Of a DNA stretch of 54,227 bases, positions 1 to 54,227 are shown piece after piece. Position 1 is the stretch's first letter, and each line of letters begins with the position of its first letter. Location of the stretch: assembly GCA_964372025.1 (NCBI GenBank), contig CAYJPF010000004.1:1-54227 (forward strand), read 5' to 3'. The DNA comes from an uncultured Peptococcaceae bacterium. GTDB lineage: Bacteria; Bacillota; Dehalobacteriia; UBA4068. A program made the position numbers and the translations under genes. The notes beneath the pieces are model-generated. The model did no database searches. It saw only the letters and a program-made list of their open reading frames with translations, and was not told the origin of the DNA.

Positions 1-72
1 CCCCCAATAGATCCTGAATCTATCGTGTATGCCAATTTCACCACAGCCGCTTATTTTCTTACCGCTGTATAG
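1..72 (+). CDS. possible C-terminal fragment of an upstream gene cut by the window edge
   Basis: Frame 1 is open from nt 1 to TAG at 70-72 (PPIDPESIVYANFTTAAYFLTAV*). Only 23 codons, so the product is not identifiable. Confidence 0.2.
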   Translation, partial: PPIDPESIVYANFTTAAYFLTAV

Positions 73-266
73 TATATCACAATCAATGCTAAATTGCAAG
101 AGTAAAATCTTCAATATTTACATATTTGCAAATTGCAATATTACATATCACAAAAATTTCTGATGTTATATCTTCAATTTTATAATCAATCATCAATCAA
201 TATAGTTTATAATAAATTTCTGAAAAAACCTCTTTTGCCTTGGTCGGATTTATGATATAATAATCA

Positions 267-335
267 CAAGGTGATTATTATATACTCTATTTAATCGCCG
301 GAAATTCTCGGCCAAAGAACGGCCAAGAATTTTTT
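267..335 (+). ncRNA. candidate ~70-nt small RNA, copy 1 (promoter + intrinsic-terminator module inside repeat unit 1)
   Basis: Extended -10 TGaTATAAT at 253-261. Inverted repeat ATAATCAC-aag-GTGATTAT at 260-278. A 13-bp stem hairpin at 301-333 (one C.A mismatch) runs into a T-run ending at 335. No expression or conservation data. Confidence 0.3.
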
Positions 336-414
336 ATGGCAAGATTATATCATAAATATGTAGCAGGGTTAGCTTAATTATTAAGTTATTGACATATTTT
401 TGATATAATAATCA

Positions 415-483
415 CAAGGTGATTATTATATACTCTATTTAATCGCCGGAAATTCTCGGCCAAAGAACGGCCAAGAATTTTTT
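415..483 (+). ncRNA. candidate ~70-nt small RNA, copy 2 (identical to copy 1)
   Basis: Same module shifted by 148 nt: TGaTATAAT 401-409, inverted repeat 408-426, hairpin 449-481, T-run to 483. Confidence 0.3.
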
Positions 484-609
484 ATGGCAAGATTATATCC
501 TAAATATGCAGCAAGGCTAGCTTAATTATTAAGTTATTGACATATTTATAATATAATATTAAGATGATTACCGCTACACCGATTAGCAGGCTTAGTTAGG
601 GGAGGATTT

Positions 610-3600
610 ATGTATTTAAAAAGTATTGAAATGATGGGCTTTAAATCATTTCCTACTAAAACTAAAGCCGTTTTTGAAGATGGGGTTTCTTGCATTGTAG
701 GGCCCAATGGTAGCGGCAAATCTAATATATCCGATGCTTTACGCTGGGTTTTAGGGGAGCAAAACGCCCGTAATTTGCGTGGTGGTAAGCAAGAGGATGT
801 TATCTTTAGTGGCTCTAAAAAACGTAAGGCTCTCGGCATGGCCGAGGTTACTCTTTTATTAGATAATAGCGATGGCAGCATCACTTTGCCCTTTAGCGAA
901 ATTGCCGTAACCCGCCGTACTTTTAGAGGCGGCGGCAGCGAATACCTGCTAAATGGTAGCGCTTGCCGACTTAAAGATATCATCGACCTGTTTGCCGATA
1001 CCGGTATCGGGGCTGATAGCTTGTCTTTGATTAGTCAGGGGCAGGTAAATGAGCTGATTTCGGCCAAACCGGATGAAAGGCGTAGCTTTGTTGAGGAAAC
1101 AGCAGGCATCGTTAAGTTTCGTAATCGTAAAAAAGAGGCTGCTCGTAAACTTAATGAAACCGAGCATAATTTGCAAAGAGTTGCCGATATTATCTATGAG
1201 CTTAATAATCGCTTGCCGGCCTTAAAAGAGCAGGCACATAAGGCGCAAACTTTTAAAGAATTGCAGTCCGAGGCCGATAATACCGCTATTACCCTGGCGG
1301 TTAGGGTTTTAAGCGAATTTGAAGATAAATTAAAAAAACAGTTGCAAGCTATGGCCGAATTAGAAGATTTATTTATTGCCGAAGATACCCAAAGGCTAAA
1401 TATAGCCGCTCAAAGAACTGAGTGGAAAAATAATGTTAGCCAATTGGATCAGCAAGTTGCCGCTTTGGCCGCCAAATTTTATGATTTGCAAGGCCAAAAA
1501 GAGAAAATTAGTGCCGAAAAAACGGTTTTGGATGGCCAAATTGCCAATCATAATCAAAATCAACAGCGCTTAAATGCCGATTTGGCTAATTTTAGCCAAA
1601 CTAAATCCGAAAAAGAAGATATAGCCCAAGCCCTGGCTGCCCATGTGCAGGCCACCGCGGCCGAGTTGGAAACCTTAAAGCAGGAAATTTTAGCCGGCGA
1701 AGGCGATAGTGAGGAGTTTAAGCAAGCAGTAATAAATTTGCAAAATCAATTGCAAAATATTAAGGAGCAGGCTTTTGATTTTGCTAATCAATTGGCCAAT
1801 CATAGGAATAAGTTGGCTTTTCAGCAGCAATTATGGGAAAAAAATCAACAGGCTTTACAGCGTCTTAAGCAACAAAGGGAAGAAATTAATCAAACATTAA
1901 ACAGCGCTGCTGAGCAAATAGCCGAATTTAGGGTCAATAAAGAAAGTATTAAAAAAGAAGCCGAGCTTGCTCAAAATAAAATGCAAGCCCAGCAACAATA
2001 TATCAAGGATCAAAACCAAAAGTTGGCCGAATTGGCCGCTAAGGAAACGGAAACTCGTTATCGTGCCCACTCTTTAAATGTCCGCATAAATATGCTTTTA
2101 GATATGCAAAAAAATTATGAGGGCTTTTTTCCGGGAGTAAAGGCACTTTTGACGGCCAAAGCCAAAGATGCTGCTCTTTTGCCCGATATTTGTGATGCTG
2201 TAGCTAATTTATTCGAAGTTCCGGCTAAATATCAAAGCGCAATAGAACAGTATTTAGGCGCTTCTTTGCAAAATATTATCGCTGTAACCGAAAAAGAGGC
2301 TCGTCAGGCAATTAGCTACCTTAAAAAGCATGATTTGGGTCGTGCTACCTTTTTGCCGCTGGATACAATTAGGCCACGACGTAAAGGCGAAATTAAGGCT
2401 GTTGCCGGCATACCAGGTGTTTTTGGCCTGGCCTCGGAACTTATTAGCTGCCCGCCAAATATGCAGCCAGCCAATGACTTTTTGCTTAATCAAGTGCTTT
2501 TGGTAGAGGATATGGATACCGCTGCTAAGGCGGCCAAAATTTTGGATTATCGCCTGCATATCGTTACTTTAGATGGCGATATGATTAATCCCGGGGGGAG
2601 CTTGGCCGGCGGCTCTAAGGCTAAAAAAAATAATGATATTCTTGGTAAAAAGTTACAGCTAAAAAAGGCGCAGGCCGAATATGATTTGCTGCATCAGCAA
2701 TTAGATCAAGAGCTGGCCGACCTAAATAATCTGCGTCAAGATGTGCAAGAACAAAATATTATAATAGAAGAAATAGAAAAAGAAATTAGACATTTTAGCC
2801 ATCAACAGCTGGAAATTGATAATGAAATTAAAACTATCGAACAACAGATTGCGGCCTTAAAACGCCAGGATAATAGCTGGCTGCAGGATATGAATTCCTT
2901 AGAAGATGAATTGATTTTGATTGAAGAAGAACAAAATGATATTAAAAACTTAATGCTCGGCGCCGAAGATAAAGAGGCCGAATTTACCGCTAATGCTGCG
3001 GATATCACCGAAAAATTAAATGCCAGCCAGGCCAAATTAGAGCAGGATAGGGAAGGGGCAACCAGTCAAAGGGTTAAAATGGCGGCTCAAGAACAAAAAT
3101 TAATCGGTCAGCAAAAATCTTTGGCCTTAATTGAGCAGGAAATAGAAGATATCCGCTGGGAACAGGAAAATAAGGATGCCGATTTAAAATTAACCGAGCA
3201 AAAACTTGCTGTTCAAACTAAACTTTTTGCCGAAAAGGAAGCATCTTTAATTGCAATTACCGAGCAAATTATCCATCTGGAAGCAGATTTAAACACAAAA
3301 CGTCATGGTTTGGCCGCCGAAACTGCCAATTTGGCTGATTTGGAGAAAAAAGAGCAAGAACTTACATCATCTTGCCGGGCAAAACAGGAAAAATTGCATC
3401 AGATGGAATTGTATAAAACCAGAATGGAAGCCGATTGCGATAATGAGCGTCAAAAATTAGCCGAGCAATTTGCTTTAAGCCTGGAAGATGCCTTGCAAAC
3501 CACCTTGCTCGAAGGCTCTCGCTCGGCTTTGCAAACTCGCTTAAGCCAGCTTAAACGGCAAATTACCGGCTTGGGTAATATTAATTTGGATGCAATAGAG

Positions 3601-4176
3601 GAATTTGCCGAAGTTAATGAGCGCCATCAGTTTTTGAATGAGCAAAGGGAAGATTTGCTTAAGGCACGTAAACAATTGGATCAGGTAATTGCCGAAATGG
3701 ATGGCATAATGTGTAGCCGCTTTAGCAGCACTTTTGCCGAACTTAGCCGGGCTTTTGATTTGGCATTTAATCGCCTATTCGGTGGCGGTCAGGCCGCTTT
3801 GGTGATGACCGAGCCCGAAAACCTGCTAACTACCGGGGTTGATTTGGCGATTAGCCTGCCCGGTAAAAAAATCAGCAATTATAATTTGCTTTCCGGCGGC
3901 GAAAAAGCCTTAATCGGCATGGCCTTGATGTTTGCGGCCTTAACCGTTAAACCATCACCTTTTTGTGTTATGGACGAGGTTGATGCCGCCCTGGACGAGG
4001 CTAATATTGATCGTTTTACCCTCTATTTAAGGGAATTGGCTGCTAAAAGCCAGTTTGTGATGATATCGCATCGTCAAGGCACTATGGAAGCCGCCGATAA
4101 TTTATGGGGGGTTACCATGGAAGAAGATGGGGTTTCTAAGCTTATTTCTGTGCGTTTACAGGGCAAAGTTAGCTAA
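610..4176 (+). CDS. smc: chromosome partition protein Smc
   Basis: 1188 aa. N-terminal Walker A GPNGSGKSN, long Q/E/K-rich coiled coils around a central hinge, C-terminal LSGGEKAL signature and DEVDAALD Walker B. SD GGGGAGG lies upstream. Confidence 0.95.
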   Translation: MYLKSIEMMGFKSFPTKTKAVFEDGVSCIVGPNGSGKSNISDALRWVLGEQNARNLRGGKQEDVIFSGSKKRKALGMAEVTLLLDNSDGSITLPFSEIAVTRRTFRGGGSEYLLNGSACRLKDIIDLFADTGIGADSLSLISQGQVNELISAKPDERRSFVEETAGIVKFRNRKKEAARKLNETEHNLQRVADIIYELNNRLPALKEQAHKAQTFKELQSEADNTAITLAVRVLSEFEDKLKKQLQAMAELEDLFIAEDTQRLNIAAQRTEWKNNVSQLDQQVAALAAKFYDLQGQKEKISAEKTVLDGQIANHNQNQQRLNADLANFSQTKSEKEDIAQALAAHVQATAAELETLKQEILAGEGDSEEFKQAVINLQNQLQNIKEQAFDFANQLANHRNKLAFQQQLWEKNQQALQRLKQQREEINQTLNSAAEQIAEFRVNKESIKKEAELAQNKMQAQQQYIKDQNQKLAELAAKETETRYRAHSLNVRINMLLDMQKNYEGFFPGVKALLTAKAKDAALLPDICDAVANLFEVPAKYQSAIEQYLGASLQNIIAVTEKEARQAISYLKKHDLGRATFLPLDTIRPRRKGEIKAVAGIPGVFGLASELISCPPNMQPANDFLLNQVLLVEDMDTAAKAAKILDYRLHIVTLDGDMINPGGSLAGGSKAKKNNDILGKKLQLKKAQAEYDLLHQQLDQELADLNNLRQDVQEQNIIIEEIEKEIRHFSHQQLEIDNEIKTIEQQIAALKRQDNSWLQDMNSLEDELILIEEEQNDIKNLMLGAEDKEAEFTANAADITEKLNASQAKLEQDREGATSQRVKMAAQEQKLIGQQKSLALIEQEIEDIRWEQENKDADLKLTEQKLAVQTKLFAEKEASLIAITEQIIHLEADLNTKRHGLAAETANLADLEKKEQELTSSCRAKQEKLHQMELYKTRMEADCDNERQKLAEQFALSLEDALQTTLLEGSRSALQTRLSQLKRQITGLGNINLDAIEEFAEVNERHQFLNEQREDLLKARKQLDQVIAEMDGIMCSRFSSTFAELSRAFDLAFNRLFGGGQAALVMTEPENLLTTGVDLAISLPGKKISNYNLLSGGEKALIGMALMFAALTVKPSPFCVMDEVDAALDEANIDRFTLYLRELAAKSQFVMISHRQGTMEAADNLWGVTMEEDGVSKLISVRLQGKVS

Positions 4177-4211
4177 TATTTTAAATTTATCATAAATAAA
4201 GGAGCAAAAAA

Positions 4212-5138
4212 ATGGGTTTATTTTCCAGATTAAAAGAAGGTTTGCAAAAAACCAGAGATAATTTTTTAGGATCGATCGGCGGCATTTTTAAAGGCCGTGT
4301 AGATGAAGAATTTTATGAAGAATTAGAAGAAGCTTTAATTATGGCCGATATTGGCGTGCAAACCGCCTGCGAGCTGGCCGAAAGATTACGCAAAGTAGCC
4401 AAGGAAGAAAAAATTAAAGAGCGCCAAGATTTATGGCAAGTTATGCAAAGAGAAATGACTGATATGCTTTTAGGCGCAGGTAGCGGCGTTATCGAGCTGG
4501 CCGATGATCGTCTAAATATCATTATTTTAACTGGGGTTAATGGCGCCGGTAAAACCACCACCATCGGTAAGCTAAGCTCGCTTTATAGCAGGCAGGGCAA
4601 AAAAGTTCTGTTGGCAGCTGCCGATACTTTTAGAGCCGCCGCGGCCGATCAGCTGGCAATTTGGGCAGAGCGTTCGCAAGTTGGGCTAATTCGTCAAGGC
4701 GAGGGCGCCGACCCTGCTGCCGTTGTATTTGATGCTATAGCTGCGGCTAAGTCTAGGCAGGCCGATATATTAATTATCGATACCGCCGGACGTTTGCAAA
4801 ATAAAAAGAATTTGATGGAAGAATTGGCCAAAATAGGTCGCATTATCAATAAAGAGGCCGAAAATGCCCAGGTACAAAGCTTTTTAGTTTTGGATGCCGG
4901 TACCGGCCAAAATGCTATTTCCCAGGCTCAGCTTTTTGGCGAGGCAGTTCATCTGGATGGCTTAATCCTAACCAAATTGGATGGCACAGCCAAAGGTGGT
5001 GTGGTAGTGGGCATTAGCTATGAAAGTAATTTGCCTTTAAAGATGATTGGGGTAGGGGAAGGCATTGAGGATTTAAGGCCTTTTGATGCTGCCGATTTTG
5101 TAAAAGCCCTATTTAATACAGGGGAGGATGCCGAATGA
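4212..5138 (+). CDS. ftsY: signal recognition particle receptor FtsY
   Basis: SRP GTPase motifs GVNGAGKTTT, DTAGR and TKLDG. Follows smc as in Bacillus. SD AAAGGAG. Confidence 0.95.
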   Translation: MGLFSRLKEGLQKTRDNFLGSIGGIFKGRVDEEFYEELEEALIMADIGVQTACELAERLRKVAKEEKIKERQDLWQVMQREMTDMLLGAGSGVIELADDRLNIIILTGVNGAGKTTTIGKLSSLYSRQGKKVLLAAADTFRAAAADQLAIWAERSQVGLIRQGEGADPAAVVFDAIAAAKSRQADILIIDTAGRLQNKKNLMEELAKIGRIINKEAENAQVQSFLVLDAGTGQNAISQAQLFGEAVHLDGLILTKLDGTAKGGVVVGISYESNLPLKMIGVGEGIEDLRPFDAADFVKALFNTGEDAE

Positions 5139-5920
5139 AACCTTTAGCAATAATTTGCGGAACCGGCTTGGAGGATTTTCCTTTATTAACACAGGCCTTG
5201 GAGCAGGTGATTAGCACTCCTTATGGTGATGCCAGCGTTTATACAACCGAATATAATGGGCGACCTTTGATTTTTTTGCCACGTCATCAAAAAGGGCATA
5301 GTTTGCCGCCGCATTTAATTAATTATCAAGCAAATATTTATGCTTTGGCTAAGCTAAAGGCGCAAGAAGTTTTATCTTTTTGTTGTGTTGGCAGCCTGCG
5401 CGAGGATTGGCCACCCGGTAGCTTGGCCTTATGCGATCAATTCATTGATTTTACCTGGGGGCGTGCCGGTACATTTTGTGCCGAAGGCCTGGTAGACCAT
5501 GTTGATATGACTAATCCCTACTGCCTAAGCTTACAAGCAAAACTTAAGCAGGCAGCACAAAATACCGGCTTAAAGTTGCATGAAAAAGCTACATATATAT
5601 GTACACAAGGCCCACGTTTAGAAACGGCTGCCGAGATTAAAGCGTTTAGAATTTTGGGGGCTGATATTGTGGGCATGACGGCTGTGCCGGAGGCATCGCT
5701 TGCTATCGAAGCAGGCCTTTGTTATAATTCGGTAGCAATGATTGTAAATTTGGCAGCCGGCATGGCGGCCGAGGTTTCGATGGATGAAATTTATCGTTTA
5801 CTTAAATTGCAGCAAAATGATATGCAAAAACTATTAAGTTCTTTTATCGATTTGGCCGATTATCAACAAAACTGTACTTGCGCTGCCCATAAATTAAAGG
5901 GTTTAGTTATCGAAACGTAA
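5135..5920 (+). CDS. mtnP: S-methyl-5'-thioadenosine (or methylthioinosine) phosphorylase, PNP family 2
   Basis: MTAP-family blocks LPRHQKGHSLPPHLINYQANIYAL, CVGSL, CTQGPRLETAAE and GADIVGMTAVPE. Its ATG overlaps the ftsY stop (ATGA). Confidence 0.8.
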   Translation: MKPLAIICGTGLEDFPLLTQALEQVISTPYGDASVYTTEYNGRPLIFLPRHQKGHSLPPHLINYQANIYALAKLKAQEVLSFCCVGSLREDWPPGSLALCDQFIDFTWGRAGTFCAEGLVDHVDMTNPYCLSLQAKLKQAAQNTGLKLHEKATYICTQGPRLETAAEIKAFRILGADIVGMTAVPEASLAIEAGLCYNSVAMIVNLAAGMAAEVSMDEIYRLLKLQQNDMQKLLSSFIDLADYQQNCTCAAHKLKGLVIET

Positions 5921-5936
5921 AATATAAGGGGTAAAA

Positions 5937-7253
5937 ATGAATATTTTAATAGAAAATACATCTATAATTACCATGAATAGTGCTGATCAAACAGTTATCA
6001 CAGGCGATATTTTGATTAATGATGGCCAAATAGCTGCCATTGGCAAGCAGCTTAAAGCGCAGCCGCAATACCAAAATTTGGCTTTTGATAGGATAATTGA
6101 TGGCAGCAATAAAGCGGCGCTGCCCGGTTTAATCAATAGTCATACCCATGCGGCGATGAACTTGTTTAGGGGTTTTGGCGATGATATGCCCTTAATGGAT
6201 TGGCTATTTAAGCGAATTTTTCCGGTTGAGGATAAGCTGCAAGCTGCTGATGTTTTAGCCGGCAGCCGCTTGGCAATTTTGGAAATGCTTAAAAGCGGCA
6301 CTACTTGCTTTGCTGATATGTACTTTTTTTGCGAACAATTGGCACAAGCCGTTGAGGAAAGCGGCATTAGGGCAGTGATTAGCCGCGGCATTAATTCCTT
6401 TGCCGATGATGGCGGTAAGCAAAAATTAGCCGAGGCTTTGGCCTTTGCTCAAAATTATCAAAATGCAGCTAATGGCCTGATAACTACCATGATTGGCCCT
6501 CATGCGCCCTATACCTGCAGCAAGGAATATTTAGCCGAGGTGGCTGCTTGTGCGCGTAAATATCAAATACCGCTGCATATTCATTTAGCCGAAACCGAGG
6601 ACGAAAACAGGCAGATTTTGGAACGGGATAATTGCCGCCCCACCGCCCTTTTGCAGGCGGCTGACTTTTTTAAAGATAATCATGTTTTGGCGGCTCATTG
6701 CGTGTACTTAAATGATGAGGAAATGGCCGAGCTTAAAAACTATAATTTTCATATTGTGCATAATCCAATTAGTAATATGAAGTTAGCCAGCGGCCTTGCT
6801 CCAATCAATCAGGCTTTTAAGCAGGGGATTAATATTGCATTAGGCACTGATAGTGCTTGCAGTAATAATAATTTAGATATGTTTGAGGAAATTAAGCTGG
6901 CTGCCATTATGGCCAAAGTGCGCGAAAAAGAGGCTACTGTTTTGCCGGCTTATCAGGCTTTGCAAATGGCTACAATTAATGGTGCTAAGGCTTTGGGCTT
7001 AAATAAATGTGGGCATTTGGCTACAGGTATGGCGGCCGATCTTATTTTAATCGATTTGGATAAGCCGCATTTTTATCCGCGTCATGATATAATACCTCAT
7101 TTGGTTTATGCAGCTAGCGGCCATGATGTTGCTACAGTAATTATTAATGGTCAAATTATTATGGAAAATAGGCAAATGCTTGCTTTAGATGAAGAAAAGA
7201 TTTGCTATGAAGCCGAAAAAGCAGCTCAAGATTTATGCTATCACAGAAATTAA
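5937..7253 (+). CDS. mtaD: 5-methylthioadenosine/S-adenosylhomocysteine deaminase (amidohydrolase superfamily)
   Basis: 438 aa. Metal-binding INSHTHAAM, then FRGFGDDMPLMDWL, HIHLAET and GTDS blocks typical of MtaD/TRZ-ATZ deaminases. Confidence 0.8.
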   Translation: MNILIENTSIITMNSADQTVITGDILINDGQIAAIGKQLKAQPQYQNLAFDRIIDGSNKAALPGLINSHTHAAMNLFRGFGDDMPLMDWLFKRIFPVEDKLQAADVLAGSRLAILEMLKSGTTCFADMYFFCEQLAQAVEESGIRAVISRGINSFADDGGKQKLAEALAFAQNYQNAANGLITTMIGPHAPYTCSKEYLAEVAACARKYQIPLHIHLAETEDENRQILERDNCRPTALLQAADFFKDNHVLAAHCVYLNDEEMAELKNYNFHIVHNPISNMKLASGLAPINQAFKQGINIALGTDSACSNNNLDMFEEIKLAAIMAKVREKEATVLPAYQALQMATINGAKALGLNKCGHLATGMAADLILIDLDKPHFYPRHDIIPHLVYAASGHDVATVIINGQIIMENRQMLALDEEKICYEAEKAAQDLCYHRN

Positions 7254-7263
7254 GGAGAACTTT

Positions 7264-8232
7264 ATGCGCATTGCAATCGACATTATGGGCGGCGATAATG
7301 CTCCGTCTGAGATTATCGACGGAGCATTGAATATTGCCCGAAAATATCCCGATTATCAGTTGATTTTGGTTGGCAAGAAGGAGGCGTTGCCTGCTGATTT
7401 GCCTCAAAATTGCCTTTTTCATGAAGCAACCGAAGTTATGGCCATGGACGAAAGCGTGGAGAATTTGCGTCATAAGCCAAATTGCTCGATTTGGCAAGCC
7501 ACCTTATTAGTTAAGGAGGATAAGGCCGATGCAATTATTTCGGCCGGCTCCACTGCGGCTCAAATGGCGGCTGCCATCTTATTATTAGGCCGCATTAAGG
7601 GGATTAGCCGCCCGGCAATTTGTAGCGTAATCCCAGGTATCCATGCCGAACGTTTGGTTTTGGATATTGGCGCTAATGCCGATTGCACAGCCCAAATGCT
7701 TTATCAATTTGCGGCTATGGGGCATAGTTATGCTCAAATTATTTGGCAAAAAGAGCGGCCGCGAATTGCCCTTTTGGCCAATGGAACCGAAGATCATAAA
7801 GGCAATCAGTTGACTAAAGAGGCGCATCAATTATTAGCTGATTCCCAGTTTAATTTTATCGGCAATCAAGAGGGTAGGGATTTATTTAAGGGCGATTTTG
7901 ATGTTTTGGTGGCCGATGGCTTTTCTTGCAATATAGCGATTAAGGCTGCCGAAGGCGCGGTAGCAGCGATTATGCACTTTTTAAAAGAGGAGCTAACTTC
8001 TAGCTTTAGCCGCAAAATCGGGGCTGCTTTAATCAAGCCCGGTTTGCGTGTAATTAAAAATAAGCTAAATTATCAGCAAGTAGGCGGCGCACCGCTTTTG
8101 GGGGTAAATGGGCTAAGCATTGTTTGTCATGGCAGCTCTAAGGCCATGGCCATCGAAAATGCCTGCTTGGTTGCTATTCAATGTATTGAGCGGGATTTTG
8201 TTAAAAGTTTAGCTAAAAACTTTGCGGATTAG
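7264..8232 (+). CDS. plsX: phosphate acyltransferase PlsX
   Basis: Begins MRIAIDIMGGDNAP, the typical PlsX N-terminus. SD AAGGAG sits 7 nt upstream of the ATG at 7264. The track start at 7189 overlaps mtaD and lacks an SD. Confidence 0.9.
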   Translation: MRIAIDIMGGDNAPSEIIDGALNIARKYPDYQLILVGKKEALPADLPQNCLFHEATEVMAMDESVENLRHKPNCSIWQATLLVKEDKADAIISAGSTAAQMAAAILLLGRIKGISRPAICSVIPGIHAERLVLDIGANADCTAQMLYQFAAMGHSYAQIIWQKERPRIALLANGTEDHKGNQLTKEAHQLLADSQFNFIGNQEGRDLFKGDFDVLVADGFSCNIAIKAAEGAVAAIMHFLKEELTSSFSRKIGAALIKPGLRVIKNKLNYQQVGGAPLLGVNGLSIVCHGSSKAMAIENACLVAIQCIERDFVKSLAKNFAD

Positions 8233-8292
8233 CTATTTTTACTGCAAATTTGCATATATATTTAAAGCATAATCCACAATAAGGAGAGGTAT

Positions 8293-8529
8293 ATGATACA
8301 AGAAGAAGATCGAATACGCGAAATTTTGGCCGAAAAACTGGAGATTAAAGAAGAAGAGTTGGCCGAAGATATACATTTAGATAATTTATTTTTGGATTCT
8401 TTGGATATTTTGGAATTAGTGGTAGCAATTGAAAAAGAATTTGATATTCGCCTTGATGATGAGCGCTTTATGGCCTGCGAAACAGTGCATGAAGTTGCCG
8501 AATTAATTAATATTGCCTTAAAAGAGTGA
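8293..8529 (+). CDS. acpP: acyl carrier protein
   Basis: 78 aa and acidic, with the phosphopantetheine site LDSLDILELV. Position between plsX and rnc. SD AAGGAGAGG. Confidence 0.85.
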   Translation: MIQEEDRIREILAEKLEIKEEELAEDIHLDNLFLDSLDILELVVAIEKEFDIRLDDERFMACETVHEVAELINIALKE

Positions 8530-8542
8530 TAAGGAGATCATT

Positions 8543-9277
8543 GTGATTGTAATTAAACCCGAAATAGATCAAAAAATTGCTGATTTTGGCCAGAAAATTA
8601 ATTTTCCGCCGGATAAAGTTGATTTATTGATGCAAGCTTTTACCCATCCTACTTTTTTTGAAGGAAATAAGCCGACTATTCCTTTGGATAATCAGCGTTT
8701 GGAATTTTTAGGCGATGCCGTTTTGGATATGGTAGCCGGTGCATATTTATTCAATGCCTTTCCTGAATTGCGGGAGGGTGATTTAAGTAAAATGCGGGCA
8801 GCTGTTGTTTGCGAGCAATTTTTGGCTAAAGAAGCCGAAAAATTAAAAATCGGTTCTTTATTGCGTTTGGGCAAAGGGGCGGAAGTAAGTGGCGATCGTA
8901 GCCGCCCTTCGGTTTTAGCCGATGCTTTTGAAGCTTTGGTTGGTGCTATGTACCAGGCGGTTAGCTTTGAGTTTGCCCAGGATTTTATTATTGATTGTTT
9001 TGGCGAGCAAATGGCTAAATTAACTAAGGATGATTTTGAAGATAAAAAAAGTATGCTTCAAGAATTGGTGCAAAAAGAGTCCGGTTTTGGGGTTACTTAT
9101 CGCTTGCTTAAAACCTCCGGCTTAAGCCATGCATTATTATTCGAAAGTGCTGCATATTGTCGCTTTCAAATGCTGGGTAGGGGCGAAGGTAGTAGTAAAA
9201 AGGAAAGCGAGCAGGCCGCTGCTGCCGATGCTCTGCGTAATAAGGGGCTGTGGTTGGCTAAAATTATCAAGAAATAA
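8543..9277 (+). CDS. rnc: ribonuclease III
   Basis: RNase III signature QRLEFLGDAVLD plus a C-terminal dsRBD (KKESEQAAAADAL). GTG start after SD AAGGAG. Confidence 0.93.
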   Translation: MIVIKPEIDQKIADFGQKINFPPDKVDLLMQAFTHPTFFEGNKPTIPLDNQRLEFLGDAVLDMVAGAYLFNAFPELREGDLSKMRAAVVCEQFLAKEAEKLKIGSLLRLGKGAEVSGDRSRPSVLADAFEALVGAMYQAVSFEFAQDFIIDCFGEQMAKLTKDDFEDKKSMLQELVQKESGFGVTYRLLKTSGLSHALLFESAAYCRFQMLGRGEGSSKKESEQAAAADALRNKGLWLAKIIKK

Positions 9278-9282
9278 GATCT

Positions 9283-9446
9283 CAGGCCGTCAAAAAAACT
9301 GCGTTTTTTGCCAGCCTGCGCAATATTCTTTCCAGAACCGGGAAAGAATATTGGCAGCTTACGCTGCAATTCAACAATGAAAGGGGGGCAAACCACCCTT
9401 TCTATCCCCCCACGGGCAATGGAGTTTTGGCTTTTTTGACAGTCTG
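9283..9446 (-). mobile_element. MITE-like nonautonomous element, copy A (164 bp)
   Basis: Imperfect 15-bp terminal inverted repeats CAGGCCGTCAAAAAA / TTTTTTGACAGTCTG. Flanked by the 10-bp direct repeat AATAAGATCT (9273-9282 and 9447-9456). About 85% identical by eye to the reverse complement of 13586-13750. Internal 13-bp hairpin CAATATTCTTTCC/GGAAAGAATATTG. No ORF with an SD. Confidence 0.75.
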
Positions 9447-9516
9447 AATAAGATCTTTCTTTTCTTTTAAGAAAAGAAACAAAAGAAACCTTCAATTTTG
9501 ATAGGTTTTACTTAGG

Positions 9517-9545
9517 TTGATGGCGAATATACTATAAGTTACAAT
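9517..9545 (+). promoter_or_regulatory. putative sigma-A promoter of potABCD
   Basis: TTGATG (9517-9522), 17-nt spacer, TACAAT (9540-9545), about 65 nt upstream of potA. Confidence 0.4.
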
Positions 9546-9608
9546 ACATATAATGGCAGCCTTGGCATTTTATGCAGGCTGTTCCTTTTTACTTATCGGG
9601 GAGTAAAC

Positions 9609-10691
9609 ATGGCAGAAAACATTCTCGAAATTATCAATATTAGTAAAAGCTTTGGCGATAATGCTGTTTTGCATGACCTATGTCTTAAGATTCAAAGTGG
9701 TGAATTTATCACTTTATTGGGCTCTAGCGGTTGTGGTAAAACTACTTTATTGCGCATTATTGCCGGCTTAGAAACCCCGGATCAGGGGCAAATTATTTTA
9801 GAGGGGCAGGATATTAGCGCCTTTCCTCCCAATAAGCGTGATATGAGCATGGTTTTTCAGAATTATGCTCTTTTTCCGCATATGAATGTGGGGGCTAATA
9901 TTGCTTATAGCTTAAAATTAAAAAAAGTTGATAAAAACATTATCAAAGAGGCAGTTAACGAAGCTTTGGCCTTAGTTAGGCTGGAGGGCTTTGAGGCGCG
10001 TATGCCCGGCGAGCTTTCCGGCGGCCAAAAGCAAAGGGTGGCAATTGCTCGCAGTATTATTGGCAAGCCTAAGCTTTTGCTTTTGGACGAGCCTTTGGGT
10101 GCTTTAGATTTGCAGCTAAGGCGGCAAATGCAAACTGAGTTAAAGCGTTTGCAAAAGCAATTGGGCATCACTTTTATCTATATTACCCATGATCAGGAGG
10201 AGGCGCTTAATATGTCGAGCCGCATTGTAATCATGCGCGAAGGACATTTTGAGCAAATAGGTACACCTTCTCAAATTTATGATAGCCCGCAAACCTCCTA
10301 TACTGCTACTTTTGTGGGTAATGCCAACTTAATTGAGGGGATTATTCAAAGCCTTGATCCTAAGCATGATATTATGCTGGTAAAATGCGAAAATTGCCTG
10401 CTGGAAGCCCCGATGCATCAACGCGAATTTAAGATAAATGAGCAAATTCGTTTGGCCATACGCAGCGAAAATATTTTATTTACCGATAGTAGCAATCGGG
10501 ATGCTTTGCCGGCCATTGTTACCGAAAGAACCTTTGTGGGTGGCCAGTTGCGGCTTAATCTTAAAACCGATCATGGCCTGGATTTGGTGGCTAGCCGTCA
10601 TGGCCTAAATTTGGCGGCCGATGTGGGCGATCGGGTTCATTTGTTTTTTGAAGCCAAACATGTAATTCCGGTTGATATCGGTAATTTTTAA
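9609..10691 (+). CDS. potA: spermidine/putrescine ABC transporter ATP-binding protein
   Basis: Walker A GSSGCGKTT, signature LSGGQKQRV, Walker B LLLLDEP, and a C-terminal TOBE-like regulatory domain. Followed by potBCD. Confidence 0.9.
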   Translation: MAENILEIINISKSFGDNAVLHDLCLKIQSGEFITLLGSSGCGKTTLLRIIAGLETPDQGQIILEGQDISAFPPNKRDMSMVFQNYALFPHMNVGANIAYSLKLKKVDKNIIKEAVNEALALVRLEGFEARMPGELSGGQKQRVAIARSIIGKPKLLLLDEPLGALDLQLRRQMQTELKRLQKQLGITFIYITHDQEEALNMSSRIVIMREGHFEQIGTPSQIYDSPQTSYTATFVGNANLIEGIIQSLDPKHDIMLVKCENCLLEAPMHQREFKINEQIRLAIRSENILFTDSSNRDALPAIVTERTFVGGQLRLNLKTDHGLDLVASRHGLNLAADVGDRVHLFFEAKHVIPVDIGNF

Positions 10692-10712
10692 AATACTATT
10701 ATGCTAATATAA

Positions 10713-11579
10713 ATGGAGGTGAGGGCAGTTAATAAATCTAAAACTATTTGGCTTACACTTTTACCGCTTTATTTGTTTACGATTGTGTTTGTAGCAGGCC
10801 CTTTGCTATATATGGTTTATATTAGCTTTGCCACACCCAGCGAATCTTGGGGTATTATTCATCAATTTAGCCTTAAAAATTATTTGGATATTTTTGATCC
10901 TGTTTATTTAAATACCTTTGGCCAATCTTTTAAACTGGCTCTTACCAGCACTTTTTTTGTGGCTTTAATTGGCTATCCTTTTGGTTATTTTATGGCACGT
11001 TTATCGGCTAAAAGCAAAAAGTTAATGTTGATTTTGCTGATGATTCCCTTTTGGACTAATAGCTTAATCAGGCTTTATGGTTTTATCATCGTGTTAAGAG
11101 CCGGTGGTACTTTGGATAGCTTTTTGATGTTTTTAGGCATCACCGATGACCCGCTTAAACTGCTCTATACTTATCCTGCTGTGGTGATTGGTATGGTTTA
11201 TGCCCTTTTGCAATTTATGATTTTAAGTGTATTTTCCAGTGCCGAAAAAATGGACTTTAATCTGGTAGAAGCGGCCAGAACTTTAGGTGCTTCAAAACTT
11301 CAAGCTTTTTTAACAGTTACTTTAAAATTGACGATGCCCGGTTTATTATCGGGAATAATTTTAACTTTTATCCCCAGCATGGGTTTGTTTTTTATCGCCG
11401 ATATTTTAGGTGGTAATACCATTGTTTTGGTGGGTAGCTTAATTCAAGATCAGTTGCTTAAAGCCCATAACTGGCCTTTTGCTGCTGCTTTAGCTGTGCT
11501 TTTAATGATTTTTACCACCCTTTTAATCTCTTTATATAAGCGCATCACCAATAGCGATGAATTGGAGGGATTAGCCTAA
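10713..11579 (+). CDS. potB: spermidine/putrescine ABC transporter permease
   Basis: 288 aa, multi-pass membrane protein with the EAA-type loop (VEAARTLGASKLQAF). Start codon choice is uncertain because the SD is weak. Confidence 0.85.
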   Translation: MEVRAVNKSKTIWLTLLPLYLFTIVFVAGPLLYMVYISFATPSESWGIIHQFSLKNYLDIFDPVYLNTFGQSFKLALTSTFFVALIGYPFGYFMARLSAKSKKLMLILLMIPFWTNSLIRLYGFIIVLRAGGTLDSFLMFLGITDDPLKLLYTYPAVVIGMVYALLQFMILSVFSSAEKMDFNLVEAARTLGASKLQAFLTVTLKLTMPGLLSGIILTFIPSMGLFFIADILGGNTIVLVGSLIQDQLLKAHNWPFAAALAVLLMIFTTLLISLYKRITNSDELEGLA

Positions 11580-12382
11580 TGAACAAAAAGCCTGCTCAAG
11601 CACGCAAACATAAATTTACATTTGCTAATTTTTATTTGGTATTTTTTACTTGCCTAATTTATTTGCCAATTGTGCTGGTAATTATCTATTCTTTTAACGA
11701 AAGTAAAATTTCCAGCATTTGGGGCGGATTTTCTTTAAAATGGTATCAGGAGCTTTTTAGAGATAAAGAGATGTTCGAAGCCCTGGTTAACAGTATTATT
11801 TTAGCTTTATCTTCCAGTTTTGCGGCGGCCATTATCGGCACTTTGGGGGCTATTGGTTTTAGCAAGGTAAAAACTAAAAGCCAAAAACCAATCGAGATGC
11901 TAACCATGCTGCCGATTATGATTCCGGAAATTATTCTGGCTATGGTATTTTTGGTATTCTTTTCCCTAATCGGGCTGCCCTTTGGCATGACCACCCTTAT
12001 TATCGGCCATACCACTTTTTGCATACCCTATATATTTATGCTGGTAAAGGCCAGGTTGGTGGGCATGGATCAAAGTTTAATCGAGGCCTCGCGCGATTTA
12101 GGGGCCGGCAATTTACGAGCATTTTTTGATATCACCATGCCGCTATTGGCGCCGGCTATCTTAAGCGGTATGCTTTTAAGTTTTGCCATGAGTTTTGATG
12201 ATGTAATCATCAGCCTATTTGTAACCGGGGTAAATGTGAATACGCTGCCGATTAAGGTTTATACCCAATTGCGCACCGGCATCACCCCGGAAATTAATGC
12301 CCTATGTACCATCATGCTGCTTAGTACTATTGCGCTTGTTTTTTTGAGCAATCTAATTGGTCGCTCGAATTACAATAAATAA
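11579..12382 (+). CDS. potC: spermidine/putrescine ABC transporter permease
   Basis: 267 aa permease with EAA loop IEASRDLGAGNLRAF. TAATG overlap with potB. Confidence 0.88.
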   Translation: MNKKPAQARKHKFTFANFYLVFFTCLIYLPIVLVIIYSFNESKISSIWGGFSLKWYQELFRDKEMFEALVNSIILALSSSFAAAIIGTLGAIGFSKVKTKSQKPIEMLTMLPIMIPEIILAMVFLVFFSLIGLPFGMTTLIIGHTTFCIPYIFMLVKARLVGMDQSLIEASRDLGAGNLRAFFDITMPLLAPAILSGMLLSFAMSFDDVIISLFVTGVNVNTLPIKVYTQLRTGITPEINALCTIMLLSTIALVFLSNLIGRSNYNK

Positions 12383-12399
12383 CTTTTTGGAGGAAATTT

Positions 12400-13539
12400 A
12401 TGAAAAAACTATTAACTTTGTTCTTAACTCTAACTTTAGGCCTTGGCCTATTAACCGGTTGCGGCGGCGATAGCCCTGCTCCGGCCGAAGAAACCCCTGC
12501 CGATACCGAAGCCGATATGGCAGCCGACGCTGACGAAGCCGGCGATGATGCAGAGCCCGCAGCCGCCGGCGGCGAGCTAAACCTATTTACCTGGGAAGGC
12601 ATGTTCCCGGCCGAAGTATTGGAAGCTTTTACCGCCGAAACCGGCATTACCGTTAATTATTCCAGCTTTGACAGCAACGAAACCATGCTTTCGCGCTTGC
12701 AAGCGGCCGATGGCGGCGATTATGATTTAATTATTGCCGATGATTATATCAGCGAAACCGTAATTGCCGAGGGTTTGGCCATGCCTTTGGATAAGGCACT
12801 TATCCCCAATTTGGGCAATGTAAATCCGCTTTATCAAGGCCAATTTTTTGATCCCGAGGATATGTATACCGTGCCTCATGGTGCCGGTGTGCAAACCATT
12901 GTTTATGATCCTGCTCGCCTAGATATCGAAATTTTAGGCTATGCCGATTTGTGGAATGAGGCTTTAGCTGATGATTTGGCTGTGGTTGGCAATTATCGTG
13001 TGGTTAATGGCATGGCCTTAAAGGTATTGGGCGAAAGCTATAATGTAGAGGATATTGCTACTATCGAGGCTGCCGCTGCCAAGCTAAACGAGCTTGCTCC
13101 TAATATTCGCTTAATTAAAGATGATAATTTGCAAGATGATTTATTATCGGGCGAAGTATCGGCTGCGGTGATGTATACCAGCCAGGTTACTATGGCTATG
13201 CTAGCTAATCCTGAGCTAAAAGTGGTGTATCCGGCCGAGGGTGTGGGCTTTGGTTTAATTGTGCAGTTTATACCGGTTAATGCCCCTAACTCGGCAGCTG
13301 CCCATGCTTTTATCGATTTTATTTTGCGCCCGGAAATTGGCAAGCAAAGCTTTGAATGGCTTGGCTATTATTGCACCAATCAAGCCGCCGATTCATTGAT
13401 AGCCGAGGAATATAAGCCATTTTTAACCTTGCCTACCGATTTTGATAGCGAAACCGAGATGATTCAAAATATCAGCTTAGAAGCCGACGAAGCACATGTA
13501 AAAGCCTGGACTGAGTTTAAATCCCTAAGCGGCCAATAA
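12400..13539 (+). CDS. potD: spermidine/putrescine-binding lipoprotein
   Basis: Signal peptide plus lipobox LLTGC, an acidic A/E/D/P linker, then a PotD/PotF-type binding domain. Last gene of the pot operon. Confidence 0.88.
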   Translation: MKKLLTLFLTLTLGLGLLTGCGGDSPAPAEETPADTEADMAADADEAGDDAEPAAAGGELNLFTWEGMFPAEVLEAFTAETGITVNYSSFDSNETMLSRLQAADGGDYDLIIADDYISETVIAEGLAMPLDKALIPNLGNVNPLYQGQFFDPEDMYTVPHGAGVQTIVYDPARLDIEILGYADLWNEALADDLAVVGNYRVVNGMALKVLGESYNVEDIATIEAAAAKLNELAPNIRLIKDDNLQDDLLSGEVSAAVMYTSQVTMAMLANPELKVVYPAEGVGFGLIVQFIPVNAPNSAAAHAFIDFILRPEIGKQSFEWLGYYCTNQAADSLIAEEYKPFLTLPTDFDSETEMIQNISLEADEAHVKAWTEFKSLSGQ

Positions 13540-13556
13540 ATAATTGCCAATAAAAA

Positions 13557-13585
13557 TAGCAGCTAAATCTTTAAGATTTGCTGCT
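13557..13585. terminator. terminator hairpin, copy 1 (A-run on its left, U-tract displaced by element insertion)
   Basis: TAGCAGCTAAATCTTTAAGATTTGCTGCT is preceded by AAAAA. It is repeated at 13751-13780 with a single extra T. Confidence 0.6.
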
Positions 13586-13750
13586 CAGACTATCAAAAAA
13601 AGCCAAAATTCAATTCCCCGTGGGGGGATGGAAAGGGGGGCTTGCCCCCCTTGCGTGCAATAAATTGCAGCGTAAGCTGCCAATATTCTTTCCCGGTTTT
13701 GGAAAGAATATTGCTAAGGCTGTCAAAAAACATAGTTTTTTGACAGCCTT
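13586..13750 (+). mobile_element. MITE-like nonautonomous element, copy B (165 bp)
   Basis: Ends are CAGACTATCAAAAAA ... TTTTTTGACAGCCTT. Same internal hairpins as copy A but in inverse orientation. It sits between two copies of the potD/pyrD terminator hairpin. Confidence 0.75.
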
Positions 13751-13787
13751 TAGCAGCTAAATCTTTTAAGATTTGCTGCTATTTTTT
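13751..13787. terminator. terminator hairpin, copy 2, with T-run
   Basis: TAGCAGCTAAATCTTTTAAGATTTGCTGCT followed by ATTTTTT. Together with the A-run at 13552-13556 this reconstructs a bidirectional terminator between convergent potD and pyrD. Confidence 0.65.
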
Positions 13788-13788
13788 A

Positions 13789-14709
13789 TTAAATTTCCAG
13801 GCTGCCGATTAGGCTGCTTATATCTGCTATTTGATGATTGTCTAGCCAATCATTTAAATCAGCCAAAATTTGTTGCGGTAAAAAGGGATTATTAAAATGA
13901 CCGGCGCCAATTTGAATCAACGATGCTCCTGCCATCATAAATGCGATAATATCCTCAGCACTTTGAATGCCGCCCATGCCGATAATCGGTATCTTTACCT
14001 TTTGTGCCGTCTGCCATACCATGCGCAAGGCTATCGGCTTAATCGCAGGGCCCGATAATCCACCCACAATATTGCCCAGTACCGGCTTGCGCTGCTCGAT
14101 ATCTATGGCCATGCCCAATACCGTATTAATCATTGATATCGCATCAGCCCCGGCTTGCTCCACTGCTTGGGCTATCGCTGTGATATCGGTTACATTAGGC
14201 GATAGCTTTACTATTAATGGTAAATCCAATTCCTGACGCACAATAGCCGTTATTGCCGCCGCAATTGCCGGATTAGTGCCAAAGGCCATGCCGCCTTCTT
14301 TTACATTAGGGCAGGAAATATTTAATTCCACCGCCGCCACTTTAGTTGCTATCTCGCTTTGCGCCAACTGATGCGCCACCGCCCGATAATGCTCCTGATC
14401 ATGACCGGCAATATTTAAAATTACCGCTGTATCATAAGCTGTTACAAAGGGCAATTCGCTCTCGATTACCTGCTTAATCCCGGGGTTTTGCAGGCCAACC
14501 GCATTAAGCATCCCGGCCGGTGTTTCGGCAATGCGGGTAGGGATATTGCCTAATCTGGGCTCTAAAGTAGTGCCCTTTACCGCAATACCGCCCAAAATTG
14601 CTAAATCATATAAAGCGGCCAATTCGCGGCCATAACCACAGGTGCCGGATGCCAAAATCAAAGGGTTTTTAAAATCAATGCCTAAAATGTTTTGCTTAAG
14701 ATTTGCCAT
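13789..14709 (-). CDS. pyrD: dihydroorotate dehydrogenase B (NAD+), catalytic subunit
   Basis: Class 1B PyrD blocks (LASGTCGYG, NISCPN, KLSPNV, GGI). The ATG at 14709 overlaps the pyrK stop (TAATG), with GGAGG 10 nt upstream. The track TTG at 14715 is too close to the SD. Confidence 0.92.
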   Translation of the reverse strand: MANLKQNILGIDFKNPLILASGTCGYGRELAALYDLAILGGIAVKGTTLEPRLGNIPTRIAETPAGMLNAVGLQNPGIKQVIESELPFVTAYDTAVILNIAGHDQEHYRAVAHQLAQSEIATKVAAVELNISCPNVKEGGMAFGTNPAIAAAITAIVRQELDLPLIVKLSPNVTDITAIAQAVEQAGADAISMINTVLGMAIDIEQRKPVLGNIVGGLSGPAIKPIALRMVWQTAQKVKIPIIGMGGIQSAEDIIAFMMAGASLIQIGAGHFNNPFLPQQILADLNDWLDNHQIADISSLIGSLEI

Positions 14710-15485
14710 TACCAAACTACCTCCAAACCATCAAAAACAGGGCCTTCGCAACATACTCTTTTATAGCGCATTGCTTGGTCATCGGCAGCTTTAGTAGGGC
14801 AAACGCAGCCCATACATACCCCAAAACCACAACCCATATGCTCCTCCAGCGATACCTGGCAAGGAATATTATGCTTAGCTGCCCATAATGCTACATGCTG
14901 CATCAAAGGCTTAGGGCCGCAAGTATATACTTGATCATAAAGGGGTTGATCGCTTAATAGGTTAATTACTTTGCCTTTTTCGCCAACACTGCCATCATTG
15001 GTGGCTATGCGCAAATAGGCTACATCCTCAAAATCGCTAACACACATCAAATGATCGGCTGTTTGTGCCCCCAATAAAATATCGCAAGTGATATTTTGCC
15101 GATTTAAGGCTATAGCTAAAGGCAAAATTGGCGCTGCTCCGCTGCCTCCGGCCACTAAAAGCACATGATTAGCCTGATTGTTTATTTGCCAGCCATTGCC
15201 TAAAGGGCCTAAAACCTCCAGGCTTTGCCCCACCTGTTGGCGGCTTAATATTTGGGTGCCATGACCATGAATTTGATAAATTAGCCTGATTTGGCCATTA
15301 GTAGCCGCAATTAAATTGATGCCCATCGGCCGCTTTAAAAAAGGATCTTGCTCGGCTGCCGCTTTGATCATTACAAATTGCCCCGGTTTGGCTTTAGCAC
15401 TAATTTGTGGCAATTCTAAGCTAAGCTCGTGTAGATGGCGGCTTAAAGGTTTGTTTGCTAATATTTTGGCCTGCTCTGTTAACAA
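14709..15485 (-). CDS. pyrK: dihydroorotate dehydrogenase B electron-transfer subunit
   Basis: FAD/NAD ferredoxin-reductase fold with the C-terminal 2Fe-2S motif CGFGVCMGCVC. TTG start after AAAGGGG. Confidence 0.9.
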   Translation of the reverse strand: MLTEQAKILANKPLSRHLHELSLELPQISAKAKPGQFVMIKAAAEQDPFLKRPMGINLIAATNGQIRLIYQIHGHGTQILSRQQVGQSLEVLGPLGNGWQINNQANHVLLVAGGSGAAPILPLAIALNRQNITCDILLGAQTADHLMCVSDFEDVAYLRIATNDGSVGEKGKVINLLSDQPLYDQVYTCGPKPLMQHVALWAAKHNIPCQVSLEEHMGCGFGVCMGCVCPTKAADDQAMRYKRVCCEGPVFDGLEVVW

Positions 15486-15654
15486 TATTCTCGCCCCTTT
15501 ATAAATTTAACTTTATAATTTTAAACTAACTAAAATATATTGGCTATTTGTTTGCTAATTCCTGCCAACAAAAAATGCCATTTTATTATATATGTAAGAA
15601 AAAATATGTAATATATAGTGCAAGATTAAATAATAAATATTTTGAAAATTTTTA

Positions 15655-15683
15655 TTGATTTTATTATATTAAAGGTGTATAAT
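15655..15683 (+). promoter_or_regulatory. putative sigma-A promoter of xpt
   Basis: TTGATT (15655-15660), 17-nt spacer, TATAAT (15678-15683). Confidence 0.45.
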
Positions 15684-15715
15684 TGAAAAATAAAGGTAAA
15701 TAAGGGGGCTAATTA

Positions 15716-16288
15716 ATGGAGGCTTTAAAACAAAGAATTATAGAAGATGGCCTAGCTATAGGTACGGAAATTGTTAAAGTTGATTCATTTTTAAATCACC
15801 AGCTAGATGTGGCTTTTATTGATTTAATCGGCCAAGAATTTAGGCAAAGATTTGGCGATATTATGCCCGATAAAATACTTACTATGGAAGCCTCCGGCAT
15901 ACCGGTTGCCTGTTTTGCTGCTCGGCATTTTAATAATATTCCGGTTATTTTTGCTAAAAAAGGTTTGCCCAGTACCATGAATGAAGGCCTGTATCATGCC
16001 AAGGTTAAATCTTTTACTAAAGGTATACTTTCTGAGGCAAGAGTATCCCAAAAATATATTCAAGAAGGGCATAAAATTTTAATTATCGACGACTTTTTAG
16101 CTCATGGCGAGGCTGCTTTAGGCTTAATTAGCATAGTAAGGCAAGCCAAGGCCGAGGTTTTGGGCTTAGGGGCTGTTATCGAAAAAGAATTTCAAGGCGG
16201 TGGGGCGCGGGTGCGCGATATTGGTATTCGCTTGGAATCTTTGGCGGTTATCGAAAAAATCAATGATGGTGTTATTACTTTTAGATAG
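15716..16288 (+). CDS. xpt: xanthine phosphoribosyltransferase
   Basis: 190 aa. The N-terminus MEALKQRIIEDG...KVDSFLNHQLD closely resembles B. subtilis Xpt. PRPP loop ILIIDDFLAHGEA. Confidence 0.92.
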   Translation: MEALKQRIIEDGLAIGTEIVKVDSFLNHQLDVAFIDLIGQEFRQRFGDIMPDKILTMEASGIPVACFAARHFNNIPVIFAKKGLPSTMNEGLYHAKVKSFTKGILSEARVSQKYIQEGHKILIIDDFLAHGEAALGLISIVRQAKAEVLGLGAVIEKEFQGGGARVRDIGIRLESLAVIEKINDGVITFR

Positions 16289-16340
16289 GCTAATATATGC
16301 TTATTTGAAATAAAAATAATATTTATTTAGGAGGGAAAGA

Positions 16341-17534
16341 ATGAAAAAATTATTATTGTTGCTTTTAGTTTTAATGTTAAGTATTGGTTTAGTTGCTGCA
16401 TGTGGTGGCGGGGAAGAGCCGGTTGAAGAGCCTACCGAAACCCCGGCCGAAGAGCCGGCCGAGGAGCCTGCTGCTGAAGATGCCGAAGAACCTGCTGCAG
16501 ATGCCGGTTTAAGCTTAGAAAATGTTAAAATCGGTTTTGTACACTTAACCGACCCTTCCGACATGGGTTATACTTATAATCATGATTTGGGTACTCAAGG
16601 CATGGTTGCCGCTTTAGGTTTAAGCGAAGACCAAATCATAAATAAGTTTAATACCCCGGAAAGCAGCGAGGCAGGTACTGCTTTGCAAGAATTAATCGAT
16701 GCCGGTTGTAATATTATTTTTGGTACCAGCTTTGGTTTCGAAAATTATATTTTAGAGCTAGCCCCCGATTATCCGGAAATTGAATTCTTCCATGCTACCG
16801 GTTATCAGGCTGCCGATTCCGGTTTGCCTAATGTTCATAACTATTTTGGCGATATTTATCAGGCCCGTTATTTATCGGGTATTGCTGCCGGCCTAAAAAC
16901 CGAAACCAATCAATTAGGCTATGTTGCTGCTATGCCTTTTGCCGAAGTTATCAGTGGTTATGATGCCTTTTATTTAGGCGCACTTTCGGTTAATCCGGAT
17001 GTAACCATGCAAGTTGCTTATACCAATTCTTGGCATGATCCCGAGGCCGAGGCCATTGCTGCCCAAGCCTTAATCGATGGCGGTGCCGATGTTATTGGCC
17101 AGCACTGCGATAGCCCCACCCCCCAAACCACCGCCGAGCGTAATGGCGTATGGGGTGTAGGTTATAACTCGGATATGATCGGTGCTGCTCCCGGTGCTGC
17201 TTTAACCTCTGCCGTTTGGGATTGGAGCATTTATCTTACCTTTGCCGTACAAAGTGTAATCGATGGTACCGAAATTCCTTATGATTGGTCGGAAGGTTTA
17301 GCCGAAGGCGTTGTTGATATCTCGGCCTTAAACGAAGATATTATTGCCGATGGCACTGTTGAAGCTATCGATGATGCTCGTGCCAGAATTATTAGCGGCG
17401 ACTGGGATGTATTTACCGGCCCCTTATATGATAATGAAGGCAATATCGTAGTAGAAGAAGGCGTAACCTTTACCGAGCCTAAGAGCGCACCTTCTTTTGA
17501 TGCTATCTTGGAAGGTATTACTGTTATTGAGTAG
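16341..17534 (+). CDS. BMP-family (PnrA/TmpC-like) nucleoside-binding ABC transporter lipoprotein
   Basis: Lipobox LVAAC, an acidic E/P/A linker, then BMP-family blocks (KIGFV, GFENY, GYVAAMPFAEV, IGQHCDSP, VWGVGYNSD). No cognate ATPase or permease genes are adjacent. Confidence 0.8.
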   Translation: MKKLLLLLLVLMLSIGLVAACGGGEEPVEEPTETPAEEPAEEPAAEDAEEPAADAGLSLENVKIGFVHLTDPSDMGYTYNHDLGTQGMVAALGLSEDQIINKFNTPESSEAGTALQELIDAGCNIIFGTSFGFENYILELAPDYPEIEFFHATGYQAADSGLPNVHNYFGDIYQARYLSGIAAGLKTETNQLGYVAAMPFAEVISGYDAFYLGALSVNPDVTMQVAYTNSWHDPEAEAIAAQALIDGGADVIGQHCDSPTPQTTAERNGVWGVGYNSDMIGAAPGAALTSAVWDWSIYLTFAVQSVIDGTEIPYDWSEGLAEGVVDISALNEDIIADGTVEAIDDARARIISGDWDVFTGPLYDNEGNIVVEEGVTFTEPKSAPSFDAILEGITVIE

Positions 17535-17555
17535 TTTTTTATAGAATATATAGAA

Positions 17556-17599
17556 AAGGCTTAGGCCAAGAGTAAAATCTTGTGCCTAAGCCTTTTTTT
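17556..17599 (+). terminator. intrinsic terminator after the BMP lipoprotein gene
   Basis: 11-bp stem AAGGCTTAGGC / GCCTAAGCCTT followed by a T-run. Confidence 0.8.
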
Positions 17600-17685
17600 A
17601 TTTGCCTTAGAAAAGAAATTATCTGAAAATTTGATATAATTTTACAAAATTCGCTAAAATTCTCTCTAAATATACAAAATGTATA

Positions 17686-17714
17686 TTGACAATAGTAGCA
17701 AATGGTGATATAAT
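17686..17714 (+). promoter_or_regulatory. consensus sigma-A promoter of the GGDEF-EAL gene
   Basis: TTGACA (17686-17691), 17-nt spacer, TGaTATAAT extended -10 (TATAAT 17709-17714). This leaves a ~100-nt 5' UTR containing two AGTA(A/G)TAACTATT direct repeats. Confidence 0.6.
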
Positions 17715-17816
17715 TTGCTTAAAATAGTAATAACTATTGTTAGTAGTAACTATTCTTCTAACAATTAATTAAAATACAGTTATAAAGATCTTGAAGTAAA
17801 TATTGGGGGATAAGTT

Positions 17817-20800
17817 ATGTTTAGGAACCTTTTTTTAGTGGCCTTATTTTTGTGTACTCTTTTTTGGGGAGCAAGCTCTATAAGCAATATTGCTTATGCA
17901 CAGCAATTGCCAACGGCAGAAGAATTATCGGATATGAATATGGATCTGCTTAGGCAGCAAAACAATGGTGAATTGGCGCTATTAGCAGCACCGGCCTTAA
18001 AGGATAATATTATTACCGTCGGCTATAATGTAGGTGATAATATTATCGATCATCCTAATAATCCATCTAAAATGGGTTATGGCTATGAGATTTTAAAAAA
18101 AATTGAAGAGACTAGTGATTTAAGATTTGAGTTTGTAGAGCTGGAAAAAGATAGTTTTGAAGCATTAAGAAATGGCGAAATTGAATTAGCCGGCCTATTT
18201 TTTAATACAGATGAGCGAGAGGCCGAATTTGCCTATGCTCAAATTCCATTTAATGCTATTTTTATTACCCTTTCTACCAAGGATATGGATCATAATTTAC
18301 CCTATGGCGATCCGCAATCTTTAAATGGCAAAACAGTAGCCACTTATGAAGGCAATGCTGCCAATGCTATTTTAGATGATTATTTAAGGCTTAATAATAT
18401 CGAAGTAGAGTATATTATCAGCGATTTAGCCAATTATTTGAATGAGGAAGCCGATTTTTACTTAACTTTTTCGGCATCGCCCAATATCGAAAATCTTGAT
18501 TTTATTTTAAATTTAGGGCGCAAGCAAACATTTTTAGTAGCAAACCCCGAAAATCAGCAAATGCTTGATTTAATCGATCAGGCCATGCTTAAGCTGGTTA
18601 ATGAAGAAGGCTCATTTTTTTCCGAGCTGGAAACACACTACTATGAGCAAGTATTTCATAATATTCATCGCGATTTAACCTTAGAAGAAACAGAATTTAT
18701 TGAAAACAGAACATTTAGAGTAGGCTTTGTAGAAAATCATAATCCTTACAGCTATGTTGATGGAAGTGGCGAACCTAGCGGTGCAGTAGTAGAGTTAATA
18801 CAGCATATCAGCAGTATTTATGATTTTAATTTAGAGTTTATTCCTTATCGTTCAAAACTTGATGGCGGCAGTGGCCAAGCAGGTTATGATATTTTAATTT
18901 CGGCTTTGGGCGATTATACAACCGCTAGCGAAGAATATGATTTTACCCAATCATATTATGAACTGGATTTGGTAGCCATGGTGCCACAGCATATTTCGGA
19001 GCAATACCATACAGCTTCTGAAATTATTGATAATTCCCATAAAATTGGCATCTTGGATTATATGTATATTAGCGAATCTACGCTTAATCTAAATACAGAG
19101 TATCAGCAAATGAAAACGTATACAACTTTTGATGATTTGCTGGATGCTTATCAAAATGAAGAAATCGATATGGCGCTTTTTACCGAAAGTGGTATAACCT
19201 ATGCTAATGCCTATTTTGATGATAGTAATAATTATGTTTTTGCGCCCGGCTATGAGTTAAACTTTCACTTTGGCATATCCAAAAATATGCCCGAGCAAGT
19301 TTTGCCAATATTTAATATTATGTTCGATAATATAACCGATCGTAAATATGAAGATATTTTGGTTAGCCATACCTCGGTATTTTTCCCGGAATATTCCTTA
19401 TGGCAGTATCTGCAAAAATATTGGTATCATGGAATAATTATATTGGTACTAATTATCAGTATAATTGTTTTTAAGGCCTATCATGATCAAAAACGTAAAC
19501 GAATTATGATAGTAGAAGCCTATAATACCGATAGTTTAACCGGCCTTAAATCTAATGCTCTTTTCCTTAAAGAAGCAGCCGAAATTATCGAAAAGGCCCA
19601 GCCCGGCGAATATGAATTGATTAGCTTTGATATCGATATGTTCCGTTCGATCAATAATTATTATAGTGTAGAAACCGGCACGGCGGTAATTATCAGTATA
19701 GCCAGAGCCTTAGACGAGGCCTTTAAAGGGTCATCAACAATTTATGCCCGTGATGGCATCGATATATTTGCAATTTTAAGAAGAAAAGATGAAGGTGGCT
19801 CTTTACGCACAATCTATACTAATTATATTTTGCCTAAAATACAAGAGATAATTGGCGATCGCTATAATTTAAGTGCCTCTTTTGGCTATGTTATTATCGA
19901 GGATTGTTCCGAAAAATTAGTAAATCTTGCCGCCCATGCCGATGCAGCTCGTGTGTCCGGCAAAAAGAAACATAAAACTACTTTTATTCAATTCGATCAG
20001 GAAATGCGCGAGGCCTATAATAATAAGTTGCGCCTAACCTTTAGAATGGAACAAGCCATGAAAGATGGCGAATTTATGGTGCATTATCAGCCTAAAATCG
20101 ACCTGCTTAAAGATAAAATTGGCGGTGCCGAGGCCTTAATTCGCTGGTATCCTAAACTGGGTAAGCCAATTTATCCTAATGAATTTATCGGTGTTTTTGA
20201 AGAAAATGGCTTTATTGCAGCTATCGATTTATATGTGGTAGATCAGGTTGCTCGCTTTATTAAGGCTAATCAAAACAAAATCAAAATTCCGGTGATATCG
20301 GTAAACTTATCGGCAATTACGATTATGGAAAATAAGGTGGTAAGTGATATTATCCGCATTTTAGATTCGCATGGTGTAGAGCGTAATCGCATCGAAATCG
20401 AAATTACCGAAAGTGCCATTTTATCTTCCGAGGATAAATTCTTGATGGTTATCAATCAATTTAAAAAGGCCGGTTTTACAATTTCTTTAGACGATTTTGG
20501 CAAGGGGGTTTCTTCTTTAAACCGTCTTAGCAATATTGATGTAGATGTTTTAAAGCTAGACGAAGCCTTTATTGATATTAGCGAAAATGTCGAAAAAACC
20601 GCTATTGTGGTGCGTGATGTAATTTCGCTGGCCAAGCATTTAAAGATGAAAACCGTAGCCGAAGGTGTAGAAACTTATGAACAGGCTCGCTGGTTAAAAT
20701 TGCTTAATTGTGAGTATGCTCAGGGCTATTATTTTGCCAAACCCATGCCCGAAGAAGATTTTAAACAAGCACTTATTGCCGATAAGGATTATATTATCGA

Positions 20801-20819
20801 TAAAATGCAGGCTTCCTAA
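17817..20819 (+). CDS. membrane sensor: two periplasmic SBP-family-3-like domains, TM, degenerate GGDEF, EAL phosphodiesterase
   Basis: Signal peptide, then two ~230-aa solute-binding-like lobes and a TM helix (IIILVLIISIIVF). The GGDEF domain starts DSLTGLKSN but its active site reads RDGIDIF instead of RxGGDEF. The EAL domain keeps EALIRW, SVNLS, EITES, DDFGKG, KLD, AEGVE and QGYYFAKP. Confidence 0.85.
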   Translation: MFRNLFLVALFLCTLFWGASSISNIAYAQQLPTAEELSDMNMDLLRQQNNGELALLAAPALKDNIITVGYNVGDNIIDHPNNPSKMGYGYEILKKIEETSDLRFEFVELEKDSFEALRNGEIELAGLFFNTDEREAEFAYAQIPFNAIFITLSTKDMDHNLPYGDPQSLNGKTVATYEGNAANAILDDYLRLNNIEVEYIISDLANYLNEEADFYLTFSASPNIENLDFILNLGRKQTFLVANPENQQMLDLIDQAMLKLVNEEGSFFSELETHYYEQVFHNIHRDLTLEETEFIENRTFRVGFVENHNPYSYVDGSGEPSGAVVELIQHISSIYDFNLEFIPYRSKLDGGSGQAGYDILISALGDYTTASEEYDFTQSYYELDLVAMVPQHISEQYHTASEIIDNSHKIGILDYMYISESTLNLNTEYQQMKTYTTFDDLLDAYQNEEIDMALFTESGITYANAYFDDSNNYVFAPGYELNFHFGISKNMPEQVLPIFNIMFDNITDRKYEDILVSHTSVFFPEYSLWQYLQKYWYHGIIILVLIISIIVFKAYHDQKRKRIMIVEAYNTDSLTGLKSNALFLKEAAEIIEKAQPGEYELISFDIDMFRSINNYYSVETGTAVIISIARALDEAFKGSSTIYARDGIDIFAILRRKDEGGSLRTIYTNYILPKIQEIIGDRYNLSASFGYVIIEDCSEKLVNLAAHADAARVSGKKKHKTTFIQFDQEMREAYNNKLRLTFRMEQAMKDGEFMVHYQPKIDLLKDKIGGAEALIRWYPKLGKPIYPNEFIGVFEENGFIAAIDLYVVDQVARFIKANQNKIKIPVISVNLSAITIMENKVVSDIIRILDSHGVERNRIEIEITESAILSSEDKFLMVINQFKKAGFTISLDDFGKGVSSLNRLSNIDVDVLKLDEAFIDISENVEKTAIVVRDVISLAKHLKMKTVAEGVETYEQARWLKLLNCEYAQGYYFAKPMPEEDFKQALIADKDYIIDKMQAS

Positions 20820-20824
20820 ATTCT

Positions 20825-20870
20825 AAAAATTGCTATCTTAGCACCTTAGCTGCTAAGATAGCAATTTTTT
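20825..20870. terminator. bidirectional intrinsic terminator between convergent genes
   Basis: 14-bp perfect stem ATTGCTATCTTAGC / GCTAAGATAGCAAT flanked by A5 and T6. Confidence 0.85.
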
Positions 20871-20879
20871 AATCCAATA

Positions 20880-21614
20880 TTATAATTTGATTGGCAATAA
20901 ATGATAATATTGGCTGCGGCGATTGATATTTGTTAATAAAGCAAGTTGATTTTTTTTATCCTCATATTTTTTTGCCAATAATAGGGCTTCGGCCAGATAA
21001 GCTTCGATTATTTTGTCATTGGCCGTAATTGCCTGTTTAGCCCAGTTTTGCCAAATATAAATATCCTTGGCCTCAAATAATAATTCTTGCTGCTCGGGTG
21101 CCAAAACCACAAAAGATGATGGCCTAGGCTCTGTGCTTTCTTCTACAATTAGGCCGTTTTCGCGGTAAATAAGTTTGGCTAAGGCGGCTCTTCTTAAAGG
21201 ATCTTGGCCATAAATATGCAATTGCTTAATTAAAGGTGCTAAAAATCGGGCGGCTAGGCAGCAGATGCTATCATCGGCATTTAAACTAAAACTATCCTTG
21301 CGCCAGCCGGGGCAATCATAATCCAAAGAATTTGGCAATACCGCCAGCGCATATAAGCGACCATTGGCTATACTAAGGGGCTGATTATTTACTTTGGCCG
21401 CCATTTGCGGCGCCATAGCCATTACACTACAGCCACTTTTAACAGCAGTTTTAAAACAGCGCTTTAAAGGGCCTGCTTTGGCAGCCCCGCTATAGGTAAT
21501 TACTTTTAAATTATAATCTTTAAATGGCCAAATTTCGATGCCTTCGCTTTTATAATTTTGTCTTAAAAGATTATTTCTGGTTTTTATTAAACCAATATCA
21601 GCCAGTTCCACCAT
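20880..21614 (-). CDS. hypothetical protein (244 aa), no recognisable motif
   Basis: Long ORF with SD AAAGGGG 7 nt before the ATG and codon usage like its neighbours. It shares the terminator at 20825-20870. I recognise no family. Confidence 0.6.
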   Translation of the reverse strand: MVELADIGLIKTRNNLLRQNYKSEGIEIWPFKDYNLKVITYSGAAKAGPLKRCFKTAVKSGCSVMAMAPQMAAKVNNQPLSIANGRLYALAVLPNSLDYDCPGWRKDSFSLNADDSICCLAARFLAPLIKQLHIYGQDPLRRAALAKLIYRENGLIVEESTEPRPSSFVVLAPEQQELLFEAKDIYIWQNWAKQAITANDKIIEAYLAEALLLAKKYEDKKNQLALLTNINRRSQYYHLLPIKL

Positions 21615-21695
21615 TATTTTGCCCCTTTATTTTTTGCTATATAAATTATATGTTGCAAAAATTTAATTTAGAACAGTTTTTATCAATTATTAAGC

Positions 21696-21725
21696 TTGAC
21701 AAAGCAGCTATCTAGGAATTATAAT
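21696..21725 (+). promoter_or_regulatory. putative sigma-A promoter of greA-lysS
   Basis: TTGACA (21696-21701), 18-nt spacer, TATAAT (21720-21725). Confidence 0.5.
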
Positions 21726-21782
21726 AATTAGATATGGTAATAATTATAAATATCATCGACAAGAATTTGGAGGAAAAAAACT

Positions 21783-22259
21783 ATGGCGGAAAAAGACATT
21801 CTTATTACTAAAGAAGGCTTACAGAATATGGAGCAAGAGCTCGATCATCTAAAAACGGTGCGCCGCAAAGAGGTTGCCTCGCGGATTAAGCAAGCAATCG
21901 AATTTGGTGATATCAGCGAAAACTCCGAATACGAAGATGCCAAAAATGAACAAGCCTTTATTGAAGGTACTATCTTAAACCTGGAAAAGAAATTAAAAAA
22001 TGCCCGCGTAGTTGATGATAGTAATGTTAATACCGATATCGTATCCGAATATAGCACCGTTACTGTGCTTAATTTGCTTACCGACGAAGTTTTAACTTTT
22101 CAGATTGTAGGTTCGGTAGAGGCCAAACCTTTTGAAGGCAAAATTTCTAATGAAAGCCCGGTTGGTAAAGCGCTTTTAGGCCATGCCGTAGGCGAAGAAG
22201 TTACCTTTACTGTGCCGGCCGGCGAAAGTAAATTATTAATTAAAGATATCCAAAAATAG
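21783..22259 (+). CDS. greA: transcription elongation factor GreA
   Basis: 158 aa with a coiled-coil N-terminus (ITKEGLQNMEQELDHLK, acidic tip GDISENSEYEDAK) and a C-terminal globular domain (ISNESPVGKALLG). Confidence 0.93.
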   Translation: MAEKDILITKEGLQNMEQELDHLKTVRRKEVASRIKQAIEFGDISENSEYEDAKNEQAFIEGTILNLEKKLKNARVVDDSNVNTDIVSEYSTVTVLNLLTDEVLTFQIVGSVEAKPFEGKISNESPVGKALLGHAVGEEVTFTVPAGESKLLIKDIQK

Positions 22260-23753
<1,494 letters not shown>

Positions 23754-23854
23754 AAAGTTTTACTCAATTTTTTACAAAAAATTGCGGGGTTATAGGGGCA
23801 GAGCCCCTAGCGTAAAAGGACTTGATGGGTTCAAGTCCTTTTACGCTATAAAGC

Positions 23855-23883
23855 AAAGGCTGCGACAATTTGTCGCAGCCTTT
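23855..23883 (+). terminator. hairpin/terminator after lysS (last of four consecutive hairpins, 23765-23883)
   Basis: Palindrome AAAGGCTGCGACAA-t-TTGTCGCAGCCTTT with a short T-run. Preceded by perfect hairpins at 23765-23784, 23794-23808 and 23809-23847 (17-bp stem). Confidence 0.5.
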
Positions 23884-23901
23884 GTAAACTAAGGAGCAAA
23901 T

Positions 23902-24561
23902 ATGAATATAAAAGAAATTCTAAGCAAAGTAGACCATACCCAATTAGCACCGGAAACCACCTGGCAAAACATCAAAGATTTATGCGATGATGCCCAAAAA
24001 TACCAAGTAGCAACGGTATGCATCCCGGCCAGCTATCTTAAGCAGGCCAAAGCTTATAGCAAAATTAAATTATGCACCGTAATTGGCTTCCCTAATGGCT
24101 ATTCGCTAACCGAAATTAAATGCGCCGAAGCCAAAGCCGCCATCAATGATGGCGCCCGAGAAATTGATATGGTTATCAATATCGGTGCCTTAAAAGACCA
24201 AAATTATCAACTGGTTCTGGAGGAAATCAAAGCGGTAAAAGCAACCTGCGCCGATCATATCCTCAAAGTAATCATCGAAACTTGCCTGCTAAACGACGCC
24301 GAAAAAATCAAAGCCTGCCAAATCATCAATGATTCGGGTGCCGATTTTATTAAAACCTCAACCGGCATGTCTAAAGGCGGTGCCACTTTTGAAGATATCA
24401 GCTTATTCAAAAAACATATCAACCCCAAGCTGGGCATTAAAGCAGCAGGCGGCATAGCAAGCTTAGCCGATGCCGAGCAATTTATCAAGCTGGGAGCTAG
24501 CCGCTTAGGCACCAGCCGCATTATCAAAATCCTTAAAAATCAAGGCGCAGAGGGCTATTAA
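23902..24561 (+). CDS. deoC: deoxyribose-phosphate aldolase
   Basis: 219 aa DeoC with blocks [32 protein letters not shown] and IKAAGGI. SD AAGGAG. Confidence 0.9.
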
Positions 24562-25790
24562 CTGCGAATTAAAGGCATAGTCATACAACGCGGGCCACCA
24601 CGCCCACGCGATAGTTCCGAGCTGGCAATTTTGATAACCTCGATATCGTTTTTCTCCAAAATGGCATTGGTAATGGTATTGCGATCATAAACCACCACCT
24701 TGCCGGGAGCGATGGCCAGGGTATTAGCGCCATCATTCCATTGCTCACGCGCGGCAGCCACCTGATCATTGCCGCCGCAAGGGATTAAAATGATACGCTC
24801 TAAATCCAAAATTTGCTTTAAAACCATGCTTAGATTTTCTCGATAATGCTCCACCCGATAGCGGCCGCTATCATCAATTTTATGCAGCCCATAAATTTGC
24901 AGACTATTTAATATGCCGGGATGAATGGTAAATTTATTAACGTCTACCTGGGTAAATACTGTATCCAGATGCATATAGGCCCGCAAATCGGGTATATCCA
25001 AAGCCAAAATAGTTGTTACCGAACTTAAAGGATTGCTAAATAAATTTTGAGCCAAAATTTCGATGGCTTCGGGGCAGGTTCTTTGCGATAAACCAATCGC
25101 CAAGACCTGCTCATTTAAATTTAAAATATCGCCGCCTTCGATGCTAAAAGGATTATCATTATCATAAAAAAGTGGCGTTTTTTGAGCATAATCGGGATGA
25201 TATTTAAAAATATAACGGCTAAAAATAGTTTCGCGGTTGCGGGTAAGGGCATGCATATGATTTAGGCTTACCCCCTGGCCAATGGCCGCAAAAGGGTCGC
25301 GGGTAAAGTATAAATTAGGGATAGGGGCGCAAATAAACTGCTGCTTATAATCGAGCCGCTCGCTTAAAATGCCCGGCTTTAAATCGGGAAAAAGCTTATA
25401 AAATTCCTCCAGGTGAATACCGCTCATTGTTTTAAAAACAAATTGACGGCAATCTTTAATATCGGCCAAAAACTCACTTAAATAAGGCTGATAATGGCGG
25501 GCAATATAGCCGGATTTATTAATAAATTCTTCGATAAACTGCTCTTTTACCTGCTGAGATTGGCTTAAAGCCTCGCAGGTTAAATCGGCTAAATAAACAG
25601 TTTGTGCGCCATGGGCGCTTAGGGCCTGGGCAAATTGATCATGCTCTTTTTGGGCAGCGGCTAAATAGGGGATATCATCGAATAATAATTGCTCTAGGGA
25701 ATCGGGAGTTAATTGCTCTAATTCGCTACCCGGTCGATGCAAAAGTACCTTTTGCAAGCTATTAATTTCGCTTTTAACATTGATAGTCAT
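24558..25790 (-). CDS. arcA: arginine deiminase
   Basis: 410 aa. N-terminus [15 protein letters not shown], then FTRDP, HLDTVF, and the C-terminal catalytic-Cys block [21 protein letters not shown]. Confidence 0.9.
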
Positions 25791-25886
25791 TTTTTACTCC
25801 TTATAATTGCCACTTAATCTATTGTAAGAATAATTCAACTTTTTATGCCACTTCTCCTTTATTATACCGCAACCGCCCCAAGGTTT

Positions 25887-25922
25887 AAAAAAAACTACTA
25901 CAAACCATAATGTTTGTAGTAG
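25887..25922 (-). terminator. intrinsic terminator of the sortase gene (minus strand)
   Basis: 11-bp stem CTACTACAAAC / GTTTGTAGTAG, with A8 on the plus strand (U8 after the hairpin on the minus-strand transcript). Confidence 0.8.
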
Positions 25923-25952
25923 CTTTTAAGGAGTAAGAATGAAATTTTCTAT

Positions 25953-26873
25953 TTATTCGGCATTGGCAATTGTTCCCTGACTATTTTCGGCTTGGGCTAG
26001 AAACTCAAAATTGTCATCATGGGGGAATATTTGATCCAAACTGCCTCTAACTACAATGCGATGCGATCCAATACCTATCGGTGTGCAAGAGGTTAATGTT
26101 AAGCAGGAAAAACCTTGGCTTTTAATGATATCCCAGTTATCGGCCTCAACCACGCTTTGATCTAAATAAGTGTAACGATAAATTTGCTCGCCATCGCTTA
26201 AATACATATAATCGCCATCGGTTAAGGTATCGATATAATAAAAGGGAGCATTATCGGTAATTACACCGCCATAGCTGGTATTACGATGCGCAGCTAGGCT
26301 AACATTACGATTGCCTTCGCCGGGCAATTGTGCATAATCATAAAGGCCAACACCTTGATTTAAAGTTTCGTCTTCTACATTAGCGTATATCGACCAGCTA
26401 TCTTCAAGCTTAGGGATAATTAAGGTTAAATCACCTTCTTGATAATGTTGACGCTCTACGGTGATAAAAAATTTATCATGAGGCAAATTGTCTTCAATAA
26501 TTTCCTCTTCTTCCGAAGCTTGCTCAACAAGAATTTCTTCGATATCCGCAGTTAAAGGCAATGGGATTTCGTTAATTGTTATGGTATCTTGGTTGGCTGC
26601 TACTTGGCTGGTTTGCTGATAATCCTTCCACACCGCATAACCATATACCGCAAAAGCAAATATCGAAAAGGCAAGGAGGGTGCTGCATACAATACGCGTG
26701 ATTTTTAGGAAAAAATATTTCCAGGATTCAAAATAGGTTTCTTGATTATTGTCATCGTCAAGATCTTGACTATCTTCACAATCTTGATCTAAAATTTCTT
26801 CGCTTAGATAAGTTTCTTCCCTGATTTCCAGGAGTTCAATTTTTTCAAATTTACCCATCGGTGTATACTCCAT
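25953..26873 (-). CDS. sortase-family transpeptidase with acidic N-terminal extension and TM anchor
   Basis: Catalytic motifs LAAHRN (His) and LTLTSCTP (TLxTC Cys) plus a downstream Arg (HRIVVRG). TM helix ~aa 60-82. An alternative start at 26858 (MGKFEK) has the better SD (GGAG, 8-nt spacing). Confidence 0.8.
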   Translation of the reverse strand: MEYTPMGKFEKIELLEIREETYLSEEILDQDCEDSQDLDDDNNQETYFESWKYFFLKITRIVCSTLLAFSIFAFAVYGYAVWKDYQQTSQVAANQDTITINEIPLPLTADIEEILVEQASEEEEIIEDNLPHDKFFITVERQHYQEGDLTLIIPKLEDSWSIYANVEDETLNQGVGLYDYAQLPGEGNRNVSLAAHRNTSYGGVITDNAPFYYIDTLTDGDYMYLSDGEQIYRYTYLDQSVVEADNWDIIKSQGFSCLTLTSCTPIGIGSHRIVVRGSLDQIFPHDDNFEFLAQAENSQGTIANAE

Positions 26874-27085
26874 TTCTATAGTTTAGTTAGTTGCTTAAAT
26901 TATTATTTGCTGTAAAGCATCATATTTATTTAGCTTATATCAATATTATAACAGACTTTGGTTACATTTCGGTTACATTTTGCATTTTTTTTACATTTTT
27001 TTTATTAATTTGTTAATTTTTTTTGATAAACAAAAAAATGGCAAATTTTTGATTTAAAAAAATTAATTGTAAAGTAGATTAGTAC

Positions 27086-27114
27086 TTGCCAAAACGGCAT
27101 TTTTAGCGCATAAT
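27086..27114 (+). promoter_or_regulatory. putative promoter of the 27173-34346 operon
   Basis: TTGCCA (27086-27091), 17-nt spacer, CATAAT (27109-27114), in an AT-rich divergent intergenic region. Confidence 0.35.
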
Positions 27115-27172
27115 ATAAAGTAGAGTTTATTTTCTTACTTATATAATATAATTTTTTTGAAAGGGCAAGAGA

Positions 27173-30100
27173 ATGGCTAAACAATTTGAGGTTTATATGT
27201 TTGCAAATTTACGGCAAGCGCTTTTTAAGCCGGAAGTTTTGGAACAGTTTAATATTAATAAGCGAGCTTGGCAATCATTATTAAAAGAAGATAATTGGTC
27301 GGAAATATTTAAAGACTTGGCAGCTAAAAATAATCGTTATAGCTGTGCCGAGGTTTTAGATTTGGCCAAAAATACCATGCAAAAATTAGCGCCAACCCCC
27401 CAGGAGGGCTGGTTGCGCTTTATTTATGATTATAATCGTAATTTACTTTTTCCGCAGAGCGAATTTGAACCCAGGGCTAAAGAATATGGCGATGCGGCCT
27501 TGTTTTACCTGGTATTATTACAGGTTTTATTAAATGAGGAAAAAAAATATATGCCCTTTGATTGGCGCATGGATTTTTGCTTTTTAAATGAGGATCAATA
27601 TTTAGCTACCGATACCGCCGAGGAATATCAATTATTGCTTAAATATTGGCAGCAAAATTTTGTTTATGAGCTATTACGCTTAACCGGCGAGGTTATGCCT
27701 TTTTGCACATTATCGCATATAGCCGGGGTGCATCATTTGGCAATTAGCTGCGCTTTAGATTTAAAAAATGCCGGGGCTAGCCTGGATTTAGCCTTAATTT
27801 CCGGTGCGGCCTTAACCCATGATATTGGTAAATATGGCTGTAAACCGCATGAAAAAGTGCCTTATTTACATTATTATTATAGCGATTTATGGTGCAATCA
27901 GCGAGCATTGCCCACAATTGGCCATATTGCGGCTAACCATTCTACCTGGGATTTAGAATTGGAATTATTAAGGGTAGAATCCTTATTCTTAATTTATGCT
28001 GATTTTAGAGTACGGGAGATTATCGAAGAAGATCAGCCACGGCAAATGATGATTTTGCCTTTAAAGAATGCCTTTGATGCAATTTTGAACAAATTAGATA
28101 GCGTGGATGAGTATAAATTGCAACGATATGAATTTGTTTATGCCAAATTGCATGATTTTGAGGTTTATTTAAGGCGCCGTGGTGTAAATGTGGAGTTAGA
28201 TAGCAAATTAAGGCCGATTTTGCCCTTAAATGATACTGCCTTAATGGATTATAATCAAGTTGTGGCGGCTTTAAAATATTTAAGTATTGATCATAATATT
28301 TCGCTAATGCATCATTTGGGCAGCGAACGGCTATTTGGTAATATCCTAGAAGCCGCGCGTGGCGAAAAAAATTGGAAGAATATCCGGGCTTATTTGAACA
28401 TTTTTGAAGAGTATTTTGCTTATTTAAATCAAGGCCAAAAAGTGCAAACCCTTAGCTTTTTATATGAATTATTAATGCATAGAGAAGGGGATATTAGGCG
28501 CGCGGCAGCCGGCTTAATGGGCCAAATTATTGCTAATTTTAATAAGGGCTATATTAAACAATTGCCGGATAGCGAGCAAATTCACCCTGCTAAGGAGCTT
28601 GCTTTAAATCTTTGGCAAAAATATTTGCATAGGGTAATTATTCCCGATCATAAACTAAGCAGCCAGCATAAAAGCTGGGTTGGCTATACTTTAAAAATAA
28701 TTATATCCTCGGTATTAGAATATTGCGAGCCTAATGAGCGTAGCATATATATCCAACCTTTAATGACATATTTTACCGATACCCATAGCCTACATGATAC
28801 CACTTCTTTTGTGCTTTTGGATGCGATGACTTATCTGCCTTTGGAATTATGCGGCGAAGCGGAATTAAGCCGTTTGAGTAATTTTGCCATTGATACGGTA
28901 AATCATCCTAATTTGGAATTAAGGGTGGCTGCTTTAAGGGTATTGCGGCGCTTGGCCGAGCTGGTTAAGGATGATAATTCCTCTTTGCCTCAAAGGCTAA
29001 AAGATTTTGCCCTTAATTTTGATGATCAGAATATCGATGCTTTAATCTTCCTTAAAAGACGAATGATGCGGGTTTTATGCTTGGATGATAGCTGCGCTAA
29101 TGAGCGCCTGGATAGTGGCGAAATCATTGCCGATATTTTCTTAGATAATCTTAAAACGGCTACACCTTGGATTATTAAGGCAATTAATATTAAGCTTTTG
29201 CTGGATAAGATTGAGAAAGGTAATCAGGAGCACTTATTGCATATTGCTGCCCATCTTTCTAATTTAATTAAGGTTAGCGAAAGGGTTGTGGTGCGCCATG
29301 ATGCCGGCCAGGCCTTGCTAAAGATTATCCCTTTGCTAACAATCGATCAAAGAAATGAAATTGCCGTTGAATTAACCAAAGGCTTAGAGGTGGGCGAATA
29401 CGAGTTTTCGAAGTATATTCCCGAATATTTAGGCCAACTTTTGCTTTATTTATCACCCGAAGAATTAGATGAAATGATTAAAAGGATTAATCAGCTGTTA
29501 AGCGGCAATAATGAGCGCATAATTTCGGTGGCTTTGGCCACAATCGGCATTATTGTGCAGGCTTATGATGGCTATTTAGCACGCTTTAATGAAACGCCGG
29601 CTCGCTATCAAAAACGCCTGGAAGTATTATTGGGCATGATTTTAAAAAGCCTGGCCAGCCATCATGATACGGTGCGGCAGGAGGCTTTATTGGTTTTGGG
29701 CAAAGGGGTTTTTGGTAATAATAAAATTTCCCTTAATGAAAAAAATAATATCTTTAATCTGATTTGCAAAAAAATGCTATTTTTAATTCGCGAAAATGAT
29801 GAAGATGAATTAACCTTTTATTATAGCTCGTCGGCACTTAATCATTTTTATCGCTTTATGGCCTTAAAAAGCATGGATAGCAGCCGCTTTAAGCAGCAAG
29901 CTAAACGCAAAATTGCCTTTTTTCCCGGCACTTTCGATCCTTTTACTTTATCGCATAAAGGTATTGTCCAGGAAATTTTGAATTTAGGCTTTGAGGTATT
30001 GCTTTCTTTAGATGAATTTTCCTGGTCTAAAAAAACGCAACCGCGCTTAATTAGGCGCCAAATTGCCTCGATATCGGTAGCAGATGAATTTAATGTGCAT

Positions 30101-32023
30101 ATATTTGATGATTCTTTGCCGGTAAATATCGCCAATAATGATGATTTAAAACGCTTATCAGCTGCCTTAGAAGGTCGTGAAATTTATATTGTGGTGGGCT
30201 CGGATGTGGTGCTTAATGCTTCGGCTTATACTAAGCCCCTTGCCGATTTTTCGATTCATAATTGGAATCATATTATCTTTAGCCGTGCCTCTAATACGGC
30301 TTGGCGGCCGGAAAATCATCATGCTTATCAGCAGATTAAGGGCGATATTATCGAATTATCTTTGCCAATGCATCTGGAAGATATCAGCTCTACCCGTATC
30401 CGGGAAAATATCGATAATAATCGTGATATTTCGCATTTGATTGATCCTGCTGCTCAGGAATTTATTTATTATCATAGCCTTTATTTGCGAGAGCCGCAAT
30501 ATAAGCCGGTTTTGCGCTCTAAGGCCATGCAGTTTAACTATTTTGCTGATTTAGATCAAGCTTTAATCGAGCAATTATTAAGGCAAATCGATTGCAGTGA
30601 TCATCATTTTGCAAATCTAGCTGCCAATTTAGCAAGTAAAAATAATCAGGCGCTGATGATTAGTTTAGGCGATAATCAGCAGCAAGCTTTAGGGATTATC
30701 TTTATGCGCATCATTAATAGCTCGGATTTATATGAGCAATTACATGATATCCGCTTGGCCGATTTAATTCGCAAAAAAGCCAATGGGCGTATTCTTTTAA
30801 TCAGTGGCGCCTTATTTTGCGAGGATATCGAACAAGATAATAATATACAGCTATTATTAAACGAAGCCTTAGCGATGGCTTTGGCAGATAATTGTATTTT
30901 TGGTATTTATAATCCGGCAGCCAATATTTTAAGCAGCCCTTTAATCCAGCATAATCTGGAAAAGCAAGGTTTTAACAAAATTAGCGGCGGCCATGGGCTT
31001 TATACGGTAAATATGCATGAACCGCTAGTATTAATTCAAAACCTGGAAACTTCTATTAAAGAGCCTTTGGCTTCCAATCCGCAAGTAATTGCGGCCACAC
31101 GCAAGGCGCATCATCGCCTGCAGCTGGCCTTAAATAATTTATTTCCCGGTAATTTAGTGCTTTCTTTGGCGGCATCTACCATTCATCAAAGATTAATGGA
31201 GGAAATTACCGGCATCAATCAGGTTTCGATGCAACAAAGCATGCCACGCAAGCTGGGCGATTATATGTGTGTGCCTTTTGGCAAAATGCTGCGGGGCAAG
31301 GTTGTGCCCAATACTGTAACAAAAACCCTGCATACGGATAAAGTGTATAACCCCGATATTAGCCAAAGCACTATTCAGGCTTATCCTTATTATTCCAAGC
31401 TATCTAATCAGATTAGAACCATTAGCTCTTTTCAGCGGCAAATCATTTTAGTGGATGATATTTTACATGCAGGCGATAGAATGATTGCCCTCGACCCTTT
31501 ATTTAAAGCCGGAGATTTGGATATAAAAATGGTTTTAGTGGGGGTATTATCCGGTTATGGCCGCGACTTAATGGCTGTTAAAGGCTATGATACTAAAGGC
31601 GTTTATTATGTTCCTACTATTAAATATTGGTTTGTGGAATCTACCCTTTATCCATTTATCGGTGGTGATACTATTAAGCGCGAAGGCTTGCCCATTTTTG
31701 GCCTTTTGCCTTCTATTAATATGGTTTTACCCTATGCCGCCCCATTTTTTGCCAAGGATTGCTCGGGTCAGGCCATTTATGATTTTTCGCTTACTTGCTT
31801 GGAAAATGCTCGCGATTTATTCTTAACCTTAGAGGCCGAGTATCGCAATATGTTCGAGCGTAATTTATCCTTAAGCCGCCTATCCGAGGCAGTAATCTTG
31901 CCGCTTTGCCCGGATAAAGGCAGCTGCCTCAGCTACGACCCATCATTAAGTGTATCCACTTATTTAGAAAATGATATTGAAATGATAATCCGTAATAAAA
32001 ATGTTATAGTTAGGGAGGGCTAA
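27173..32023 (+). CDS. 1616-aa multidomain protein: HD phosphohydrolase + HEAT-like repeats + NadD/CoaD-type nucleotidyltransferase + GNAT-like segment + type I phosphoribosyltransferase
   Basis: Uninterrupted 4.85-kb ORF. Motifs: LTHDIGKYG and IGHIAANH (HD); HEAT-like repeats such as NLELRVAALRVLRRL; FFPGTFDPFTLSH plus ISSTRIREN (nucleotidyltransferase); QIILVDDILHAGDRM (PRPP loop). Confidence 0.85.
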   Translation: MAKQFEVYMFANLRQALFKPEVLEQFNINKRAWQSLLKEDNWSEIFKDLAAKNNRYSCAEVLDLAKNTMQKLAPTPQEGWLRFIYDYNRNLLFPQSEFEPRAKEYGDAALFYLVLLQVLLNEEKKYMPFDWRMDFCFLNEDQYLATDTAEEYQLLLKYWQQNFVYELLRLTGEVMPFCTLSHIAGVHHLAISCALDLKNAGASLDLALISGAALTHDIGKYGCKPHEKVPYLHYYYSDLWCNQRALPTIGHIAANHSTWDLELELLRVESLFLIYADFRVREIIEEDQPRQMMILPLKNAFDAILNKLDSVDEYKLQRYEFVYAKLHDFEVYLRRRGVNVELDSKLRPILPLNDTALMDYNQVVAALKYLSIDHNISLMHHLGSERLFGNILEAARGEKNWKNIRAYLNIFEEYFAYLNQGQKVQTLSFLYELLMHREGDIRRAAAGLMGQIIANFNKGYIKQLPDSEQIHPAKELALNLWQKYLHRVIIPDHKLSSQHKSWVGYTLKIIISSVLEYCEPNERSIYIQPLMTYFTDTHSLHDTTSFVLLDAMTYLPLELCGEAELSRLSNFAIDTVNHPNLELRVAALRVLRRLAELVKDDNSSLPQRLKDFALNFDDQNIDALIFLKRRMMRVLCLDDSCANERLDSGEIIADIFLDNLKTATPWIIKAINIKLLLDKIEKGNQEHLLHIAAHLSNLIKVSERVVVRHDAGQALLKIIPLLTIDQRNEIAVELTKGLEVGEYEFSKYIPEYLGQLLLYLSPEELDEMIKRINQLLSGNNERIISVALATIGIIVQAYDGYLARFNETPARYQKRLEVLLGMILKSLASHHDTVRQEALLVLGKGVFGNNKISLNEKNNIFNLICKKMLFLIRENDEDELTFYYSSSALNHFYRFMALKSMDSSRFKQQAKRKIAFFPGTFDPFTLSHKGIVQEILNLGFEVLLSLDEFSWSKKTQPRLIRRQIASISVADEFNVHIFDDSLPVNIANNDDLKRLSAALEGREIYIVVGSDVVLNASAYTKPLADFSIHNWNHIIFSRASNTAWRPENHHAYQQIKGDIIELSLPMHLEDISSTRIRENIDNNRDISHLIDPAAQEFIYYHSLYLREPQYKPVLRSKAMQFNYFADLDQALIEQLLRQIDCSDHHFANLAANLASKNNQALMISLGDNQQQALGIIFMRIINSSDLYEQLHDIRLADLIRKKANGRILLISGALFCEDIEQDNNIQLLLNEALAMALADNCIFGIYNPAANILSSPLIQHNLEKQGFNKISGGHGLYTVNMHEPLVLIQNLETSIKEPLASNPQVIAATRKAHHRLQLALNNLFPGNLVLSLAASTIHQRLMEEITGINQVSMQQSMPRKLGDYMCVPFGKMLRGKVVPNTVTKTLHTDKVYNPDISQSTIQAYPYYSKLSNQIRTISSFQRQIILVDDILHAGDRMIALDPLFKAGDLDIKMVLVGVLSGYGRDLMAVKGYDTKGVYYVPTIKYWFVESTLYPFIGGDTIKREGLPIFGLLPSINMVLPYAAPFFAKDCSGQAIYDFSLTCLENARDLFLTLEAEYRNMFERNLSLSRLSEAVILPLCPDKGSCLSYDPSLSVSTYLENDIEMIIRNKNVIVREG

Positions 32024-32025
32024 TT

Positions 32026-33264
32026 GTGAAATATTATAGCTTTAATGATATGATTTTTGGATCATTTGAAGATTTGGATTTACCGCAGATACCGGAGCCG
32101 GAAAAAAGGCCGAATTTTATGCTTTATCAAAGAGATATTGCTAAAAATAAAGCCGCTTTTGCCCTAACTGATATCGGCCAAATTCGCCCTGATAGCCAAG
32201 AGAGCCATCATTGGCTTAATCGTAGCCGCTTGCAAGCAGGGGAGTTTTATGATGCCAAGCTGGCCGCCTATTTAGCAGAAGGGCCACTAAAAGCTATTAA
32301 TATCAATCATCCCTCTTGGCAAAGAATAGCACTTGCTTATCCAATTAATCATTCGCGGCGAGTAAATATTATTGCCTTGGGCGATGTGGGCGCTACCATG
32401 TTAATGGGCTTGCGGCTTTTAGGCGGCGAAGTAATCAGCAAAATTGGCATTTATGATCTTAATCAAAAAAATGCCGAGCGTTATGAGTTTGAGATGAATC
32501 AAGTTATCGATGGCCATGATTATGATACCCTGCCCCCGGTAGAGGTGATTAATGAGGAGCAAATATTTGATTGCGCGGTGCTGATTTTTTGCGCAGCTGC
32601 CAATTTGCCGCCGGTAGATAGCCAGGTTAAGGATGTACGCATGGCTCAATTTGCGGCTAATCGTAAAATTATCGGCGAATATGCGCGTAAAGCCAGAAAA
32701 GCCAAATTTATGGGCTTTTGTTGTGTAGTTAGTGATCCGGTTGATTTATTATGCAAAGAATTATTTACTGTATCCAATACCAATGAACAGGGCGAGTTTG
32801 ATGGCTTGGGGATTAGGGCTGAATTTATTCAAGGCTATGGCTTAGGGGTTATGAATGCCCGTGCTGCCTATTTTGCCAAAAAAGATAGCCGCTTTAGCTC
32901 GTTTTTAACTGAAGGCCGAGCCTTTGGGCCCCATGGCAATGATTTGATTATTGCCAATTCGATTAATAATTATAATCATGATTTATCCTTAGAATTAACA
33001 GCCAAAGCGGTAACTGCCAATATGCAAATGCGTAAACTGGGCTTTAAGCCATATATTGCGCCGGCTTTATCCTCGGCTGCTTTAGCAATTATCCGCACTT
33101 TAGGTGGTAAGTGGCAATATAGCTCGGTATTTTTAGGCGGCATTTATATGGGCTGCAAAAATCGCTATTTATATCAAGGTAATCAAGTAGAATGCCTGCC
33201 TTTGCCCGATAAACTATATCAAAGAATAGAGGAGGCGGCGCATAATTTAGCCCAAATTAATTAA
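32026..33264 (+). CDS. L-lactate/malate dehydrogenase-family oxidoreductase with ~100-aa N-terminal extension
   Basis: GTG start 3 nt after the upstream stop, with SD GGGAGGG. Rossmann INIIALGDVGATMLMG, then VSDPVDLL, GVMNARAAYF and FGPHGND (catalytic His context). Confidence 0.8.
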   Translation: MKYYSFNDMIFGSFEDLDLPQIPEPEKRPNFMLYQRDIAKNKAAFALTDIGQIRPDSQESHHWLNRSRLQAGEFYDAKLAAYLAEGPLKAININHPSWQRIALAYPINHSRRVNIIALGDVGATMLMGLRLLGGEVISKIGIYDLNQKNAERYEFEMNQVIDGHDYDTLPPVEVINEEQIFDCAVLIFCAAANLPPVDSQVKDVRMAQFAANRKIIGEYARKARKAKFMGFCCVVSDPVDLLCKELFTVSNTNEQGEFDGLGIRAEFIQGYGLGVMNARAAYFAKKDSRFSSFLTEGRAFGPHGNDLIIANSINNYNHDLSLELTAKAVTANMQMRKLGFKPYIAPALSSAALAIIRTLGGKWQYSSVFLGGIYMGCKNRYLYQGNQVECLPLPDKLYQRIEEAAHNLAQIN

Positions 33265-33281
33265 ACGCCGACAGCTTATTA

Positions 33282-34346
33282 ATGGAAAATAAAGAGCTAA
33301 TTTTGATTATGCCGCAGGCAAATAGTACTATACCGCCACGCCTAACAGAGCTGCTTGGCGATTGTTTGGCTAGCTATCAAATCGAGCAAACCTGGCTGAT
33401 GGCCGAGCAAATGAAGCCTTTATCAGGCCAAAAAATACTATTTATAATTAGCTTGGATGAGCAGGGCTTAAATTATGAATATTATCGTTTTTTGGCCAAA
33501 ATTAGGGGCAATAGCAATTTATTTAAAGATTGCCTAGCGGCCTTAATTATTGATGGCCAAAGCGAGCTTTATACCAAATCGATAGGCCGTGAGCTGGTTT
33601 TGGCTGCTAATCAGGCCGGTTGTGCCTTTATTGGCCGCCCTTTGGTCGAGGCTACCTTATCCCTAAATAATTTTGAGGTACAGGCCGAATTTAGCGGCTT
33701 TAGCCTTTTTGCCAGCTATCAAACGGCGGTTAATAATTTGCTAAAACGGCTTTTTATTAAGCAGCCGCCTTATTGTGCTGCCTCCAGCGATTTGCTGGTA
33801 ATCCATGCTGCCGCCCATGCCAAATCAAATACACATGCTTTGTGGTCGATGGTAAAAAGCCACTTAGATGGCTTAACTATTAAAGAAATTGGCTTGCGTA
33901 ACGGTTCGATGGTCGATTGCAGCGGCTGCCCCTATACTATGTGCCTGCATTATGGCGAGCGCTCCGATTGCTATTATGGCGGGATTATCACCACCGATTG
34001 CTACCCGGCTTTAGAAAAATCTAAGGCCTTGCTTTTATTATGCCCTAATTATAATGATGCTTTATCGGCCAATTTAACTGCCTTTATCAATCGCTTAACT
34101 GCCCTTTATCGGCGACAGCCCTTTTTTAGCAAGGCTGTTTTTGCGCTTATTGTTTCCGGCTATTCGGGCAGCGATATTTTGGCCGGCCAGATTATTTCCG
34201 GCCTATGCATGAATAAATCTTTTTTTCTGCCGCCTAATTTTTGCCTAATGCAAACCGCCAATTATCCGGGTAGCATCAATACTATTGCCGATATCGAAAA
34301 ACAAGCCGCCCTATTTGGCCAACAAATTCGAGAAATTTATAAATAA
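33282..34346 (+). CDS. flavodoxin-fold NAD(P)H-dependent FMN reductase / iron-sulfur flavoprotein-like protein (two-lobed)
   Basis: The C-terminal half has LLVIHAAAHAKSNTHALW and LLLCPNYNDALSANLTAFINRL plus the Cys cluster CSGCPYTMCLHYGERSDC. No clear SD; the gap to the upstream gene is 17 nt. Confidence 0.7.
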   Translation: MENKELILIMPQANSTIPPRLTELLGDCLASYQIEQTWLMAEQMKPLSGQKILFIISLDEQGLNYEYYRFLAKIRGNSNLFKDCLAALIIDGQSELYTKSIGRELVLAANQAGCAFIGRPLVEATLSLNNFEVQAEFSGFSLFASYQTAVNNLLKRLFIKQPPYCAASSDLLVIHAAAHAKSNTHALWSMVKSHLDGLTIKEIGLRNGSMVDCSGCPYTMCLHYGERSDCYYGGIITTDCYPALEKSKALLLLCPNYNDALSANLTAFINRLTALYRRQPFFSKAVFALIVSGYSGSDILAGQIISGLCMNKSFFLPPNFCLMQTANYPGSINTIADIEKQAALFGQQIREIYK

Positions 34347-34360
34347 TCAATGGCTAATTA

Positions 34361-34389
34361 TTGTAGTTTTTAAGGGGATATGTTATAAT
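34361..34389 (+). promoter_or_regulatory. putative sigma-A promoter of the polyamine operon
   Basis: TTGTAG (34361-34366), 17-nt spacer, extended -10 TGtTATAAT (TATAAT 34384-34389). Confidence 0.5.
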
Positions 34390-34480
34390 TACTATATATG
34401 ATTATAATAATTTAAAGGCCATACAAACTCCCAGCTAGGGCTGGCTAGATGTTCTTAGATTTGCGCAGGAGGAAAATAAT

Positions 34481-35929
34481 TTGGACAAAAATAAGCAAAG
34501 TTATGCACCTATCAAAGAGGCTTTGCAGCATTTTTCGGAATTAAGGGTTGTGCCCTTTGATGTGCCCGGCCATAAAAGGGGCAAAGGTAATGATGAATTA
34601 AAAGCATTTTTAGGCGGCAAATGCCTGGAAATGGATGTAAACTCGATGAAGCCTTTGGATAATTTGGCGCATCCGGTTTCGGTTATTTATGAGGCAGAAG
34701 TTTTGGCCGCCCAGGCTTTTGGCGCAGGCCATGCCTTTTTTATGGTTAATGGTACTACTGCGGCTGTGCAAAATATGCTCTTTTTTAGCTTGCGGCGTGG
34801 CGATAAAGTTATTTTGCCGCGTAATGTTCATAAAAGCGTGGTTAATGCCCTGATTATTACCGGGGCTATTCCGGTTTATGTTAAGCAACCCTTGCATCCA
34901 AGCTTGCATATATCCCTAGGGATGCAGGTGGAGGAGGTTAAAAAGGCCATTGCCGAGCATCCCGATGCCAAGGCGGTTTTTTGCAATAGCCCTACCTATT
35001 ATGGTATTTGCTCCGATTTAAAAACAATAGCCCAATTGGCGCATCAGGCCAATATGCTGCTTTTAGTGGACGAGGCTCATGGCACCCATTTTAATTTTGG
35101 CGAGGGTTTTCCCATTTCGGCCATGGCAGCCGGTGCCGATTTAGCGGCAATTAGCATGCATAAATCGGGCTGCTCTTTAACCCAAAGCGCCTTTTTATTA
35201 AGTGGCCCCAATATCGATAAAGAGGCTTTGCGCCAAACCATCAACTTAACCCAAACCACCAGCGCCTCTTATTTATTGCTGGCCTCTTTGGATATTTCGC
35301 GCAAGAACTTGGCCTTAAATGGTCGCCAAATTTTTGAGCATGTTAAGCAAATGGCCTGCTATGCGCGGGAGGAAATTAATAAAATCGGCGCTTATTATGC
35401 CTATGGTGCCGAATTGATAGATAATGATACCGTCTTTGATTTTGATTTAAGCAAGCTAGCGGTAGCCACCGCCGGCAGCGGTTTATCAGGCATGGAAGTT
35501 TATGATATTTTGCGTGATGAATATGATATCCAAATCGAATTTGGCGATATTTCCAATATTTTGGCCTATATTTCGGTAGGGGATAAAGAGCAGCATATCG
35601 AGCGCTTAGTAGGCGCTTTAGCCGAAATTGCCCGCCGTTTTAGCAAAGAAAAACGCGAACTTTTACTATATCCTTTGCCCCAAACCTTAGTTGCTATTAG
35701 CCCGCAGGAGGCCTATTATGGCGCAAAAGTTTCGGTGCCAATTGAGCAAACCATAGGCAAAATTATGGGCGAGATAGCCATGTGCTATCCACCCGGTATC
35801 CCAATTTTAGCGCCCGGCGAATTAATCAATGCCGAGGCTATCGAGTATATTCGCTATGCTAAGGAAATTGGCTGCTCGATTATCGGCACCCATGATCCGG
35901 AAGTAAAACATTTAGCGGTTTTGAGGTGA
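34481..35929 (+). CDS. speA: Orn/Lys/Arg decarboxylase family, likely biosynthetic arginine decarboxylase
   Basis: 482 aa, fold-type I PLP decarboxylase like B. subtilis SpeA. PLP-Lys context SMHKSGCSLTQS. TTG start 8 nt after AGGAGG. Followed by speE and speB. Confidence 0.8.
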   Translation: MDKNKQSYAPIKEALQHFSELRVVPFDVPGHKRGKGNDELKAFLGGKCLEMDVNSMKPLDNLAHPVSVIYEAEVLAAQAFGAGHAFFMVNGTTAAVQNMLFFSLRRGDKVILPRNVHKSVVNALIITGAIPVYVKQPLHPSLHISLGMQVEEVKKAIAEHPDAKAVFCNSPTYYGICSDLKTIAQLAHQANMLLLVDEAHGTHFNFGEGFPISAMAAGADLAAISMHKSGCSLTQSAFLLSGPNIDKEALRQTINLTQTTSASYLLLASLDISRKNLALNGRQIFEHVKQMACYAREEINKIGAYYAYGAELIDNDTVFDFDLSKLAVATAGSGLSGMEVYDILRDEYDIQIEFGDISNILAYISVGDKEQHIERLVGALAEIARRFSKEKRELLLYPLPQTLVAISPQEAYYGAKVSVPIEQTIGKIMGEIAMCYPPGIPILAPGELINAEAIEYIRYAKEIGCSIIGTHDPEVKHLAVLR

Positions 35930-35933
35930 TTTT

Positions 35934-36785
35934 ATGGATTTATGGTTTTCGGAATATCATACAGATAATGTGCGCCTATCAATTAGGGTAGACGAGCATT
36001 TATACACTTCGCAAAGCCTGTACCAGCGTATTGATGTATTTTCCTCGCCCGATTATGGCCGCTTTTTAACCTTAGACGGATATATGATGCTAACCGAAAA
36101 GGACGAGTTTATTTATCATGAAATGATGGCTCATGTGCCGATGGCAGTGCATCCTAATGTTAAAAAGGTGCTGCTAATCGGGGCAGGGGATGGCGGCACG
36201 GTGCGCGAAATTTTGCGCTATAATACCGTAGAACATATCGATTTGGTTGAAATTGATAAAGAAGTGATGGATGTATGTCGCAAATTCTTACCTTTTACGG
36301 CCGCCGGTTTAGATGATGAGCGGGTAAATATTCATGTAGAAGATGGTATGCGTTATGTACGCAGGGTTAAGGATTTTTATGATTTGATTATTGTTGATTC
36401 CACCGATCCTTTTGGCCCCGGCGAAGGCCTTTTTTCCAAGGAATTTTATGGTAATTGCTATAAGGCCTTAAACGAAAATGGGATTATGGTTAATCAGCAG
36501 GAAAGCCCTTTTTATCATAAGGATGCCTTAGCTGTGCAAAGGGCGCATCGTAATATTGTGCAATCATTCCCGTTTAGCATGGCTTATCAGGCGCATATCC
36601 CCACCTATCCCTCGGGATTATGGCTATTTGGCTTTTCGTCTAAAAATTATCATCCCCTGCGCGATTTTAGGGAGCAGGCCTGGAAAGATTTAAAAATTAA
36701 AACCCGCTATTATAATACTCAATTGCATCGGGGCGCTTTTGCCCTGCCCAATTATGTGGAAGATTTATTAAAAGGAGTAGAATAA
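35934..36785 (+). CDS. speE: spermidine synthase-family aminopropyltransferase
   Basis: N-terminus LWFSE, then GAGDGGTVRE, DLVEID and VDSTDPFGPGEGLF, the hallmarks of SpeE. Confidence 0.88.
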   Translation: MDLWFSEYHTDNVRLSIRVDEHLYTSQSLYQRIDVFSSPDYGRFLTLDGYMMLTEKDEFIYHEMMAHVPMAVHPNVKKVLLIGAGDGGTVREILRYNTVEHIDLVEIDKEVMDVCRKFLPFTAAGLDDERVNIHVEDGMRYVRRVKDFYDLIIVDSTDPFGPGEGLFSKEFYGNCYKALNENGIMVNQQESPFYHKDALAVQRAHRNIVQSFPFSMAYQAHIPTYPSGLWLFGFSSKNYHPLRDFREQAWKDLKIKTRYYNTQLHRGAFALPNYVEDLLKGVE

Positions 36786-37648
36786 TGCTAAAAAGTAAAC
36801 ATGCTACTTTTTTTGATTGCGGCACTGATTATCAGGCTGCTGATATTGTAATTTTTGGTGCACCTTTTGATTCGACAACTTCTTTTAGGCCGGGCACCAG
36901 ATTGGCGGCTGCCACCATGCGCTTAGAAAGCTTTGGCTTAGAAACTTATAGCCCCGATTTGGATTTGGATTTGGCCGATTACAGCATCTGTGATGCCGGT
37001 GATTTAGAATTGCCTTTTGGCAATAGCGAGCAAGCTCTGGACTTAATAGCTGAGCAGGTTAGCCAAATTGCTGCTGATCATAAAATCCCGTTAATGATAG
37101 GCGGCGAGCATTTAGTAAGCTTAGGGGCGATTAAAGCTTTGCATCAAAAGTATCCCGATTTGGCGATTATCCATTTTGATGCCCATACCGATTTGCGCGA
37201 GGCTTATTTGGGGCAAAGCTTATCCCATGCCTCGGTAATGCGCCTGGCCTGGCAATTGCTAGGTGATGGCCGAATTTGGCAATTTGGTATACGTTCCGGC
37301 GAGCGGCAGGAATTTGAATTTGCTGCTAAACATACCCATTTATGCGCCAATAATTTCGACGATTTGGCTTTGGCAATTGGCCAAAATCAAAAGCGCCCGA
37401 TTTATCTAAGCATAGATTTAGATATCCTAGACCCATCCTTTTTCCCGGGCACAGGCACGCCGGAGGCCGGCGGGGTTTGTGTGCATGCCTTATTTGCGGC
37501 GCTAAAAGATTTAAGTGGGCTAAATATTATCGGTTGCGATATCAATGAATTAGCCCCCAATTATGATTTAAGCGGAGCATCAACGGCGGTTGCCAATAAG
37601 GTATTGCGTGAATTATTGCTAAATCTGTTAAAAAATAAGGAGGATTAA
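36785..37648 (+). CDS. speB: agmatinase-family ureohydrolase
   Basis: Arginase-fold Mn ligand blocks IHFDAHTDL, LSIDLDILDP and GTPEAGG. TAATG overlap with speE. Confidence 0.88.
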   Translation: MLKSKHATFFDCGTDYQAADIVIFGAPFDSTTSFRPGTRLAAATMRLESFGLETYSPDLDLDLADYSICDAGDLELPFGNSEQALDLIAEQVSQIAADHKIPLMIGGEHLVSLGAIKALHQKYPDLAIIHFDAHTDLREAYLGQSLSHASVMRLAWQLLGDGRIWQFGIRSGERQEFEFAAKHTHLCANNFDDLALAIGQNQKRPIYLSIDLDILDPSFFPGTGTPEAGGVCVHALFAALKDLSGLNIIGCDINELAPNYDLSGASTAVANKVLRELLLNLLKNKED

Positions 37649-37649
37649 A

Positions 37650-38855
37650 ATGGCGAAGATTATGATTATCGGTGCAGGTGGCGTGGCTAATGTGGCTGCC
37701 CATAAATGTGCACAAAACAGTGATGTTTTTGGGGAAATGATGATAGCCAGCCGTACCAAATCAAAATGTGATGATATTAAAAAGGCTATCGAGGCTAAAG
37801 GCACTAAAACCTTAATTACTACGGCTCAGATTGATGCCGATGATGTAGCTGCTTTAACTGCCCTTTTAGAGCAGGAAAAGCCGGCTTTGGTATTAAACTT
37901 GGCCTTGCCTTATCAGGATTTACCGATTATGGATGCCTGCTTGGCCGCCAAAATTAACTATATGGATACCGCCAATTATGAGCCGCCGGATCAAGCCAAA
38001 TTTGAGTATAGCTGGCAATGGGCTTATAAAGAGCGCTATCAACAAGCCGGGATAACCGCCCTTTTAGGTAGTGGTTTTGATCCGGGGGTAACTTCGGTTT
38101 TTGCAGCTTATGCCTTAAAGCATCATTTTGATCAAATTGATTATATCGATATCTTGGATTGTAATGGCGGCGATCATGGCTATCCTTTTGCTACCAATTT
38201 TAATCCCGAGATTAATATTCGTGAAGTTAGCGCCAAGGGCAGCTATTGGCAAGATGGCGCCTGGGTAGAAACCGAGCCGATGGAAATTAAACGCGAATAT
38301 AATTTCCCGGAAATTGGCCAAAAAGATATGTATTTGCTGCATCATGAGGAAATTGAATCCTTGGCAATTAATATACCGGGCGTAAAAAGAATTCGCTTTT
38401 TTATGACTTTTGGCCAAAGCTATTTAACCCATTTGCAATGCCTGGAAAATGTAGGCATGACCTCCATCGAGCCAATTGATTATGAGGGCAAGCAAATTAT
38501 CCCCTTGCAATTTTTAAAAGCGGTTTTGCCGGATCCTTCATCTTTAGGGCCACGTACCAAGGGCAAAACCAATATTGGCTGCATTTTCCAAGGCCAAAAA
38601 GATGGCAAGCCAAAAACTTATTATATCTATAATGTTTGCGATCATCAGGAATGTTATCAAGAGGTTGGCTCGCAGGCGGTATCTTATACCACCGGTGTGC
38701 CGGCCATGATTGGGGCGATGATGCTAATGCAGGGCATTTGGCAAGGCCCCGGCGTATTTAATATCGAAGAATTCGATCCCGACCCATTTATGGAGCAGTT
38801 AAACCGCTGCGGCCTACCCTGGCAGGAAAGTTTTAATCCCGATTTAGTAGATTAG
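37650..38855 (+). CDS. saccharopine dehydrogenase-family carboxy(nor)spermidine dehydrogenase/synthase
   Basis: 401 aa with Rossmann IMIIGAGGVANV and GSGFDPGVTSVF. Adjacent to carboxynorspermidine decarboxylase. SD AAGGAGG. Confidence 0.82.
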   Translation: MAKIMIIGAGGVANVAAHKCAQNSDVFGEMMIASRTKSKCDDIKKAIEAKGTKTLITTAQIDADDVAALTALLEQEKPALVLNLALPYQDLPIMDACLAAKINYMDTANYEPPDQAKFEYSWQWAYKERYQQAGITALLGSGFDPGVTSVFAAYALKHHFDQIDYIDILDCNGGDHGYPFATNFNPEINIREVSAKGSYWQDGAWVETEPMEIKREYNFPEIGQKDMYLLHHEEIESLAINIPGVKRIRFFMTFGQSYLTHLQCLENVGMTSIEPIDYEGKQIIPLQFLKAVLPDPSSLGPRTKGKTNIGCIFQGQKDGKPKTYYIYNVCDHQECYQEVGSQAVSYTTGVPAMIGAMMLMQGIWQGPGVFNIEEFDPDPFMEQLNRCGLPWQESFNPDLVD

Positions 38856-38862
38856 ATTATAT

Positions 38863-38936
38863 GGGGCTGTCGTAAATTGCGACAGCCCCAAAAAATTAAA
38901 AGTTTCTTTGCTTACTTTCTTTACAAAGAAAGTAAG
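38863..38936 (+). other. two stable hairpins without U-tract in the CASDH-nspC gap
   Basis: GGGGCTGTCG-taaattg-CGACAGCCCC (38863-38889) followed by A6, and CTTACTTTCTTT-ac-AAAGAAAGTAAG (38911-38936). Confidence 0.7.
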
Positions 38937-38958
38937 GATCTTTAAAAAGGAGGCCAAA

Positions 38959-40083
38959 ATGTTCAAAACAGAAAATATCCAAACCCCGGCCTATGTAGTA
39001 GTAGAAGAATTACTGGTAAAAAACCTAGAGATTTTACAACAAGTAAAAAAAGCAACAAACTGCAAAATCCTCTTAGCCCAAAAGGCCTTTTCGATGTTTC
39101 ATTATTATCCCTTAATAGCTAACTATTTGGATGGGGTAACCGCCAGCGGCCTTTTTGAGGCTAAACTTGGGCATCAGCATTTTAAAAAGGAAAACCATGT
39201 ATTTGCCGCCGCCTATCGTGATGATGAAATGGCCGAAATTGTCCAAATTTGCGACCATATTAGTTTTAATTCGGCTTATCAATGGCATAAGTTTAAAGAG
39301 CAAGTATTGGCGGCCGGGCGTTCATGCTCATTGCGGATAAATCCCGAATGTTCTACCCAGGAAGGGGCTATTTACGACCCTTGCGCTAAAGGCTCGCGCT
39401 TAGGAATTACCGCTGCCAATTTTAGCAAAAATTTATTAGATGGCTTAGATGGCTTGCATTTTCATACCTTATGCGAGCAAAATGCCGATGCCTTATGCCA
39501 AACTTTAGCTGCGGTTGAGCAAAAATTTGGCGCATATTTGCCCCAAATGCGCTGGCTTAATTTTGGCGGTGGCCATCATATTAGCCGCGCAGATTATGAT
39601 TTGGATTTATTGATAAACTTGATTAATAAATGGCAAAATAAATATGACCTGCAGGTTTATTTAGAGCCGGGCGAGGCCATTGCCCTTAATGCCGGTTTTT
39701 TGGTTACAAAGGTTTTGGATATTATTGATAATGACCTAAAAGTTGCCATATTAGATACATCTGCTGCCTGCCATATGCCCGATGTTTTGGAAATGCCTTA
39801 TCGGCCGCCTTTAGTAAATAGTGGCGTAGAAGGCGAGAAGGCTTATGATTATCGTTTAGGCGGCCCTACCTGCCTAGCAGGGGATATTATTGGCGATTAT
39901 TCTTTTGATCAACCATTAAAGCATGGCGATATCCTAACTTTTGCCGATATGGCTATTTATTCTTTTGTTAAAAATAATACTTTTAACGGTATTAATTTAC
40001 CTTGTATTTATGCAGCTAAAGATGGTGATTTGCAATTAATTAAGCAATTTGGCTATCCGGATTTTTATAATCGCTTGTCTTAA
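38959..40083 (+). CDS. nspC: carboxynorspermidine/carboxyspermidine decarboxylase
   Basis: Begins MFKTENIQTPAYVV. The PLP-dependent alanine-racemase-fold decarboxylase shows blocks GGGHH, EPGEA and GPTCLAGD. The ATG at 38959 follows AAAGGAGG. The track start at 38908 lies inside the hairpin region. Confidence 0.85.
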   Translation: MFKTENIQTPAYVVVEELLVKNLEILQQVKKATNCKILLAQKAFSMFHYYPLIANYLDGVTASGLFEAKLGHQHFKKENHVFAAAYRDDEMAEIVQICDHISFNSAYQWHKFKEQVLAAGRSCSLRINPECSTQEGAIYDPCAKGSRLGITAANFSKNLLDGLDGLHFHTLCEQNADALCQTLAAVEQKFGAYLPQMRWLNFGGGHHISRADYDLDLLINLINKWQNKYDLQVYLEPGEAIALNAGFLVTKVLDIIDNDLKVAILDTSAACHMPDVLEMPYRPPLVNSGVEGEKAYDYRLGGPTCLAGDIIGDYSFDQPLKHGDILTFADMAIYSFVKNNTFNGINLPCIYAAKDGDLQLIKQFGYPDFYNRLS

Positions 40084-40134
40084 TGCATATAATATGGTAA
40101 AATATAAGTTAAGACAAAAATGCGGAGGAAAAAT

Positions 40135-40596
40135 ATGAGTGCCATTCGGCAAATAGTTAAATTAGGGGATCCGATTTTAAGGCAAGATGCTCAAACCGTT
40201 AAGCGTTTTGGCCTTCAATTGCATATTTTGCTTGATGATATGGCCAAAACCATGTATGCATCCAATGGGGTGGGCTTAGCTGCGCCGCAAATTGGGGTTA
40301 GTAAAAGGGTTGTGGTTATTGATGATCATGATCAAAGTGGTTTAATCGAATTAATTAATCCCGAAATTGTGACTAAAGAAGGCAATGAACTTGATGTGGA
40401 ATACTGCCTTTCGGTGCCAAACCGAGGCGGCGAAGTGGAAAGAGCTACCAAAATTATCGTTAATGCCCAAGATCGCTTTGGCGAAGAATATGTATATGAA
40501 GTTGAAGATTTTTTGGCAAGGATTTTTCAGCATGAAATAGACCACCTAAACGGTCAGTTATTTGTGGATATAATGAAGCGAGAGGTGAAAGATTAA
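40135..40596 (+). CDS. def: peptide deformylase
   Basis: Motifs GVGLAAPQIG, EYCLSVP and QHEIDHLNG. The ATG at 40135 lies 6 nt after GGAGG. Confidence 0.93.
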   Translation: MSAIRQIVKLGDPILRQDAQTVKRFGLQLHILLDDMAKTMYASNGVGLAAPQIGVSKRVVVIDDHDQSGLIELINPEIVTKEGNELDVEYCLSVPNRGGEVERATKIIVNAQDRFGEEYVYEVEDFLARIFQHEIDHLNGQLFVDIMKREVKD

Positions 40597-41522
40597 TGCG
40601 CTTTATCTATATGGGTAGCCCCGATTTTGCGGTTAAGCCCTTAGAGCATTTAATCGCCCAAGGCTTTAGGCCTCAGGCTATTTTTTCGCGCCCGGATAAG
40701 CCTAAGGGTAGGGGCGGCAAAATGCAGCCCACTGCCGTTAAAGCAGCAGGTTTAGCCCTGGATATCCCGGTATTTACGCCTGCCAATATCAATAGCCCTG
40801 AAGCAATTGAGCAAATTAAGCAATTTAAGCCCGATCTTTTGGTGGTGGTGGCCTATGGTCAAATCCTCAAAAAAGAGCTTTTGGCTTTGCCGCCTAAAGG
40901 CTCGGTTAATTTGCATGCCTCGCTTTTGCCTGCTTATCGTGGTGCTGCCCCCATTCAAAGGGCAATTATGAATGGCGAAACGCTAACTGGCATCACCACC
41001 ATGTATTTGGCCGAAGGCCTAGATAGCGGTGATATGATTCTTAAAGCCGAGGTAGCAATCAGCCCCGAGGATACCGCCGGCAGCTTACATGATAAATTAG
41101 CAGCTACCGGTAGTGAACTTTTGGCGCAAACTTTGGCCTTAATCGCCGCAAATCAAGTAAAACCGATTGCCCAAAATCATGATTTAGCCACCTATGCGGC
41201 GATTTTAACTGCCGAGGACGAAATTATTAATTGGCAGCAATCGGCGCAAATTATTTATAATCAAATTAGGGGCTTAAGCCCTTTTCCCAAAGCTTATACC
41301 TACTATAAGCAAAAGCGGCTGAAGGTATTGGCTGCTAGCTGGCGCCCTAAGCGCTTTGAGGCCGCAGCCGGCCAAATTGTAGCTATCGATCGCCAAGGTA
41401 TTTGGCTGGCTACCGCCGATGACGAAATTTGCCTAATCGAGGTTCAACCCGAAGGCAAGGCCAAGATGGAGGCTGCGGCTTTTGCTCGTGGCTCGGATAT
41501 TGCCGTTGGTATGCAACTGTAA
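40596..41522 (+). CDS. fmt: methionyl-tRNA formyltransferase
   Basis: 308 aa with blocks FMGSPDFAV, VVVAYGQIL and NLHASLLPAYRGAAPIQ. TAATG overlap with def. Confidence 0.93.
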   Translation: MRFIYMGSPDFAVKPLEHLIAQGFRPQAIFSRPDKPKGRGGKMQPTAVKAAGLALDIPVFTPANINSPEAIEQIKQFKPDLLVVVAYGQILKKELLALPPKGSVNLHASLLPAYRGAAPIQRAIMNGETLTGITTMYLAEGLDSGDMILKAEVAISPEDTAGSLHDKLAATGSELLAQTLALIAANQVKPIAQNHDLATYAAILTAEDEIINWQQSAQIIYNQIRGLSPFPKAYTYYKQKRLKVLAASWRPKRFEAAAGQIVAIDRQGIWLATADDEICLIEVQPEGKAKMEAAAFARGSDIAVGMQL

Positions 41523-41549
41523 GCTTATTAGTTATTAAGGAGGATATTT

Positions 41550-42230
41550 ATGTTTTTTTATGATCCCACCTGGATTTTGATGATAATTGCCATTGCCATC
41601 ACCCTTTTTGCCCAAAGTAAGGTTAATTCTACCTATCATAAATATGCTAAGGTGCGTTCGGCTCGTGGTTTATCGGCGCATGATGCGGCTAGGCTGATTT
41701 TGGATTATAATGGCCTGCAAAATGTGCGTATTGAACAGGTTAACGGTAGCTTAACCGATCATTATGATCCCCGTGGCAAAGTTTTGCGCTTATCGCAGGC
41801 CACTTATCATAGCGATAGCGTGGCAGCATTAGGTATTGCTGCCCATGAGGCCGGCCATGCCATGCAGGATAAGGAAGGTTATATTCCCTTAAAAATCAGG
41901 GGCGCTTTGGTGCCTTTGGCCAATATCGGCTCCAATTTCTCGATGATTTTGATTATCATTGGCGCAATTATGGGTGCTGCTAATTTAATTGATTTGGGGA
42001 TAATCTTTTTTTCCTTTGCTGTTTTATTCCAATTGGTTACTTTGCCGGTGGAGTTTAATGCCTCATCGCGAGCTTTAGCCGCTTTAGAAGGTGGCAATCT
42101 TTTAAATATCGACGAAGTTAAACAAACCAAAAAAGTGCTATCTGCAGCGGCCTTAACTTATGTAGCAGCAGCTTTGGCTTCCTTATTACAGTTATTGCGT
42201 TTTATTATTTTATTTGGCAGAAGGGATTAA
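41550..42230 (+). CDS. membrane zinc metallopeptidase (Zn_peptidase_2-type)
   Basis: 226 aa with an N-terminal TM, HEAGHAMQ (HExxH) and C-terminal TM helices. Conserved position between fmt and rsmB. Confidence 0.75.
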   Translation: MFFYDPTWILMIIAIAITLFAQSKVNSTYHKYAKVRSARGLSAHDAARLILDYNGLQNVRIEQVNGSLTDHYDPRGKVLRLSQATYHSDSVAALGIAAHEAGHAMQDKEGYIPLKIRGALVPLANIGSNFSMILIIIGAIMGAANLIDLGIIFFSFAVLFQLVTLPVEFNASSRALAALEGGNLLNIDEVKQTKKVLSAAALTYVAAALASLLQLLRFIILFGRRD

Positions 42231-42242
42231 TCATAAATTTAA

Positions 42243-43604
42243 ATGAAGCAGGAAACTAAAAAAATCAGCGCCCGTGAGGCAGCTTTGCTAATTTTACAAA
42301 AAGCCGAGCAGGATCAGGCCTATCTTAATTTATTATTAAGGCAAATGCTCGATAAATACCATTTATCATTACAGGATAAGCATTTAGCCACCGAATTGGT
42401 TTATGGCTGTATGCGCATGCAGGCCGCCCTTGATTATTGCTTGGAGCAATTATTAAGCCGCCCTTTAAAGAAGCTTACGCCGGCCATTGCCAATATTTTG
42501 CGAATTGGCCTGTATCAGCTTATTTATATGGAGCGCATCCCGGATTCGGCGGCGGTAAATACGGCTGTTGATTTGGCTAAACGCTATGGCCATAAAGGTA
42601 CGGCCTCTTTGGTTAATGGTGTTTTGCGCAGTTATTTGCGGGCCGAGCAACCCTTATTGCCAAGCGAGGAACAAGGGCGTGATTATTTTATTCATACGCT
42701 ATCCTATCCCAGCTGGTTGGTTGATGAATTGCTAAAATTATGGCCGGCGCAGGATATCAAGGCATTTTTACAGTTTCATAATCAGCATCATGGGATTATG
42801 GTGCGCTTTAATAGTTTGAAAATCAGCAAAGCCGATTTTATCAAACAATTAGAAGCTAAACAAATTGATTTTAGCCCGGCTAAATTTAGCCCTGATGGCT
42901 TTATTTTGCATAATGGTAGTGAGCATTTAAAGCCATTTTTAACCGATGGCCTAATTTTGGCTCAAGGCGAGGCCTCGCAATTGGTGGCTTATGCTTGTAA
43001 TCCGCAGCCAAAGCAAACAATTATCGATTTATGCGCTGCCCCGGGCGGCAAAACCAGCCATTTGGCCCAGCTGATGGCTAATCAGGGGCGGATTATTGCC
43101 AATGATATCCATGCTAGCCGGGTGCAACTGATTAAAGATAATGCCGCCGCCTTAGGTATTGATATTATCGAAACCATTTGCGCCGATGCCAGCGATTTGC
43201 CTGCTAAATACCATAATTTAGCCGATATAGTGCTGCTGGATGCCCCCTGTAGTGGGCTAGGGGTTTTGGGCAAACGTGCCGATAGCCGCTGGCGTAAATC
43301 TAAAGATGATATTGCGCATATGCAGGCTTTATCTGCTAAATTATTAGCTGCAGCAGGGCAATATCTTAAATCTAAGGGGCATCTGATTTTTAGCACCTGT
43401 ACCATTATGCCGGATGAAAATGAGCATAATATTAAGGCTTTTTTAGCGGCTAATCCTAATTTTAAATTAGTTGCGATGACTAATTTAGCCGATTTATTAT
43501 TAGATGAAAAAGATAAAACTGCTGCTTTAGCAGGTATGATTCAGCTTTTACCGCAAAAGCAAAACTTAGAAGGCTTTTTCATAGCCAAAATGCAAAAGGA
43601 TTAA
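42243..43604 (+). CDS. rsmB: 16S rRNA (cytosine967-C5)-methyltransferase
   Basis: NusB-like N-terminal domain, SAM motif DLCAAPGGKT, and catalytic Cys blocks DAPCSG and FSTCT. Confidence 0.9.
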   Translation: MKQETKKISAREAALLILQKAEQDQAYLNLLLRQMLDKYHLSLQDKHLATELVYGCMRMQAALDYCLEQLLSRPLKKLTPAIANILRIGLYQLIYMERIPDSAAVNTAVDLAKRYGHKGTASLVNGVLRSYLRAEQPLLPSEEQGRDYFIHTLSYPSWLVDELLKLWPAQDIKAFLQFHNQHHGIMVRFNSLKISKADFIKQLEAKQIDFSPAKFSPDGFILHNGSEHLKPFLTDGLILAQGEASQLVAYACNPQPKQTIIDLCAAPGGKTSHLAQLMANQGRIIANDIHASRVQLIKDNAAALGIDIIETICADASDLPAKYHNLADIVLLDAPCSGLGVLGKRADSRWRKSKDDIAHMQALSAKLLAAAGQYLKSKGHLIFSTCTIMPDENEHNIKAFLAANPNFKLVAMTNLADLLLDEKDKTAALAGMIQLLPQKQNLEGFFIAKMQKD

Positions 43605-43605
43605 G

Positions 43606-44685
43606 ATGATTATTGCCGAAAATATAGATATTCTGGCTTTTAATGAAGCCGAATTAAAAAATTTTTTTAAAAGCCAAAATTTGCCGCCATTTAGAGCCGC
43701 CCAGGTTTTTAATTGGCTGCAAAATAAGGCTATGCTCGATTTTAAGCAAATGGCTAATTTGCCGCTTAATTTGCGCCAAGATTTGGCCGCCGCCTTTAGC
43801 TGCCAAATGCCGCAAATCGAGCATATCAGCGCCAATGCCGATACCCAAAAGCTATTGCTTAAATTGGCCGATAATCAAACTATCGAAACAGTGGCGATGT
43901 ATTATCAACGTGCAAATAGTCGTGATCGGGCTACCTGCTGTGTTAGCACCCAAAGCGGTTGTGCCATGGGTTGCGCTTTTTGTGCCAGCGGCCTGTTTAA
44001 AGATATGCGCAATTTAAGTGCCGGCGAAATTATTGCCCAGGTATTGCTTAGTAGCCAACTTGCGATTAAGCAGGGGTTTAGCGGTATTAGCAATATTGTT
44101 TTTATGGGCATGGGCGAGCCTTTGGCTAATTTGGCCAACCTAAAGCAGGCTATTATGATTTTAAATGATAGCCAAGGCCAAAATATCGGCCAAAGAAGGA
44201 TGACAGTTTCTACCTGCGGTTTAGTGCCGCAAATTTATCAAATTGCCGACTGGGATTTGCAAATTAACCTGGCAATCTCCTTGCATAGTGCCAATCAAGA
44301 TAAACGTCAACAAATCATGCCGATTGCAGCAAAATACCACTTAGATGATTTGATCAAGGCCTGCGATCATTATCGCCAAAAAAGTGGCCGCCGCTTAACT
44401 TTTGAATATGCTATGTTTAAGGGTATCAATGATAGCTTAGAAGATGCAAAATTATTAGCAGATTTATTGACAGGACGCGATATTCTTGTTAATATTATTG
44501 CAGCTAATATTGTTAGCGAAAGTAAGTATCAGCCCAGTAATCAGGCGGCGATTAAGCAATTTTGTGATTATTTGCAAAGCCGTAATTGCGAGGTAGCCTT
44601 AAGAGAAAGACGAGGTCAGGATATTGATGCTGCCTGTGGTCAATTAAGAAAAAGATTAGCTTTTAAAAATATATCGGAGGTGTAA
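43606..44685 (+). CDS. rlmN: 23S rRNA/tRNA adenine-C2 methyltransferase, radical SAM
   Basis: Radical SAM cluster CAMGCAFCASG, then GMGEPL and the C-terminal AACGQL. Confidence 0.92.
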   Translation: MIIAENIDILAFNEAELKNFFKSQNLPPFRAAQVFNWLQNKAMLDFKQMANLPLNLRQDLAAAFSCQMPQIEHISANADTQKLLLKLADNQTIETVAMYYQRANSRDRATCCVSTQSGCAMGCAFCASGLFKDMRNLSAGEIIAQVLLSSQLAIKQGFSGISNIVFMGMGEPLANLANLKQAIMILNDSQGQNIGQRRMTVSTCGLVPQIYQIADWDLQINLAISLHSANQDKRQQIMPIAAKYHLDDLIKACDHYRQKSGRRLTFEYAMFKGINDSLEDAKLLADLLTGRDILVNIIAANIVSESKYQPSNQAAIKQFCDYLQSRNCEVALRERRGQDIDAACGQLRKRLAFKNISEV

Positions 44686-44689
44686 ACCT

Positions 44690-45397
44690 TTGCGTGCTGA
44701 ATTTATCTCCCATATTGGGGTAGTTAGAGAAAATAATGAAGATGCCGTTTTTTGCGACCCAAAAGCCGGGCTTTTAGTGATAGCCGACGGCATCGGTGGC
44801 AGCGATGCCGGGGAAGTGGCCAGCGCTACCGCGGTAAGGGTGGTGGCCGAAAACTTTTGGGAAAACCCCGAAAGCGAGCCGGCGGAATTGATGCGCGAGG
44901 CTTTTTACCAGGCTAATGATATTTTGTATCGCGCCGGCCATGAGGACGGCCGCCATGGCATGGGCACAACGATGACCGCCGTTGCCATCTGTGATGAGCA
45001 GATTAAGCTGGTGCATGTGGGGGATAGCCGTGCTTATTTGCTGCGCAAAGATCATATCGAGCAATTAACCGATGATCATACTTTGGTTAATATTTTGCTG
45101 GCTCAAGGCAAAATTACCGACCAAGAAGCCGAAAATCATCCCCAAAGGCATATTTTAGTGCGTTCAATTGGTCAGGACCTATTGGTACAGGTGCAGGAAA
45201 AAGAACTTACTTGGCAAAAAGGCGATTATTTGCTGCTTTGCACCGATGGCCTTTATAGTTTAGTGCCGGAGAAGGAAATGCAAACCATCACCGAAAGAGC
45301 GGTTGATTTAAAACATGCGGTTGATATGATGGCAAAAACTGCTATTAATCGAGGCGGCTATGATAATATTTCGATAATTTTAGCTGCTTTTGAATAA
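44690..45397 (+). CDS. prpC: PP2C-family Ser/Thr protein phosphatase
   Basis: Blocks NEDA, VIADGIGG, GMGTT, LLCTDGL and DNIS. TTG start after GGAGGTG. Precedes the PASTA kinase. Confidence 0.9.
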   Translation: MRAEFISHIGVVRENNEDAVFCDPKAGLLVIADGIGGSDAGEVASATAVRVVAENFWENPESEPAELMREAFYQANDILYRAGHEDGRHGMGTTMTAVAICDEQIKLVHVGDSRAYLLRKDHIEQLTDDHTLVNILLAQGKITDQEAENHPQRHILVRSIGQDLLVQVQEKELTWQKGDYLLLCTDGLYSLVPEKEMQTITERAVDLKHAVDMMAKTAINRGGYDNISIILAAFE

Positions 45398-45412
45398 GTT
45401 GGAGGGATATCT

Positions 45413-47338
45413 TTGATTGGAAAACTGTTTAATGATCGTTATCAAATAATCGAAAAAATTGGCTCAGGTGGTACGGCCATCGTTTATAAAGGCCAAGACA
45501 CCCTGTTGGGGCGGATGGTAACGGTAAAAATTTTGCGTGAAGAATGCGCCAGTAATGAGGAATTTGTGCGCCGCTTTAGACGCGAAGCCCAGGCGGTAGC
45601 CAGCCTTTCCCATGGCAATATTGTGGCTGTTTATGATGTTGGCATGGAAGAAAATATGCAGTATATTGTAATGGAATTTGTTGAAGGGCTATCCTTAAAA
45701 GAGTATATTCAACAAAAAGGCAGCTTAGGCATAGAAGAAGCTGCCGCTATTATGGTGCAAATTTTAGATGGTATCAGCTATGCCCATGAGCATGGCATTA
45801 TTCATCGAGATATTAAGCCTCATAATATCCTCTTAGGCCATGATGGCCGTGCCAAGGTTACCGATTTTGGTATCGCCATCGGCATGACCGATGTTACGCA
45901 AACTTATAATACCTCGTCTAAAATCATGGGCTCGGTGCATTATATTGCCTCCGAGCAGGTACAAGGCTTAGCCGTTACCGAAAAATCGGATATTTATTCG
46001 GCCGGTGTGGTTTTTTACGAGATGCTTACCGGCGAATTGCCCTTTAATGGCGATACGCCAATTAGTATTGCCATGCAGCATGTGCAGGCCGAATTGATCT
46101 TGCCGCATCAGCTTAATCCACGCATCCCGATTGGTTTATCCTATGTAATTATGCGGGCGATGCGTAAAAATCCGGAAACCCGCTATGAAAGCGCCAAGGA
46201 AATGAGCGAAGCAATTAAGGGCGTAGTAGATGGTTTAAGCAGCATTTATCAACCTGCCCCCGATGAAAAAATTGATGGTGGCGAATTAATTACCGGCACA
46301 GATGGCCGACCCAGCCGCCGCGATAGAAGGGTAGAAACTGTGCGTAAACGCAATACGGAAGGCCGCAAACGTTCGATTAATTTTACGGCCATTTTGCTAT
46401 TAATAGTGGTGGTTAGCTTTGTGGCGGCCTTGATTTGGTTTGTAGGCAAAATTGGCATTATTTTTGAGCCGGAAACAATGATAGCTGCCCCCGATATGGT
46501 AGGCAAGGAAATTAGCCTGGCCGAAACCGAATTGGATAATATGGAGCTAAGCTATACCGTAGAGCGCAAAAATAGCGAAACTGTGCCGATTAATACCATT
46601 ATCAGCCAAAGCCCGGTGGCCGAAACCAGCATTAGTGCCAGCCGTAATATTATCCTAACAGTTAGCGATGGCCCTCCTTTAACCGATGTGCCGGTAGTAG
46701 AGGGATTAAGCGAATATTTAGCCGAAACCAGGCTGGCCGATAAAGGGCTTACCTTTGTTTATAATGAGCCGGAATATCATGATGATGTTTTAGAAGGCGA
46801 TATTATTGACCAAGTGCCGGCAGCCGGCACCCAGGTTGCCGGTGGCACCCAGGTGATGATGACGGTAAGCAAAGGGCCGGAACCAATTTTAATTGATATG
46901 CCAACCGTAACCGATTTGCCTTTAGAAGAAGCCCAAACCGCTTTAGCTAATGCAAAACTGCTGGTAGCCCAGCCTTTAGTTTATGAAGAAAGCCTAACCC
47001 ATAATGAGGGTATTGTAATTAGACAAAGCTCGGCCGCCGGCAGCGAAGTTGCCGAAGGCGATGAAATTACCCTGGTAGTAAGCTCGGGCCCCGGGCCTGT
47101 AGATCGCTCGGTAACAATTAATTATACCGTAATTGATGATGGCTTGCCCCATAATATCACTGTTGTCATCAGCGATACCCAAGGCGTGCGCGAAGTTTGG
47201 AATCAGGAGCATGAATCGGGCTATTTCTTCAATCAATCCTTTACCTATTATGAAAAAGGTATAATTACCATTTATCTGGACAATGTTGCCCAGCAATCCT
47301 TCGAAGTTCCTCAAAATGCCGGAGCAGGGAGTATATAA
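45413..47338 (+). CDS. prkC: Ser/Thr protein kinase with TM and three PASTA repeats
   Basis: Hanks kinase motifs GSGGTAIVYKG, VTVK, HRDIKPHN, DFG and SEQ. A TM helix (ILLLIVVVSFVAALIWFV) is followed by three PASTA-like repeats and a C-terminal beta domain. Confidence 0.92.
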   Translation: MIGKLFNDRYQIIEKIGSGGTAIVYKGQDTLLGRMVTVKILREECASNEEFVRRFRREAQAVASLSHGNIVAVYDVGMEENMQYIVMEFVEGLSLKEYIQQKGSLGIEEAAAIMVQILDGISYAHEHGIIHRDIKPHNILLGHDGRAKVTDFGIAIGMTDVTQTYNTSSKIMGSVHYIASEQVQGLAVTEKSDIYSAGVVFYEMLTGELPFNGDTPISIAMQHVQAELILPHQLNPRIPIGLSYVIMRAMRKNPETRYESAKEMSEAIKGVVDGLSSIYQPAPDEKIDGGELITGTDGRPSRRDRRVETVRKRNTEGRKRSINFTAILLLIVVVSFVAALIWFVGKIGIIFEPETMIAAPDMVGKEISLAETELDNMELSYTVERKNSETVPINTIISQSPVAETSISASRNIILTVSDGPPLTDVPVVEGLSEYLAETRLADKGLTFVYNEPEYHDDVLEGDIIDQVPAAGTQVAGGTQVMMTVSKGPEPILIDMPTVTDLPLEEAQTALANAKLLVAQPLVYEESLTHNEGIVIRQSSAAGSEVAEGDEITLVVSSGPGPVDRSVTINYTVIDDGLPHNITVVISDTQGVREVWNQEHESGYFFNQSFTYYEKGIITIYLDNVAQQSFEVPQNAGAGSI

Positions 47339-48249
47339 TGAGCAATAATTGGCAGGATGGCCTGATTTTAAGCTCTTTTGGCGGTTTTTATACGGTGCTT
47401 AGCCAAGAAAATAAGCATAAATGCCAATTGCGGGGAAAATTGAAAAAAAAGCGCTTTTCGGAAGATGGTTTAATCGGGGTTTTTGTTGGCGATAAAATCC
47501 AATTTTCTTTAGCCACCGATGGCGAAAGCTATGGCATGATCGAAGCCCTATATCCACGCCAAAACTTTTTGCCACGCCCTAAAATTGCCAATATCGAGCA
47601 AGCCATTATTGTGATGGCTGCTAAAGAGCCTGATTATGATTTGCTTTTATTAGAAAAAATCCTGATCACTACCGCTTTTTTGGGGATAGAGGCCGCCATT
47701 TGCATCAATAAAATTGATTTGGCCGATCATGATTTAGAGCCGGTTTTAGAACCATATCAAAAAGCAGGCTGGCCAATTACCCTGGTATCTACCTATACCG
47801 GCCAGGGCATAGAGCAATTTAAAAAATTGCTTAATGGCAAAATTTCGGTTTTGGCAGGCCCTTCGGGGGTGGGTAAATCGAGCATTTTAAATGCAATTTT
47901 GCCCGAAGCCAATATTGCGGTAAATGCAATTAGCGATCGCTTGCAAAGGGGCAAGCATACCACCCGTAGCGTAAGCTTGCTGGCTTTAGCAGAAGGTGGC
48001 TTTGTGGCCGATGCTCCCGGTTTTTCGCTGCTGGATTTGCCAACTGCACTTAAAAAAGACGACTTAAGCGATTATTATCCGGAATATAAGGCCTTAGGCG
48101 AGCAATGCCGCTTTTTGGGCTGCAATCATCAAAACGAACCCGATTGCGCCGTTAAACTGGCTGTTGAGCAGGGCGAATTATCCTTAAGCCGCTATCAGTA
48201 TTATTTGCGATTTTTAGAAGAAATTGCTGAAAGAGAAATTAAATATTAA
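47338..48249 (+). CDS. rsgA: ribosome small subunit-dependent GTPase A
   Basis: Circularly permuted GTPase (NKIDL ... GPSGVGKSS) with the C-terminal zinc finger CRFLGCNHQNEPDC. Confidence 0.92.
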   Translation: MSNNWQDGLILSSFGGFYTVLSQENKHKCQLRGKLKKKRFSEDGLIGVFVGDKIQFSLATDGESYGMIEALYPRQNFLPRPKIANIEQAIIVMAAKEPDYDLLLLEKILITTAFLGIEAAICINKIDLADHDLEPVLEPYQKAGWPITLVSTYTGQGIEQFKKLLNGKISVLAGPSGVGKSSILNAILPEANIAVNAISDRLQRGKHTTRSVSLLALAEGGFVADAPGFSLLDLPTALKKDDLSDYYPEYKALGEQCRFLGCNHQNEPDCAVKLAVEQGELSLSRYQYYLRFLEEIAEREIKY

Positions 48250-48259
48250 AGGTGATAAT

Positions 48260-48913
48260 ATGAAAAAAATAGCTCCGTCTTTTTTATCGGCCGATATTTG
48301 GCAAGTAGCCGCCCAGCTTAGCGCTTTAGAAGAAGCCGGCTGCGAATATTTGCATTTGGATATTATGGATGGCCATTTTGTGCCTAATATTTCCTTTGGG
48401 CCGCATTATATTCAAGGCCTGCGTAAGCATAGTAAAATGATTTTTGATACCCATTTAATGGTAGAAGAGCCGGATTTTTTGCTAGAGGATTTTGTTAAAG
48501 CCGGGGCGGATATTATCACCGTTCATGTGGAGGCAATTAAGCATTTGCATCGCACTATTGAGCGCATCAAAAGCTATGGCCTAAAAGCAGGTGTATCCTT
48601 AAACCCTGCTACACCCTTATCGGCTTTAGAAGAAATTTTGCCGCTGGTGGATTTAGTGCTAATCATGAGCGTAAACCCGGGTTTTGGCGGCCAAAGCTTT
48701 ATTCCCGAGGTAATCAATAAAATTGAGCGCTTAGCAGCACTTAAAAAGGCCAATAATTATCAATTTATTATCGAGGTAGATGGCGGTGCCAAGCAGGATA
48801 ATATTGCCCAAATTGCCGCTGCCGGCGCTGAATTAATTGTAGCCGGATCGGCTGTTTTTGGCAAAGAAAACCCAGCGCAAGCCTATCAAGATTTGGCTGC
48901 AGCATTAGCATAA
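48260..48913 (+). CDS. rpe: ribulose-phosphate 3-epimerase
   Basis: Begins MKKIAPSFLSAD, then HLDIMDGHFVPN, MSVNPGFGGQ and VDGG. The ATG at 48260 follows AAAGGTGA. The track start at 48224 overlaps rsgA. Confidence 0.92.
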   Translation: MKKIAPSFLSADIWQVAAQLSALEEAGCEYLHLDIMDGHFVPNISFGPHYIQGLRKHSKMIFDTHLMVEEPDFLLEDFVKAGADIITVHVEAIKHLHRTIERIKSYGLKAGVSLNPATPLSALEEILPLVDLVLIMSVNPGFGGQSFIPEVINKIERLAALKKANNYQFIIEVDGGAKQDNIAQIAAAGAELIVAGSAVFGKENPAQAYQDLAAALA

Positions 48914-48924
48914 AAGAGGTTGAT

Positions 48925-49380
48925 ATGGAACAAACAAATTGGGGGCAAAGCGTAAGCGGGGTGCTGATTATAGATAATCAGGTGCTTTTAGCGCGTCATA
49001 CTTATGGCAATGGCAAAGGCAAACTAATTGTACCCGGCGGTTATGTGCAGCATAATGAAACGCCTCAAGCTGCCCTTAAAAGGGAATTTTTAGAAGAAGT
49101 TAATTTAATCATCGAGCCTAAAGAGCTAATCGGCATTCGTTTTAATGCCCTGGATTGGTATTTAGGTTTTGCGGTAGATTATATAGATGGCGAAGTAAAA
49201 CCCGATAATGACGAAATTAGCGAAGCAATTTGGCTAAATATAGAAGAAGCCCTAAGCAGGGAAGATGTGCCGGAAAATACTAAATTATATATCAAAGCAG
49301 CCCTCAACAAAAGTGCCGGCTTAAAGCCAACACCCTTCGAAGGCCGCAACCCCCCCTGCACATTATACGGCTCATTCTAA
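48925..49380 (+). CDS. Nudix hydrolase
   Basis: Nudix box GGYVQHNETPQAALKREFLEEVNL (Gx5Ex7REUxEExGU). Confidence 0.85.
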   Translation: MEQTNWGQSVSGVLIIDNQVLLARHTYGNGKGKLIVPGGYVQHNETPQAALKREFLEEVNLIIEPKELIGIRFNALDWYLGFAVDYIDGEVKPDNDEISEAIWLNIEEALSREDVPENTKLYIKAALNKSAGLKPTPFEGRNPPCTLYGSF

Positions 49381-49476
49381 AGTTTAATCAATTTTTTTTA
49401 AAATGGCGGAGTTTTAGCTAAAGATAATCCATAGCTATGCATGTAGCTAAAAAGCTCGGGGCAGAGCCCCAAGGTC

Positions 49477-49505
49477 TTGACAACTAATTATGGTTAGTGT
49501 ATAAT
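49477..49505 (+). promoter_or_regulatory. consensus sigma-A promoter of the ilvA leader
   Basis: TTGACA (49477-49482), 17-nt spacer, TATAAT (49500-49505). Confidence 0.65.
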
Positions 49506-49534
49506 ACAATATCATCAAGAAAAAAGAGGCAAAT

Positions 49535-49588
49535 ATGTATAAACAAATCCAAAACATAGCTATTATTATTATCAACAGGCGAAGTTAG
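49535..49588 (+). CDS. Ile-rich leader peptide MYKQIQNIAIIIINRRS (17 aa)
   Basis: ATG 6 nt after AGAGG. Six of 17 codons are Ile, four of them consecutive (49562-49573). The stop codon abuts the first arm of mutually exclusive hairpins upstream of ilvA. Confidence 0.6.
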   Translation: MYKQIQNIAIIIINRRS

Positions 49589-49641
49589 GCTTATTTTTTA
49601 GCCCTTCGCCTATTGCTCATGCATAAGCGAAGGGCTTTTTT
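49577..49641 (+). promoter_or_regulatory. attenuator: antiterminator (49577-49584 : 49604-49611) versus terminator (49601-49609 : 49627-49635 + T6)
   Basis: AGGCGAAG pairs perfectly with CTTCGCCT. GCCCTTCGC pairs perfectly with GCGAAGGGC, which is followed by TTTTTT. The two helices share nt 49604-49609. Confidence 0.6.
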
Positions 49642-49672
49642 ATTTTTAAGCCCAAAATCAAAGGAGGAAATT

Positions 49673-50881
49673 ATGTTATTAAAGGATATCGAACAAGCAG
49701 CAGCCCGCTTAAAAGGAGTAATCCATAAAACACCGCTAACATCCAGCCGCACATTTTCGGAGATGTCTGATTGCGAACTTTATCTTAAATGCGAAAATAT
49801 GCAAAAAACCGGCTCTTTTAAAGTAAGAGGAGCCTATAATAAAGTAGCCAAAATGGCACAGGAAGGCAATTTACCTGCTGCTTTAATAGCATCCAGTGCC
49901 GGTAATCATGCCCAAGGGGTAGCCTATGCTGCTAAGTCTATTGGCAGCAAAGCCATTATTGTGATGCCCAAAAGTACGCCAATTGCCAAGGTTTCGGCTA
50001 CCCAGGGCTATGGCGCGGAGGTTATCCTCTATGGCGATTGCTATGATGAAGCCTATGCTAAAGCCCAAGAATTAAAAGAAGAACGCCAAGCTGTTTTTAT
50101 ACATCCCTTTGATGATGAAGATGTAATTGCCGGCCAAGGCACCATCTCGCTGGAGATTTTGCGAGCCTTGCCAACTGTGGATGCTATTGTAATCCCGGCC
50201 GGCGGCGGTGGGCTTTTAGCCGGGATGGCCTCTTGCATTAAGCAAATTAATCCCCGAATCCAAGTAATTGGCGTGCAGGCCGAAAATGCACCGGCAATTG
50301 TTCAATCATTTAAAGCAAAAAGCCTGGTCGAAACCCTAACCTCTAATACAATTGCCGACGGTATTGCCGTAAAATGCCCCGGCACAAAAACGCTAGACTT
50401 AATTTGGCAATATGTGGACGAAATGGTAACCGTTAATGATGACCAAATTGCCGAAGCAATTTTGATGGTTTTGGAGCGCTCCAAAATGGTGGTTGAGCCG
50501 GCCGGGATTTCCTCCTTGGCTGCAGTTTGGCAAAATAAAATCGATTTGGCCGGTAAAAGAGTAGTTTGCCTGCTATCGGGTGGTAATATTGATGTGGGCT
50601 TTATCCATAAAGTGGTGGAAAAAGGCTTGATTAATCGCGGGCGGCAAATGAAATTTAATACTTTAATGCCAGATAAACCCGGTAGCTTGCAGGAATTTGC
50701 CACTATTGTTGCCGAATTAGGTGCTAATATCATTTTAATTCAGCATGACCGTTTGCGAGCCAACTTAAACTTAGGCGAAGCAATTTTGCATGTAGCCTGC
50801 GAGGTTTCGAGCCGCGAGCATGGTCAATCTGTGGTTAAAAGCCTGGAAGAACGTGGTTATCCAATTACAATGGAATCCTAA
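49673..50881 (+). CDS. ilvA: threonine ammonia-lyase (biosynthetic threonine dehydratase, single ACT-like domain)
   Basis: PLP-Lys motif GSFKVRGA, then SAGNHAQG and GGGGL, and a C-terminal ACT-like domain (MPDKPGSLQEFATIV). The ATG at 49673 follows AAAGGAGG. The track start at 49613 lies inside the terminator. Confidence 0.88.
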   Translation: MLLKDIEQAAARLKGVIHKTPLTSSRTFSEMSDCELYLKCENMQKTGSFKVRGAYNKVAKMAQEGNLPAALIASSAGNHAQGVAYAAKSIGSKAIIVMPKSTPIAKVSATQGYGAEVILYGDCYDEAYAKAQELKEERQAVFIHPFDDEDVIAGQGTISLEILRALPTVDAIVIPAGGGGLLAGMASCIKQINPRIQVIGVQAENAPAIVQSFKAKSLVETLTSNTIADGIAVKCPGTKTLDLIWQYVDEMVTVNDDQIAEAILMVLERSKMVVEPAGISSLAAVWQNKIDLAGKRVVCLLSGGNIDVGFIHKVVEKGLINRGRQMKFNTLMPDKPGSLQEFATIVAELGANIILIQHDRLRANLNLGEAILHVACEVSSREHGQSVVKSLEERGYPITMES

Positions 50882-50890
50882 GGAGAAATT

Positions 50891-52108
50891 ATGGCGGAAA
50901 CTATTTTGCCTAAAGCCTATGGCGTGGCGGAAATTAATAATTATATTCGCGAATACTTAGCCGAAGATGAATTATTACCCAATATTTTAGTAAAAGGCGA
51001 GCTAACAGCCTATAAAACCCATAGCTCCGGCCATGCCTATTTTACGATTAGCGAAAAAAATGCCATTCTTAACGGTGCTATTTTTCGCAAAGATGCCGCA
51101 AGATTAAATTTTGCACCCCAAATTGGTATGGAAGTAATAATTTGGGGCAGTATCAGCTTTTATGAGCGTGACGGCAAAGTGCAGCTTTATGGACGGGAAT
51201 TTTTTCTGCAAGGGGCAGGCGCTAAGGAAGAAGCCTTACAACAATTAAAGCAAAAATTGGCTACCGAAGGCCTTTTTGATCAGGAGCATAAAAAAGATTT
51301 ACCTTTTTTTCCCTATTCGTTGGGGGTAATTAGCGGAGCAGGCAGTGCCGCTTGGGCCGATATTCAAAAAGTTGCCTTAAGCCGTAACCCTAATTTGCAG
51401 ATTAAATTATATCCGGCCACGGTGCAAGGCGAAAGCGCAGCCCAAAGCATTGTGCTTGCTTTATTTGAGGCCGAAAAAGCCGGCCATGATTTACTAATTG
51501 TTGGCCGTGGCGGTGGCGCAAATGAAGATTTAGCCGCCTTTAATGAGGAGGCCGTGATTAGAACAATTTTTGCCCTAAACACACCGATAATTGCAGCTAT
51601 CGGCCATGAAATTGATACTTCTTTGGCCGACTTGGTAGCCGATAGACGCGCCGCTACTCCTACCCATGCTGCCACAATCGGCATCCCCGATTGCGCCGAA
51701 CTAAGCCAGTATCTGGCTGCCTTAAAACTTAGGTTGCGACGGGCGCTAAATCATAACCTGCAACAAAAAGTGTATAATTTACAACAACTACAAAACCGCT
51801 TACAGGCTTTAAATCCTCAGCAGGTTATTGAGAATTATCGTCAACAAATATCAAAATTGCAATTTGACTTAGATAATACTTTTAAGCTGGGAAAACAACA
51901 AAAATACGAGCAATTTAATTTATTATTAGCTCGTTTAGATAATTTAAGCCCCTTAAAAACTTTAAGAAGGGGCTATAGTTTGTGCATAGATCAAAATCAG
52001 CAAATTATTGTAGATGCAGCACAATTAAAAACCGGTGATAAATTAAATGTAAAGTTAGATAAAGGCAGGGTATCCTGCCTGGTAGAGGAGGTTTATGATG
52101 AGCAGTAA
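50891..52108 (+). CDS. xseA: exodeoxyribonuclease VII large subunit
   Basis: 405 aa with an N-terminal OB fold (VKGELT...SGHAYF), then ISGAGSAAWAD and RGGG. Followed by overlapping xseB. Confidence 0.9.
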   Translation: MAETILPKAYGVAEINNYIREYLAEDELLPNILVKGELTAYKTHSSGHAYFTISEKNAILNGAIFRKDAARLNFAPQIGMEVIIWGSISFYERDGKVQLYGREFFLQGAGAKEEALQQLKQKLATEGLFDQEHKKDLPFFPYSLGVISGAGSAAWADIQKVALSRNPNLQIKLYPATVQGESAAQSIVLALFEAEKAGHDLLIVGRGGGANEDLAAFNEEAVIRTIFALNTPIIAAIGHEIDTSLADLVADRRAATPTHAATIGIPDCAELSQYLAALKLRLRRALNHNLQQKVYNLQQLQNRLQALNPQQVIENYRQQISKLQFDLDNTFKLGKQQKYEQFNLLLARLDNLSPLKTLRRGYSLCIDQNQQIIVDAAQLKTGDKLNVKLDKGRVSCLVEEVYDEQ

Positions 52109-52286
52109 TACCATAAATTTTGAGCAGCTTTTAGCCGATTTAGAAGCCAAAGTAAATGAATTAGAAAATGGCAACTTGGATTTAGAGGCCATGATGGCCA
52201 AATATAATGAGGGCATGGCCCTAGTAAAACAAGGTAATGATATTTTAGACAAAACCGAGCAGGCTTTGTTAGAAAAGGTGGATTAA
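52095..52286 (+). CDS. xseB: exodeoxyribonuclease VII small subunit
   Basis: 63 aa helical protein (FEQLLADLEAKVNELENGNLDLE). Overlaps the end of xseA. SD GGAGG. Confidence 0.88.
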   Translation: MMSSNTINFEQLLADLEAKVNELENGNLDLEAMMAKYNEGMALVKQGNDILDKTEQALLEKVD

Positions 52287-52287
52287 T

Positions 52288-53184
52288 ATGGACATTAATC
52301 AATTATTGGATTTTGCCAAGCAGGCAACCGAGCAGGAATTGGCAACAATTTTGCAACCTAAGCAAAAGGCCGAAGATCGCTTATATCAAGCTATGGAATA
52401 TAGTGCTTTAGCAGGTGGCAAAAGATTGCGCCCGGCTTTGTTTTTGGCGGTTTTGCTAACCTTTGAGGATAGATTAAAGGCCGATTTGGCCTCGTATATG
52501 CCTTTTGCGGCAGCCTTGGAAATGATTCATACCTATTCGCTAATCCATGATGATTTGCCGGCTATGGATAATGATGATTTAAGGCGGGGCAAGCCTACTT
52601 GTCATAAGGCTTTTGATGAGGGGTTGGCGATTTTGGCCGGCGATGGCCTATTAACCGAAGCCTTTAATCAAATGCTAAGTATTAAGGCGCAGGTAGGCGC
52701 TACCGATTTAATCGAAGCGGTGCAGGTTGTAGCGCAAGCTGCCGGTATTTATGGAATGGTTGCCGGGCAAGTTATCGATTTGCAATTAGAGGGCGAGCAG
52801 GCCGATATTGAGCAATTAAAGTATATGATTGAGCGCAAAACCGGGGCTTTATTTAGGGCGGCAATTATCAGCGCAGCCCATTTATGCAGGGCAAATGCCC
52901 AAGAGATGGCAGCTTTAAACATTTATAGCTATAATTTGGGTTTGGCTTTTCAAATTGCTGATGATATTTTAGATATAATTGGTGATGAGCAAAAATTGGG
53001 CAAGCCAATAGGCAGCGATATTAAAAATGATAAGAATACTTTTGTAAGCCTGCTTGGTTTAGAAGCAGCCAAAAAAGCAGCCAAAGATGCAGCTAATGCA
53101 GCTAATGCAGCCTTGGCTATTTTAGGCGATAAAGGCAAATTATTGGCACAATTCCCAATTTTGATGATAGATCGGGAAATTTAA
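52288..53184 (+). CDS. ispA: (2E,6E)-farnesyl diphosphate synthase
   Basis: First Asp-rich motif LIHDDLPAMDNDDLRRG and second FQIADDILD. Classic xseAB-ispA arrangement. Confidence 0.9.
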   Translation: MDINQLLDFAKQATEQELATILQPKQKAEDRLYQAMEYSALAGGKRLRPALFLAVLLTFEDRLKADLASYMPFAAALEMIHTYSLIHDDLPAMDNDDLRRGKPTCHKAFDEGLAILAGDGLLTEAFNQMLSIKAQVGATDLIEAVQVVAQAAGIYGMVAGQVIDLQLEGEQADIEQLKYMIERKTGALFRAAIISAAHLCRANAQEMAALNIYSYNLGLAFQIADDILDIIGDEQKLGKPIGSDIKNDKNTFVSLLGLEAAKKAAKDAANAANAALAILGDKGKLLAQFPILMIDREI

Positions 53185-53195
53185 TGAATTAAAGG

Positions 53196-53227
53196 GCTAT
53201 TGCCGATTTATTGGCAATAGCTTTTTT
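53196..53227. terminator. intrinsic terminator after ispA (possibly shared with the convergent small gene)
   Basis: 9-bp stem GCTATTGCC / GGCAATAGC followed by T6, with an AAA run on the left. Confidence 0.75.
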
Positions 53228-53251
53228 AAATTTGAATATAAAGATAGTACT

Positions 53252-53446
53252 TTAGTTATACTTATTTAGTGTATAATTAATTCTACTTAAAGTATCAAAT
53301 TTTATGATATTTGTTTTAAGGCAGCGCGGATTAAGTTGGCTTTTAATCAGGGTTAATTCTTTGGCGCAATAAGGGCAAAGCCATATGCAATTATTATTAG
53401 CCGAATAGGAAGTTTGATAACAATGAGGGCAAGTTTTATAGGCCAT
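53252..53446 (-). CDS. small zinc-ribbon protein (64 aa)
   Basis: CPHC...(16)...CPYC double CxxC. Good SD (AGGAG, 7-nt spacing) on the minus strand. Confidence 0.55.
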   Translation of the reverse strand: MAYKTCPHCYQTSYSANNNCIWLCPYCAKELTLIKSQLNPRCLKTNIIKFDTLSRINYTLNKYN

Positions 53447-53679
53447 ATTTTTGCTCCTAATATAATATTTATTTATATTATATCTTTAACAGGATAAAAA
53501 ACGCGACGAATTTTGCGCTTAAAATTATTTTTTTATGGTATAAATATGCTAATATTTGCAAAAAATATCATATATCTTAAATTTTATACAACTTTTATGC
53601 TAATTTGTAAAGGATAAGCCGACTGATTGTCGAATATAAAATCTTTAGGAGAAATTTTTGTTAGACTGGAGTGATTAAG

Positions 53680-54227
53680 ATGGAAAATGCGCAATATGAT
53701 CAAATAATTAATAGCGCATTTGAAGCTTTTAATGATTTTGCGGCTGCTAATGAGTTTGTGCCGATGCGTGATTTAATATATCAATATTTGCGAGATGCGA
53801 TAATTAACCGTAAATTGCCGGCCGGATGCCATTTAGTGGAAGATGATTTGGCGCGCAATTTGCATGCCAGCCGCACCCCGGTGCGGGAGGCTTTGCGCAA
53901 GTTGGAGTCTGAGGGTTTGGTTAAGCATCATCGGCGGCGCGGTGTAGAGGTTAAACAGATTAGTTGCAAGGAAGCGGCTGATATATTTGATGTTTGCATG
54001 GTGATGGAGGGTTATGCGGCCAGGCTTTTGGCCGAACATATCAACTTAGATGTGCTATCTAAGTTAAAGAAGCTTTTGCATGATATGCGGGAGAGTATTG
54101 ATAGCAATAATACTGATTTGGAGATGAGCTTGCATCAGGAGTTTCATTTTGCGATTTACGGTGCTTGTAAGAACAAGCGGGTAGAGGGGATATTGCGTTT
54201 ATATAATGATTATATTCAATTATTCCG
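53680..54227 (+). CDS. GntR-family (FadR/FCD-type) transcriptional regulator, 3' end outside the window
   Basis: My own translation from the ATG at 53680: MENAQYDQIINS...LPAGCHLVEDDLARNLHASRTPVREALRKLESEGLV (GntR winged HTH), then an FCD-like helical region. The frame is open to the window end. Not in the ORF track because it is unterminated. Confidence 0.8.
   Translation, partial: MENAQYDQIINSAFEAFNDFAAANEFVPMRDLIYQYLRDAIINRKLPAGCHLVEDDLARNLHASRTPVREALRKLESEGLVKHHRRRGVEVKQISCKEAADIFDVCMVMEGYAARLLAEHINLDVLSKLKKLLHDMRESIDSNNTDLEMSLHQEFHFAIYGACKNKRVEGILRLYNDYIQLF

Follow-up and report, generated by a model that had tools for sequence, protein, structure and literature searches.

What does a cell do with a single polypeptide of 1616 residues that strings together an HD phosphohydrolase-like domain, a helical scaffold, a nucleotidyltransferase and a phosphoribosyltransferase (PRTase)-like domain? 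The gene that raises this question lies on contig CAYJPF010000004.1 of an uncultured Peptococcaceae bacterium (assembly GCA_964372025.1), analysed here over a window of 54,227 nucleotides. It is one unbroken ORF, as the first-pass annotation had proposed, starting at the ATG at 27173, which is the first in-frame start after an in-frame stop at ~27158, and ending at a stop codon at 32021-32023. A ribosome-binding site (GAAAGGG) was found upstream of the start, and the promoter-like site listed in Table 1 also occurs upstream of a 93%-identical gene in locus L001. All the peptides previously quoted as motifs were located, at positions off by a few bases at most: LTHDIGKYG corresponds to aa 214-222 (nt 27812-27838, formerly given as 27817-27840), FFPGTFDPFTLSH to aa 916-928 (nt 29918-29956), ISSTRIREN to aa 1071-1079 (nt 30383-30409) and QIILVDDILHAGDRM to aa 1423-1437 (nt 31439-31483).

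The unusual length of the ORF was the sole prompt for suspecting an assembly chimera or a merged annotation of separate genes, and no support for either was found. More than 7500 homologous proteins of ~1600 aa (1596-1646 aa) matched end to end, with 98-100% coverage, in many assemblies including contigs longer than 3 Mb; 85 uninterrupted ORFs were recovered from independent loci, and the GC content was uniform along the gene. The chimera was therefore rejected, its probability being practically negligible. The giant protein is a real single polypeptide of a large, uncharacterised family of Clostridia, encoded in a three-gene unit together with an LDH/MDH-like dehydrogenase and an Isf-like flavoprotein (Table 1).

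Table 1 Features of the giant gene, its upstream region and its two partner genes (coordinates are those of the window)
Feature	Coordinates	Strand	Basis or remarks
Promoter-like site TTGCCA-17-CATAAT	27086..27114	+	Consensus scan; 59 nt 5' of start codon; match to consensus only
Whole ORF	27173..32023	+	1616 aa + stop codon
N-terminal helical cap, aa 1-140	27173..27592	+	All-helical in AlphaFold2 (AF2) model; poorly conserved
Divergent HD phosphohydrolase domain, ~aa 141-345	27593..28207	+	H182, H216-D217, H256 and D277 predicted metal ligands
HEAT/ARM-type alpha-solenoid, ~aa 346-900	28208..29872	+	Pfam HEAT and fold matches
NadD/NMNAT-type (HIGH-superfamily) nucleotidyltransferase (NT) domain, aa 905-1112	29885..30508	+	Motif 1 PGTFDPFTLSH, motif 2 ISSTRIR
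GNAT-like fold and linker helix, ~aa 1119-1325	30527..31147	+	Fold level only; no acetyl-CoA motif
Divergent type I PRTase-like domain, ~aa 1326-1535	31148..31777	+	Fold matches; PRPP-type loop IILVDDILHAGDR
C-terminal helical extension, aa 1536-1616	31778..32020	+	S1539 and E1554 invariant
Gene 1, co-operonic, 412 aa, predicted divergent LDH/MDH-superfamily NAD-binding dehydrogenase	32026..33264	+	Pfam, NCBIfam, PDB profile
Gene 2, co-operonic, 354 aa, Isf-like Fe-S flavoprotein	33282..34346	+	FMN-reductase-type flavodoxin-fold domain and 170-aa N-terminal domain

Fold and profile searches bore out the five-module architecture (HD, HEAT, nucleotidyltransferase, GNAT-like, PRTase) read from the translation, and the AF2 models of the two halves were confident (pLDDT 92 and 91). 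Conservation of the motifs was counted in 49 diverse homologues of 26-48% identity; judged by the conserved columns in this set, the motifs are more than chance resemblances.

The NT domain is the strongest of the module calls. Pfam PF01467 scored 22.8 bits in the giant protein, above its gathering score of 21, and the NadD models of NCBIfam matched it at E 4e-9, as they did 27 of 30 relatives (best 1e-18). A family profile searched against the PDB found NMNAT1 (E 1e-6), and the best 50 Foldseek matches listed in the PDB were all NadD or NMNAT (best E 2e-8), with TM scores of 0.6-0.82 normalised to the target. Among the 49 homologues, F921 was kept in 49, D922 in 47, H928 in 42 and R1077 in 47. 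Motif 1 reads T-L-S-H in the giant protein. In the family, S/T stands in place of the initial His of HxGH, and the Gly position is filled by S in 26 homologues and by G in 20; the second His is kept in 42/49, and the family form (S/T)-L-(S/G)-H is conserved along with motif 2, ISSTxIR. By sequence, the T-L-S-H variant appears closest to the T-x-G-H of PPAT. The aromatic Y1019, also conserved, lies eight residues past the GxD motif, at the position of the ring-stacking Trp of NadD. The proposal of a NadD/CoaD-type nucleotidyltransferase thus held for the fold and for ISSTRIR, with motif 1 a variant of HxGH; the NadD equivalog score was not reached.

These data also bear on the possibility that the giant protein is a housekeeping or paralogous NaMN/NMN adenylyltransferase (NadD) carrying regulatory appendages. 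Relatives are named accordingly by JGI and NCBI ('nicotinic acid mononucleotide adenylyltransferase'), and NadD and NMNAT are indeed what the NT domain matches best, in HMM as well as in structure searches. However, the giant protein reached 36 bits against NadD equivalog cut-offs of 112-150 (TIGR00482, NF000840), its NT domain shares 16-23% sequence identity with NadD structures, motif 1 has S/T for the leading His and often S for the Gly, and a Tyr stands in place of the stacking Trp. In addition, entire lineages show decayed NT motifs, which is unexpected for an essential NadD, and neither the 1400-aa addition nor the two conserved redox partners have a role in NaAD synthesis. We consider this explanation very unlikely, and the existing database names ('cytidyltransferase-related domain protein', 'NaMN adenylyltransferase') are generic or probably wrong.

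Upstream of the solenoid, the N-terminal cap does not contain one column at 90% conservation. The HD region that follows carries a complete H...HD...(H)...D motif, with HIAGVHHLA at aa 182-190, IGHIAANHSTW at aa 249-259 and LIYADFRV at aa 273-280, and its residues were retained in most of the 49 homologues (H182 in 45, H216 in 46, D217 in 45, H256 in 46 and D277 in 45). Pfam HD (PF01966) stayed below its cut-off in the giant protein (14.4 bits vs 22, E 0.047) and matched 16/30 relatives at E<0.1 (best 3e-4). The HD half of the NCBIfam model for the DVU_1551 NTP-transferase matched the giant protein at E 5e-6 and 20 of the 30 relatives. In the giant protein and all 30 relatives, the HD-type NCBIfam matches were restricted to DVU_1551, TIGR00295 and HDIG; the YqeK model (COG1713) was absent from them. 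In profile searches of the PDB, the HD region gave only a weak match, to 1xx7 across the H..HD helices (E 0.07-0.23). The AF2 model of the region is helical, and the best 50 Foldseek matches listed for the N-terminal half were all HEAT/ARM solenoids. A divergent HD domain is predicted from the motif and from sub-threshold HMM matches only.

The solenoid itself was modelled with a pLDDT of 91. Pfam HEAT scored 23.5 bits, equal to its gathering score, and matched 14 of 30 relatives, whilst Foldseek returned PP2A-A, CAND1, importins/karyopherins and designed ARM proteins (E ~5e-5). Two polar residues of this region, H694 and R708, are invariant, which suggests a specific binding site. Following the NT domain, the order of secondary structure elements in the AF2 model (beta-alpha-alpha-beta-beta-beta-alpha-beta-alpha-beta) fits a GNAT fold, and Foldseek against BFVD matched GNAT acetyltransferases (E 2e-3 to 2e-2, probability >=0.99, TM normalised to the target <=0.72). 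The acetyl-CoA motif A (Q/R-x-x-G-x-G/A) was absent between the fourth strand and the next helix, where the columns are variable, and Pfam GNAT matched none of the 30 relatives. The weak GNAT call made earlier therefore stands for the modelled fold, and not for the acetyl-CoA motif or a Pfam match. This segment is the least conserved folded part of the protein, with 3% near-invariant columns compared to 13-16% in the HD, NT and PRTase-like domains.

The C-terminal domain was described in the first-pass annotation as carrying a classical PRPP-binding loop. The DD dyad and the Arg of this loop were well conserved among the 49 homologues (D1428 in 47, D1429 in 44, R1436 in 46), as was its Gly, and the surrounding fold is PRTase-like; the loop was not classical in that IILVDDILHAGDR differs from PROSITE PS00103 at a single position, with H in place of one of [STAVD], and that PF00156 did not match the giant protein itself. 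PS00103 was matched by only 3/49 relatives. Weak HMM matches were obtained for the relatives with PF00156 (7/30, best 1e-3), APRT (10/30, best 1e-4) and archaeal HPT (6/30). A profile of the C-terminal 300 aa gave zero matches by sequence in the PDB, and hhalign to an HGPRT-like protein gave a probability of 7%, aligned at the PRPP loop only. The fold match came from BFVD, the best 50 PDB Foldseek matches listed for the C-terminal half being all NadD/NMNAT: Hpt (E 2.4e-3, probability 0.99), UMP synthase (E 7e-3, probability 1.0) and a PRTase-domain protein (E 1.4e-2, probability 0.96). In the model, the strand-loop-helix around VDD fits a PRTase core, so we hold with moderate confidence that this core fold is present. 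T1383 and Q1413 are invariant, a second loop (CVPFGK..PNTVTKTLHTDK) is strongly conserved, and this part is the most universally conserved in the family. Among PRTases, the purine (adenine, hypoxanthine) enzymes appear to be the closest.

The two genes downstream follow the giant gene with gaps of 2 nt and 17 nt in the window. Gene 1 begins with a GTG 2 nt after the stop codon of the giant gene, and its product has a 105-aa N-terminal extension. It matched Pfam Ldh_1_N at E 1e-5 (26 bits vs a cut-off of 27) and NCBIfam L-LDH at E 4.5e-6, and its family profile found LDHs in the PDB at E 4e-4. Its invariant positions include GxGDVG (G119-D-V-G122), D144, R205 and H303, of which R205 and H303 were matched by eye to R109 and H195 of LDH. 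The product of gene 2 matched Pfam FMN_red (PF03358) at E 2e-13, gave weak PDB matches to the FMN-dependent azoreductase YhdA, and has four invariant Cys (C213, C216, C221 and C230) within its flavodoxin-fold domain. Their spacing, CX2CX4CX8C, resembles but does not equal the published Isf spacing of CX2CX2CX5-7C (PMC3164229).

The linkage of these genes was examined in 73 loci. Gene 1 follows the giant gene in 66 of them; both partner genes are present in 63, with gene 1 starting less than 1 kb past the end of the giant gene in 59, which gives a positive answer as to whether the two downstream genes co-occur with the family. Linkage is retained in HD-less variants of 25-30% identity, whilst the genes flanking the three-gene unit vary from locus to locus. 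The locus sits in a core-chromosome region and its surroundings gave no matches to defence systems. Rubrerythrin and Fur/PerR-family genes were found just upstream in ~10 related loci.

One explanation ties this neighbourhood to stress signalling: the NT domain might make an Ap4A-like dinucleoside polyphosphate or related signal that the HD domain degrades, with the purine-PRTase-like domain acting as a nucleotide sensor and the Isf-like flavoprotein as a link to redox stress. It would agree with the Ap4A/Np4A hydrolase activity described in the literature for NadD-associated HD domains, with the proximity of the PRTase-like domain to adenine/hypoxanthine PRTases, with an Isf-type Fe-S flavoprotein as partner and with the ~10 loci just mentioned. 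However, the YqeK family model itself was unmatched, and only a minority of the related loci have the stress genes nearby, which may simply reflect synteny. This explanation, drawn by analogy with RelA/SpoT and GlnD and their combination of HD and synthetase domains, is improbable in our view. We know of no NadD-type enzyme that acts as an Ap4A synthase.

Relatives of the giant protein are encoded in at least 580 species genomes, and matching proteins from metagenomes run into the thousands. The family is very common in human and animal gut Clostridia, namely Oscillospiraceae, Lachnospiraceae (including Clostridium symbiosum and C. fessum), Anaerovoracaceae and Peptococcaceae. It has no dedicated Pfam or NCBIfam model, PDB searches yielded no structure that goes further than the NadD-like domain on its own, and a literature search found no paper on the family and no characterised homologue; structure, family-model and literature searches thus agreed with the earlier remark that no characterised protein has this architecture. 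Among 110 representatives, the HD, NT and PRTase-like residue sets were all intact in 59. HD is missing from variants of 1050-1300 aa, the GNAT-like segment is missing or unalignable in several distant variants, and the NT motifs are degenerate in many of these (catalytic His to Q/D, R1077 to K/Q). One clade has lost both HD and NT motifs while keeping full length. Because these motifs are degenerate or lost in distant variants, NT and HD catalysis is not universal in the family; and since HD, the GNAT-like segment or the NT catalytic residues have disappeared from whole lineages, a fixed three-step PRT-NT-HD pathway cannot be its universal function. The HEAT and PRTase-like parts are the only modules present in all variants, and in place of the two redox genes some variants have a PPDK_N ATP-grasp protein as partner.

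This pattern could be explained if the HEAT and PRTase-like core bound a nucleotide or PRPP-type ligand and controlled or assembled partner enzymes. These would be the PPDK_N ATP-grasp protein in one subfamily and the LDH-like dehydrogenase with the flavoprotein in another, and the NT, GNAT-like and HD domains would be mainly ligand-binding or accessory. PurR and PyrR, regulators with a PRTase fold, bind ligands of this kind. Besides the survival of these two modules and the exchange of partner genes between subfamilies, the invariant polar residues H694 and R708, the lack of the acetyl-CoA motif in the GNAT-like segment and a PRPP loop that reads HKGxR, rather than the catalytic consensus (S/T)(S/T)GxT, are all in agreement with a scaffold or sensor. 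On the other hand, the HD, NT and PRTase-like residues are strongly conserved in the giant protein and in most 1600-aa relatives, which argues for catalysis, and the invariant T1383, Q1413 and E1554 resemble an active site. At about one chance in four, such a role is a credible but not a probable one.

We tentatively favour, with a probability of roughly 0.35, a dedicated nucleotide-handling enzyme that makes and hydrolyses a dinucleotide and is not part of the housekeeping NAD pathway. From the folds, catalytic-type residues and gene linkage observed, we infer its substrates, the order of its steps and a physical complex as follows. The C-terminal PRTase-like domain would bind a ribose-5-phosphate compound, and may make one from PRPP and a base. 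The NadD-like domain would then adenylylate a 5'-phosphate with ATP, giving a pyrophosphate-linked dinucleotide, and the N-terminal HD domain would hydrolyse this dinucleotide or off-pathway analogues, as might be expected from the HD domains in NadD-YqeK fusions. Where HD domains occur in fusion with NadD or in the same gene cluster, they hydrolyse NaAD analogues and Ap4A (PMC9426524). The HEAT solenoid would join the modules and dock the two redox partners, the GNAT-like fold having a structural or regulatory role.

NAD-type chemistry, as originally suggested for this protein, was supported for the NT domain, which is NadD/NMNAT-like (T-L-S-H / ISSTRIR, Y1019), and not for a pyridine PRTase step, the C-terminal domain having a very divergent type I PRTase-like fold whose few sequence matches are to purine enzymes. 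All known nicotinate, nicotinamide and quinolinate PRTases are, to our knowledge, of type II; since known pyridine PRTases have another fold, the NAD-salvage reading is supported in part only. More speculatively, the giant protein and its redox partners could form a previously undescribed pathway of strictly anaerobic Clostridia for a non-canonical ribonucleotide-derived dinucleotide, serving as a new cofactor or signal. PRPP and a base would be joined by the PRTase-like domain, the product adenylylated by the NadD-like domain and proof-read or turned over by HD; its modification or use would fall to the LDH-like dehydrogenase and the Fe-S flavoprotein. In a sister subfamily, an ATP-grasp dikinase-type protein would be the partner instead. 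We regard this extension as unlikely.

With 4.9 kb of coding sequence the giant gene is a cost to the cell, and catalytic-type residues survive in three of the modules. Once solved, its chemistry might prove to be a new nucleotide or cofactor reaction, or point to a new regulation of redox enzymes in anaerobes; it would also put right a widespread mis-annotation by which reconstructions of the NAD pathway in gut bacteria are distorted. Clear handles for experiments are the three-gene unit and the natural variants that lack domains.

Several known systems share part of this organisation. RelA/SpoT and GlnD have a comparable layout, with an N-terminal HD hydrolase, a nucleotidyl or pyrophosphoryl transferase and, towards the C-terminus, ligand-binding domains on a single polypeptide. 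The likeness is one of analogy and not of membership: neither sequence nor fold matches to them were seen, and their transferase domains have a Pol-beta-type fold, not the HIGH Rossmann-type fold. Fusions of an NMNAT-type domain to other nucleotide-handling modules are found in NadR (HTH + NMNAT + RNK) and NadM-Nudix, and the citrate lyase ligase CitC joins a GNAT-like domain to a HIGH nucleotidyltransferase. All three lack HD, HEAT and PRTase-like modules, differ from the giant protein in domain order and partners, and gave no sequence match with it. With APRT, HGPRT, PurR and PyrR, the giant protein shares a hydrophobic strand followed by the DD dyad and a Gly-containing phosphate loop; instead of their features it has the HKGxR loop, an invariant loop of its own (PNTVTKxLHTEK) and an 80-aa helical tail. 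Canonical NadD/NMNAT enzymes (PDB 8aii, 3e27, 1kku) have the same fold (E 2e-8, TM 0.7-0.8) and share GxFDP..H, ISSTxIR and the GxD-x7-aromatic element, whereas T-L-S-H, the Tyr for Trp, the embedding in 1616 aa and the catalytic loss in some lineages set the giant protein apart. Finally, the NadD-YqeK fusions and operons of Firmicutes and mycoplasmas (JCVISYN3A_0380; PRK07152) and the NT-HD family DVU_1551 (NF045665) likewise bring a NadD-type NT and an HD domain together in one chain. These are proteins of ~360 aa in the order NT-HD, whereas the giant protein runs HD, 550-aa HEAT, NT, GNAT-like and PRTase-like, has S/T for the first HxGH His and other operon partners, scores far under the family cut-offs and leaves the YqeK model unmatched. 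Nevertheless, its NT half is matched by PRK07152 and its HD half by the corresponding half of NF045665, and in the characterised NadD-YqeK case the HD domain cleaves the pyrophosphate bond of NadD products or their analogues and of Ap4A (PMC9426524).

The giant gene is real and widespread and is not an assembly chimera. It runs in a single frame from its ATG to the stop codon at 32021-32023 and encodes 1616 aa, with a uniform GC content along its length and a GAAAGGG ribosome-binding site 5' of the start. More than 7500 matches came from a search of 5.8 billion proteins, and each of the best 120 measured 1596-1646 aa at 98-100% coverage; these matches exclude a chimera and agree with the single uninterrupted ORF described in the first-pass annotation, whose quoted peptides were all recovered in place or within a few bases. 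The names of the best 120 matches went at most as far as 'cytidyltransferase-related domain protein' or 'nicotinic acid mononucleotide adenylyltransferase'. Residues 881-1616 used as a query of a 50%-identity representative library retrieved 661 clusters, most about 1600 aa long and 226 with E under 1e-30, and at least 580 stretches encoding a relative were found in a species-level genome collection. The hosts were Oscillospiraceae (Oscillibacter, Dysosmobacter, Lawsonibacter, Vescimonas), Lachnospiraceae, Clostridium fessum, Anaerovorax, Hominibacterium, Anaerotignum and Peptococcaceae, with isolated MAGs labelled Flexilinea and Spirochaetes; further carriers are Clostridium symbiosum and Anaerotruncus. 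The nearest relative (assembly GCA_964368605.1) is 93% identical with identical gene order and the second-nearest only 54% identical, indicating that the window comes from a thinly sampled member of the Clostridia. The size, conservation and abundance of the protein in gut anaerobes make it noteworthy.

The window has the genes expected on the core chromosome of a Gram-positive anaerobe (smc, ftsY, pyrD, greA, lysS, deoC, arcA, sortase, a polyamine operon, fmt, rsmB, rlmN, the PASTA kinase gene prkC, rsgA, xseA and ispA). A plasmid origin was rejected on these core genes and on the lack of a PLSDB match by megablast, a riboswitch or other RNA leader because no Rfam family reached its threshold anywhere in the window, and an anti-phage defence system because PADLOC had no match for the giant or its partners. 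The AT-rich 300-nt gap that separates the divergent sortase gene from the giant gene contains a direct repeat, CGGTTACATTT in two tandem copies followed by a third, TTACATTTT, which could be a regulator-binding site. The repeat is also found in L001, the locus of the 93%-identical gene, at a distance that is uninformative as evidence of conservation. The polyamine operon (34481-40083) lies directly downstream of the giant gene and its two partners, and its gene content suggests that both known spermidine routes are encoded side by side.

Features of the window and of loci encoding relatives of the giant protein
Feature	Location	Strand	Remark
1000-aa protein with SBP_bac_3 (periplasmic-type solute-binding), GGDEF and EAL domains	window 17817-20819		probable ligand-sensing c-di-GMP turnover protein
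244-aa ORF	window 20880-21614	-	no Pfam match at E<=1e-5
Arginine deiminase gene	window 24558-25790	-	upstream of giant
Direct repeat	window 26958-26997		candidate site; L001 copy at 3295-3335
Promoter-like TTGCCA-17-CATAAT	window 27086-27114		upstream of giant; consensus match, present too before the 93%-identical gene in L001
Giant gene	window 27173-32023	+	1616 aa
LDH/MDH-like gene	window 32026-33264		412 aa
Putative Fe-S flavoprotein gene	window 33282-34346		354 aa
Orn/Lys/Arg decarboxylase	window 34481-35929		polyamine operon
Spermidine synthase	window 35934-36785		polyamine operon
Agmatinase-type arginase-family protein	window 36785-37648		polyamine operon
Saccharopine-dehydrogenase-type protein	window 37650-38855		polyamine operon; probably carboxy(nor)spermidine dehydrogenase
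Orn/DAP/Arg-decarboxylase-fold protein	window 38908-40083		polyamine operon; probably carboxy(nor)spermidine decarboxylase
Sister-subfamily giant and PPDK_N gene	L090:4426-10198, L093:3317-9303, L094:3-5377		overlap 4-8 nt
CoaD-type gene	L095:4002-4481		159 aa
P0219 gene	L096:5001-9776		full-length relative
'CoA-enzyme activase' gene and second DUF2229-like gene	L088:12884-17088		activase 976 aa

The giant gene forms a three-gene unit with the genes of an LDH-like protein, 2 nt past its stop codon, and of a putative Fe-S flavoprotein, 17 nt after the end of the LDH-like gene. Co-occurrence of the two downstream genes, which the first-pass annotation had proposed to survey, was assessed at 73 non-redundant loci that extend 2.6 kb or more downstream: both partners were present in 63, one in 3 and none in 7, and in 59 loci the dehydrogenase gene started less than 1 kb past the end of the giant gene. 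The 412-aa protein is a putative divergent member of the LDH/MDH superfamily with a 105-aa N-terminal extension and, across its family, invariant GxGDVG, D144, R205 and H303. The 354-aa protein combines an FMN_red flavodoxin-type domain with an extra N-terminal domain, and four Cys spaced CX2CX4CX8C are invariant in its family. A preprint proposal that iron-sulfur flavoproteins (Isf) act as dipicolinate synthase was judged irrelevant. Genes beyond the unit varied from locus to locus, and all-against-all ORF clustering of 88 loci for extra conserved neighbours recovered the two partner genes and no others; a fourth cluster consisted of antisense ORFs. Genes for GDH, a YcbB-type two-component system, a glutamate symporter, rubrerythrin and Fur recurred in no more than 9-16 related loci. 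One group of relatives (L002, L003, L006, L007 and some 10-16 others) has rubrerythrin and Fur/PerR-family genes just upstream of the unit, and downstream of it genes for a histidine kinase with a YcbB-type response regulator, the symporter and glutamate dehydrogenase; this neighbourhood may reflect lineage synteny rather than functional linkage.

HMM searches, AlphaFold2 models, Foldseek and column conservation bore out the five-module architecture proposed earlier, and each module is a member of a known superfamily. The NadD/NMNAT-type nucleotidyltransferase (NT) domain, aa 905-1112, was the strongest of the five calls. AlphaFold2 with family alignments modelled residues 881-1616 with pLDDT 92 and pTM 0.91. 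The PF01467 score exceeded its gathering threshold, and NadD models matched the giant at E 4e-9 and 27 of 30 relatives (best 1e-18). PPAT and NMNAT matches were marginal in a single-protein PDB sequence search; the family profile retrieved human NMNAT1/3, bacterial NadD and PPAT (best E 1e-6), and all 50 listed Foldseek PDB matches were NadD or NMNAT (E to 2e-8, TM 0.6-0.82; 16-23% identity among those listed). The first motif reads PGTFDPF-(S/T)-L-(S/G)-H, with F921 invariant and H928 present in 42/49 relatives (Q in 6/49); the second is ISSTxIR, with R1077 in 47/49. Y1019, at least 90% conserved and eight residues past the GxD element, presumably occupies the position of the pyridine-stacking Trp of NadD, as compared by eye with NadD sequences. 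A plain NadD role would agree with the database names of the relatives, but it is improbable, being at odds with the scores, the motif changes and the lineage-specific decay of the domain. At 36 bits, far below the NadD equivalog cut-offs of 112-150, the NT resembles NadD without being NadD itself. Searched with an HMM built on the NT, the window and the examined loci gave no second NadD-like gene. At locus L095, an rsmD-like methyltransferase gene and then a canonical CoaD-type cytidylyltransferase-like gene stand upstream of a giant-family variant, with some 500 nt between the CoaD-type gene and the variant, so the giant's NT is not the sole PPAT-like enzyme of that organism.

The PRTase-like domain (about aa 1326-1535, followed by a helical tail) is a divergent type I fold with weak matches to purine PRTases. 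The loop IILVDDILHAGDR, described earlier as a classical PRPP loop, is conserved in its DD dyad (47/49 and 44/49 relatives), G1434 (42/49) and R1436 (46/49), with the family consensus VILVDDLLHKGxR, but it departs from PROSITE PS00103 at one residue, and this pattern matches just 3/49 relatives. Fold matches were Hpt (E 2.4e-3), UMP synthase (7e-3) and a PRTase-domain protein; these, like the GNAT matches, came from BFVD, a library of viral proteins, the Foldseek PDB lists being filled by NadD matches for the C-terminal part and HEAT matches for the N-terminal part, which hid smaller domains. HMM matches were weak and scattered among the 30 relatives (PF00156 7, APRT 10, archaeal HPT 6, HGPRT 3). 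A profile of the C-terminal 300 aa retrieved nothing from the PDB by sequence, and hhalign of the C-terminal profile with an HGPRT-like protein from L088 aligned the PRPP loop alone, with 7% probability. The domain has conserved elements of its own, CVPFGK..PNTVTKxLHTEK, Q1413, ESxLYPFIGGD, PSINxILPY and E1554. To our knowledge, pyridine PRTases are type II enzymes.

Residues 1-900 were modelled with pLDDT 91 and pTM 0.87. On the grounds of motif and conservation, we accept about aa 141-345 as a putative divergent HD domain: the metal-type residues H182, H216-D217, H256 and D277 are present in 45-46/49 relatives. Pfam HD was sub-threshold (E 0.047 in the giant; 16/30 relatives), and the HD half of the DVU_1551 NT-HD family matched at E 5e-6 and in 20/30 relatives. 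PDB entry 1xx7 matched over the H..HD helices only, an HD-region sub-profile gave nothing significant in the PDB, and YqeK models did not match this region. The HEAT solenoid (about aa 346-900) scored exactly at the Pfam HEAT threshold, with matches in 14/30 relatives, and resembled PP2A-A, CAND1, karyopherins and designed ARM proteins by Foldseek. In this region polar H694 and R708 are invariant and an NLKxATPW block is conserved, which marks the solenoid as more than a passive spacer.

The segment at about aa 1119-1325, previously a weak GNAT-like call, is identifiable at the fold level only. Its model matched several viral GNAT proteins (E 2e-3 to 2e-2, probability >=0.99), with a strand and helix order consistent with the GNAT fold. 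No Pfam GNAT match was obtained in any of the 30 relatives, the family profile matched no HD, GNAT or PRTase entry in the PDB, the acetyl-CoA motif Q/R-x-x-G-x-G/A is absent from the segment, and near-invariant columns amount to 3% versus 13-16% for the HD, NT and PRTase-like domains. The fold thus stood, whereas acetyltransferase activity, or a catalytic role for this part, is unlikely.

Natural variants indicated which modules the family can lose. HD, NT and PRTase motifs were all intact in 59 of 110 representatives of at least 1000 aa. Representatives of 1180-1310 aa start at about residue 335-400 of the giant and therefore have no HD domain; those of 1050-1100 aa also have no alignable GNAT-like segment. 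Ldh_1_N and FMN_red genes still follow immediately after the genes of two HD-less proteins (P0193 and P0222, 27-31% identical). At the HD-less locus L088, the unit is followed by a BcrAD_BadFG and DUF2229 'CoA-enzyme activase' gene and a second DUF2229-like gene, an arrangement seen at this single locus; such proteins are ATP-dependent electron-activating proteins of anaerobes. In many distant variants the NT catalytic His is replaced by D or Q and R1077 by K or Q, while the PRTase-like elements are nearly unaltered. A clade of five full-length proteins (P0188, P0208, P0219, P0220, P0242; 1515-1591 aa) has lost the HD metal ligands and NT catalytic residues and keeps the PRTase-like motifs, but with R1436 changed to E. 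P0219 is followed by a radical SAM gene and has no LDH-like or FMN_red genes nearby. The correlated HD and NT loss (Fisher p 6e-6) was rejected as independent evidence, since the five are mutual nearest relatives and the loss was probably a single event. In a sister subfamily (P0238, P0243, P0215), giants of 1065-1228 aa without HD, often with a degenerate NT motif, overlap the end of an upstream PPDK_N ATP-grasp gene and have no redox partners. The PPDK_N proteins (860-895 aa) are mutually orthologous, with N- and C-terminal regions without an assigned domain, and the pair looks like a separate conserved two-gene unit. Substitution of the HD part by the PPDK_N partner was rejected, no homology being detected between them. 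Collectively, the variants indicate that the constant family core is the HEAT and PRTase-like domain; the NT is usually intact, the HD domain accessory and the GNAT-like segment dispensable. These losses favour the main alternative reading, a giant that serves above all to sense a ligand and to scaffold its partner enzymes, which we consider possible though doubtful, as the strong conservation of catalytic-type residues speaks against it.

From the established folds, conserved catalytic-type residues and operon, we infer that the best-supported reading, with a probability of roughly 0.35, is a dedicated nucleotide enzyme in which the PRTase-like, NadD-like and HD domains would act together. 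The PRTase-like domain would bind a ribose-5-phosphate compound or form one from PRPP, the NadD-like domain would adenylylate a 5'-phosphate to a dinucleotide, and the HD domain would hydrolyse this product or wrong products. The HEAT solenoid would organise the modules and probably dock the dehydrogenase and flavoprotein. The NAD-type scheme of PRTase, nucleotidyltransferase and phosphohydrolase in the first-pass annotation was supported in part: its PRTase is a divergent type I domain with weak matches to purine enzymes, and the family tolerates losing the HD domain, the GNAT-like segment and the catalytic residues of the NT. The fusion proved as unusual as had been claimed and without a characterised relative; a literature search by NCBI name, domain combination or DVU_1551 found nothing on the family. 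The module combination, the partnership with an LDH-like protein and Fe-S flavoprotein, and the ATP-grasp-coupled sister subfamily are not described in the sources searched.

The hydrolase role proposed for the HD domain has a precedent in NadD-YqeK fusions, whose HD domain cleaves NaAD analogues and Ap4A (PMC9426524). A giant that makes and breaks an Ap4A-type alarmone would be an attractive analogy, but direct support is scant and we regard it as unlikely. The iron-sulfur flavoproteins of anaerobes have the published motif CX2CX2CX5-7C (PMC3164229), and the Cys cluster of the 354-aa protein is similar, with CX4 and CX8 in place of the CX2 and CX5-7 of Isf.
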